Assembly (NCBI GenBank): GCA_038496445.1
Contig: JALMLS010000520.1
Location: forward strand, 62,001 to 126,000
Direction of reading: 5' to 3'
DNA: 64,000 bases
Origin: Trichosphaerium sp. ATCC 40318
Taxonomy: Eukaryota; Protista; Tubulinea
The notes under the pieces were generated by a model. The model was not told the DNA's origin. It did no database searches and worked only from the letters and a program-made list of their open reading frames with translations. Shown here in pieces: positions 1 through 64,000 of this stretch (position 1 is the stretch's first letter; each line of letters opens with the position of its first letter). Made by a program: the position numbers and the translations under genes.

Positions 1-1
1 C

Positions 2-499
2 TTGGACATGTGTAATGCTATTACAGACAATGGTATCAAAGCTTTAGAAAACGTACACACGATATGTTTACCAAGTCATATCACAGAAGAAGGTATCAAG
101 TCATTAGCTGGTGTTTCAAATATCATGATATGTGACATCAGCTGTTGCATCACAGATGATACTATCATTGCACTTAAAGGTGTTAAGAATGCATACTTAT
201 ATTGTAAGAATATTACAGATGATGGTATTAGATCGCTTAGAGGCATTCATTCGCTTAGTTTGTATGATAGAAACAAGGTTACAGATTTAGGAATTAGAGC
301 TCTTATTGGGTCTTCTTTGATACAATTCGTTCATTGTAATCAAGTTACTATGGATACAGTGAATGTACTTTTGGATAGTGGTACATCAGTGACTGCATGG
401 AAGTGTAGACTACTTGACGAAACTAACTTTGAATCTTCTTGTATTGACAAGACTGTTGACGAAATAATCTGTGAGATTTTCAATGTATTCAGCCTGTAG
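2..499 (+). CDS. LRR-repeat protein (3' part, 5' end outside window), same family as the F-box/LRR genes in this window
   Basis: Uninterrupted ORF with repeats of the type ITDxGIKAL-GVHxxxL (ITDNGIKALENVHTICL, ITDDGIRSLRGIHSLSL). Confidence 0.8.
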   Translation: MDMCNAITDNGIKALENVHTICLPSHITEEGIKSLAGVSNIMICDISCCITDDTIIALKGVKNAYLYCKNITDDGIRSLRGIHSLSLYDRNKVTDLGIRALIGSSLIQFVHCNQVTMDTVNVLLDSGTSVTAWKCRLLDETNFESSCIDKTVDEIICEIFNVFSL

Positions 500-571
500 A
501 ACCCATTTTAAACCCTTACCTTGTAAAAGGGCATTGTTTAGAGCTAGAAATAAAAAAATGCTTTTTCTTTT

Positions 572-958
572 TTATTTACAGCAGACAAAAATCATAACAA
601 GTAGTATCAATGTTATACACAATGGTAGCGTATAATTTAGAGAGTTGTTTCTGGGCAACTTGAGACTAGTTTTCGTGGGGCACTTTCGTCTGGTTTTTAT
701 CAGTATTTTATCAACAGTATCACGTGCTCGCATGTGATTGTTTATTGTTCTGGCAAATATTAGTTTCAACCTTACGCATGGTAAAGAAGCGTACATGTTC
801 GTTATGTGAGGACTCTCGTATACAACGTAGTAGTAAGGCTTTGGTTTTGAACCCTTAATGGTTTTGATCAAGCGATTCCAGTAGCATTTCGCTCCTTTTT
901 TAACACGCCCATGAAGTGATTTGTACGCCTTGTTGATCCGGTGTGGATATTTGACCAT
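572..958 (-). CDS. Hypothetical basic protein with C-terminal hydrophobic anchor
   Basis: 128-aa ATG-initiated ORF ending in a TM-like LPLCITLILLVMIFVCCK; no recognised family. Confidence 0.35.
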   Translation of the reverse strand: MVKYPHRINKAYKSLHGRVKKGAKCYWNRLIKTIKGSKPKPYYYVVYESPHITNMYASLPCVRLKLIFARTINNHMRARDTVDKILIKTRRKCPTKTSLKLPRNNSLNYTLPLCITLILLVMIFVCCK

Positions 959-1377
959 GTATAGCGACCTTTGATAGAGCTGTGGTTACGCCCAAGACAG
1001 AATAAGAATGTCCGCTATATAAAAGTTTCTGCTAGCCATTTTTCACGTTTTAGCCCGAAAGGGTACGGGGTATTTCGGGAGTAAAAATTTAGGAATAGTC
1101 CCGGGTTCTATTCAATCCTGTCGGATTTTGGATTTTATTTTATGCTTTCAAAACAGTTAAAACCTCATTATTTCACGAAACAGGGTCTTGTATTTCACCA
1201 TTTAGACACTTCAAATAAAAGCTCTTTAAGAAAAACGTGGAGATAGAAACGTACACAACACGTACTGTCTGATCTTTTTTATTGTTAATTAACATATAAC
1301 ATGCCTTTGATGTGCTCACAGAACAATTGCTTTTTACTTTTACAATGACAGCTAATCATGCTTGAACTACTGCGCAC

Positions 1378-4300
1378 TTATAGTACTTTAGTTTCATTTT
1401 CTGAGTCAATCGCGGATACATCTATCACGTTGTTGTCTAAGTCTAATAATCCTGCTTTTTCGAGTCTTTGCTCTAAATCTACAACACGTTTTTTTAAAGT
1501 GTCTATTGTTTTTTGCATTTTGTTTTTCTCGCTTATATCCATTTTCTTTTGTGCTGTAGACGTTATTTTAGTTACACCACTCATAGATGTTGACTTGTGA
1601 TCATTACTGTCTATTTCAGCGTCAGTTTTTGTCATGTAGTACATCCGTGGAACAAGCAAAGACATGATTGATATGAAAGGTCCCAAAATGATACAAAGAG
1701 ATCTTAAAATAAACGCCACTTCTCGATCACGTGATCCAAAAACCTTTAGAATAAGATCAGTTAATTGTAAACAATAAATGTGTAGTACATGAGACGTACT
1801 TGAACAATGATAATAATTATAATGAAAAAAGTAAGAGTGTAAACAGCGAATCCGATAGACCTTGAACAAACAAGTTACTCACAAAAACCTCAGTTATGCA
1901 ATACAAAGATCGTAATGGTAGAGTGGATGGAGGTTGTAGTAATATTTTATACAACGTAAACTTCAAAAAAATAAAAGAATCATTTTGTTCGGTTGTACCT
2001 TGATTCGTTGTATAGAATAGCTTTTAATTTCCATATTCTATAAACCCAATAAAGCCCATATATTAGAACGCCAGCATTGAATACCATGAGGACAACAAAG
2101 AATATTGTATCTGTCGTTGAGTTTGTACATGTAAAATAATCATCAGAAAGAACAAACTCTTCCTCTTCAACGAGTTCAGCATGACTCATACTAACAGCTG
2201 TCCATAAAGCTAATATTAGAATCTCTGAGCATACAATAGCGCCAACAATAGGTATTATCATCATATTCGTAACTTTGAATACATCTAAAGTCTTAACAAG
2301 AAAAATCTGGCCGATTCTGTAAATCCTTGCAAACATTGCTCCATAGGTAAGCTAACATCACGTGAGTATTTGCCTTCAGTATAATCTATAACTACTTACA
2401 CCAAATCCGATAGTGAGAAACCATCTTACGAGATTACAGTGCACTCCATTTGTGTGAAGCGTCCAGAAAAATACAGAAGTATACATCAATATTGTACCAA
2501 CCTTTTTTTACGACTTGTTATGTTTAAACTATTGGATTTTACAACGCACCAGTGTTAAGACAACAAACATGGGCTGTGCAGCACGTATGACTCTATTTTT
2601 GTGATAAATCAAGATCCATAGGATGAGACCAAGTGTGATTAAAACAACAACTGATACCAGTAAGAGAATAATCCGCTCGCTGTTGTACTCTGTGTGGTAA
2701 CAAACATTAACAACATTGTACTCTAAATTGTATTTAAAGACGTACTGTACCACCCATATGTGGTTTCTCTCTCATCCCATTTTGGTGCAGGATATATGAA
2801 CTGCGTTGTAGCAGCAAATAGTGGAGCTACTATTTGGGATACGGAATTCTCATCAAGCTGATGTGTTAAACCGCTTCTTCCAAGATTCTGACCATACCTA
2901 TCAAACTCAAACTCACCACAAAACCCTGTTATGTCGATAGAGTTTATAACTTCTTGAATTTCGTCAACATCAAACGAACTACATGAACGAGGTTATTTTT
3001 TTTCACCTAAAAAAGGAAAACGATTTTTGACGCTTGAAAATCACGTGCTTGGCTGTTTCGAATGCGTGTTGAATTATGTATCCTTCAGCATAACCAATCA
3101 TACCTATGCGCATTTTAGATGATTTCAAACATAGAAGAAGGAGATCCGGACAAGAGAAAGATTCAAGTTCGCACCACTGTAATTCGGTTCATCTCCGTAT
3201 AAAGCCTTGTACTGCCTATTAAAAATCATAGGAGATGTCTCAGTTCCATCGCTAATAAAATGATGATAGGCTATATCCGTATTGAATTCGTCATATCGCT
3301 CAGTACCAAGCCTTTTATCCCACTAATTATTTAATCCTTTTAGTCTTAGAAAATGGAAATTAAGTACATTTCCTCCTGCAACTGTAACATATCTCGAGTC
3401 GTCTCCTGCATTTTCTATATTACATGGTCTTGAAAGTATGTACGCCTATCACTTTGAGTAAGTAAAGCTAGTAATGATAGTCCTAGAACTATATCATATT
3501 TACATTGGCATTAAAATTCATTCGCCTTGCTGTCTTCATAAACGCAACACAAGAGTAGAAGGTTGCTCCTAGTACAACATCTATAAAACAATTCAATAAT
3601 CTAATGCTTACGATAATGCGTGTCAATAAAGAACTATTTCTGACAGTACCTGGTTTCGCGTCTTTTAACCTTGAAATAAGATTATCTATTTCCGGTTGTA
3701 ATACTGTTTCATTTGAAGAAAATGTTATACTCGTATTGTACACAAGCTCCATCCCCAAAAAAGCGATACTCCTTAGAGCGCCTTCAGCTATAGAATTTGT
3801 AAAGGCAGAATCTAGAAAAGTTACTAATCGGAACATGTGACAAAAACCTTTTGAAGTACCTTCCCAAAATACAGCGATTCTTTTTGCATTTTGAATGGCT
3901 AGTAAATTCAAAGGCTCCACCATGAACCTCGATGATGGTTGTATAAGGCTAGAAACATATTTCAGCCTTCTTCCGAATGGAACTGTACATGGCTGTTCTA
4001 AACCCTCGTCGCATATATAGTTACCAACGGTAGCTGCGCCAGCTATTACAAAGGTGAGATACAAAACAATTTTTCGGCTTTTGTTACGAAAAAACCTCAA
4101 AATCACGTGATAAAGCGAGAAAAACAGCGTTGTAACAAAAACAGTTCACTTTAATATTTCTCCCAGTATATTTCTTTTTCACGTGGAAAAACATATCTAC
4201 GTCGTATAGCTACGCTGTGCAGATGTGACAGTAAGTTTTTGTGGGAAAAAAAAAACAACCGCCTTTGCTCTTACGCACGTAACAAAGAATTTACTTTCAG

Positions 4301-4863
4301 ATCATTTGCAGCGATCGCGCCAGGAAGTCCCAAATGTGTCGTTATTGGCTGAATAAAAACCTTTTTTAGTTACGGAACAAAGTGACTTTAGAAAAAAATG
4401 TCGTCATAGCAATAGTACCAATAAAATGAAGTCTATGCTTTCATTCATTACTAGATATCGTGTAGCGGTAGCTACTGAATTACCACTATCGCCTAAGAAC
4501 ACGACTTTTAGTCGAAGCTTGAATTAAAAAACCAATGCAAACACAGCAAGTTCTAGCACTGAGCGAAACAGAGAACATACCTGCTGTTCGTTCTACAATT
4601 TCTACTAGGTATTTTGTCCCATTTATCAGTATACCCTGTCTCTCGTTCACCTAGAGCTCACCGGTTACCACTTACTCTATTTTACAGTTTTACACTACCG
4701 ATTGTTTCCACATTTGCTGTCCATTTCTCATTAGAGTGCTGCTGCTAACAGTTGAGCCTTCTGTAACATGTACAGCTCCGATTCGTAAAACGTTTTGAGC
4801 ATAAGACAATTCCAGTACTAAGGTACATAATAGTACCAAAACGCTGATCGAAAGATAGCGCAT
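1378..4863 (-). CDS. Family C (GABA-B/Grl-like) GPCR: signal peptide, periplasmic-binding-like ectodomain, 7TM, C-terminal coiled coil; multi-exon
   Basis: Signal peptide MRYLSISVLVLLCTLVLELSYA at 4863. TM exons carry class-C motifs VIRAAQPMF, MFARIYRI and YNESR. Tail contains IDTLKKRVVDLEQRLEK. Many GT-AG introns. Confidence 0.85.
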
Positions 4864-6190
4864 GTGCACTGCTCTAGTTGAAAAAGGTGAAAAGAAAGTC
4901 AAAAAAAAGCAATCACAATCATTTTAGCATGTAAAAAAGATCGGGAGGAGTCTTTTGACGTCAAAACATAACCATCATGCTCACTCAACGCTGGTCAAGT
5001 ACTGGACAAGTTTGGTTTGCATCAAGAAAAAGAAAAGAAATGATATCAGACTTGAACAATTTATTGTTCGTGTTTGCTGTGTGCATACTTACCAACTTTT
5101 CCCATTGTTAAATGAGGTTCTTGGTATTAGTGAATGATTGAAAGCGCTTCACCATGATTGGTATTTTGCGTCAACGAAGCACACATCTGATAGTAGTGCT
5201 AACATACAAATAAGCAAACAAATGCAATGGTAGTCAAACTGACCTGTGGCTACAACCAAAGTTGTAACAATGATTGGTCCAAGACATACTAATAAATAAT
5301 ACTCCATAGCGATGAAAGCACATACCGTTCTGAGTACTCACGTAACAAACAAGGTTTACATTCCACGTTATCCACAACACCCCCTTCAGTACTATGAAAA
5401 ACAATTTGAGGTCAACATGTACTACTTTCCATACCTGCAGGACAATCTGTACAACCACCCTCTGACGTTCTTCCAAAACCACATGGCTTGCAATTTAGTA
5501 GCGCATCAACTGGTTGATGTCCAGGTAAGCAAGTCCCAGTAAATTAGTAACTTTTTAAGAGTGTATTAGTACCTGGATGATATTAATGGTACCTTTCGTG
5601 CGTAGATAATATTTTAGGCGGTACCATGTGGTTTAAAATAGCTCTATCTCGTTGACGAGGATCCCAGTACTCAGCTTTAAATATGAGACTTGCAAAGTTC
5701 TCGTATTGTATCATGACACGGTCAGTTTGATAGAAAATTATGTTCCCTGTTTTACGTGAATACAGCAAAATAAAAAACACGTGTGGTTTTTTTGACGCCA
5801 CAAAAACGTGTATTAGTACCTCCTACGCATACTACGTGACTTTCAGATGTTTCGTTGAGTGTGGCTCTTTCGATACTTCTGAAAGGCTTTTCTTTTGATC
5901 CATCCGCCTATTTTAAGCATTTTAAATGTAAAAACACGTGCCTATCGAGATTTGTTTTTTCAAAACAGTTACTACAATCGAATCGTCTAAAATGAGCTAC
6001 ATATACGCCACAATCTGCATTTAGTTAATAATAGTGGTTTTTATTACTGGCAGTGTTGTACGAAACTCTCTTCAATATGTACGGTGTGTAGAAGCATAGT
6101 AGACAAGAAAACAACGCGTGAAAAGTATGATGCATGCTGAATGGAACAGAGCGAAAAATAATTGGCTTAACAGTATTCGCGTACCCGAAT

Positions 6191-6745
6191 TAGGGTGTGG
6201 AATAAGGTCAAAGTCCTTCAAGTATTCCTCGTTTTACTAATTTCAACCTCAACAGATGCGGCCAATAACTCGGTAAATAGGGCGCAATCCACATAAGATT
6301 TTTTTGGTGGCGTTAAACCTCAATTTGGTACGGAGACTAGTAAATTTTGAAGATCATTCTTGCGCCCTAGGTTATGGCGTCGACACTGCCACAGCGGACA
6401 CCACATGCCATATAAACGCCGCTCCGTCATTTTCATGTGTATAGGATAGTTTCAGAGGCGAGAACGAGATTTTATTTCCACGTGTGTACGTCCAACCCAA
6501 TTTTAAACTCAGTTTTACGCAATCGCAGAACAAAATAAGGCTAGTACATTGGGCGTCAAGTGTCAACGAAATTTTGTACCTGTAAAAAAAGAAAACATGT
6601 TCTCAAACACAATAAAAACATTGTACCTACCGTTGACGAGCACTTTCAAGTGGATTTGTGGGATTGCGAACCCCTAACCCTAGTAAGATTCAGATAAACG
6701 TAGGGGTTTGACTGAACAAGAATTTGGGGGTTTTGCCAGAACCTA
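6191..6745. mobile_element. Non-autonomous TIR transposon (MITE-like, 555 bp)
   Basis: Flanked by TACCCGAAT at 6182-6190 and 6746-6754. Imperfect TIR: TAGGGTGTGGAATAA vs reverse complement of the right end TAGGTTCTGGCAAAA. Absent from the paralogous empty site near 50272 (GTAACCGAATTCAGAT). Confidence 0.85.
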
Positions 6746-6914
6746 TACCCGAATTCAGATAAACTACTCTACTGGTTGTTATTTTCGAGTTTTTTCTTAC
6801 TGATACGATAACTTGTAGACTATTATCAAGCAACGCGAGATGAACAAACACAAGTATTTATTCAGTAAGTTTTTTTATCATAAAAGGGTGACAAGCACTG
6901 GTTTGGGAGCAATC

Positions 6915-7331
6915 TTAGCAACTTCCACATGCTGCTTCACTCCAGCAACACCATTTATCACTTCTGATACGGAAACATAATGGAGATCCTGGGTAGCAGT
7001 ATGCAGTTGAGCCTTGAAAAAACGAAAAGTAAGTACAACCAACATTCGGATACTTTTTTTCATTATTCACGTACATTGACCACGCTTTTCGCGACCGCGT
7101 TTACGCCATCCAGGAGGACACCATCCATTTGTGTCACAGGTTTCGCCACAGAGTAATGGTCCTTGCTAAAGAAATGGTGTGAAAAAGAATTCTATGAGGT
7201 GGTAAGGAAAGAGTAGAAAAGGGGTTTACCTCAGTTGCTCTTTTAGCTCTTTCATTGAGTTCATTAGATTGGACCGCCAAGGCGAAAGTTAAAGCCGCAA
7301 GTACAAAGACAATAAGAGTAGTAGGTTTCAT
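6915..7331 (-). CDS. Secreted Cys-rich peptide precursor, 96 aa, 3 exons (7331-7230, 7165-7075, 7012-6915)
   Basis: Splicing at GT/AG gives MKPTTLIVFVLAALTFALAVQSNELNERAKRATEQGPLLCGETCDTNGWCPPGWRKRGREKRGQCSTAYCYPGSPLCFRIRSDKWCCWSEAACGSC*. Second copy at 50443-50848. Confidence 0.85.
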
Positions 7332-8319
7332 CAGGGTTTACGTTGTTGAATTCGTGAGGTGTTGTTTACGTTGGATAGTTTTAGTTTTGTGATAGTTTTG
7401 AGAAGTGAATTAAATCACATTTATTCTTTAAGATTGGTGTTTCGCATAAATATCTCATACAGAAAAGTGTGATACTGAAACTATGGTTAGAATACAGAAG
7501 AACGTGTGGTACTTAAACTACAATGAAATTTTGAGTACTTCTCTTTGCTCTTTAGTATTTCGTGAAAAATTCAAGTTTTGGTTTACGGTAAAGTTCTTAG
7601 CATAAAAGTACGGTGTGATTTTGTTTGTAACAGTGCGTGATTCAACAGTGATATAAAGCAGGTAGATAAATAGCACAGTGTCTTAACCCACAAAAAAAAA
7701 CAAGTCAGTTTTTTAACTTTGAAGTCAACCCTTTTGTTCTACTTCAACTACAAACCCTATTACACCGAAAATAAGAGAATTGATGACTTCTCGCAGAGTG
7801 ATAAAGCACAAAAGCTGTATAAAATTTTATACAATGGAAACAACATTTCTGACAATTTATTTACTGATATTCGGAAACCCAACTGTACATATTGTGGAGC
7901 TTGGCGAACCTAAGGATCAATCAATTTGTTATGTGTAAGGTTTTATAACTGCTATCAGTTCAATCAAACAACTCTTGACAACGGAAATCAAACTCTGAGG
8001 TGAAGTGTTGACGCAAACAATTTTTATGTTAAGATCATATTTCAGCCAAGCAGTAATGTTTTGCCTTCAATGGCAAACAAGTGGTTTTTTAATGTGAATA
8101 TCGTAACCATTGTAACTGTCTGACCGAATTGTAACTTGTATACAATTGGCACAATTGACGCGCGTAAATTATGTTGCTGCTGAGAATATGATATTTGAAG
8201 AAAAAACAAAAACATATGATATTTGAAGAAAAAACAAAAACTAACACTTTGTTGATGTTGTTGACTTTGTTTAATCTTGCACTTAAATCAACTGTGGCGA
8301 ACAACTTTTTGACAGGTGG

Positions 8320-8930
8320 GTTTCAGTCATTTTATTGTTGTTAACTTGCCTTACAACAAAACAGGGATAGACAACGAATACTGTGTTCGCATATTGTGCT
8401 TTGCGTTTTATTCTGTGGTCAAACTACACATGGTTATAAAGGCTCCATTACTTTTTCTTCTGAGCATCTGGCTTCTTCTCTGGGTGTTTGTAAAAGTAGC
8501 ACTTTTGATCTCTTAGTGCCTTTTCGTGATAATCACTGCGCTTACGATCCTGTGGGGTGTCGTGCATGTCGTGCCATTTTTTATGGACCAAGTGTCGAGA
8601 GCATGAGTTGTCTTTGTATTCCTTGTCTGTGCCCCATATCATATTACTCAAACCTCGACCATACTTGTTGTCTGTCATGTTGGAAGTGTTGTTGTGCTTG
8701 TTTAATGTACAATTTATTAGTTCATCTCGAGTTCCTCCAATGAACTTAGTTCCTGTTCTTGACAGATGTAGTCGCTGGTATTTTAGGGACAATTATTTCG
8801 GATTGGGCTAGAATACTACAAAGTCTACGTGAGTGAGGCTTTACTGCCTCTTTGAAATACTCGCAAGCATAAGTTCTAAAATATGTAATGTTCATGCAGT
8901 AATAAAAGAGTTCCTCTACCCTTCTCAAGC
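8320..8930 (+). pseudogene. Inverted duplicate of ~47350-47960; decayed multi-TM exon(s)
   Basis: Reverse-complement match to 47.35-47.96 kb. The hydrophobic frame (LLFLLSIWLLLWVFVKVALLIS*CLFVIITALTILWGVVHVVPF) is broken by stops. Confidence 0.7.
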
Positions 8931-9193
8931 TACGAAAAAGAATTTGAATGTGCCATTAAAGAAGGAGAGAAGAGAATTCAAGGATCTATGCAAGCACGAA
9001 ACTTGACACTGTATGATAATGCCAAAAATCACGTGCACAAATTTGTCAAGCGCAATCTTCAATTACTGTCCTTGAAAAACATACATTAAGTTAAGGCGGT
9101 TAGCCAATAAAAACAACTATGAAAGCAGTAAGTTACCCAAAAGAAAAAGATACTTACAAAACGATTTTATAGAACATTTCCGTCACCAGTCCG

Positions 9194-10598
9194 ATGTCTC
9201 TACTTGATATCCCTGTAGAGATACAAATGGATATTATGGACCTCTCGTATGAAGCCATGCGATTATGGCCGTTATTTTCAAGGTCAGCAGCAATAACAAC
9301 CAGATTTGATCATAATTTTGAAAAACATGGGAGATGGGTACGTTGAATTTATTTTACACGTGTTTTTTCATTCGTTCGAATAAACTATCATGATTGTGGT
9401 TTTGCTTTGGTAGCAAGACGTTCTACCTTATTTTTGAACCAAATTATATTGTTCCATAGTTCAGAATGTGGGTCTTCCAAGGTTTTTTTGGTTTACAAAA
9501 TATGCTCAGAGTTTTTATTTTTACAATCAGTGCTACTGTAGTTTGAAAAAAAGTAATCTTCGTTAGGTTGTGCATGATTCTGTTGGCAATAGGGCAATTG
9601 AGCAATACTTTAATGGTGGTATTGCTGAAGGATCATGTATAATTTTGTTAACAATAAACGAACAACCATACGCCACAGATGATTCAAGCAATACATCAAA
9701 CAATACATCTGAAGTTGAGTGTGGTAATTACTTACATCTTGGCTATTATCTTGATGGGAAACGTGATGGTATTTACAGAAAGTTTATTAATGAAACTCTT
9801 AGACTTGAATGTTTCTATGAGAATGGCCTTCTTCAAGGCGAGTATAAAGAGTGGTTTGAAGATGGTACATTATCAATCTTATACAACTACAGAGATGGTA
9901 AAAAAGATGGAATGTGTAGAGAGTCATACGAAAATGGGATTCTGCGATTGCTTAGTTTTTATAAAAATGATAAAAAACATGGTGAGTTTAAGTCTTACCG
10001 CGAAAATGGAGACTTACGTGAACATGGATCTTACTTGAACGGAGTTTTAGATGGTATTCGTAGACACTATTATACACACAAAAGAATTAGGTCTTTATCT
10101 CCTTACAAGAATGGTAAATTACACGGAACAGTCCAACACTATTATAAAACAGGAGACATCCGTAGTATTGCATGTTATGAATATGGTGACCTATGCGGTG
10201 AGAGAATGAAGTGGTATGAAAATGGACAGATTGCTAAAAGGTGGTTACCAAAGAATAAAACTAAACTGTATGAGGGAGAATACAGAGAATGGTATGAAAA
10301 TGGACAATTACACAAGGAGGCATACTTTAAGAATGATAGCTTCAATGGACCGTTCATGACTTGGTATGAAAGTGGTCAGAAAAAACAACAAGGCACATAC
10401 CTATTGGATAGGAAGAATGGAGTTTATGTAGAGTGGCATGAAAACGGACAGATTGCTGACACTAGCTTTTATGCAGCTGGTTTTAGAATTGGTACTCACA
10501 AGACATGGAATAAAAAAGGTGAGATGAGTATAGTGGATATTGACACTGATGTTCAAGGGGAAGGAATTCTCTTTGTAACTAGCCGTAAAAACTTCTAA
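9194..10598 (+). CDS. F-box-like + MORN-variant (YwqK-type) repeat protein; 2 exons (9194-9337, 9567-10598)
   Basis: Exon 1 is MSLLDIPVEIQMDIM...AAITTRFDHNFEKHGRW, followed by a phase-0 GTACGT...TTAG intron (9338-9566) that joins in frame to the ORF with G-x-Y-x-E-W-Y-E-N-G repeats. Confidence 0.85.
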
Positions 10599-11718
10599 TA
10601 AACATTCAACACCAACTTTTGATTCGTTCGTTGCACCACTTATTTAAACGTAAAACAGAATAGTTCCATCCCTCTAGTCTACCGCTATTTGTATTACCAA
10701 TAAACATACTTTACCTCACACTTTGGAAGATAGAAGAGAAACAATGAAAGCAAAGATGATGTGTAAGTGTCAAACTATTTAATTTATTCCCTTTTGGGGA
10801 TGTCATTCCCATAACAGCATTTTTGGAAATAAGTTTGAGTGTATACCAAATAGTTGAAGTCATAAAGTAACGCGCCAACAAGCATGAGTATTTCGTAAAT
10901 CTCGTGTTCACATTGAAATGAATTCAATCAATCAATCATACTCTGTTTTCTTTGATGAAACGATTGCTTACTTGAACAACAATTTAGCTCTTGGACACGA
11001 GATATGCTATGATAAGACCAAGTATGGATGTATAAATAATCACTTGTGTAAACACAGGAGGAATTGCGAAGAACTACAAGGTATGCATAGTACAACTAAG
11101 TTATTTTGTTTTCTCATTTTTTTCGTTTTAGGAATTGTTAACCAACAACGTTGGAATCAAATCAGAATCTTTATTCCTAGCATCTTAACTCTTCCATTAT
11201 TGTTATGTTATGCTGCTCTAGTACAAATATGGTATTGGTGTAGGCACTAAAGAGTATTGGTCACAATTTACCGTCATGAGCTCAAATAAAAACAGTTATT
11301 TGTAGTGAGCACTAGGCTTATTCAATCGTAGCATGAATATGCAACCAATCGAAAAATTTATAAAGCTTTCGATAAAGCAGTCTAAGTGTGCTAACCGAGT
11401 AATATAAACACCTTAGAATGGACAGGCCATAGTGCTACACTGTGCTTAACGAACGAGAAATAAAACAACACTCGTTCTAAATCTCAGAATCAAAAAAAAA
11501 GTATTGATGCGCACGTGTTTTTGAAAATTATGAGAAGTTTTTTCTCTATGTTGTTCTGAACTACTCCGCAATAAATTTACACAAAAAAGATTTGACCTCT
11601 TGTGCTTCTGCTCGATAGTTATTATCCATACACTTTTGCGTGTATAGCTTGGTGGGATGTCAGAAAAGAGCATAGCCAAAAAGTGCGAACAAAATTAGTT
11701 GTTAAACTGTTCTAACAT

Positions 11719-12636
11719 ACGAAAAGCGTTTTAGACCTTCCCACAGAGATTTTAGCTCTTATTTTACGTAAAACAACAAAATCTCGCTTTGCCGCTTCTC
11801 AAACTTGTCGTCGCCTTTCCTCTATCATTCACGACATTATCGGATACTGTCGCATTTACGTTTCAAGTGTTGACCAAGCAAAAGCAATTTTAAAACACTC
11901 AAGTACTCTCCAGCACACACGCATCAAACTTACTGGTAAAGCAACATCTAATGAAGTTATAAAGGCGTTTGCTGGTGTTCGTTACATTTTTCTTAGCTCA
12001 TGTGGACAGCCTTTAATTGATGAAGGATTAAAAGCACTTTCTGGTGTACATACCATTTCTCTTGATTTTACCTCGGTTACAGATGAAGGATTAAAAGCAC
12101 TTTCTGGCGCACATACCATTTCTCTTAATGATACCTCAATTGCAGATGAAGGGTTGAAAGCACTTTCTGGCGTACATACCATTTCTCTTAATGATACCTC
12201 AGTTACAAATGAAGGATTGAAAGCACTTTCTGGAGTTCACACAATCTATCTATCTAATACCTCAGTTACAGATGAAGGATTAACAGCACTTTCTGGTGTT
12301 CATACCATCCATCTATCTGATACCTCAGTTACAGATGAAGGATTGAAAGCACTTTCTGGTGTTCATACTATTTTTCTTAATAATACATCAGTTACAAATG
12401 AAGGCTTAAAAGCACTTTCCGGCGTTCATACAATCTTTCTAGAGAACACATCTGTTACAGATGAAGGGCTAAAAGCACTTGTTGGCGTCCATACCTTATC
12501 TCTGTCATATTGTTGGTACATTACAGATAAAGGGTTAAAAGAAATTGTTGGTGTAAAAAATATCTATCTGGCTAACACAAGGGTTACACCTGAAGGGTTA
12601 AAAGTTCTTTCTGGTGTACATTTTGTTAATATTTAG
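11719..12636 (+). CDS. F-box + 21-aa LRR repeat protein; reading frame begins at ACG rather than ATG
   Basis: Stop-free frame after TAA at 11713: (ACG)KSVLDLPTEILALIL...AASQTCRRLSSIIHDIIG, then tandem GVHTIxLxxTSVTDEGLKALS units of 63 bp. Confidence 0.75.
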   Translation, partial: TKSVLDLPTEILALILRKTTKSRFAASQTCRRLSSIIHDIIGYCRIYVSSVDQAKAILKHSSTLQHTRIKLTGKATSNEVIKAFAGVRYIFLSSCGQPLIDEGLKALSGVHTISLDFTSVTDEGLKALSGAHTISLNDTSIADEGLKALSGVHTISLNDTSVTNEGLKALSGVHTIYLSNTSVTDEGLTALSGVHTIHLSDTSVTDEGLKALSGVHTIFLNNTSVTNEGLKALSGVHTIFLENTSVTDEGLKALVGVHTLSLSYCWYITDKGLKEIVGVKNIYLANTRVTPEGLKVLSGVHFVNI

Positions 12637-13041
12637 ACCAATACGTTTGAACCACCAATACACAACAAAGACTCTTGGTAAGAAAGAAACACATTTATCC
12701 TAATAGATAGTTCAAACTCAGAGCAAGCATATGATGGAAATGAAAGCAATTTGTATGAAAGTAATATAAAGAAACTCAGTTCTATTTGCTATAGTAGTTG
12801 TTGCTTGCTTGCTGACGATCGCCTGTTCTGTTCGCCGGCTGAAATGTGCATCTTTTTCAGTCAGAAGCTTTAACTTGCTTTCAAGCAACTATACAGCTCA
12901 GATGCGCAATCTATGGGCGACAATATTGCAAAACTCTACTAATTTTTTATTGACTTTTGTTTGTTTGCTTTGATAATACAACTTTCTTTTTTTCTTTTCT
13001 TCTGATTTTTTGTGCTGCTTTTCAACACATTTGAAAAAAAT

Positions 13042-16000
13042 TTAAGCAAAGATTTGGGATTCTCCCTCGACACCATCAGGTTTGAAGATTTGGGATGTTT
13101 GAGCACCACCGCTGGCAAGACCATCAGCAGTAAGGACTTGGAATGCCTTAGCAGCAGCCAAAGAAGCAAGTACAAGAGCAACAATGACAGCAATGATAAT
13201 GACAGCAAGTACACCAGCACCGATGGAAATACCGGTTACAGCGGCATCACCGAGAACACAGATTGTTGAATCAACGAAACTTTGTTCACAGACGTTCTCT
13301 GCTGCTTTTGTATCAGTGGCGTTGCTGAAAGAAAGTAAGTAACAATTTGTAGAAAAAGAAAAAAAAAAAGAACACGTACTAGAAGACACAGTCAGCTACA
13401 TGACATTTATCTTTAGGAGTACATTCAATGTTGGCAATACGACATCCCAAAGTTCTAGAGTTCCGATTTAGTACTGTGAAGGAAGAATCTTTGGCGGTTT
13501 TTTTCAGAAATCCATTTTCATTCAAAATGATACGTACGGGTGACACATAGCGCCAGTTTGACATGGAATAGTAACGTTGAAGTTAGGACATTCTTGGTAC
13601 TCGTTTACACATCCTAGTGTAGGGCTAAAATAGTACGTTAAGCTTTGTTACTCAAGAAACGTAATGTGAAGAAAAAAAGTACTTCCTCGCAATAATCTCT
13701 TGTACATCCACTGAAATCGTTACATACTTCAGTTTCGTTGATAGGAGTGTTTACACATACACCAAGTGGATCGTTTCTGGTGTCACATGTATCGATGGTA
13801 CAGCTAAAGATTGAGGTTAGTCACTGCGAAGTCAAACTTTTTTTCCTTTTTTTTTTAAAACGTACTTGCTGCCATCATCGCAGAGGCTTCTGAAAGAGCA
13901 CTCTCCAGTGAGTGGGTCACAAAGAGCTTCGAAACAGTTGTTTGGTGGAAGACACTTGGTCTCATTTTGACAACCCACAGAGTTATCGCAAGAGTAGAGC
14001 AAGCACTTGTCAGTTTTGTTACAATCAAGTTTCTCGAAAACACATCCAGTGACACTAAAGAAAAAGTATAAGGTCACGTGACCAAAATATTTTCAAAGTA
14101 AAAGTATTGTTCAAACCAAGAAACAAAGGAATGCAAGGTCTGTTCACATACGGGTCACAACTGGCGACTTCACATTCGTTTCTCTTATCACAAACAACAT
14201 CTTCAGTTGTACAACCAGTATCCGGATTACAACCGTCAATGATACATGCACTGCCGCTGTCGCATACTTTAGGTGTTGCAACACACTCTCCAGTGGTTAT
14301 GTCACATGTATCAATGATACATTGGGAGTTTCTGTGGGTAAACGTTAGCAACACAAAAAAAAAATGAACTAAATATTGCTGAAAGAGTGCGTACGAGTTA
14401 CAGTCAGGAGTAGTATCTCTGATTCTGCAATTTTCTGTAGGGATATTGCTAGAACCATCAACGTCACAGAAGGTAGCTTGGCACTTGTTAGCCTAAGAAA
14501 GAGTGTAAGAGGTTAAATAATCATAACCATAAAAAACAACAAATTTTTTCGTACATCGAGCTCATCTCTGAATACTGCATCACAGTCAACTTCAGCACCA
14601 GTTCCTACGATCTGGCATTTATCACACATACGATTGACGTTTTCGCAAACACCAGTCACTGCATTACATGTGTCTGTGGTACAGAAAAGACCATCATCAC
14701 AGTCCTTTGGTCTTTCTTGACAACCAACAGCAGCTATAATTCTATGTTAGTCTCCAAGTATAATGATTTAAATCCGTACGATCACAAGTGTAAACCTTGC
14801 AAGGATCTCCCTCATTGCAATCAACATCTGTTGTCGTACAGCCTTGATTAAAAATGTTAGTTTGAAATCTCTGGGGTTTTTTTTTTCTTCAAAGACGCAT
14901 ACCAGTAACAGGATCGCAGTCGTATATTTTACATTTGTCGGTTCCAGAGCAATCTACACGTTCACGTTTACAACCATCATCACAAGTATGGATCCAGCAT
15001 GCCTAAAAAACAAGAATAAGAAACAATAGTCGTTCATGTGAACCTAAAAAAAAAACCCATACAGTTTGGAACTCGCTTGCAGCACGGCGTTCGCATTCGG
15101 CATCAGTAATAGTAGTAGATTGACATCCTGTAGCTGGGTTACAACTGGTTTCTTGACATTGGTTGGCAGGATCACACGTTACATCTTTGATGACACACTA
15201 AGACAAAGTCAAAAAAGTGAGGAAGTGGCAAAACAATTTGAGCAAACGTACACCAACAGCAGGTTCGCATGAGTTATCGGTACATTCGCTGTTATCATTA
15301 CATTGGCTCTGGATGTCTGTGAATACACAACCGACTATAAAAACGTTAGAAAACGCGATAAAGAGAAAAAATAAGAACAAGAGCAAAACGTACTTGCAGG
15401 GTCGCATGTACATTCATTGTTGTCGTTACATGTAATTGGGATTTGTACACACCCGAAACCAGCGTTATTAACACATTTAGCCTCATGGCACTCATCTTTT
15501 GGTTCACAGCTGCTAGGGCAAGTACATTCTTGTCCACAGTGGCAGAATCCGTTGCAAGAAGCACCACAGTCGTTAACAGTGTTAACTGGGCAGATAACTG
15601 TGAGGATATCTTGGAGTTTTTGGTTAAGGGAGGCGAAATCTGCAAGAACAAGTTAGAGAGAAGCCCATATAGGTTTAAGGAAGTACATACCGGCTACAGC
15701 GATGTGATCAGCTGGCCATTCGCTAGTAAAGAGTTTGAGATCATCTTCAGACAAGCTATCACCAACACCAATGGACACCATCTTGTATCCAGCGGCTCTT
15801 GCGCGGTCAGTCCATTCGATAAGTTCATCGCGACCACCACAGTTATCACAACTTCCAGTACCGCCAGGTCCCCAAACACTGTAAAGGCCGGTTAGAGAAA
15901 ATTACGGGAATAAAAAATTGTTTTTGTTAAAACCACGTACGGTCCTTGACCACGGCAACAGTCGTTGGCACATGGGCTACTACAACCACAAGCGCTCAAT

Positions 16001-17734
16001 TCGCATGGACGGTTGTTAAAACCATCAGTCAGTGTTACAATGATACCAGGTGTACCCGGTCTCTTGTTTGTTTGTAGCTCTTCGTAAGCGAGTTCAATAC
16101 CACATCCAATGCAAGTGTAAGAACTGACTTTTGTGATACCTAAAAGAATCACGTGTTAGAAATATGTGCAAAGCGGTTTTTTTTAAAAAGCGTACTTCTG
16201 AGCTGATTCAAGATAGATGCCTTAGAGGCTGACATGGTCAATAGATTACGACCAACAGTAGAGTAAAGTTTGATGGCTTTAAAAAAAAGTAAGAAAAGTA
16301 AAAGCCAAAGAAAAGGTAGTACCAAAGTTAGCGCCTGTTGGACCAACTTCAAAAGCTTCGACAAGATCTTCTGCGAAAGCCTTCAATTGATTCCACTACA
16401 ACAAATTTAGAAACAAAACAAACAAACAAATAATAATAAACGCTTATGAAAACGTACTTCATTGTTATTAATAGAACCAGACTCATCCAATACTAGGACG
16501 ATATCGAATACTTGAGAACACTCATCAGTACATCCACCGCCACCAGGTAGCTTCCTAGAAGAGGTATAAGAATAAACGTGTAGTAGAGGAGGAACAATAA
16601 TTTATCGTAATTTTTCATTTCGAAAATAATCAAAACACCGTCGCAAGTTTTTCCGTACTTTTTTTCAGCGACAGAATCCAAGAAAGCGTCATCAGGGAAA
16701 GAGCCTGTTGTGATAGCGCCGTTAAATTTCCATGTCTCTCCACTTGAGAATTCAACACTAAAAAAAATCGCTTGGTTAGATAATTATCACGTGATAATAA
16801 AAAAAAAAAATGCTGCAAAAAGAAGCGAAAAAGAATATCGCGTACAGACAGATGTCGTTACCGTTGAAGCACAAGGTATCGACTTGCCCATTGGCATTAG
16901 TTGGGTTTTCGTTAAAACATGTTTGGCAACCATCGCGTGCTGCGGTAGTACCACCTGTAGATACTAGATCTGGTATGTTTCTGTCCTCACCGAAGGCTTC
17001 GCAAGCATCTGAACACTTACGCAAGCGAAGATTCTAAACGATCCCAATATTTTGTGAGTTTGTAAAATGTGCACGTTTTTTTTGAAAATTTTACAAGTAA
17101 GCTAGCGTACCTCATCGTAAATGTATGCTTCACTCAAAGAACCAGCTTGAATGCCTGTGTAGGTCCTACCGATTGTCAGACACAAAAAAGGAAAAAAGAA
17201 AAAATCCAAATGAAAAAAAAACCAAAAGCTTTCTTGCATTTTGTAATAATTACTCCGAAAACCGCACTGTCACAACCGCTCTCAACACCCCACAACCTTT
17301 CAAAAACACAAAATTGAAGAAAGTGGCATCTCTCGAACTTTAGGAACAAAGTACCAACCAAGTAAATTTAAAAGAGGTAAATTTTTTTTACTTTGTAAGA
17401 AAAATCAAATATCGTAAACTACGAGTTTAGTAACGTACCATGCGATACGTTCATTATTTTTATCATAGTACATAGATTCGGCTTCTAGAACACCCTACAA
17501 AAGAAGTAAGAAACACAGTTGGGTAAAAACCAAAGCAAGTTGACCCTGACATTCGAAAGAGTAGACAACAAATTACAGAAAAGAAAAAGTGCCTTTCAGA
17601 AGAAAGGGGAAGGTACGTGTACGTACATTTATAAAAGGACGGTTGGTGATGACTACATCTTTAGCAGTAAAACTAGCGCGTCCGGCCGCATAGGCTAGGG
17701 CGAAAAGAACAGCGAGGAGGATGAGTTGTCTCAT
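13042..17734 (-). CDS. Type-I membrane protein: signal peptide, vWA domain (MIDAS), Dictyostelium-type Cys repeats, TM, short tail; copy 1, multi-exon
   Basis: Signal peptide MRQLILLAVLFALAYA; DIVLVLDESGS and IIVTLTDG vWA motifs; many CDDxxxCTxDxCDPxxGC repeats; TM GAGVLAVIIIAVIVALVLASLAAAK. Confidence 0.9.
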
Positions 17735-18292
17735 CTGTAGTGAAACTGAGATTTTGTTCACAAATGCGGGGACTCACGTCATTGATTTGTGTACGCTTGG
17801 TGCGTCCGTTTGCGCAAGTTCATAAAAACCGCCGAGGGGTGCTTGTATATCGTTTTGCAATAGTTTTTAAGACATTTTGATATCAGATAACGTCACGAGG
17901 TAGCATCCTTACAAACGACCTTCTAGCGGTGCTGCAAACACCATAAGCGTATTATAAGACGATACCAGAAGAAACGTCTTCTCGGAGGAAAGCGGATTAA
18001 ATCCCAAAACCCATCCCACGTTCGCTGCTGCCAGCGGCATTTTGAAGCCAATAGTATTCGCACACGAAAAACTCAAAATAAAATAAAAGTCGAACTTTCA
18101 TTGCCGCAAAAATTGTTTTGCGGCCACCGAACTTCACTTTTTCTTACATAGAAATATAACTTAAGAGGCAGGGCTAGGACGCACTAAGCTCTTACTAATT
18201 TTCATAAAGTTGTAATAAAACGCGTTAGACAGTAAAAACAGCTCTTAAGCGTCCCTCAAGTAAAAGGCGACCATTTTGTTTCGTTGGCGTCA

Positions 18293-20020
18293 TATATGGG
18301 AGGTCCTCTAATTTCACTGCTTAGATTATGCAAGACCTCTAATTCTATTGGTCAGACTATGCACACCCTCTAAGTTTCTGATTTTAAACCATTGGCAGCG
18401 TACTTTTCACAGTCCAGTGTTTTACAAAATATTGAAATTGTAAATTACCGTTCTGTTAACAGTAATTTAAACGCAAACAGCCATAAATCCCAATCCGTGA
18501 AGGCTATTTGGCGAAATGGAAATTACCATTCTGTTAACAGTAATTTAAACACAAAAACAGCCTTAGATCAGTGAAGGCTACTTGGCCTAATTACTATTAC
18601 AACAATGCCTCAACAGCGAGTTTGTTTTGCTTTTTTAGTGCTGTTTTGTTTTGGTTTTTAATTGTTTTATTGCCTCATGTTGCCTAGTAAACTGTGATCT
18701 GGTATCACAGTTTGCGGCTATTGAGGGATCACTTGCATCTTTTTTATTAAGTTGTCCGGGTAAGTGGGAAACTGTATTAAGTGTACTAACTTAATAGGGT
18801 GGACTTATGTACTCTTTTTTTAAACCAATTATAACGTACTTGACCATTACTTTTCAAGTGGCCACTTGATGTAACTTGAATCTATAACGTAGTTATTATT
18901 TTGAGGTATGAGGTTTAGATAGGGGTAAGTTGAGGACAGTTTATTGTAATGATGTATTTAGGGTTTAGTGCTAGTTTTTTGTTTACTTTTTAGATAGGTG
19001 GTTGTTTAGGACCAATAACGACACTTGTTGTACTTCAGTTTTAGTAACGTGATAGTGTACAAAACCACCTTTTACAGCGTGCTTGTCTATGTAGGAGGGT
19101 ACGTAACTCTTTTTTGTTCATGAATGCAAGATTCTTTTATTCAATTGACATACAGTGTGTTGTACCGTCTAATGAAAGTAGTGAAGTACAAACGAGCTGT
19201 TTTCCGTGAGGTGTAGCTTATTGTCAATCTACACGCGAAGCCCATGCGAGCGCAGTGCCCTTGAGTCGTCTAGGTAAATCTTGAGCGGGTATCAAGGTTG
19301 CCGAAAGTAGACAATACCTGTTTGTTAGCTTGGATCAGTCTTTTGGTAAACATTCTTTAACTATGGGAGCACGTTACCATTTATTGAGGGTGTGGTTTAT
19401 TGCCAAATCACCTACAATATACGTTTATCAATCATTGTATTTTTAAAATTTCACACTATTCAATCAACAGCGCACAAGATAACAAATACCAGCGAAGCCC
19501 AAGCTAGCCACTGCCCTTGAGCTAGTATAATCAATCTACAGCGTACTTGATAGCAGACCAGCAAAGTGCAAGCAAGTCACTACACCTGAGTTATCTAGCC
19601 ACAACCTTCAGTGTTAATATTACATGATAGATAAACGTGATAATCATAAAAGCCTTAAGATAGTACCTAAGTTAGTCTATTTCCACCCCTATCCTTAATA
19701 TTAATACACTTCCCAGCATAGCAAAACGTGTGGTTTATACGCCACCTACACAACAACATGTTAACACTATCAATCTACAACACACTTGATAACCATGAAC
19801 CAGCGAAGCCCAAGCGAGCCACTGCTCTTAAGTTACTCTACTCAATCAACAATGCACAAGATAACCAAGACCAGCGAAGCCCAAGCGAGCCACTACCCTT
19901 AAGTTAGCTAGACACAACCTTGCTCTGGTAGCAAGGTTTGGCGTTTAATATACCACACATTTTGCTATAGGCTGGGAAACTGTATTAAGGTGCTTTAACT
20001 GTGTTAAGTTACTGCCCCTT
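18293..20020. repeat. ORF-poor block of short tandem and dispersed repeats, absent from the duplicated copy
   Basis: ~31-bp CCTCTAA.. tandem at ~18307; AATTACC.TTCTGTTAACAGTAATTTAAAC twice (~18443, ~18521); GCGAAGCCCA.GC.AGC four times (~19235, 19491, 19802, 19873). Confidence 0.7.
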
Positions 20021-20455
20021 AAGCGCCTTGAATTTTTTATCAGGTGGGTTACGGGCAACACGTTGTAGACAACTCTCAGGGTGGGTAGTAGTGAATATTT
20101 GTGAATGTAGGCTGTATTTTAATATTCAAATTATTCATTCATAACGGAAGGGCGTTAGACTGTCCGTTAGCCGTTATGCTGTACGCCCAGCTTCAGTAAA
20201 AAGTTTGGTATCTAGATACCCAAAAAGTAACGTCTAGACGCCTAGAAAGTACTTGTCTTTGGTAACTTCAAAAAAGGAAAATTTTGTCGGCGTGAATTAT
20301 TTATTTACAACCAAAACATTTCAATAAAGTGGACTTCAGACCGCTCTTCTAGTTGGAAACATAATACTTGATTTTTGGTGTCTCTGTTCGTATTAATCAA
20401 TCATTCTTTTTTATTTTTCTGTGACACTTGTTTGTTTCTAAATTTTTGGCTAAAC

Positions 20456-21109
20456 TAGCGATGTTCCAAACGGATAGATTGCAAAATTCGTATTTGAACC
20501 AAATTTTCTTGGTTTATTCGAATATATTCTTCTCGCTTTTTTTGTGGTGAGATAAAACGGCACAAATTACATCCTTATTGCTGTCCTGAACCCATTTTTT
20601 TACATCCGAACACGTCTGAGACTTTTTTTAATAGAGCAAGTGATACAGATAAAACTACAAAATTGTGTTAAAATATGTTTTACCTCAAGTGATGGCTATT
20701 TCTACGCGTGGAAAGTACTAAAAAGTGGTTTTGAGACAGCAAAAAAATAGATCACGTGGCGTGCTCAAGATTGGCTCGAATTGTCAAAAAAACGTCACCA
20801 CTGGCACAATTTCACACAACAAAAGTGTCGGTTAGGCATACTGTGACTTAGTTTTACCGCTAAAATGTAGATATCTTAAACTCACTCAATATAGGGCTTT
20901 CAACCACTCTATGTATAGAAATATGCATTTTAAAACGTATGAGAGTGGTTTGGATGAACAAAAAGCACTTGGTGATTAAAAAAAAAGCCAACAACTTTCA
21001 GTTTCACAGTCGCTCTTCTCTGAAAACCGAATCGGAATATATTCGACTATTTCCAACTTTTTACGTTCTGGCGATAGATTCGGTATTCTATTCGTTTGGA
21101 ACATCGCTA
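20456..21109. mobile_element. hAT-type non-autonomous element (654 bp)
   Basis: Perfect 17-bp TIR TAGCGATGTTCCAAACG / CGTTTGGAACATCGCTA. Perfect 8-bp TSD GGCTAAAC at 20448-20455 and 21110-21117. Confidence 0.92.
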
Positions 21110-21294
21110 GGCTAAACACGTGTACACAGTGTTGAACAAAGTTGACTCATTTATTGTGTTGTTGATAGTTTTAATTACTTTTGTAGTAATAAGGATGCTG
21201 ACTAGTCCCAATTCTATAGTAAAAAAGGTATATCAGATATCAGATTGTTTTAATCACAATACAAACTACCTAACAACCAATACATAGAGATTTA

Positions 21295-22552
21295 ATGCGC
21301 AATCAGACAATTACCATCTATTAAACCTCCCGCTGGAGATTCAGCTTGATATTATAGATTTGGACTCATTTGTGTATTTAATTTGGCCGATTATGTCGAA
21401 ACAGGCGGCTAAGACCACAAGGTTTGATAATGAGATGAACAAGCATGGAAAATGGCAGGCACATATCAATAACATACTTGTAGATCAAACCTACTGGAAA
21501 CACGGTGTACAAGAGGGGCCATAGTTTTTTCCGAATTTTCCGAAAACAAAAATTCGAAAAAATAGAATTCGTAGAAAGATGCATAGCTAGGGCAGTCCAC
21601 TAAACTAGAAAGCGCCTGGTTCACTTACGGTCGGGTCCTCGCTGTGCTCGGAACTAGAACCCGACCTTCGCTCACATATAGTGATCCATTGGTGGGTATA
21701 GGCATTCGGTTTTTGTATCGAATTCTATTTTTTCGAATTTTTTCTTTCGAAAAATTCAAAAAAAACGTGGGTCCGGTACAAGATGGAGAATGCAAGGAAT
21801 GGTATGACAATGGCCAATTGAGGAGTAGTGGAAATTACATCAATGGTAAGAGAGAAGGAGATTTCAAGAAATGGTATGATAATGGCCAACTGTGTAACCG
21901 TGGAAATTACATCAATGGTAAGAGAGAAGGAAAGTTCAAGAAATGGTATGATGATGGCCAATTGTGTGGCCAGCAGAATTACATAAATGATAAATGTGAA
22001 GGAGTATACAAGGAATGGTATTGGAACAATGGCTAATTATGGTGCCAGTGTAATTACATCAATGGTGAGCTAGAAGGAGATTTCAAGAAATGGTATGACA
22101 ATGGCCAATTGAAAGAGCAGTGTATTTACATCAATGGTAAGAGAGAAGGAGATTTCAAGAAATGGTATGACAATGGCCAATTGTTTAATCAGCAGAATTA
22201 TATAAATGATAAACATGAAGGAGAATACAAGGGTTGGTATGATAATGGCCAATTGTGTGGCCAGCAGAATTACATAAATGATAAACGTGAAGGAGAATAC
22301 AAGGGTTGGTATGATAATGGCCAATTGTGCGGCCAGCAGAATTACATAAATGATAAACGTGAAGGAGAATACAAGAGTTGGTATGATAATGGCCAATTGA
22401 AAGAGCAGTATAATTACATCAATGGTAAGAGAGATGGAGAATACAAGAGATGGTATGTCAATGGCCAGTTGTGGGCTTTATGTTATTACATCAATGGGGA
22501 GCAAAAAGGAGAACATAAACTATGGCTTAAGAATGGTCAATTGTGGGCGTAA
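21295..22552 (+). pseudogene. F-box-like + MORN-variant repeat pseudogene, disrupted by a MITE and a nonsense codon
   Basis: N-terminus LLNLPLEIQLDIID...AAKTTRFDNEMNKHGKW; insertion at 21515-21775; in-frame TAA at 22034-22036 where CAA is expected; 72-bp repeats GEYKGWYDNGQLCGQQNYINDKRE; no in-frame ATG found. Confidence 0.85.
21515..21775. mobile_element. MITE (261 bp) with ~57-bp imperfect TIRs and 8-bp TSD
   Basis: TSD GTACAAGA at 21507-21514 and 21776-21783. TIR core AAAAATTCGAAAAAATAGAATTCG and its reverse complement. Removing the element plus one TSD restores HGVQDGECKEWY. Confidence 0.92.
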
Positions 22553-23124
22553 TATGATATCAGATTCGGAATTTGTTGGACGTTCACAATGCAAACATGA
22601 GAAAAAACTTGTTAGTTTATTTTAAATAAAGTAGCATCTTGCAGCTACCACTTGATACACTTTTATATCTTTTTTCTTTCTTGTAACGGTATTTGTAGGA
22701 AAATCACGTGTTGCGTGAATGACTACCAATACTACCTACTGCAAACAAAATTGTAGCTGAGTGGCAAACAATTTCTTTTCATCCGTAATGGTAAGTACCT
22801 TTCAGCAACACATTGATATATTTTTTGTTGTACATCTAATTACTTTCTCTCATAAACCTAAGATTTGACCAGTATTGAACTAAACTTTAATAAAACTAAA
22901 GGCGTCAATTAAACGCAAAAAGTATTCTTGGTGTACAGTACATACAGCACACAGTCTCACAATTTTTAAAATGACTTTGATTTACTTTCGGTGGTTCATT
23001 CAATCAATGTTGAGTGAGGTTGGCTACTTTACAGTTGACATTAAAGGCATTTTCCGACTGGTTGGTTTACGGTTTAAACGCTACTATCTGATTCATCTCC
23101 TGAACCATTTGCATGCACTACTTC

Positions 23125-23475
23125 ACTTGTAACAAAGTTACCTCTGCTGACTTTCTCTAGTTTTCGTTTCATCTCTGAAAGACGTTATTTTAAGTCAGCT
23201 TTGACTTTTCTAATGTGTCTACTTTTTGTTGTAGTTCGTTTTCTTGTATCAAAACCTCCTGAGCCAAAAGTACCAGACATGACTCTCGAACTAGCCGAAC
23301 CTCCTGTGCTTTTTTTGAGTTCTTCTTCACTTTTTGTCATGTAGTACATCCGTGGGATAAGCAATGATAAGATTGATATGAATGGTCCGAGAATAAGACA
23401 TACAGATCGAAGAACAAACGCCACCTCACGGTTACTTGATCCAAAGACCTTGTGACAGCGAATCCAATCGGTCTG
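23125..23475 (-). pseudogene. 3' fragment of a family-C GPCR paralogue
   Basis: AFVLRSVCLILGPFISILSLLIPRMYYMTK closely matches the TM7/tail of 1378-4863. Premature TAA in the coiled coil (ADLK*RLSEMKRKLEK). No upstream exons visible. Confidence 0.75.
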
Positions 23476-23539
23476 AAAAAAAAAAAAGATTAGTCATATT
23501 TTTAAACATCAGTTCGAATGTCATGTCCTCACCTCGATT

Positions 23540-23725
23540 CGTTACACTCACTTTCTGTTGTATTGATGTGACCATAGCCTGGAAATGAAAATTGGAATGT
23601 TGGTCCTACTTCAATGTTTCATTGGGCAGTTGGTATCAGACCGTTTAAGGATGATTTTTGGACACCCAAGCACGTGTTTTTGTAATTTCGGTGGCAAATA
23701 TGTTAATGTAATTAGGACTCAGCCT
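23540..23725 (+). pseudogene. Inverted internal fragment of the glycoside-hydrolase-like gene (~61353-61535)
   Basis: Near-identical to the reverse complement of 61353-61535, including intron sequence (HWAVGIRPFKDDFWT exon). Confidence 0.8.
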
Positions 23726-23803
23726 ATCAGTAGAACGTTCTCAAATGAAATAGGGTTTTTTTATTGTTTTTTTTCAACTACACTACTAGCTGGCAAATAT
23801 CTG

Positions 23804-25240
23804 CTATCTCTTTTTTGACCAATACATCATTGGAGAATAAAACGCACTTGAAAAGTACCTCATCCAAGCCCATACAAAACGACGTAAGATATGGAACGGG
23901 AACAATATTGTGTTGAATGATCTCATCATTAAACTGCTGCTTCTTTTCTTGTTTCTGGTGTTGGTACCAAAGCGGTTTTGTTTCATGTTTTTTCTACCAC
24001 TAAACCATCTCTTGATTTGCTCATTATCTTCTTTTTCTTTGATTGGTTGTCCATCCTCAGTCCACTCTTTCATTGTACCACATACTTCCCCATCAACCCA
24101 CATGCCTTGTGTCATGAGTTGTCCGTTTTCATACCACTCTTTTATCTCACCATGTTTCTCACCATCTACCCATGTGCTTTGTCGTAATAGTTGACCAGAT
24201 TTATACCACTCTTTGGTTTCTCCATTTTGCTTACCATTAACCCACAAACTGCATAACTTCAGTTTTCCATTTTTATACCAGCTTTTGCACTCACCATTCT
24301 GTTTTTGGTAAACCATATTTCCTAGTGCCTTAAGTTGTCCGTTTTCGTACCACTCCTTGATTTCACCGTGTTCCTTGCCATCAACCCATGTGGCTGTTTG
24401 TTGGAGTTGTCCGTTTCTATACCATAACCTGCCTTCACCACATTGCTTACCATCAATTATCAATGCTTGTGCCTTAAGTTGTCCATTGTCATACCATTCC
24501 TTAATTTCACCATGTTGCTTATCATCAACCCACATGGATTGTATCTTAATTCGTCCATTTTCATGCCACTGTTTGCGTTCACCATGTTGTTTATCATCAA
24601 CCCACAATGTTTGTGTCTTACGTTGTCCATTTTCATACCATACTTTGCATTCACCACATTGTTTACCATCAGCCATCATTGCTTGTGCCTGAAGTTGTCC
24701 ATTGTCATACCATTCCTTAATTTCACCGTGTTGCTTGTCATCAACCCACATGGATTGTGACTTAATTTGTCCATTTTCATACCACTCTTTGCGTTCACCA
24801 TGTTGTTTATCATCAACCCACAATGTTTGTGTCTTACGTTGTCCTTTTTCAAACCACTCATTGGCTTCTCCATTTTTCTTACCATCCACATAAATGATCC
24901 ATACAGAAAGTTGGTTGTTATCATTGTCATACCATACTTTCAAATCACCACTTAATTCGCCCTCAACCCACATAATTTGTGCACTAATGTTACCACTTTT
25001 ATACCACTCTTTAGATTCGCCATGTAGCTTGCCATTGTTCAAATATTCAATGGACCTTACTTTTCCTGTGTTGTACCATCTGATCCATTTCCCTTTACGT
25101 TGTAGAGATTCATCAAAATGTGTGTTGATTGCTGCTGTCTTTGATAGGGTATGAAATTTTGTAAAGGTCTCCTTGTTGAATGTACAGATTTCTTGTTGAA
25201 TTTCACATGGAAGATCAAGTAACGTCAAAGAAGAAGACAT
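23804..25240 (-). CDS. F-box-like + MORN-variant repeat protein, intronless
   Basis: 478-aa ORF starting LLDLPCEIQQEI, then 24-aa repeats of the type GEIKEWYDNGQLxxQxxWVDDKQH. Confidence 0.9.
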   Translation of the reverse strand: MSSSLTLLDLPCEIQQEICTFNKETFTKFHTLSKTAAINTHFDESLQRKGKWIRWYNTGKVRSIEYLNNGKLHGESKEWYKSGNISAQIMWVEGELSGDLKVWYDNDNNQLSVWIIYVDGKKNGEANEWFEKGQRKTQTLWVDDKQHGERKEWYENGQIKSQSMWVDDKQHGEIKEWYDNGQLQAQAMMADGKQCGECKVWYENGQRKTQTLWVDDKQHGERKQWHENGRIKIQSMWVDDKQHGEIKEWYDNGQLKAQALIIDGKQCGEGRLWYRNGQLQQTATWVDGKEHGEIKEWYENGQLKALGNMVYQKQNGECKSWYKNGKLKLCSLWVNGKQNGETKEWYKSGQLLRQSTWVDGEKHGEIKEWYENGQLMTQGMWVDGEVCGTMKEWTEDGQPIKEKEDNEQIKRWFSGRKNMKQNRFGTNTRNKKRSSSLMMRSFNTILFPFHILRRFVWAWMRYFSSAFYSPMMYWSKKR

Positions 25241-26816
25241 TTCGCCTTTTTACTGAAAAAGAAAAGTAAGAATTTAATGAGAATATAACTATCAGTAGTA
25301 GACGTTTTGTAGGTTTTTAGTTGTATTTAGAGTGTCACGCGATATGGCATTTTTGGGCCCATTGTAAATTGTAGAACGATACAACGTTCGCGAGCAAAGT
25401 TACATAAAAACAAAACAAAAATCACGTGATCGCCAGAAAAGATTTTTACCGTTTCACATTTCTCAGTAAAAAAGGCCAGGAAAATACATATGGTTGGGTT
25501 TATTACATGTAGCCACGTTCTTAGAACGCACAGGCACAAATAGTTTCATGAAAAAATAACAATTTGTTGGAAAAAACGGCAAAATCGTGACACCTTAAGT
25601 TGCCTTGTTGAAAATAACCTAAATTTTAAAGCTTATTGACGCAAATCTTCTTACGCGTACCTGAACTATAATTATTTTTGTCTAATATCTATCACGACGC
25701 GGTTTAATAACCAAATGCGAGTGCTACAACACAAATGTTAGGACTAACGTTCAAAAGAATAAAAGGTGGTGAGTTATCTCATTATCTGAGCGTACGTCCT
25801 TTGCTGCTTGTAGTTTAAAAATGAACTCACAACATTTCTGCTGTTTTTTTTACCATGTGAGTCAAGATGGTTCGTAGCAGGATGTAAAGACAATTACCTA
25901 AAAATTTCCCAACAGATATTGTCGAGTCCGGTCGGAACGGTCTGGTTTTCTTAATATAGTAATTTTTTACCACGTGGAAAGGCGTCATGCAAAACCGTTC
26001 TCAGCAGAGCTGATACCCCTGGCAAACATGTACAACGTACTGTTAAAAAAACTGAAGCATTAACTTGACCTGACTCGCCAATACTCTTATTCACATGTTG
26101 AGTTTGTTAATTTGTGCTTGTAGACTTCTTAACAATGTACAAAGGTGGTTAATCCTATTCCATCAAAGCTGTGAATCTGTTGAAGAATAGTTACTAAACA
26201 CGTACGGCTCACCGAGTCAACGACTACAAGCATTTATATACCATTTTCAAAGGTTCAATCACCAACGGGCACCATCAATTCAATCGCAATTCAGATGAAT
26301 AGACTGCACTTGACAACGCCTTGAGCCCAACTACTACCGTGACGACCGCATTGCCAACAACGTCTCCTACTACTTTACCTCAAACTGCCATGGTCCAAAC
26401 TAGTGTCATGATACCACTCCTCTGATCACACATTGTAGTATTCATTTACACACCTAAAGTGGTAGCTATGTGTACCTTTTGGATTAGTTGATAGGCCGTT
26501 TTGTTGCAAAAGAACATGAATATTAGTGAATATTAGCTAATATTCATATTATTCATTCATATCGGAAGTACATTACTTTAAGTTGCGCCAGAAACAGTGT
26601 GTTTTCCTTGAAAGAGCAAGATAAGCACAGTGTTTCTGGTGTCTGCAAAAAAGTGCTATCTCGTTTGTTTTAGGACCTAATTTACTCGTACTTCGTACTC
26701 GTTTATAAACTGACCGAAAAACTACTCACGTGCTGCTAAAAGGAACAACACGGTTTAGTTTTGGTTTGTTTGTTCAATGAATCAACCTCGGTTACTTTAA
26801 TGTTCTACATACCATT

Positions 26817-28055
26817 ATGGGGGCAAATAAATCACGTGTTGATATCTTTAATGGTACTTTTGAATTATTGCGTACTTTAGACGCTATTTGTAGTGCTGCA
26901 GAGCTATCTGTCGCTTTTTTCTGTTGTTTGGCTGTTTTAATTGTCTAACACAGCGCTACCATACGAGATGTTCCTAAATATTCTGTCTTTCGTGCCTGTA
27001 CACAATCTTGGCATTCTAGCCACCGTTTCAAAACGATGGTGCTTTTCAACGTCTGAAGACAGTATTTGGCGTCCACACTGTACATGTACGGCCCTTTTTT
27101 TATTATTTTATCTAAACTCGGGTATTAGTGCCTATTGATGCGTCTGTTGATGAATGGAAAGCTTGGTACAAAGTGCTGGTACCTTTTTATTCGTCTATCA
27201 TTGATTTGCGGCTAATCCTTTATGAAGACTCAACATGAGTTTGACACCTCAATAAATGCAGATCGCTTGATATTTGGGAGACCTAAGCGATGTCTAACCA
27301 TTCGCAAAAATAATGATCAATATGATGCAACTGTCGCTATTGTAAAGCCTGTCATGAGATCAGGGCATAGTTATATTGAGTTTTATACAGCCACAGTACA
27401 AGATGAAATGTGGATTGGTATTACAAATAATAGCAATAAGCTTAAAAAGGTTAATCAATTTACGAAAAAAACAAGAAAAAGAAATCGAGTGCTTCTTATT
27501 TAACCACGTCACGTGATGTCCTCTATTTTAACTATCCTTACTTACTTGATCAAGATTACTGGCTGGGATCTAGTAAAACATCCAAGCACTATAGCATTTG
27601 TCAGCAAGTTCGTCTCAATGGAAAAAAAACTGCAATACCTAGTAATACTGATTTTTTTTTCTAGTTCCTACAGAGCCACTTTTGAATGTATGGGAAAAGG
27701 TTTCGAAGAACGTGCTGGTGAAAGATCAGTACCAGAGTATGGAAGTTTCGACAAAATAGGAGTACTTGCAGACTTAGATAGAAGAGAAGTAGTATTTTAC
27801 CTCAATGGAACCTCAGTTGGTATGCCAATATAACTACCCTTATAAATATTAAATATGTTTGTTATCATCTCAGGAGTAGTTTCTATGCCAAAAAAGAAAA
27901 AAGATGAAAAATGGAATTTCTTTACAATGACAGATGCTACAGATGATTGTGTACAAATTATGTGCCCTCCAGGACCTAGACTGAATACCAATACAACAAC
28001 TTTGTATCGCAACCAAAAGCATAGTAATGATAAACCACAGTGTACTGCATTTTAG
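26817..28055 (+). CDS. F-box + SPRY/B30.2-like protein, multi-exon, possible N-myristoylation
   Basis: Exon 1 MGANKSRVDIFN spliced to ALPYEMFLNILSF...VSKRW. SPRY motifs SGHSYIEF, MWIGIT and DKIGVLADLDRREVVFYLNG. Confidence 0.8.
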
Positions 28056-28138
28056 ATCAACCTATGTTCACATTCTTTATGTACTTCATTGCCCTTGCCT
28101 TAAATTGCCAAAAACTCTAAGTCATTGTAAACAATTCA

Positions 28139-29038
28139 ATGAAACAAACGAGAATTATTTATTGTAGCCAAATACGTAACTCGAACTTTAGCACAATGGA
28201 AGCAATTACAATAAAGCCAAACCAATATAATCTGTTACAATCAATACCACCAGAGACGTTAACGCATATTCTAAGTTATTTAAACAGAACAAGGCGTATA
28301 ACGGCTTCTACTGTTTCTCACATGTTTAACAACATCATCCGATACAATATTGGCTTAGATGATATCGAAATAAAAGACTCGTCTGATTGTCGTGTTCTCC
28401 AAGGAAGTCCTTTGCTCAGAAATACAGAAATTTCTTGCGCTCATAGGCAAATATCAGACGACGATTTTGCTTGCCTTGCTGGCGTTCACACGCTAAATGC
28501 AAGCGGTGCAACAATAGCTGAGAGTAGCATTGTTTCTCTTGTAAATGGAGGACAACATTCCATTCACAGTATTGACTTGAGTGGCACCGGGATATCAGAT
28601 GTCTCATTGAAGGCTCTCAAAGGTGTACATACAATAAACATTGATGGACATGCGGGCATCACTGTTGAAGGAATAAAACCGCTCAAGAATTCTTATAAAG
28701 TAACAATCACAGAGCCACAAGATTCATGGATAAAACAACTATGGAATGTCAACACACTTGTTTTTCGTCACTGTGGAGATATAACAGATGACGGAATCAA
28801 ATCATTGATAAATGTAAAACACTTGGCATTGTATTGGAATAGTCAATTAACGGATGAAGGGTTGAAATGTTTGGTTAACCTTGAAAGCCTCAGACTTCAT
28901 TATATCTTTAAGATTACGAGCTCATGTTTTAAACATATGAAATCTCTCAAAGTACTGCACAGTGTCGGTAACAAGAGGATTAAAAAAGAGCCTGTAGAGT
29001 CACTAGGGATATCAGTTACAATTAAAAGATTTTTTTAA
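28139..29038 (+). CDS. F-box + LRR protein, intronless (start may be 28196)
   Basis: LLQSIPPETLTHILSYL F-box; LRRs GVHTLNAS, ITDDGIKSL and LTDEGLKCL. Confidence 0.85.
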   Translation: MKQTRIIYCSQIRNSNFSTMEAITIKPNQYNLLQSIPPETLTHILSYLNRTRRITASTVSHMFNNIIRYNIGLDDIEIKDSSDCRVLQGSPLLRNTEISCAHRQISDDDFACLAGVHTLNASGATIAESSIVSLVNGGQHSIHSIDLSGTGISDVSLKALKGVHTINIDGHAGITVEGIKPLKNSYKVTITEPQDSWIKQLWNVNTLVFRHCGDITDDGIKSLINVKHLALYWNSQLTDEGLKCLVNLESLRLHYIFKITSSCFKHMKSLKVLHSVGNKRIKKEPVESLGISVTIKRFF

Positions 29039-29376
29039 ATTGACATGTTTAGTCTCTTCAACAAATACATCAAGCCATAAAGACAGTTTTTCAATAAATC
29101 AATGACATTCACTAGTAAAAAAAAATTCTCTATTTTGAGTATGGTCTTATGGTTGTGCGTTGCAAACCAACATTAAGAAACATCAAGATGTTTCGTTAAG
29201 TCAGAAGGACAAAGTAATGTGGACGGTTTTAAGCGCATTGCGAGTTTATTTACAACTATGGTTTACAATAATGCTGTTATACAACGAGATATGAGTACTT
29301 GCTTTGTAGTATTTACAAGCTTATCAAAGCATTTCAACGAGATACATCAAAAAAGAGTCAAGGGGAACCCTGGTAT

Positions 29377-32300
29377 TTACAAATTTGGGTGCTTGAAAGG
29401 TACGAGTTTCAAAGACGAAGACTGCGGCACATGGAAACTGGCATTTCGTTTTTGTCGCTTCCAAAAGTCTTGTTCTTGTGCCCTCAGCCTTTGTTGCGCA
29501 GCTAGATGTTCAAAAGACTGCTGGTTTCGTACGACTACTTTCTTAAATTCAGCTAGAGCCAATAGATACTGTACTTTGTCTCGGGGACTATCGTCAGGCC
29601 ACGGAGCTTTGCCACACTCTCGTTTTACACGTTTTACAAGGCGTTTTGATACTTTTGGCAAACATGGTTTTAAATCGACACGGTATTCGTATCGACGCTT
29701 TGGTCCTCCTTCGACATAGCTCTCTATGCATTTATACAGCCCGGCTAGAAGAAACTATTAGAACTTGCTTACGTTGAAAAGCGCACAACCAACAAAATTA
29801 GCCTAAAACGACTCGCTGGTTCAGTTTAGCGCATAGGAAGAACGCGTAAACGGCACGAGAAACAGCTGGTTTTTTTGTAGACTTAGCAAATACTTACATT
29901 TAGACCTGCGAACAATAAAATAATCTCCTGTTGCGTTGTCCATAAGAGCCTACGTAGTTTAAATGAAAAACCTACGAAGCAACCGGAACAAAGATCGGGA
30001 AATTTGTGAAATTTCATGTTTTTCCAAACGTTCGGGCGGGAAACCACGTCAGAAAGGTGAACCCCAAAAAAAAAAGCAGAAATCATGAAGAAACAAGAAC
30101 CAGTTGTGAGTAAAATTAGTTTTTTTCGTTATTTTCATTGTACACAATCGCCTCAACGCGTTGGAAGAAGAAACTCTTTTTTTTTTTTTGCACCAATCTA
30201 CCTCTTTTTTTTTTTTGAGGTTTTTTTACAAAGAGAGGCTACAAATAAGAGCTCTAATAATACGTAGAGGCAACCCTAGTATATAAATACCGGTTTAATG
30301 GAGTTTTTGTATCATTAAAACCCCGCAACAACCTAAATTTAGCACGTAAACGTCACGAAGATTTTTGGCGTTTTTTTTTTATCCTTTTTGGCTTAAATTA
30401 GATTTTTTAACGTACTTTGTTTGCTTCAGACTTCTGAATCAATACAATATCGTGTGTGGTAGCTTTCGGCGGATTTGATCCCTATGCAACCAAATTTAGA
30501 CCTTGGACTAAAAAAGAAATCGAATCGGATTTTTTACCCTGTTTCTCCGCTGTAGGATCAACGAGTAATTCTATAAAAAGTCAACGTACCGCCACAGGTT
30601 TTTTAATAACCTTTGCAATTGGAACTGTAGAAGGTTTAACGCATATAGGTACACTAGGCCTTACTACTGTAAGAGGAGAACCAGTAGAAGGCATCGGTTT
30701 CGCAGGAGGCATAGTTTTACCCAAGTTTGCAGGTTTTTGCGTTGTCGATTGAACAACACGTAAAGACACCGCTGATCTCGGTGCTGGAATAGGTTTCGTA
30801 ATCACTAGACGTTGTGGTGCAGGAATAGGTTTTGTAATCACAAGACGTTGTGGTGCAGGTGGTTGTATCATCTTTTGAGGCGTGTGCTTCTGAATAGGCG
30901 TATGCTTCTGTGGTGTATGTTTCTGTATTGGTGTATGCTTCTGTATGGGCGTATGTATCTGCATAGGTGTATGCTTTTGTGGTGTATGCTTTATAACTGG
31001 TGTGTGTTTTTGGATCGGTGGAACACGCTGAGCATTCAAGAGGTTGATCTTGTTTGTTAAAGTGTTTGCATACGATTTACGAACAGTAGGTACTTTTGTA
31101 ACAGGTTGCTTACGACTAAGAGGCTTTGTAATGCCGGCAGGCTAATTTTGTGAGAAATTAAACAAAAAACAAAAGCAAGTAGACACTTCGCTCCTACGCA
31201 AAGTCTGAAAAGAATTAGTACCTTAGCAATACCCTGTTGAGTTGGTCTAATATAAACAGGTGTAGAACCTGTACCTGTAGGCTTTCTCATGTATACATAA
31301 CCAGCATTTGCTCCAGGTTGTACAGCATAGCCTTACAACAGTTAGAGTTGTAAAGGGATAATAATAAACGAGTACCATTACTAGCATACAGCACTCTTGG
31401 GGACTTTTGAGGCAAAGTATTCTTCAAAGGCGAACTATACCGCCTAGGTAACGCTGCATATACAGGTTTACTAGTGTGGTTTGGTATAGGTGGTGGAGGC
31501 TAGTTACAATAAGATTATCTTACGAAAAAACTTCATTCTTCTACGCACTGATGGTTTTGCCTTTTTCTCCTGTTTTTCTTCGTAATTCTTAAGCTCCTCC
31601 GCATAAATATCACTCCAACTTCGCCTTGGTTCAGGCTACATAACGATATTAGAAAAAAAAACGCCTCTGACTTTTTTGTTGGAAGAATACACTTACAGGT
31701 GTATGACCACGCGCTTTACACCAGTGCTTGATTTGACATGTTGTTCTATCTATACCGAGCTCCTCTGCAAGTCGTATACGCAATCTACGAGCACGTTGCC
31801 ACTAAAGAAGAGTAAGAAAGAAACACTCTATAAACAAAGGTACCTCAGAGGATTTTCGTTTTCCATAGTTCCAAGAGAACCAATCCTTCTTAGTCTTTGC
31901 ACAAGCATAAGAAGATCTACCAGGAACATGTCCAATAAGTGGTAACAAATTAGCTTCACGAGTCAAGAATTCATCGACTTGTTTCTCGTTTGAGACCTTT
32001 CTTCGCTCTTCAAGGAGTAAATTAGTTTTTACGACGAAATTTAAAAAAAAAAAAAAAAAGATTGTAACGTGACGTACTGCTTCCATGTATCGAAAGAATA
32101 CCATTTGTATTTCCAGCTTTAATTACATTCTTCCAAGCGAATTTCTGAGGATTTAGATTTTCAAAATATTTACGGTGTAACCGAACATCAACGAATTGTT
32201 CCTAAAGAAAAAACGATTCGCATAAGTTTTTTTATTGAAAACGCCAAAAAAAAAAACCGAAAAAAACTTTTCGGCCTTTAGACCAAAAAAATACCTCTTC

Positions 32301-34110
32301 GCATTGTACTTGCTTGTGGATTTTGCTTTTGGTAAACTAATGACAGTAGTCAGAATCGGGTACATGCTAGTTAAACCATTTTTGCGTACTTTCATGTGAA
32401 TAACGTTATTTACTTCGGGATTTGATTGACCCTTAAACCATACTTGTATACGAAGAGGTCTCGGTTGGCCAGAGCACTTCGGACAAAAGTTAGCCTAAAA
32501 TAAAAAAAAAACGAAAAAAAAGTTTTCGTTTACGGTTATTTCCTAACGTTACCTGTCGTACTACCCAAAAGGGTGGTTTAGATATCTCAACAACATCAGC
32601 AGGTGTAAATTCGTAATGCATAAAGAACCGTATTTTTTTTACAAACACGGAAATATCCGCATCCTACAAAAAACGAACTCATCAGCAACTGCATTTCAAT
32701 AAAAAAACCGCTCAAAAATATTTTACAAAAAAACGAGAAAAGAATTGAATAAAAACAATCAAATCTACAAAAAAAAAATAAAATAACTCCCGTACACCAG
32801 TAGGTCCTCTAATATAAAGGAAAAATTTGTGTGGCGCCCGTCCGCCTTTTTTTTCGGGCTTTACAAGTTGTGTATAAACATAACCGACTATCAGTCTTTT
32901 AATGACATGTGTAGCCGATATAGCATTGCCATCAAAAGGCAACATACCACCCTCCTAATTAGAGCATTAATTATTACCGACATCATCAACTGAAAGACAA
33001 GAAATAAGATTGAAAAAAAAAAAATAAAATTGATAAAATTAAAAAAAGAGTCCCGTTCTCGGCGGTTATTTATTTTTTTGTTTGAATAAACGTACCTTGG
33101 CAGTAATGGTTGCGCCTTCAAGATCATGGCGCTTTCTATTGACAAAATAAGATAACGGTTTGCTCTCACGACAAGGATCATCTTTAGGTACATCGGACTC
33201 AAGCTAATGGAATTAAATAAGCGTATTGGCGGGGTTTAGGAGAAAGTTCTTTTGTGAAATGTTTTTCGTTTTGATTTCTCAAATTCTACAATATCTTTGT
33301 AATACTTACTGCTGGGATACCACACTGTTGAATAGCAAGCTCGTAGGACGAAAATTTAAGCTTGTGCTGAATCCTACAATGGTTTACAAAACCCAACTGA
33401 GAAGCAAAGTTCTCTCGGCCACACTGAGGACACTTGAACCTATAATGAGTTGTAAGCTATTATAGGACCTATATTATGCTGAAGAGTAAATAAAGAAGGC
33501 TAATACGCACTGAACAAAGGTGCCATCAGGCTTTCTTGAAAATAATTTTTTAGGTTTCTTGTCACGACTACGTTTTCTTTTTCTTTTATTAGCTGCTGTC
33601 ATATCTGTCGTAACAAGTTTCGGATCAAACACTTCTATAAAGAATTGTTAGATATAAGGTAATAATAATAAAATAAAATGATCACTCTAGAGTATAAACA
33701 CTAAGTGTAAGCTTCGAATTTTTTCATGGAATTATTTTTTGATTTTTCGCAATTTTTTTTTTTGAATTTCAGTAATTTGAAGCACCAAAGCAGCGAAAAA
33801 AACATTTGAGTGCGCGTATGTGATTTAATAATTGTGTTGATGCGAATAATATGTTATCATAGCAATGTACGCGTGAATAAGAAATAAAAAGTATCGAAGT
33901 CTGCAATTCCACTTTTTAGGCAAGTTTTAGCGCCTTTTTTATGTTTTACGTACTTTCACTAAAAACTTTCGTCAATTTAAGGAGTTTCGCTTCAGTTTCA
34001 AAGATGGCTGCATCAATACGCGCCATCTCTTTCTTTTTATCATCCATTTCAACGGCATATTCCTTAGAGATCGCCTCTTCAATGTGGCGCAACGTTTCAT
34101 CGTCTGTCAT
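29377..34110 (-). CDS. YEATS2: YEATS2-like chromatin protein (N-terminal coiled coil, AHC1-type C2H2 finger, YEATS domain, SWNxGKR helical domain, Pro/His-rich region); multi-exon, 3' end uncertain
   Basis: Exons: IEEAISKEYAVEMDDKKKEMARID; CPQCGRENFASQLGFVNHCRIQH; KRLIVG..HKFFLYIRGP..FVKKIRFFMH..VVEISKPPF; WFSWNYGKRKSSEWQRAR; QKHTP repeats at ~30870-31010. Confidence 0.8.
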
Positions 34111-34187
34111 GACAGTGAGTCAACTGGAGTAAAAAGAACAAAAGCCAAAAGCAAAAGTGTCAAAAAAAAAAAAGCCTCCACGTTTTC

Positions 34188-34835
34188 TTAGTCAACACAG
34201 GAAATGACCCACACTTGCGTCCTGTTTCCAATACAACAAGTGTTTTTCAGTTCTTTACAAACAAAGCAATTACGGTTTTTTTGAAAGTTAGTACCTCGTC
34301 GTAGTGTATAATTGTCTCCACCGTGCTGGTATGATAGAAATCCTTGTTCCTCATGTAGAGGATGTACTGCGCGCTCAGCAGGTTGAACAGGTGTTTGTGT
34401 ACGTGTTGAACATCTCGTAACGTGCTCCGTTGGTTCAATACGTTCAGTTCGTGGAGTGTGCTGAATTGGGTGCTCGCGTTTGATTTGTACAGGCCGGCGC
34501 TTTGTTTTAGGAGACTTTAATACACGCGCACGTACTACTGGCATGTGTTGCCTGCGTTGGTGTTGTAGTATCTTGAGTTGTTGAACAGCCAATTGTTTTA
34601 GCGGAGGGTTTACTGTACGTTGTGTTTTATGCCATTCTGGAGCGTAAGGATCTGGCTTGATACCGCTGAACTGTGCTGTGTCCACATTGCTGTAAAAGTC
34701 GTCTACATGCTCGTAGTCGCGAGAAAGAGGGTCGTGGATGTTGTACAAGTCGGTAGACTCGCTGAGGTCGTCTATAACAGAAATAAAGTCGTCTTCATAT
34801 TCGTTGGAGGCAGAGAAAGATGTGTAAAAGGCCAT
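34188..34835 (-). CDS. Hypothetical protein: acidic N-terminus, basic middle, Cys-containing C-terminus
   Basis: 215-aa ATG-initiated ORF ending with CFVCK...CC; no family recognised. Confidence 0.45.
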   Translation of the reverse strand: MAFYTSFSASNEYEDDFISVIDDLSESTDLYNIHDPLSRDYEHVDDFYSNVDTAQFSGIKPDPYAPEWHKTQRTVNPPLKQLAVQQLKILQHQRRQHMPVVRARVLKSPKTKRRPVQIKREHPIQHTPRTERIEPTEHVTRCSTRTQTPVQPAERAVHPLHEEQGFLSYQHGGDNYTLRRGTNFQKNRNCFVCKELKNTCCIGNRTQVWVISCVD

Positions 34836-35593
34836 TTTTGCGTTATTGCTTTATGACCTGACGTTAAATACGCCAAACACTTAAAATGTAATACAGTTGA
34901 TAAATTCCATTCGGCGTGGCTAGTTCTATTCTATTTCGCAAATAATGGGTGAAAAAAACAAAATTTCTAGAACTGAATGGCTTAGTTCACCTTCTTTTTG
35001 CTACAACGGCAGTTTAAATAATAAATTGTTAACGTTACGTTACGGACAACAATTGAATATCAGAAATCTGATCTCCTTAATCAATGAGACAACTGTGTGC
35101 GCTAATACGACATTACAAAGTACATTATGTGAGCTACAACTGTTTTTACTTAAACAACGTGTTACGCATCTACAATTAGCGAAAACGGCCTTTCCCACTC
35201 ACTGCACTGAAGTTATTCTAAAGCAGCAATTCCGCTTGCACTTTTCTATTTGTCCTCTCTTCGGGAATTTATCTCTAGATAGTGAGGCGCTATGAAAGGA
35301 GCACTCCGCGGTATTAAAACCAGTTTGCGTAAAATGTACAAAACGCATTTCCTTCAATTCCATAAAAAACTTTTGTTGCTTTTTTTCAATTGGATGTTGT
35401 TTATTAGTAAATAAATGTGGAGTTAAACATCAAGAAAGGGTGATGATTGAATATTACAGTGTGCGTGTCAAGCTATTACACCCAAAATGATTGTCTTCGT
35501 TTTTTTTTCTAAAACCTGTCTTCTGCAAACTAAAATGACATACTAGAGTACATGTTGATAGGTATTTGGCGTTGGTTGTTGTTTGTAGCTTTC

Positions 35594-35991
35594 TCATTTG
35601 GCAATAGGATCATCAAGTTCAAGCTCGCTAATTTCTGCAAGAATTTTTGCTTCCTCTGATAACATAACGCGTCGTGCGTCGTGCTTTGGTAATATAGTGT
35701 CAGTTGGGAAAATGATAATACGCGTTTTTTTATGTAAAAATCAGCTATTTGTTCTAATTACAATGTTGTGGCATATTGTAGCGTAAAAAAAGGAAAAATA
35801 GCACGGACAAAACTAAAACCGAGGCTTACCTTGTGTACTTGGTAGTAGTACGCCTTCTGACCTAGTATTGAGACAATGCTAATGCCTAAGAACACGCAGC
35901 AAGTCAATGATGTGTAGGCGAAGCCTCGCATGGCCCAATCACGCCATAATAGCTTCTCTACCTTAGGTGCCTGAGTGGCGCGTCTACTCAT
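35594..35991 (-). CDS. Small single-TM protein (architecture reminiscent of COX14-type assembly factors), probably spliced
   Basis: MSRRATQAPKVEKLLWRDWAMRGFAYTSLTCCVFLGISIVSILGQKAYYYQVHK followed by a GTAAGC donor. Candidate last exon EAKILAEISELELDDPIAK*. Confidence 0.35.
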
Positions 35992-36117
35992 TCTTGTTGG
36001 AAGTAACTGAAACCAGCAAGTTGCCTTAACACGCGCATAAAATGTCAGGTTTTGCTTTTGTAGTTCAGTGACGTGCCTTTTGGGCATTGTTTCGTTTACC
36101 ATAGAAGTCTTATTGCT

Positions 36118-37292
36118 ATGACCTCTGACGTTGATCTAAAAGTAATTTTCTTGGGCATGGGCCATGTGGGCACGTAATACGTATGGGTTTTACTTCATAA
36201 CGGCCTGTAGGGAAAACAAGTATTTTACATCAGTTTATAGGTGACGGCTTTACAGAAGAAACTAAATCAGTACGTTGTAGATTATCGTTGGTTTAATCCA
36301 TCGGTTTATTTGAAATATTTTCCTGATAAAGCTTTAGACTGTGGGTGCGCTGCCTAGGGTTAAACAATGGCGCAGTAAACGCCTTTGTCTATGGGATACC
36401 GTACGTTGTACAACCGAAAGTACAAATCAACATTAACAGCTCCTAGGCTGGTCAAGAAAAGGTTGGCGACGCGAACGGAAGTATTTTAGCTAACTTGTAC
36501 TAGTACTTTGCAATTTCTAGTATATACTGCCGCAAAGCAGATGCCGCTATATTAGTATGCGGTATGTACCGCACGGAATTGTCTGTGTATATTTATTGTT
36601 CCCACTTTTTCATGTAAAAACTAAATCTTGCACACGCTCTCTACGCTCCCCTTTAATACTCCAAATAGATGTAATGGATCAAAAAAGCTTCGATGAGCTG
36701 CCTAGATTTCTTGTACGCTTTTCGTATTCCAGAATGTCATTTCGTTTACGTGGAACTAATTCAACTCAAAAAGGAAATACTACGTAATGCTAAGGAGCCT
36801 GATAAGGATGTTTACGTTGTAATGGTATCTAATAAGATAGATTTGGTAAAAGAAGGTGCAATGCGTGTTGTTAAAGCTGAGGAGGCGTCAGCATTCGCTA
36901 GACAAATTAAAGCAGTACGAGTAGCGAGAATGAACAATAATTTTTTTTGATTCTACAAAACCTCTTCACCCGTTTGATTCCAAGGATGTCTGGTTAATAG
37001 TTCGTTTTAGAGGCATTTTGAAACAAGTGCAAAGACAGGGTTCAATATAGAAGAAGTGTTTGATGCCGTTATAGAGCATTTTTATGATGTAGATAAGTCT
37101 GAAACATCGTCTAAGAGCACGCCAGAGCAAACTAGATCGAATATAAAGAAAATATACTCAGCTTCTTCAAACAACTCAAAGAGAGAGAGTTTCCGACTTG
37201 GAGAGCGTCCAAAGGAAGATGAATATGAACCAGTTGGTTGTAATTGTATTACAGGTATTACAGATAAGAATAAGCGAGAGGGGAGGAGGTAG
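36118..37292 (+). CDS. RAB20: Rab-family small GTPase, Rab20-like; multi-exon, first intron GC-AG
   Basis: LKVIFLGMGHVGKTS, STVG..KQWRS..LWDTAGQEK, YCR, NKIDL, ETSAKTG. The KQWRS and YCR motifs recall Rab20. Confidence 0.75.
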
Positions 37293-37616
37293 ATATGATA
37301 AAGTAAGGGTTGACATGTACAAAAAAAATTAACAACATTCTTCAAAACAATGCTCTGCTCTAGAATCAGTTTTTTTTAAAGTACATAAATTTTATGGCTC
37401 AGGCAGAAAGCGAAATTGCACTGTAGATGATAAAGAGAGTTTGTATGTGTGTTGAGTGCCAATTTATTTGGTTTAGTCTTCATAAAGAGATTATTTTGCC
37501 TTCTGTATCGAAGTACCAGCTTACATACTGACATTCAAAAAACGGTTATAATAATGATTTAAGTACAAGATTACATGAACTCCTGCAAACTTAAATTCTA
37601 TAACATTTATTAACAC

Positions 37617-38708
37617 TTAATGTACATAGTTCTCAACAAAAATTTCTTGTGCACCTCGTAGTGCTTCCAAACCTTCATCTGTGATTGAATGGTTGCCGGT
37701 GATGTAAATGCTATGCACGCCTTTGAGCGCTTTGATGCCTTTATCAGTCACATGATTACAACCGAAAAAGAAAATAGTATGAACACCTTTGAGTGCTTTG
37801 ATACCTTTATCTGTCACGTTTTCACAAAATGAAAGGTCAATAGTATGTACACCTTTGAGTGCTTTGATACCTTTGTCTGTGACAGATATACTTGAAAGGT
37901 TAATAGTATGTACACCTCTGAGTGCTTTGATGCCTTTATCTGTCACGTGTTTACAATCTGAAAGGTCAATAGTATGTACACCTTTGAGTGCTTTGATACC
38001 TTTGTCTGTGACAGATGTACGTGAAAGGGCAATACTATGCACACCTTTTAGTATTTTGATAGCTTTGTCAGTCACATGCACACGACCTGAAAGGTCAATA
38101 GTATGAACGCCTTTGAGTGCTTTGATGCCTCTATCAGTCACGTTTTCACAATCAGAAAGGTAAATAGAATGAACGCCTCTTAGTGCTTTGACACCTTCAT
38201 CTGTGACAGATGTCTTTGAAAGGTTAATACTATGCACACCTCTGAGTGCTTTGATACCTTCATCTGTCACACGCGCACAATCTGAAAGGTCAATAGTATG
38301 AACGCCTTTGAGTGCTTTGACACCTTCATCTGTTATAGCACTTTTATGCAAGCAAATAGAGTGAACACCAGCAATTGCTTTGAGATCATTATCTGTAATG
38401 AGTCTGTTGCCAGATTTTCTTTTTTCTATGTATTTGAAACCAGACAATAATGAATACAAGCTATCTTTCATAGTCCATAGTACAATCAAACTGTTGTTCA
38501 TAACACCCTTATACTGTCTAATCGTAAAAATATCTTGTACACTTTTGATGTGAACTTCATCATATCCAACAACATCATGAATAATATCAGCCATCAAATG
38601 ACATGATTGAGCAGCGGAAAATTTGTCGTTTGCGTCTGTGGAAAACAAAATTGTCGATATAACTTCTGGTGGTAAATCAAGTAAAGTAGTTTCTTTGTGT
38701 GCTGCCAT
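37617..38708 (-). CDS. F-box + 21/22-aa LRR repeat protein, intronless
   Basis: 363-aa ORF; LLDLPPEVISTIL F-box; about 11 repeats of GVHTIDLSxxxxVTDKGIKALK. Confidence 0.9.
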   Translation of the reverse strand: MAAHKETTLLDLPPEVISTILFSTDANDKFSAAQSCHLMADIIHDVVGYDEVHIKSVQDIFTIRQYKGVMNNSLIVLWTMKDSLYSLLSGFKYIEKRKSGNRLITDNDLKAIAGVHSICLHKSAITDEGVKALKGVHTIDLSDCARVTDEGIKALRGVHSINLSKTSVTDEGVKALRGVHSIYLSDCENVTDRGIKALKGVHTIDLSGRVHVTDKAIKILKGVHSIALSRTSVTDKGIKALKGVHTIDLSDCKHVTDKGIKALRGVHTINLSSISVTDKGIKALKGVHTIDLSFCENVTDKGIKALKGVHTIFFFGCNHVTDKGIKALKGVHSIYITGNHSITDEGLEALRGAQEIFVENYVH

Positions 38709-38789
38709 TGTTTGAGTCCTAGCTTTGTGTTAGCATATTCAACAAAACAAACGCCAGAAAACAAGTTAAGAGCCTTCCTGGCAAGGAAC

Positions 38790-39182
38790 TTAAAGGATAG
38801 ATTTATGGCTGTGGAAAGTTGCACTGAGTAGGTTAACTAAAGCGTAACTGCACGTGTTATAGAAGCAACCATAAAGCAAGGGTGTTACAAAAATTATTTG
38901 TGTTTGAACGTACTTTGTTGCTTTGCTTCTTGGTTCATCAATATCATCGTAGTGATGCGTCTCATGTTGATTGATTATATTTGTATTTTTAATGATTGAT
39001 TCTTGCTCAAGAAGGAAATCATCGAGTTGTTGTACAAAGGTTTCATTTGCGATAGCAAGTGTACTTTCAAGCTGTTTGATGAATTTCTGGCGTTTATTTG
39101 ATATAATTGTGTCCAACGCTATGGAATTGTTTGTGCGATAGTATTTAAGTGCCTGTTCTACTGAAACACCTAATGAATCCAT
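38790..39182 (-). CDS. Hypothetical protein (coiled-coil-like)
   Basis: 130-aa ATG-initiated ORF; no family recognised. Confidence 0.35.
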   Translation of the reverse strand: MDSLGVSVEQALKYYRTNNSIALDTIISNKRQKFIKQLESTLAIANETFVQQLDDFLLEQESIIKNTNIINQHETHHYDDIDEPRSKATKYVQTQIIFVTPLLYGCFYNTCSYALVNLLSATFHSHKSIL

Positions 39183-39422
39183 CAGTGAGTTGTTGCGAGA
39201 ATTATGTTGTCAAACTTTCGTTGACTGTACAGCTTTCGTAATTACATTCTTACAGTGTCTCCTACCTTTTGTCACCAGGGCCATCCGTTTTGAGACTCAT
39301 CCTCCAAAAATCAAATTGATATTGCGAACTAGGTATACAAAAAGGGTGCAACAACCTCTTCGTTGTTGTAAAGGATTTTCCAGCAAAAGTTTTTTTTTGT
39401 TTTTTTTTTTTGTTTTTTTTTT

Positions 39423-39860
39423 TTACATTCTTGGGCTTCCGCCTTCGAATGCCATTTTTGCTAGATCTTTGTCATAGCTGGATATCATTATGATATTTGA
39501 TACGCCTGTAGGTGGGTAGTAGAGGTCTTCTACCTGTGGGTCCCAAGTCAGAGCGTATGTGTAGTCTGGGTTGGTATTAACCAGGATGCTTTTAGGGACT
39601 GTGACCGTGACTTTAATCACTAATGGTCTGCCCAGTAGAGAATCGTATTTTTTACGAGCGTACTTTCGCACTGCTCGGAGTAGTCTTGACATGTCAAGCA
39701 GAAGTATAGATATTAGTTGTAGTATTCGTATGCTTCCACTAGATAAAAAATCGATTTTGCTTTTAACCAAGTAATTTCTTGTTGCAAAAAAGTTGTGGTT
39801 TTTCACGGTTTTTGAGAAAACTGCTCCAATACGTTGTACACGGTAATTGAAGCATATCAA
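39423..39860 (-). CDS. Hypothetical protein (likely start at MSRLLRAVRK)
   Basis: Open frame with a plausible globular C-terminal half; no family recognised. Confidence 0.3.
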   Translation of the reverse strand: MICFNYRVQRIGAVFSKTVKNHNFFATRNYLVKSKIDFLSSGSIRILQLISILLLDMSRLLRAVRKYARKKYDSLLGRPLVIKVTVTVPKSILVNTNPDYTYALTWDPQVEDLYYPPTGVSNIIMISSYDKDLAKMAFEGGSPRM

Positions 39861-41580
39861 GGCGAATCGTTAGTAAAAATATGGATTTCGATATTGGGAT
39901 TTAAGATGTGGAGTTATGAAGTAAATCGAGAGTGGGTTGTTGAGAAACAAATGTGAAAAAAAGTGAAATTCGAAAAAAGACTTAGAGGCAATTACAACGG
40001 TTTCTGCGTTCCCGTGTGGTGTCTTCTACGCGTATTTTGAGGCTAGTCTATATTTAAAATGGATATGAAGTCAATAAGAATATGTAGAACCGAGAATTTG
40101 TGTAATCAACCTTTATTTACTAGTGGTATATTATTAATGTAAAGTAAGGTGTTTTTGTGTTGTTCTGATCCAAAAAAAGGTTGATCTTTCTGTTGTAGCT
40201 TCTCTCAAGCTCTTGTCGCTCAAAATATGCCTCGGTTTTATTACGTAAATGAATCATAGCGTTGGTGACGGTTTGAACCAGAAACCTGCCTTTTTGGTTC
40301 AATAAAAACGTGATCGTACCGTTACCGATTTTCTGTTCTAACTTTTGCTCTAAAACCAGCTTGTATGCAATAATAGAGATAGTCGCATAACTGTGATGCC
40401 ACTATAACCTTGTTGGCACGCTTTTAGTTTAAACATCATTTGCCTTTCTGTTGTATATTCTAATTCATTAGTACAACGTACCTCTTAGATTCGCGATACT
40501 TTAAAGCTCTTTTTAGCTTGTTCTGCGTCAACAAAAGCGATCACAGTTAAAAACTCGTTAGCATGGCTCATCAGCTTGTTGTGACCTGTAGAATATACAA
40601 CCCCGTTCTGTGATCTACATACTGACTGGTTTACGCCTTTGGCAACCGTTTGCACTGACGAGGATTAATGACCCTCAATAGACTTTGTTTCGCTAACAAT
40701 AGATACAATGCGAATGTTCAAAGCCCTTAAGCCTTGTTTCAGATAAAGACATCGTTACAGTAATAAAATAAGCGCCAAACTTTAGCATAAGCGTTTTTAT
40801 GCGTAGAAAATAACAATAAGAAGAGCAGCAGATAATTTGACTGTGAAGTATTCATTTCAGTTTAGCTATTTGTTATTTGCCATTAAACCCACAGATCCCA
40901 CAAGAGTTTCACATATCGTCAGCCACAAGAATGTCCAAAAGGCTAAGTATCTGGAATCGTAGATACAACGAGACCAAGGGCATAACAAACTTCATAGATA
41001 TCTTCTCTGTACCCCTCATATCTGTGAAACAGGATGAGGAACGTTAGTGCTATCACCCTTCCTCTGGCAAGAATATTTGAAAAAATAGTCTTAATACCTT
41101 CACCAAGTTTTTGCTCCAAAATGCTTACGCCTTGACAAAGTCTCATTTATAGAATAGCTGGTTTGTAGTTTCATTATCCTCTTTTCGTAGACTATGGTTT
41201 TGACTAATACATAATCTTCAATCCTTCTCTGGTTTTGCAAGCAAAAAAAAGAAATAAATAAGAAAAGAATAAAGTTGTCATGTAATATACAGATTTAACT
41301 ATTTACAAGCATTGCAATATCTTTTACAGCAACTGTTGTTATCTGTATTGTCTGGCGTAGCTTTTTCTAAAACATTTCTTAAATCATGTCTGCTATAAGC
41401 TATCCAGGTCAACTCTGGTTCTTTGCTTTATTGCAGTTAACTTGCGTTCAAAGCTACTACTTAGCTGTATTGCAAACAAGGTATAATTTAGCTTCACATA
41501 GCAATAGTGTACTTTCCACTACATGGACATGATTTTGGAGATGATAAAAGCGCAGTAATGTCTTTATTTTATCAGACTTT

Positions 41581-41997
41581 CTACAAAACAGCTTCCTCTT
41601 CGTTGTCTGTAGATTCATAACTTGCAGTGTTATATTCTATTCCAATACCTGAGTCGTTAGAAACTTCAAAACTTGATTTCGAGGCACTTGGCGATTGGGA
41701 GTTCTCGTGTTCCTGTAGTAAATAGAGAGTATTTGGTGCGAAATACATTGCAATGAAAGGTGAAGTACGGACGAAAAGCACCCAGGGCCATATCAAGCTT
41801 GTCACCAAGTTATTGACAAAACGTCTGGTTATTCCAAGCCTGAACTCGTTGATATCTTCTAGCCTCTCTTCGTAGTGACTCAAAGCTATTTTATTATTTC
41901 TTTGACGGATTTCACGTGATCGTTTCATCTGGGCGTAGCCATCTAGATAATTCGTTGCGAAAAAGCAAGCATAAATACCTACTGTATACGCAGCCAT
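41581..41997 (-). CDS. Intronless two-hydrophobic-segment protein
   Basis: 138-aa ORF: N-terminal hydrophobic segment, YLDG, later SLIWPW..PFIAM, acidic tail. Confidence 0.55.
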   Translation of the reverse strand: MAAYTVGIYACFFATNYLDGYAQMKRSREIRQRNNKIALSHYEERLEDINEFRLGITRRFVNNLVTSLIWPWVLFVRTSPFIAMYFAPNTLYLLQEHENSQSPSASKSSFEVSNDSGIGIEYNTASYESTDNEEEAVL

Positions 41998-42438
41998 GAT
42001 AGAAGTGGTATGATCTTTTTGTTTGTTTTGCGGATTTTTTATTTGTGAACTTAACAGATTGTGAACACAAAAGATAAAGTGCAGATTGTTTTAGGAACTT
42101 CGTGGAAGAACGTTAAATGAGCCATTGAAAAACAATGTTAACGTCTCTTAAAACTATTTCGCGGTGTTTTAAGAAGTTTGAAGAAGGTATACACTCATGT
42201 GGTGGCGTGGAAAAATATGCCAACACAAAATTATGTGACTTAATTTCAATACAAACAATCACTTGGTTTCTAAACACTTAGTACCAACACTTACGTACCT
42301 TTCAAAGCTAAACAAATTACCAACACCACGTGCTATTCTTGTAAAATCGCAGGTAGCTCCTACAGAGAAACCTTGAAAGTTAAAAGAAACAAGGAGTTTA
42401 GGGGTAAGCACTTTATTCACGGCTTACAAGTTTCCTTT

Positions 42439-43200
42439 TCAGCAGTTGCCTTTGTTATAGAGCCATCTGGTAGATCCACCAGCTCCATCAGCGTCAGGAA
42501 AAACACTACCGGTCCAGCAGAAGCGATATTCATTGAAGATAACCAGTTCAGTAAGACCCCATCCATCAGTGCTTGTGTTGTTCACTTCCACAGCGCGCAA
42601 TATTTTGTTCGGATCTTTTACTGGTTGGTCTAGTAAATAGAACGTATCGCGACTTCCACGTTGTAAATCAGTGGTTCCAGGGTTATCAAGAGCAGAGCTC
42701 CAAGGTGATTTTTGTATGCCGTCTTCGTAAATGTATCGATAGAAAATAGCTCCAGTGGTTCCGTCGTGTTCGTTGTTACCAGTTTGAGTCATAATGAAGG
42801 TGTTGGCTGTATCTGTGTTGACGATGCGTTTTTCTACCAAGTCGCCTATAGAGGTCGCTTTCAACATGATGCACTGCTCCATGTAGAACAAGTTACAGGC
42901 TGTGTTGTGGTAACTCTTGTAGAAACGACAACGTGGGTCATTATCACACAAGGTCTGACACTCTGTTTTGGTCACTGACGTATCACGTGGGAAGGTGCAT
43001 TCGCCAGGACCTCCAACAAGGTCACAGTGAGTTATGGTAGAACCAGGAACGTCGCCATTACATCCCTTGAATACGCCACTCTGCATATCTTTAAAACAAC
43101 CTGAGCAAAGTAAGGGACTCGATGCTGCAAGGGTTTCAAAGGAAGCCGCATGAACGAGAGTTGAAAATGCGATGAGAATAATGAGGAGATGATGTATCAT
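42439..43200 (-). CDS. Secreted PAN/apple-like + PLAT/LH2 domain protein, intronless
   Basis: Signal peptide; ECQTLCDNDPRCRFY..CNL (PAN-like); QTG..DGT..LDNP..DLQRGSRDTF..DGW (PLAT consensus). Confidence 0.75.
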   Translation of the reverse strand: MIHHLLIILIAFSTLVHAASFETLAASSPLLCSGCFKDMQSGVFKGCNGDVPGSTITHCDLVGGPGECTFPRDTSVTKTECQTLCDNDPRCRFYKSYHNTACNLFYMEQCIMLKATSIGDLVEKRIVNTDTANTFIMTQTGNNEHDGTTGAIFYRYIYEDGIQKSPWSSALDNPGTTDLQRGSRDTFYLLDQPVKDPNKILRAVEVNNTSTDGWGLTELVIFNEYRFCWTGSVFPDADGAGGSTRWLYNKGNC

Positions 43201-45793
43201 AGTTATAGTTGTATAACTTTTGATATTATTCCAAGTAGAATATAGTGGTTTGTGAACAAAATGTCGTCAGTCGTTCTTATTCAAATTGTGCTTACAGACC
43301 CGACATACTATTTCTAGGTACTTTTAATAGCTAGGGCATAAAACGATGGATATATGCTAAAAAGTAGTCAGACCTCTTTAACCACTTGCACATTTTTCGA
43401 CAAAAAAGTCATTGTTCACAGAATGTAATTTTGAGAAAAAAAATATCACGTTTCTTGAACAATTAAATATAGAGTTAGGTGTATACATTACAACGTCAAT
43501 TGTTTATTATTGATAGAACTTGGGAGTACACATAGAACTCCTTTTATTTTATTTTTCGCAGACTAGTATTCATGCACATACGTCTAGACATTTATAAACG
43601 AAATTAAACGCATATAAAAAGTAAAACATTGTAAGTGTGAGTGTGTTTTTGCTTAGGACTTTTAGCCTAAATTCAAAGTATTAGATGAATAGTGTTTTGT
43701 ACCCAATACAAGTTGCATCAAACATAGTTTGAGGAGGTAAAAAAATCCTCAAAAACAAAAACTCCTCGCTTCAACTTTAATCACGTGACTCAATCATATC
43801 AAGAATAACACCGTTGACAACTGTCGAATCAATAATGCCACAGTTTCATTTGAATTATCTATTTATATTTCCGGGAAGTCCATAGGATCAACAGCTTTAA
43901 AACGAAATTATCTTTTCCGGCGCAACATCAATCTGTGCAGTATTTGTTTCACTGGACTTTGCAAAGTGCTAACTACATTTTGTTGGTTTCCAATATTTTT
44001 TCTCCAAGTAGTACAGATTTAAACGTTGAAGGTTCCTGGCTGTGTACAGATTTAAACGTTGAAGGTTCCTGCTGTGTAAGAAAGATTAAGAACATTTTGA
44101 ATACAAAAAGCAGTTTTTTATTCACTATCTGAATTGCGTGTCCATGGAGCTAGCATCAGTTATCCGTGTTAGTATTGGCTAATATTTGTATGCTCACTTT
44201 TCGGATAGTAACTCTCTAGAAAGCAAAAAACAAAGCTATGTGACAGGTATGTTTGCCAACAACACAAGATAAAAGCACAGATGGGTTTGTGGGTTTACTT
44301 GGTAGGTGTTCTGTGGTACCCATTGCTATACACTACCTCATGATCAGCGTTGTTCAGACAGATCAATAGCTGGATAGACTACACAAGATGATCCTTCAGC
44401 ATGTGTGACTATTATTAACATTGTGTTTAACTTTGCTACCAAACATGCCTGCCATGGTATAGTAGAAATGGAGGAGTGAGAAGGTCCAAAACACTAGCGC
44501 AGATAACGAAAAAGACAAGTCCATAATCGTTTACTTACTGTCTTTGGTTAATACAGTCCAAGACTCAATCCTCCAAACATATAAGGAGTGCGTGGTGATA
44601 ATAACTTCTTGTGCTTGAAGGAGTAGGACATTCAAGCTAAAGCGAATTGATGGTTCTGTTGCTTTCCTCTTTTTTTCTGAATAACATATCCAGACGAATA
44701 CGTTTACATACTAAACAACCTAATATCAAAAAAGGGTGCTTGCACGGTGAACATAGAACTTACTTGATACCCAAAAAACCAGAAACTCAAACAAATAAAC
44801 ACACAGCTTACCTAGGAGTGCATTTGGCTGAAAACCAATACTGTTCTCACCAGTTGAATATGCACTAGGCACATTGCCATCTAGAATCCATTTAACCGGA
44901 TAAGTAAACTGTACTTATTTACGCAGCTAGCAATCAGCTATTTTCATTAGGCGACAAAATAAATTGCGTTAGAGCAGTATTGTGTGGCATCCATCCTTAC
45001 GGAGTTTATCTAATTCTTTAGCGATGACCGCAGAACTAACATTTGTATGTTTTACTACTAGGATTCTTATAACCTAAATTCTGTTACTATCCTGTGCTAT
45101 GCATGCATGCCAGTTGGTAGCCATGCTCATTTTGTACAATCTATCATGCTCGCATGATAAAGAAAAGGTATAAGCGGTACAATCACATGGAGTATCTTCA
45201 TGAGAATGATAAAAAGTTACCGCAGCCAGTATTTTGAGTTACCCAAAGAAATCTTGTTTTTAGGTTTTGAGAACACACTCAGTACGTTCAACAAGGATTA
45301 TCGCAAGCTAAACGTCATAGCAACAAAGAATCCAAAACCATATATTACTACGCTGATGATACAGTCGCGTGATTAGCATATTTTTAGAAAACATGACAAA
45401 CCTTTTTTCCGAAAAGTGTTTTTCCATCTACTATTAAAAAAAGTGGCAAACACGACAAACTGAAACCTAATTACATCCAAACACTGTAAGCAAATGTTTA
45501 ACGAACGATGATGTTTGTTGTTTATTGTGTGATTTAGTCAATGTCTCACGTTTCATCTACTCGCTTGAGTAGTGGTAAACTATGTTTCTTAAAAACCGGT
45601 TCCTGCTTTTGTTTATTGTCTTGAGAAACACTCTTCTACAAACGATAGTACATACCCATAGGGTATCACTGCAGTGTTTTTATTTTTGTCACCGGAAAAA
45701 CCACTATTCCCTTGTCATGGTTTTTGCTCAAAAATTCAAGAACCACCGGAGAAACGACTCAAAACTACATTAATCATACTCGTATAACAACAA

Positions 45794-47251
45794 ATGGCAT
45801 CACAACAAACGCCAAACCTATATCCTCAAGGTAAGACAGTCATTAGAACGCGTTTAGAACGAGAAAATGTTAACCGCTTTAAAATCTAGCGTATCAAAAC
45901 GCTGTTCCAGCAGTACCAGCACCGCAGTATACTGCTTATCCAGCGCAACCAGATGGCGCTCACATTGCTCTAAACACAGATGTTGAGCATAACAAAAACT
46001 TCGCGGAGACGCCAACACCAGGAGATCCCAGTAAAGAGTAAGTTTGCCAACCGTGACAACTTTTTGTAGAATGAACTTTTCTTTTAACGATCTGCTGATA
46101 GGATGGCTGCTACTGGTAAAGTGACTGAAGAGAGTAGTCCTAAAACACCAAGAATAGTAGAAGAAGACCTTGTAGCTCATTACCAGACAGTTAAAGATCT
46201 ACCACTGCATTTCAAGATCAATATTGCTATCTGCTCTATTATTGTCTCAATCTGCTTCTTAGGTGCGTACCTTCTTTGAAGCTTGAGATTTTTTTCTCTT
46301 TGTTTTCTGACGTTGTCAGCGTTGATTAATGTTATTGTTTAGTATGGCGTTATACTACACCAGAAGGATTCTGGTGGTTTATCTACCCAATGTTTGTTGC
46401 TGCATTATCTATTTCAATAGATTTTTACTTTTTCATTCAAAAGAACTACAAAGGCGGAGCTATAGCTATTCTTGCTATTCTTAACTTAATATGCTTTTTC
46501 ACATGGGGACTCACTCAACCAAGTACGCATTTTTAGACTTAAACTCAATGTGTTTTCTTACGAGGAGAAAACGTGACATAGCTTTGTTTATTCACTTTTG
46601 TTACTGTTTTTTCTTGTTCGTCTCCTCATTCTTACCACGTGATTTTTATAGAGGGTGTCATTGGATACCCATGGTTTATCTACCCTATTTACGCTACAGC
46701 ATCGGGATACACCCTCGTCTTATACTTGGCAACAAAGAGACACGAACTTATCTTCATGTTCTGGCATCTTTACTGGCAATTATCTCTAATGTTGTTCGCA
46801 ACTTGGATCTTTACTAGCCACGGACACCCATGGTTTTTCTACCCTATGATTGCTTTAGCAATCCCATTACAATGTGCTATGGCAAAGAGTGTATACCACG
46901 AGAAACGTGCTTGGGTTTACCTCTTAATAATTTTCGGTGGTATTGATTCAATTGTACGGCTTATATCTTTATTACCTTCTTCTCTCCTTTATTTGCAACT
47001 TTATTTTTCCCATCAAGCTGATTATATTTCTTCAGGTTTTTATTGTATGGGCGTTTACAAGCAGCTATTGGCCATGGTTCATATTTGTTTGGGTGCGTAT
47101 AAGAACATGTGTTTTTTTTTTCTTTTCGGTTTACTTATTTCGTTTCTTCGTCTAGGTACCTACAATGGCTTTCGTTGCATTAGCTTATGTTATGTCTGCA
47201 CGTGGCTCTACTAAAAAACTTGACACCCTCACTGTACATGAACAACTGTAA
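45794..47251 (+). CDS. Multi-pass membrane protein with repeated W-F-x-Y-P hairpin units and a Pro/Gln/Tyr-rich N-terminus; multi-exon
   Basis: MASQQTPNLYPQ followed by an intron; units GFWWFIYP, GYPWFIYP, HPWFFYP and YWPWFIFVW. Confidence 0.7.
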
Positions 47252-47349
47252 ATAAATCGCGCACAAGCACTTTCTATTACCCACTGATTGTATTGAGTAT
47301 TTCTTTATACTTGTTAAACATTATCTACAAGGCAACCAGGCACGGTAGA

Positions 47350-49700
47350 TGAGAGGTAGAAGTGTAAAGGAACTGTTTTATGACAGCAAGGAACTTGCAA
47401 TAGCTAACTCACGCTTTTTGAGCTAAGAACTATTTATGAGCATCTCAAAGCGGCAGTAAAGCCTCACTCACTTGAGTGCGCAATCCGAAATAATTTTCCC
47501 TAAAATACCAGTGACTACCAGTCAAGAACAGGAACTAAGTTCAGTTGGAGGAACTCGAGATGAACTCATAAATTGTACATTAAACAAGCACAACAACACT
47601 TCCAACATGACAGACAACAAGTATGGTCGACGTTTGAGTAATAAGATATGGGGCACAGACAAGGAATACAAAGACAACTCATGCTCTCGACACTTGGTCC
47701 ATAAAAAATGGCACGACATGCACGACACCCCACAGGATCGTAAGCGCAGTGATTATCACGAAAAGGCATTGAGGGATCAAAAATGCTACTTTTACAAACA
47801 CCCAGAGAAGAAGCCAGACGCTCAAAAGAAAAAATAATGGTAGCCTAATAACCCATGTGTAGTTTGAACACAGAATAAAACGCAAAGCGCAATATTAGCG
47901 AACACAGTTTAAGTTGTCTATCCCCTTTTGTAAGACGAGGAAACAACGATAAAATGACTCAAAACATACAAATATCGCCAGGACACTTTTTTGTTTTTCG
48001 GCTTGATGATGAAAATCAACCTTCTGTTTTTTTCTTATTTTTTCCCTGCTTTTACATGTTTACATATTTCAGATTTGATATGATAGACATACAATACGTA
48101 ATTACAAAAAACAAAAAACAAGTATTTCTTCACTGGGTCAACGAGACCAACTTTTCCATAAACAAAAAGTGTTAAATGAGGTTCTTGGTATCAGTGAATG
48201 ATTGAAAGCGCTTCAATATGATTGGTATTTTGTGTAACCAAGCACACATCTGATAGTAGTGCTAACATACAAATAAGCAAACAATGCAATGGTAGTCAAA
48301 CTGACCTGTGGCTACAACCAAAGTTGTAACAATGATTGGTCCCAAGGCAGACAAATAAATAATACTCCATAGCGACTCCTCTGTTTGTAAGGGTTTAGTC
48401 TAGAATAATTGCGAATGTAGATAACTTACTTTGTATTATTGTGGGTGAGATAGAACATTGTGTATCATTTCTATGTGGAGAAAAGCAAGAGGTACAAGAT
48501 TTACTTCCTCTATTTAATAATATCAGCAATCGGCTACAGAATCACATATGTTTGCAACGAATAGCACCAGGTGAGCAAAGCACATACTGTTCTGAGTACT
48601 CATGTAACATACAAGGGCTACATTCCATGTTTAGTTTAAAACGACCTTCTGTACCTACAAACGCAACTTGAAAACCAATGCTGACTACTTTCAATACCTG
48701 CTGGACAATCAAAACAATCACTAAGCCCACCTTCTGATGTCCTTCCAAATCCGCATGGCTTGCAATTTACTAATACATCAACTGGTTCCTCTCCATGTAT
48801 GCAACGACCTTTTTGACCATTAAACAAGGGAGTATGTTATTGTGGAAACATACTGTGAAGTTCAGGAGGAATGACTTGATTTCTCAAAATAATGGAAACT
48901 TTGGCAGGTCGGGCTGCATTAATAACTGTGCTATAGGGGTTTAATGGATTACCAGACTATTAAATGAATGCATTAGTAATTTAACAAAATATAGCCAAGA
49001 TATTTTGTTTGCTATCTAAAGGTAGTACCTGGATGACATTTATGGTATTGTTATTGAGAACCACTGTTGCTACATGACAAGAAATGGATAAAATGTTCCA
49101 TCTGTACTTTTTGTCAACAGTAAATGTATTGTCAGCCAAGTAAATTGTTGGTTTGTATCCCCCCAGCGCGACCCCAGCCTCTGCACTGAATGTACTGTTT
49201 CTTATGCTAACCCTTTGAGCTTGAGTGATACTTATTAAGAGTTCAGCGTAGCTATTTTCCATCAAGAACTGTTGCACTTTATACTGTTAATTTTGAATTT
49301 GTTAACACAAAAAGTATAAAAGTTGTACCATCAAACTCAGCATAACTAATGGAGCTACTATTCACGTTTGCACTCGAAACTAGTCCATTGCGAGTGAAGC
49401 AGTATTGTCTGATAGTGCTATCTATTATGCTCAATAATCCTCGTTTATGATGGAAATCGACAGATAACTTTGTTGTTGTAGCATTTTTCAACATGACACT
49501 AGTTTTTAAATCTCGAGCAGACCCCTTTGTGCTCAGGTTGAGTCGAAAAACATCGAAAGTTTCTAGTTGAAACTCGACACCTTAGTATTTGACAGGTTAG
49601 AGAAGGACAATCACATAAATATTAGCACCTATGAACCCAACAATGAACTTTGTGGACGAAACATTGAATTGCTATGTGAGTTGTAAAAATGAGATAATAT
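47350..49700 (-). pseudogene. Decayed surface-receptor gene: beta-helix-like region, Cys-rich (CxxCxxG) repeats, multi-TM tail
   Basis: CKPCGFGRTSEGGLSDCFDCPAG and CSPCMLHEYSE repeats plus a TM block with in-frame stops. Partial rearranged copies at 5107-5600 and 8320-8930. Confidence 0.55.
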
Positions 49701-50442
49701 TTAATTTAATGGGCGGTACCATATGGTTTAAAATAGGTCTATCTCGTTGACGAGGATCCCAGTACTCAGCTTTAAATATGAGACTCGCAAAGTTCTTGTA
49801 TTGTATCATGACACGGTCAGTTTGATAGAAAATTATGTTCCCTGTTTTACGTGAATACAGCAAAATAAAAAACACAGTGCGGTTTTTTTTACGCCGCGGA
49901 AACGTGTATTAGTACCTCCTACGCATACTACGTGACTTTCAGATGTTTCGTTGAGTGTGGCTCTTTCAATACTTCTGAAAGGCTTTTCTTTTGATCCGTC
50001 CGCCTATTTTAAGCATTTTAATGTAAAAACACGTGCCTATCGATATTTGTTTTTCAAAACAGTTACGTACAATCGAATCGTTTCCAAAATGAGCTACATA
50101 CACGCCGCACTCTGAGGTTAGTTAATAATAGTGGTTTACTAGCAATGTTGTACTAAATCTTCCGCAAATAGATGATGTACTGAAGCATATTAGACAAAAA
50201 AGTAACTTATGAAAAGTATGATGCATGCTGGAATGGAACAGAGCGAAAATAATTGGCTTAACAGTATTCGCGTAACCGAATTCAGATAAACTACGCTACG
50301 GTTGTTATTTTCGAGTTTTTTCTTACTGATACGATAACTTGTAGACTATTATCAAGCAACAAGGAGATGAACAAACACAAGTATTTATTCAAGTAAGTTT
50401 TTTTATCATAAAAGGGTGACGAGCACTGGTTTGGGAGCAATC

Positions 50443-50848
50443 TTAGCAACTTCCACATGCTGCTTCACTCCAGCAACACCATTTATCACTTCTGATACGG
50501 AAACATAATGGAGATCCTGGGTAGCAGTATGCAGTTGAACCTTGAAAAAACGAAAAGTAAGTACAACCAACATTCGGATACTGTTTTTTTCATTGTTCAC
50601 GTACATTGACCACGCTTTTCGCGACCGCGTTTACGCCATCCAGGAGGACACCATCCATTTGTGTCACAGGTTTCGCCACAGAGTAATGGCCCTTGCTAAA
50701 GAAATGGTGTGAACAAGAATTCTAGGAGGTGGTAAGAAGGGGTTACCTCAGTTGCTCTTTTAGCTCTTTCGTTGAGCTCATTAGATTGGACCGCCAAGGC
50801 GAAAGTTAAAGCCGCAAGTACAAAGACAATAAGAGTAGTAGGTTTCAT
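50443..50848 (-). CDS. Secreted Cys-rich peptide precursor, copy 2 (same protein as 6915-7331)
   Basis: Same three exons and splice sites; the coding differences I found are all synonymous. Confidence 0.85.
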
Positions 50849-51120
50849 CAGGGACGTTGAATTCGTGAGGTGTTGTTTACGTTGGATAGTTTTGAGTTTT
50901 GTGATATTTTTGAGAAGTGAATTAAATCACATTTATTCTTTAAGATTGCTGTTTCGCATAAATATCTCATACAGAAAAGTGTGATGCGGAAAACATGGTT
51001 AGAATATAGAAAGAACATAGAACGCGTAGTACTAAATATTTCAATGATACTCCGAATACTTCTCTTTACTCTTTGGCATGTATTTCGCGAAAAATTCCAA
51101 GTTTTTTGGTTTATGGTAAA

Positions 51121-51305
51121 TGTTATCTTTGAACTATGCAGTTTGCCAATGTGATTACTGAGTTTATGTTATATTGGTTACTGTAAACGTTGTATGCGAA
51201 CTTGTTTATACATTATGCCTGCGTACGAGCAGTAGGGAATATCTCCATACCAACGGCATAAGTATTACAGATTGATCACGACCCTTATGAGTTCTTAATA
51301 TAACA
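51121..51305. mobile_element. Candidate solo LTR or small insertion (185 bp)
   Basis: Missing from the paralogue near 7592; termini TGTTAT...ATAACA; no clear TSD. Confidence 0.35.
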
Positions 51306-53327
51306 ACCTAGTTCTTAGGATAACAATATATTGTGATCTTGTTTGTAAATGTATGTGATTCAACAGTGACGATTTAAAAGTAGGTAGGATAGCACAGTGC
51401 TTGATTATGTCTTGATTGTACCCACACCACAAAACCTGTGAAGTTTTTTGTTTTTTTAGTTAACCTCTCGTTCTACTCTCCTTTATATCCTATAGCAGTA
51501 AAAACAACCTGTGTAACTGCTCAAGGTATGATAATGTATAGACGGTGTTGTGACTTTATGCCTAAACAACAGAGACATCAGAGGGTCTACTAACAATGCA
51601 AACTCGCTGATTTGTATGATGATCTTACAAATAACTGCGAGCAGTACACTGTGCACAACACATAGCTCTCGTTTAAAGGTGTACAGTTGATAAAATAAAG
51701 GTAAATATAAGTACCAAGCGCACCAGGATAGAATCCGGAACCGCAAAGGAAAGGTACCAGAGATACCTTTCTGTATGATTGTTTACATAGGTTTCAAACG
51801 CCCATGAGCTCTAAACCACACCTTCTGAGCTGCGTTGATATGTGATTTAATCGGTCTGTCGTCTTTCTGAATGTTTACATAACAGCAGATGCATTACACA
51901 GCGAGAAAAGCAACACCTAAACAAGGAGCAAACAGACTGTGGAAACTACATTTTTACAATTTATTTGCTGGTATTAGAAAAACCAAACTACATAATGTGG
52001 AGCTCAACAAACCAAGAAGAGCTTACTCAAAGCTTGTAAATGACTATCAACTCATTCAAAGGAAGTTTGACAAGGTAGTGCAAATAAATGTCAGCTTTTG
52101 TAAGTTGTCGCTCAAATATAATGGCTCCTGTATATGTTACTGAAGGTGGTTGTGGATGCACCGATACCAATTGTGATGTATTCTACTTCATTGTAGGTGA
52201 GACCAAAGGTATTTTTAAGTGTACCTTAAATACATCTTCTTCGTCATCTCATGTCGAAGTTTGTTTCTTTGCTGAAAATCCTAATATCTGCGATGACCTT
52301 GCAGACAATGTGTTTGCTACTCATTTTATTTTTTTTTAAATTAGAAGATGATGTGAAATGAAAGATTTTCGTTGATTGTTGCGATTATAGTTTGGTCTTG
52401 TTCTATATTATCCTTACTGCTGGTAACAATCAAACTGTAAGCTACGAAATGGGATCTTCCTCTAACATGACTGTTGAACTGTTGTCTATGAGGTTGTTCA
52501 GTTATTACAGTTATAACATTGGATATTCGGGTTGGTTTCTCGTTCTGACTCAGAAAGGAGACAGGACATGAGATATATACTGTTGGACTTCCTTCCAAAG
52601 CGTTCCAACAATTGCTAACGATGGTCATCCAAGGCATATGGGATATATTAGTCCGTCAGCAAGTTTGTTCCGTTCTAAGGCTTTTGTAACGTTGTTTCGT
52701 AAGACATTTGGTATTGGGTCATTTCCCATTTACTAACAGTGCATATTGACTTGAGCTTGTCAAGCCAATCCTCAACACTAATCTATCACCGGTAAAGGCT
52801 ATGAGCGCTCCTTTAGGTACTGAAGGGTAATTGGGTTGTATAGCACTGGCATACATTTCTCTTACGCGTCTCCAAAAACTGGAACTGGGTTTTTAAATAC
52901 TGGCTTGAATAGCTCAATGGTGGCAATGATATCTCCTAACTGTTCTAACATACTTGTATCTCTCTACTAACTTCTACAGCACAGAAAACGGCTGTGATAA
53001 CTTAACTTGCAGCCAAATGTTATGATGCAATATAAAGTCAAAGCCTGGTTTATTAATAGGGTTTGACAATTACAAAAGGTACAAGCAGATAACATTATTG
53101 TGGGATATGGTTCAGTGAATGGCAATGAATATTAAGTAGTATAACTTAACTGAAAGCATCAACTTGTGACGTTGCAACCAAAAAAAAAAGTTGTTGACAT
53201 TAATTTTACAAACAGCAAGTATAATTTTTTTTTGGGGTTTCTTGTTACCAAATCTCAAAAAAAGACAAAGAAAATGCTGTGTAGTGTTGTATGAACTTAA
53301 AAACATAGGCTGACATTAGAGTTATAG

Positions 53328-53383
53328 GTGATGGTAAAATTGATTTTAGCGAATTTGTTGAGATGATGACATGCGCAGATTGA
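53328..53383 (+). pseudogene. Isolated last exon of a calmodulin/centrin-like EF-hand gene
   Basis: TTATAG acceptor, then (G)DGKIDFSEFVEMMTCAD*. No upstream EF-hand exons found. Confidence 0.55.
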
Positions 53384-54596
53384 TAAATAGAATCTCTAAA
53401 GTCAAAAGAAAAAAAAGGTGAAGAGAATCTTATGTTCTTTTCACACGTAAAGTTACAATTGTAATAGAGTTCGTAATAAACACGTGCTTGTTGCTTCTGT
53501 AATATCAGTGTTTGGATTCTGTTTGCCAAATTTCCATGGCAGTGCCGAAGTCTCACCCAAAAATATTCACAGATTAAAAACTAGCTCACATAATACACTA
53601 CTTTCGCTTTTGGTTGCGTTCAAGGAGATGGCAGTTCGAGTCGTCCTTGTGAACCTAGATGAATAGCAAACCACATACACGTTGTTAGCTCTGTTTAGCA
53701 GTTTGGTACAGTGGTTAACCAAACTGTCTTTTCCCTTTAATGTTGTGCTCACTGTACCATTGTACTTTGTGTTAGGTAATGTTACCAAAATACGCCTCTG
53801 GCTCGGCCAAATATTTTGTCCACAAAGTTGTACTAGTCCCTAATTCCGCAATTTTAAGTTTTATTACCTCCTGACGTCGTTACACCATTTAGCTAGGTAC
53901 TAGGAGCATAATTTAATCCAGACCTAAAACGAGTGTACAAAACGTATTGTACGCTGCTACCCACCCTGAGAGTTGTCTACAACATGTTACCCGTAACCCA
54001 CGTGATACAAAATTTAAGCCAAAAAAAGCCAAGGCGCTTAATGACGCCAACGAAACAAATGGTCGCCCTTACTTGAGGGACGCTTAAGAGCTGTTTTTAC
54101 TGTCTAGCGCGTTTTATTACGACTTTATGAAAATTATTAAGAGCCTAGTGCGTCCTAGTACTGCCTCTTAAGTTATATTTCTACGTAAGAAAAAGTGAAG
54201 TTCGGTGGCCGCAAATCAAATTTTTGCGGCCATGAAAGTTCGACTTTTATTTTTTTTAGCTGGTTTGTGTGCGAATACAGTTAGGCGTATTGGCTTCAAA
54301 AATGTCGCTGGCAGCAGCGAACGTTGGATGGGTTTTGGGATTTAATCCGCTTTCCTCCGAGAAGACGTTTCTTCTGGTGTCGTATTATAGTGTTTGCAGC
54401 ACCGCTAGAAGGTCGTTTGTAAGGATGCTACCTCGTAACGTCATCTGATAACAAAATGTCTTAAAAACTATCGCAAAGCGATATACAAGCACCCCTCGGC
54501 GGTTTTTATGAACTTGCGCAAACGGACGCACTAAGCGTACACAAATTAATGACGTGAGTCGCCGCATTTGTGAACAAAATCTCAGTTTCACTACAG

Positions 54597-57500
54597 ATGA
54601 GACAACTCATCCTCCTCGCTGTTCTTTTCGCCCTAGCCTATGCGGCCGGACGCGCTAGTTTTACTGCTACAGATGTAGTCGTTACCAACCGTCCTTTTAT
54701 AAATGTACGTACACGTAACTTCCCTTTTCTTCTGAAAGGCAGTTTTTCTGGAATTTGTTGTCTGTTCAGAAACGTACTACTCTTTCGAATGTCAGGGTCA
54801 ACTTGCTTTGGTTTTTACCCAACTGTGTACCTTACTTCTTTTGTAGGGTGTTCTAGAAGCCGAAGCTATGTACTATGATAAAAATAATGAACGTATCGCA
54901 TGGTAAGTTACTAAAGTAGTTTACGCTATTTGATTTTTCTTGCAAAGTAAAAAAAAAAATTTACCTCTTTTAAATTTACTTGGTTGGCACTTTGTTCCTA
55001 AAGTTCGAGAGATGCCCACTTTCTTCAATTTTGTGTTTTTGAAAGGTTGTGGGGTGTTGAGAGCGGTTGTGACAGTGCGGTTTTCGGAGTAATTATTACA
55101 AAATGGAAGAAAGCTTTTGGTTTTTTTTTCATTTGGATTTTTTCTTTTTTCCTTTTTTGTGTCTGACAATCGGTAGGACCTACACAGGCATTCAAGCTGG
55201 TTCTTTGAGTGAAGCATACATTTACGATGAGGTACGCTAGCTTACTTGTAAAAAAAATGAGGAAAAAAAAGTAAACACTTTTTTCACATTAAACTCACAA
55301 AATCCACGAAACGGCGACTTTTTCTTCTCTATTTTTGTGAAAACAATTAATTGGGATCGTTTAGAATCTTCGCTTGCGTAAGTGTTCAGATGCTTGCGAA
55401 GCCTTCGGTGAGGACAGAAGCGTACCAGATCTAGTATCTACAGGTGGTACTACCGCCGCACGCGATGGTTGCCAAACATGTTTTAACGAAAACCCAACTA
55501 ATGCCAATGGGCAAGTCGATACCTTGTGTTTCAACGGTAACGACATCTGTCTGTACGTATAATAATTATACTCTCATTTTGAGCGTCAAAAAGAAATACG
55601 CGTCCAAATTTTTTTTAAATCACGTGATAATTTCAAAAACCACGTGAAATATCAAAAATCGGGCGATATTTTTTTTTTGCTTCTTTTTGAAGCGATTTTC
55701 AGATTTTTAATTATCACGTGATAATTAGCTAACCAAGCGATTTTTAAGTGTTGAATTCTCAAGTGGAGAGACATGGAAATTTAACGGCGCTATCACAACA
55801 GGCTCTTTCCCTGATGACGCTTTCTTGGATTCTGTCGCTGAAAAAAAGTACGGAAAAACTTGCGGTGTTTTTTGATTATTTTCGAAATGAAAAATTACGA
55901 TAAATTATTGTTCCTCCTCTACACGTTTATTCTTATACCTCTTCTAGGAAGCTACCTGGTGGCGGTGGATGTACTGATGAGTGTTCTCAAGTATTCGATA
56001 TCGTCCTAGTATTGGATGAGTCTGGTTCTATTAATAACAATGAAGTACGTTTTCATAAGCGTTTATTATTATTTGTTGTTTTGTTTTGTTTCTAAATTTG
56101 TTGTAGTGGAATCAATTGAAGGCTTTCGCAGAAGATCTTGTCGAAGCTTTTGAAGTTGGTCCAACAGGCGCTAACTTTGGTACTGCCTTTTCCTTGGCTT
56201 TTACTTTTCTTACTTTTTTTTTAAAGCCATCAAACTTTACTCTACTGTTGGTCGTAATCTCTTGACCATGTCAGCCTCTAAGACATCTATCTTGAATCAG
56301 CTCAGAAGTACGCTTTTTAAAGAAACGCTTTGCACATATTTCTAACACGTGATTCTTTTAGGTATCACAAAAGTCAGTTCTTACACTTGCATTGGATGTG
56401 GTATTGAACTCGCTTACGAAGAGCTACAAACAAACAAGAGACCGGGTACACCTGGTATCATTGTAACACTGACTGATGGTTTTAACAACCGTCCATGTCA
56501 ATTGAGCGCTTGTGGTTGTAGTAGCCCATGTGCCAACGACTGTTGTCGTGGTCAAGGACCGTACGTGGTTTTAACAAAACAATTTTTTATTCCCGTAATT
56601 TTCTCTAACCGGCCTTTACAGTGTTTGGGGACCTGGCGGTACTGGAAGTTGTGATAACTGTGGTGGTCGCGATGAACTTATCGAATGGACTGACCGCGCA
56701 AGAGCCGCTGGATACAAGATGGTGTCCATTGGTGTTGGTGATAGCTTGTCTGAGGATGATCTCAGACTCTTTACTAGCGAATGGCCAGCTGATCACATCG
56801 CTGTAGCCGGTATGTACTTCCTTAAACCTATATGAGCTTCGCTCTAACTTGTTCTTGCAGATTTCGCCTCCCTTAACCAAAAACTCCAAGATATCCTCAC
56901 AGTTATCTGCCCAGTTAACACTGTTAACGACTGTGGTGCTTCTTGCAACGGATTCTGCCACTGTGGACAAGAATGTACTTGCCCTAGCACCTGTGAACCA
57001 ATAGATATGTGCCATACCGCTGAATGTGTTGCAAACGCTGGTTTCGGGTGTGTACAAAAGCCAATTACATGTAACGACAACAATGCTTGTACTAAGGATA
57101 CTTGCGACCCTGACAGTACGTTTTGCTCTTGTTCTTATTTTTTTCTCTTTATCACGTTTTCTAACGTTTGTATAGCCGGTTGTGTATTCACAGACATCCA
57201 GAGCCAATGTAATGATAACAGCGAATGTACTGATAACTCATGCGAACCTGCTGTTGGTGTACGTTTGCTCAAATTGTTTTGCCACTTCCTCACTTTTTTG
57301 ACTTTGTCTTAGTGTGTCATCAAAGATGTAACGTGTGATCCTGCCAACCAATGTCAAGAAACCAGTTGTAACCCAGCTACAGGATGTCAATCTACTACTA
57401 TTACTGATGCTGAATGCGAACGCCGTGCTGCAAGCGAGTTCCAAACTGTATGGGATTTTTTTAGGTTCACATGAACGAATATTGTTTCTTATTCTTGTTT

Positions 57501-59496
57501 TTTAGGCATGCTGGATCCATACTTGTGATGATGGTTGTAAACGTGAACGTGTAGATTGCTCTGGAACCGACAAATGTAAAATATACGACTGCGATCCTGT
57601 TACTGGTATGCGTCTTTGAAGAAAAAAAACCCCAAAGATTTAATTAACATTTTTAATCAAGGCTGTACGACAACAGATGTTGATTGCAATGAGGGAGATC
57701 CTTGCAAGGTTTACACTTGTGATCGTACGTTTTTAAATCATTGACAATATCACCCATACTTGAGAGACTAACATAGAATTATAGCTGCTGTGGGTTGTCA
57801 AGAAAGACCAAAGGACTGTGATGATGGTCTTTTCTGTACCACAGACACATGTAACGCAGTGACTGGTGTTTGCGAAAACGTCAATCGTATGTGCGATAAA
57901 TGCCAGATCGTAGGAACTGGTGCTGAAGTTGACTGTGATGCAGTATTCAGAGATGAGCTCGATGTACGAAAATCTTTATTGTTTTGTATGGTTATGATTA
58001 TTTAACCTCTTACACTCGTTCTTAGGCTAACAAGTGCCAAGCTACCTTCTGTGACGTTGATGGTTCTAGCGATATCCCTACAGAAAATTGCAGAATCAGA
58101 GATACTACTCCTGACTGTAACTCGTACGCACTCTTTCAGAATATTTAGTTCATTTTTTTTTTGTGTTGCTAACGTTTACCCACAGAAACTCCCAATGTAT
58201 CATTGATACATGTGACATAACCACTGGAGAGTGTGTTGCAACACCTAAAGTATGCGACAGCGGCAGTGCATGTATCATTGATGGTTGTAATCCGGATACT
58301 GGTTGTACAACTGAAGATGTTGTTTGTGATAAGAGAAACGAATGTGAAGTCGCCAGTTGTGACCCGTACGTGAACAGGCCTTGCATTCCTTTGTTTCTTG
58401 GTTTGAACAAGACTTTTACCTTTTGAAAATATTTGGTCACGTGACTTATACTTTCTTCTTTAGTGCCAGTGGATGTGTTTTCGAGAAACTTGATTGTAAC
58501 AAAACTGACAAGTGCTTGCTCTACTCTTGCGATAACTCTGTGGGTTGTCAAAATGAGACTAAGTGTCTTCCACCAAACAACTGTTTCGAAGCTCTTTGTG
58601 ACCCACTCACTGGAGAGTGCTCTTTCAGAAGCCTCTGCGATGATGGCAGCAAGTACGTTATAAAAAAAATGAAAAAAGTTTGACTTCGCAGTGACTAACC
58701 TCAATCTTTAGCTGTACCATCGATACATGTGACACCACAAACGATCCACTCGGTGTATGTGTAAACACTCCTATCAACGAAACTGAAGTATGTAACGATT
58801 TCAGCGGATGTACAAGAGATTATTGCGAGTGAGTATTTTATTCTTCACATTACGTTTCTTGAGTAACAAGAGCTTAACATACTATTTTAGCCCTACACTA
58901 GGATGTGTAAACGAGTACCAAGAATGTCCTAACTTCAACGTTACTATTCCATGTCAAACTGGCGCTATGTGTCACCCGTACGTATCATTTGAATGAAAAT
59001 GGATTTGAATGAAAAAAACCGCCAAGATTCTTCCTTCTCTGTACTAAATCGGTAACTCTAGAACTTTGGGATGTCGTATTGCCAACATTGAATGTACTCC
59101 TAAAGATAAATGTCATGTAGCTGACTGTGTCTTCTAGTACGTGTTCTTTTTTTTTTCTTTTTCTTCAGTTTTTTCAGAACTTTGCAACAACATCGTTACT
59201 TACTTTCTTTCAGCAACGCCACTGATACAAAAGCAGCAGAGAACGTCTGTGAACAAAGTTTCGTTGATTCAACAATCTGTGTTCTAGGTGATGCCGCTGT
59301 AACCGGTATTTCCATCGGTGCTGGTGTACTTGCTGTCATTATCATTGCTGTCATTGTTGCTCTTGTACTTGCTTCTTTGGCTGCTGCTAAGGCATTCCAA
59401 GTCCTTACTGCTGACGGTCTTGCCAGCGGTGGTGCTCAAACATCCCAAATCTTCAAACCTGATGGTGTCGAGGGAGAATCCCAAATCTTTGCTTAA
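54597..59496 (+). CDS. vWA + Cys-repeat type-I membrane protein, copy 2, multi-exon
   Basis: Near-identical exons to 13042-17734; same signal peptide, DESGS MIDAS motif, TM and tail. Confidence 0.9.
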
Positions 59497-59823
59497 ATTT
59501 TTCAAATGTGTTGAAAAGCAGCACAAAAAATCAGAAGAAAAGAAAAAAAGAAAGTTGTATTATCAAAGCAAACAAACAAAAGTCAATAAAAATGGTAGAG
59601 TTTTGCAAAAAATATTTGTCGCCATAGATTGTAAACTCATTTCAATGTGAACACGAGATTTACCAAATACTCACGCTTGTTGTTGGCGCGTTACTTTATG
59701 ACTTCGACTATTTGGATACGCTCAAACTTATTTCAAGATGCTGTTATGCTGAAGACTTTGACAAGTTCACTGATATCCTAAATAAGTGGTGCAAGAACTA
59801 ATCAAAAGCTGTTGAATTTTTAT

Positions 59824-60025
59824 TTGAAGTTTTTACGGCTAGTTACAAAGAGTATTCCTTCCCCTTGAACATCAGTGTCAATATCCACTATACTCATCTC
59901 ACCTTTTTTATTACATGTCTTGTGAGTACCAATTCTAAAACCAGCTGCATAAAAGCTAGGTCAGCAATCTGTCCGTTTTCATGCCACTCTACATAAACTC
60001 CATTCTTCCTATCCAATAGGTATGT
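59824..60025 (-). pseudogene. 3' fragment of the 9194-10598 MORN gene
   Basis: TYLLDRKNGVYVEWHENGQIAD followed by a frameshift relative to 10395-10598. Confidence 0.8.
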
Positions 60026-60354
60026 CGTCACGTGGTCTATTTTTTTGCTGGTCTCAAAACCACTTTTTATTACTTTCCACGTGTAGCAATAGCCAGCACT
60101 TAGGTAAAACATATTCTAACATAATTTTGTAGTTTGATCTGTCAGGCTCATATAAGTATATCGTATGTAGTAAATACCCTAAAAACATTCGCACTACAAT
60201 CTACAGCCTTTTTAAAGCTTGATAAGCCAGTTCCTGGTGTTGACAAAAAAGGCAAGTAAGAAAAAGACAATTTTGTACAAGTGTGTTTGCACGTGCGATT
60301 AATTGACAAAAGAATGCACTTTATTGCATTAAAGCACTAATTATTAGAGAATAC

Positions 60355-63300
60355 TTATGAGCAAGTACAGGCATCATTACAATCAAAGGCACCCTTGCCG
60401 TCCTTACCAAGAGTACAGGAGAATTTTACAAGAACTAGAAACATTAGCAAAAGTCAGCTTACAAAAGTCTCCTTGCCTCCATTCTTCACAGCGCCGAAGT
60501 TAAGAACTTCACTAGGGGTGCCATTTAACTTAGCAGTGAGAGTAGAACCACTGTATGAAACGGAGTCGAATCTGTAGCGAAGAGATGCGTTAGGAAATAA
60601 TGTTAAAGAAATTCCTTCGTTTGATACCTCTGGGATGACATTGAAGCATACTTGTCAATCTCGCCAATGAGAACCCAATCGGAGTTGCTGCTTTTCTTAT
60701 TAGATACTACAACATACCTAAAGTCCTTCTTCGTTGCTGAGATTTGCTTAGGAAACTTTATAGCATTGTTAGAGTTAAAAGGAGAAATAGTTCCAGCCCA
60801 ATAGTCATAAGCAAAGTATGAACCATTGACGTCCAAATCAAGCATCTAGAGGCATTGTGTCAATTACGTAAACATGTAGTTTACCGTTTGTACCTCAGGA
60901 TACACCATCTTGTCTTCAGAAAGGTCTATACCAATAACGTAACTCCAGGTTATACCACTATGTTTACTATATGTACTCCACACTACAAACTTTGAGTGAA
61001 GATATAAGTCGAAAAGATTTACGCACAGCTTTCAAGCGTTGGTGTCATGAAGGTGTCTTTGAATACCTAAAACCAATTACTACCGTAAAACGCCTTGTAT
61101 AGGAGGTTCTTGTACAATATCCATTGTTGTCATAGGTTTATCTGGTTTCAATAATAACCCTTCGGAATTACATGTGCCCATTACCAATTCTAGAACATCA
61201 TTTAAGTAAGTTGATTATGAGCGTTTTGCGTCTTACCTCTGTTCATAGATCCAATCTTATCTGATGGACCAACAGGACCTCCAGTCATAGCAGCAATGTT
61301 TGTGATCATCTCCGTATTTGGTTCTACGCAACCGGTACTATACTTGCAGCCAGGCTGAGTCCTAATTACATTAACATATTTGCCACCGAATTCCAAAAAC
61401 ACGTACTTGGTTGTCCAAAAATCATCCTTAAACGGTCTGATACCAACTGCCCAATGAAGCATTGAAGTAGGACCAACATTCCAATTTTCATTTCCAGGCT
61501 ATAGTCACATCAATACAACAGAAGTGAATGTAACTAATGTTCTTACATTGTAGTCTCGGGAGGCGCGTGCTTGAGTGACAGCTTGCAATTCAACAGCTTG
61601 GAGTATTTGGCGAGGTAAAGGCATACAGTACTTGGAGTTAATTAGCTGCGAGAGCGGTTCTTTGGGTCTTTGTCTTGACGTACTTGAACTGTAAGTCCTA
61701 GCTTTTGAGCTGCTTTACCCATATTCATCATCCAGTTTCTGGCAAAGTAAGTGTTATTTTGTGTAGTTTCCATGTCATTGAATGAAGTTATTAGCCAATC
61801 TTGTTCATATAAAACCATTCCTTAACAGAAAAGAACTTAACTTAAGTCGCACGTTTTCAATTGTTGATTGAATAAAAGACGTACCCCAAGCTTTTGCCTT
61901 CCCCATCATGTACAAGTACACATCTTCTCCAGTTGGTAAGCAAGTCCTAGTTTAATATTAAGGGTCAAGATTATTCTGTTAGATCCTAAGCTTACTTTTT
62001 TTCGCAGACGAAAGTATAGTTCTTTTTGTATTCATTATTTGTTGCAAAATACCGATTGTGTAGTGCCAATGACTTATTTCCTATGATAGTATATTAGAAA
62101 GTATTAGTTGGATACTATCTTACCCATATTTCTATCAACATACTCCATGCCATGCCTACAAGACAAACAAAGTAAATGACCAAGATACAAATTTTTAAAG
62201 AAGAAAAAAAAAAGAACATACGGAAAAATAGCTGGCGTAGGTTCCCAAAGAGTGACGCCAGCGCCATTGCCTTTGTAATACCACCAAGAATCTATGTACA
62301 TTATTTAATTAGTACTGGAACAGAAGGAGACATGTTAAAGACGCAAAACTAACCGAATTGGTAACTGTGTACAGGAACATTCGTTTTGGTGATGTAGTCA
62401 TAGACAGCAATCATAGTGTCTTCGTAGTTTTTACTTATTAAAGTAGTTAGAATCAAAAAAAGGGCGATATGATACAAGGTACTTTGGTTCTGTGACATAG
62501 TAGTAGTAAGCGCCGTTGTCGGTCCAATAACTGAGGTACTACAAAAGAAAGTCGGTTTTGTTTACATTGGCGGGTGTTCTGCTAACGTACTTGAATGAGT
62601 TTATCGCCGTCATCTTCAATTCGTTTTTTCTCATGTTCATCCAACAGTATAGAACCCCATTTGTACATATTGGAGTTCACACCATGGCCACCTGGAGAGG
62701 AAAATATAAGATTAAAATAGGTATTATAGACTTACCAACAATAACTGTTGTGTATTTGAAACCCGCTGGTATCTCATTAACAGTTCCCATAGGTCCTAAA
62801 TATGTACCTTACTATTTATTAAAAGAAATCAACCCCATACCGTTAGCAAAAACACCATCAAGTTGCGTTGAGATGGTGCTACCACCAATCATAAAGTTAT
62901 CTAGTGGAGAAAAAATAACATTTCTGAGAGTCGTATTATAAATCATTACAGGTCCTGAGTGTGACATAAGTACATATACGTATAAGTGTAGTAACCAATG
63001 TACCTCCGCTGATGTTTTCAATATCCTCAGGATTATGGAATCGTCCCACTTGACCTGTTGCGGTTCTGTTCATAAATGTAAAATAGTTGAAGGCCGTTTT
63101 AGCTTCAAAGGAAGGAAAACTCATCATCACCTTAAAGAAGTCCTATCAAAACACTTGTTAATTGTTTCTGTATGTGTACGTCTTTATTATCCCCAGAGCT
63201 GCTATGCGAAGCGCCCTTTGGTAAGGATTGTATACATTTTATCACTTCCGTGTCCTGATACTGTTGGAACTGATTTGGGGTTAATACGTGAAAAAGTCTT

Positions 63301-63916
63301 CAAGAGTTTTACCTCCGTGATGTAAGGTGTGCCATCGCCTGTCCATGAAAGCGTAGTAGAATCATATGAACCCAGCTTATCACGTCCCTGACGAGAAGAT
63401 GTTAAAAATCACGTGATACATGATAGATGTCAAGCGTATTACGTACCGTTCCCTTTTGTACGCTTAAAAGCGCGAGAGAGCCATCTGCGCTCTTGTACCT
63501 ATAAAATTGTCAAAACATGTAAAATAGAAATACAACTTTTCGTTGGAATATCTTGAAGAACATTCCGAACACTTAAAATAGTTTTTTGGAAGGTGTATGT
63601 ATCACGTAACGCAACACGTGATTTCGAACGAAACAATGCTAAAAAATAAACCGAAAAGTTTTTTGTTTTTACGCGCTACCATTTCCCTTCTGAATGAAAA
63701 GCAGCACCGGCACCAGTTAACCATACTGTGTTATCAACCAATAACGAATAATCACCTGTCTTTTCATCTACGTCCATTCGAAACGTATTACCAGCCACTA
63801 TTGAGGGTTAGGTTATTTTTAATAACCGAAAGGGTGTTGTGGGGCGCACGTGCTACAGAAATCGAGCATAGTAACAGTAATAATAGTGTAACCGCATAAA
63901 AGCTATGAGATAGCAT
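60355..63916 (-). CDS. Secreted glycoside-hydrolase-like protein (clan-D/GH31-GH36-like TIM barrel), multi-exon
   Basis: Signal peptide MLSHSFYAVTLLLLLCSISVA; motifs YWTDNGAYYYY, DSWWYYKG..GVTLWEP..IFP, LHNRYF, YEQDWL and GPVGPSDKIG. Confidence 0.75.
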
Positions 63917-64000
63917 CAGTAGTAATGCCTCAAATATATTTTGGCCACGTGTTTACATACTTTGACTTCTCGCTTCGCTTTATTGTCTGTGACAAAGTTG

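Follow-up and report, generated by a model that had tools for sequence, protein, structure and literature searches.

A predicted three-exon gene for a ten-cysteine secreted prepropeptide with convertase-type sites, found in two copies in Trichosphaerium

Does the interval at 6915–7331 of a 64,000-nt stretch of DNA from the protist Trichosphaerium sp. ATCC 40318 (contig JALMLS010000520.1; the whole stretch, of ~37 % GC, is called the window below) hold a spliced gene for a small secreted peptide, and if it does, how would the product be cut and folded, what is it related to, and is it kept by selection? The original prediction, made from the letters alone, proposed a three-exon gene for a precursor with a signal peptide, a pro-piece ending in an RxKR motif and ten cysteines in an unfamiliar framework, together with a second copy in the window and a history of purifying selection. 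Taking all the evidence together, we find that a real, lineage-restricted gene for a convertase-processed secreted prepropeptide is the best overall explanation of the locus, with a somewhat better than even chance of being right as a whole.

The first copy (copy A) lies on the minus strand at 7331–6915, where three exons are joined via two GT..AG introns with the frame kept exactly, and the spliced product of 96 aa begins with a predicted signal peptide, continues with a pro-piece of 12 aa and ends in a 65-aa region that contains 10 cysteines. Exon 1, read from the sequence as 34 codons at 7331–7230, opens with the start codon and the predicted signal peptide (residues 1–19, 7275–7331), which is followed by the pro-piece (residues 20–31, 7239–7274), whose last residues, RAKR, form an R-x-K-R convertase motif; both were placed by reading and translation, and the final three codons of the exon (7230–7238) start the mature region. 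The signal peptide and the cleavage sites were judged by inspection, the features of the former being a Lys in the n-region, a 16-residue hydrophobic core and A-L-A at positions -3 to -1. Intron 1 (7166–7229, 64 nt, gtaaac...tttag, phase 0) leads to exon 2 (7075–7165), whose 30 codons and 1 nt encode a 3-Cys segment and the basic stretch RKRGREKR, and whose open frame of 32 aa runs between the TAG contained in the acceptor and a TGA that follows two codons beyond the donor. Intron 2 (7013–7074, 62 nt, gtacgt...tcaag, phase 1) was, like intron 1, read directly from the sequence, and exon 3 (6915–7012) supplies the 2 nt that finish a split Cys codon, 31 codons with 6 further cysteines, and a TAA stop. 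An AATAAA polyadenylation-type signal at 6857–6862, ~55 nt past the stop and on the same strand, is kept in both copies.

The exons match modules, namely signal plus pro-piece, chain 1 plus linker, and chain 2, and the cysteines are spaced C-x3-C-x5-C ... C-x4-C-x6-C-x8-CC-x5-C-x2-C, with RKRGREKR at 7105–7082 splitting the ten as 3 + 7, an even number in total and an odd one in each half. For Cys density, exon 3 ranks among the highest 1 % of stop-free 31-aa windows, and the presence of two R-x-[KR]-R motifs (RAKR and REKR) within 96 aa has P = 0.002 against the six-frame background of the same window. The introns are also of a local kind: those of the window are short (~50–95 nt), with GTAYGT donors, TTTAG or ACAG acceptors and CTAAC-like branch sites, and another of its multi-exon genes has like donors (GTACGT, GTATGT), TTTAG acceptors and introns of ~60–95 nt. 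On translation, the junction coordinates and peptide pieces that had been proposed proved exact, the layout of signal peptide (by inspection), pro-piece and RxKR motif was present, and the 3-Cys/7-Cys division around the basic stretch agreed with our reading.

With RAKR and REKR both lying behind a signal-peptide-like N-terminus, the precursor has the makings of a convertase substrate. In the proposed scheme, the signal peptide would take the precursor into the ER and then be removed after A-L-A, a step that is likely, and the 10 cysteines would pair into five disulfides. A kexin/furin-type convertase of the late secretory pathway would cleave after RAKR, freeing a 65-aa disulfide-rich peptide; we regard this cut as quite probable. 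The exposed RKRGREKR between Cys3 and Cys4 would in this scheme probably be cleaved too, giving one chain with 3 Cys and another with 7, and since the Cys count is odd in each half, this second cut would leave the chains held by at least one inter-chain disulfide. As a whole, we put a two-chain product arising from a cut in the basic stretch at somewhat under an even chance. Animals and fungi are not alone in having kexin-like convertase genes, three being known in Acanthamoeba (10.1101/802215); we found none within the window. Once secreted, the product would act extracellularly, whether to defend the cell, to compete, to handle prey or to signal between cells. That the peptide is secreted, is cut at both sites, forms two chains and works outside the cell is what we infer from the precursor, and a more exact role as toxin, antimicrobial or pheromone is a guess.

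The main rival to the two-chain reading is a single-chain 10-Cys domain, in which RKRGREKR would be a functional cationic loop for membrane, glycan or receptor binding and the RAKR pro-piece would be the only part lost. The basic stretch does sit inside the Cys-rich region, between Cys3 and Cys4, where a folded disulfide-rich domain may shield it from cleavage, and our searches turned up no two-chain relative. The net charge of the peptide is cationic with the linker kept (~ +3), as in many membrane-active peptides, and anionic (~ -2 for the two chains together) with the linker removed. However, REKR is a perfect R-x-K-R motif with RKR just before it, intron 2 comes directly after the linker and so marks it as a module boundary, and the Gly and Pro residues on its flanks suggest an exposed, flexible loop. 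For these reasons we hold the single-chain domain to be possible but doubtful. If the two-chain product is formed, its net anionic character after loss of the linker speaks against an antimicrobial peptide of the classical cationic type; rich in Trp and Tyr as well, the product could still be a toxin, a carbohydrate binder or a signalling peptide.

For a role in competition or defence, the nearest analogue is the yeast killer preprotoxins K1 and K28, which are described as Kex2-processed, disulfide-linked alpha/beta heterodimers (10.1101/2024.10.11.617966, PMC13211469). The likeness is that of a secreted precursor of a microbial eukaryote with basic sites, cut by kexin into disulfide-linked chains, the latter being what we propose here. 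The killer toxins differ in being several times larger, in having a long excised gamma segment and in being often encoded by dsRNA viruses, and we found no sequence similarity to them in Pfam, in PDB sequences or among 1.84 billion representative proteins, so that what is shared is the processing logic only. A second resemblance is to the venom and defence prepropeptides of animals (cnidarian, cone-snail and spider), which likewise have a signal, a pro-piece ending in K/R-R and a Cys-rich mature peptide of 30–70 aa with many disulfides, with one exon per module. Here the host is instead a protist, the internal polybasic stretch is unusual, and we know of no described Cys framework that this one matches.

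The second copy (copy B) lies at 50848–50443, on the minus strand too, so that it repeats copy A in the same orientation at a distance of 43.5 kb. By alignment and tblastn, its exons fall at 50747–50848, 50605–50695 and 50443–50540 (the last including the stop codon), separated by introns of 51 nt (50696–50746) and 64 nt (50541–50604). When each exon peptide was compared with the window by tblastn, it matched at exactly two places, both at 100 % identity, and no third copy was found in the window. Both copies encode an identical protein. Aligned with each other, their coding sequences differ by exactly the four changes that had been predicted (GAA/GAG, AAT/AAC, GGA/GGG and TGC/TGT), all of them synonymous transitions, with 0 non-synonymous or disabling differences and no coding indels. 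The introns differ in length: the predicted indel in intron 1 is a 13-nt deletion in copy B, and intron 2 additionally carries 2 extra nt in that copy. In keeping with this, an unspliced 53-aa ORF at 6915–7076 in copy A has no in-frame counterpart in copy B, and the ORF that reads through the end of exon 1 is 65 aa long in copy A versus 50 aa in copy B. Since the intron indels are not multiples of three and alter or destroy the unspliced ORFs of copy B, the spliced model is favoured over the unspliced ORF.

Self-BLAST places copy B within a direct repeat block (5106–7680 versus 48170–51399), itself part of a duplication mosaic of 5106–20761 versus 47438–61538 at 89–95 % identity, in which some blocks have an inverted, palindrome-like orientation and a changed order. 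Such a mosaic could be a true rearranged duplication or the assembly of diverged haplotypes. Were it the latter, or another assembly artefact within one contig, the gene would be real but single-copy, and a window full of 89–95 % identical blocks is indeed what misassembled heterozygous genomes look like. Against this, the blocks alternate in orientation (5.1–7.7 kb direct, 8.3–8.9 kb and 10.4–18.3 kb inverted), ~25 kb of unique sequence lies between them, and indels of 0.5–0.9 kb set them apart. A mosaic of direct and inverted blocks resembles a rearranged segmental duplication and is unlike collinear haplotigs, and we therefore consider a single-copy gene improbable and go on with two paralogous copies.

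Downstream of both copies, on the same strand, runs a neighbour gene that was originally said to have decayed while the peptide gene stayed intact. The copies of this neighbour have a common exon (5583–5801 beside copy A, 49672–49875 beside copy B), and ~890 nt kept beside copy B (48804–49692) is absent beside copy A, where the region carries a 555-nt insertion at 6191–6746. Beside copy B the neighbour (48170–49875) is the more complete of the two and contains beta-helix-like open segments (48981–49494) and a TNFR-like Cys-rich piece (48636–48827). The claim is thus partly borne out: the peptide gene is intact in both copies, and its neighbour, which lacks the ~890 nt beside copy A, is not.

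Other features of the window, observed in passing, include a conserved element at 8396–8743 (+) and 47566–47769 (-), which goes with the duplication but is inverted between the copies, with a ~250-nt core that is ~99 % identical versus ~90 % in its flanks. One frame of this element, on a candidate coding strand, packs ~19 Cys into 67 aa, includes CCC and CxC motifs, looks metallothionein-like and has no signal peptide; its first codon is ATG in copy B but GTG in copy A, and its Pfam search was empty. A multi-exon gene at 17761–13042 (-), with a duplicate at ~54041–59631 (+), encodes a secreted membrane protein with a signal peptide, a weak VWA match, Dictyostelium-type (CTDC-like) Cys-rich repeats and a TM segment, at Pfam scores under the curated cut-offs. 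It looks like the Sib proteins of Dictyostelium, which are integrin-beta-like, a likeness that would suit an amoebozoan-like host. MORN_2, a repeat variant that is mostly bacterial, occurs in intron-poor ORFs built of 72-nt (24-aa) repeats at 9570–10598 (+), 21644–22552 (+) and 23804–25240 (-), the array at 21.8–22.5 kb being broken by stop codons. Genes or fragments with an F-box and LRR_6, in 63–66-nt tandem repeats, lie at 28139–29038 (+), 37617–38708 (-), 12019–12621 (+) and 2–499 (+), and the best relatives of a 299-aa F-box/LRR ORF are two MMETSP (marine protist transcriptome) proteins at 46–50 % identity. A further multi-exon gene at 572–2336 (-) has a class-C (7tm_3) GPCR exon at 1980–2336. 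A search of Rfam gave no match, and exact look-ups of seven ORFs of the window found none of them in the protein collection.

To what is the peptide related? All searches for relatives were run exon by exon. Against Pfam-A (hmmscan, E <= 10), neither the individual exons nor the 53-aa unspliced ORF gave a match. The large protein libraries were covered by a word search with exons 1 and 3 and by HMMER with exon 3. For the word search of 5.8 billion proteins, open stretches were chosen long enough to admit a 96-aa relative, and neither the exon 3 stretch (61 aa, region 22–61) nor the exon 1 ORF (65 aa, region 1–40) brought up a candidate. HMMER, run with exon 3 against the 1.84 billion representatives, returned three matches at E = 4e-7 to 4e-4, which we rejected as spurious: all are long tandem-repeat proteins, one with RCC1-like repeats, whose scores sum 4–12 weak stretches. 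Among PDB sequences exon 3 had no match, and exon 2 met MBD6 and AVR-Pik at E ~0.5–1 on the word P-P-G-W, a chance-level result that was also rejected. Scans of metagenome, viral and prokaryotic contigs gave pattern matches, none of which was confirmed as a relative by tblastn. These queries are short (31 aa against so many proteins) and so detect only fairly close relatives, roughly those more than half identical. The window's own protein is missing from the protein libraries too, so the gene is probably unannotated.

Structure prediction for exon 3 alone (AlphaFold) gave one beta-hairpin at low confidence (pLDDT 62, pTM 0.25), so that the model draws no support from a fold. The view that the Cys framework is unfamiliar was upheld, in that nothing matching it appeared in Pfam, PDB or the large protein libraries, and the best explanation for the results would be a lineage-restricted gene kept as two paralogous copies, with the reservation that the searches would detect close relatives only.

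The peptide might instead belong to one of the described disulfide-rich families, such as the insulin/relaxin-like, hevein/CBM18 or knottin families, but be so short and have diverged so far that sequence methods miss it. Queries of 30 aa from single exons are insensitive, and the resemblance to insulin/relaxin prohormones is one of design: both have a signal peptide, two Cys segments, a separator bounded by convertase sites, an intron at the linker, and a predicted two-chain product with inter-chain disulfides, with L-C-G in chain 1 and CC in chain 2. The precursor differs from these prohormones in its 10 cysteines (3 + 7, as opposed to 6 as 2 + 4) and their spacing, in a ‘connecting peptide’ of merely 8 basic residues, and in the presence of an N-terminal pro-piece. 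The six core cysteines of insulin read C-G-x10-C in the B chain and CC-x3-C-x8-C in the A chain; here chain 1 reads C-G-x2-C-x5-C and chain 2 ends CC-x5-C-x2-C, and the insulin family profile PF00049 matched none of the exons at E <= 10, at the low sensitivity of 30-aa pieces. Hevein/CBM18 peptides are likewise small and secreted, with 8–10 Cys, many Gly, Pro and exposed aromatic residues, and a CC doublet followed by C-G, and the Trp/Tyr-rich motifs C-P-P-G-W and W-C-C-W recall such aromatic carbohydrate-binding peptides. The hevein pattern is C-x4-5-CC-x5-C-x6-C, from which the spacing here also differs, and PF00187 gave no match at E <= 10. The knottin, or inhibitor cystine knot, is a three-disulfide topology (I-IV, II-V, III-VI). 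Considering that Pfam was empty even at E <= 10, that PDB sequences held no meaningful match and that the Cys spacing is unlike both the insulin A/B and hevein patterns, we judge membership of one of these families to be quite improbable, and continue with the lineage-restricted gene.

Whether selection maintains this gene was judged from the differences between its copies. The probability that all four of four coding changes would be synonymous is P = 0.002 over all changes and P = 0.012 when transitions only are counted, and at non-coding rates 8.5–14.7 non-synonymous changes would be expected versus 0 observed (P = 2e-4 to 4e-7). All 11 of the 11 gap events fall in non-coding sequence (P = 0.011). 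Substitution divergence is 1.4 % in the CDS versus 6.5 % over all aligned non-coding sequence and 3.8 % in its proximal part; by segment, it is 7.8 % in intron 1, 1.6 % in intron 2, 3.0 % in the 3′ flank, 4.2 % in the proximal 5′ flank and 17 % in the distal 5′ flank, the proximal 5′ flank (7332–7480, minus strand) being a candidate promoter and 5′ UTR. A Fisher test of coding versus proximal non-coding divergence gave P = 0.07. Since no homologue shows conservation outside this single recent duplication, the selection signal depends on four substitutions. With that scope, the predicted signal of purifying selection is real by the synonymous-only differences and the indel-free CDS, and this is good evidence for reading the locus as a gene under purifying selection, drawn from one young duplication. 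That chance open segments in recently duplicated DNA happen to show an all-synonymous pattern among four substitutions is very improbable: the duplication is young with little divergence to judge by, the homologue searches are empty and the Fisher test reaches only P = 0.07, but against this stand the P-values for synonymous changes (0.002–0.012), for the indel-free CDS (0.011) and for the two RxKR motifs (0.002), the textbook signal peptide and pro-piece layout with 10 Cys, the frame-exact splice sites kept in both copies and the AATAAA after the stop codon. We accordingly hold it to be highly probable that the locus is a real coding gene.

At present, the finding amounts to one orphan gene for a small secreted Cys-rich peptide, and such genes are common in eukaryotic genomes; judged on its sequence, the peptide is very probably a new orphan example of this familiar kind, one that bears convertase sites. 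A bolder reading, which we consider unlikely but worth stating, is that this unicellular eukaryote may have an undescribed family of convertase-processed, disulfide-linked two-chain peptides whose 3 + 7 Cys framework is new. The peptide would then serve as a signal resembling a hormone or pheromone, or as a toxin of the killer type, and its insulin-like precursor logic would have an origin of its own, separate from animals and fungi. Provided that the gene is expressed and its product processed as we infer, the known disulfide scaffolds would gain a new one, two-chain maturation in the style of prohormones would have a possible example in a protist lineage that has been little studied, and the locus would be a concrete case of short multi-exon peptide genes escaping ORF-based annotation.
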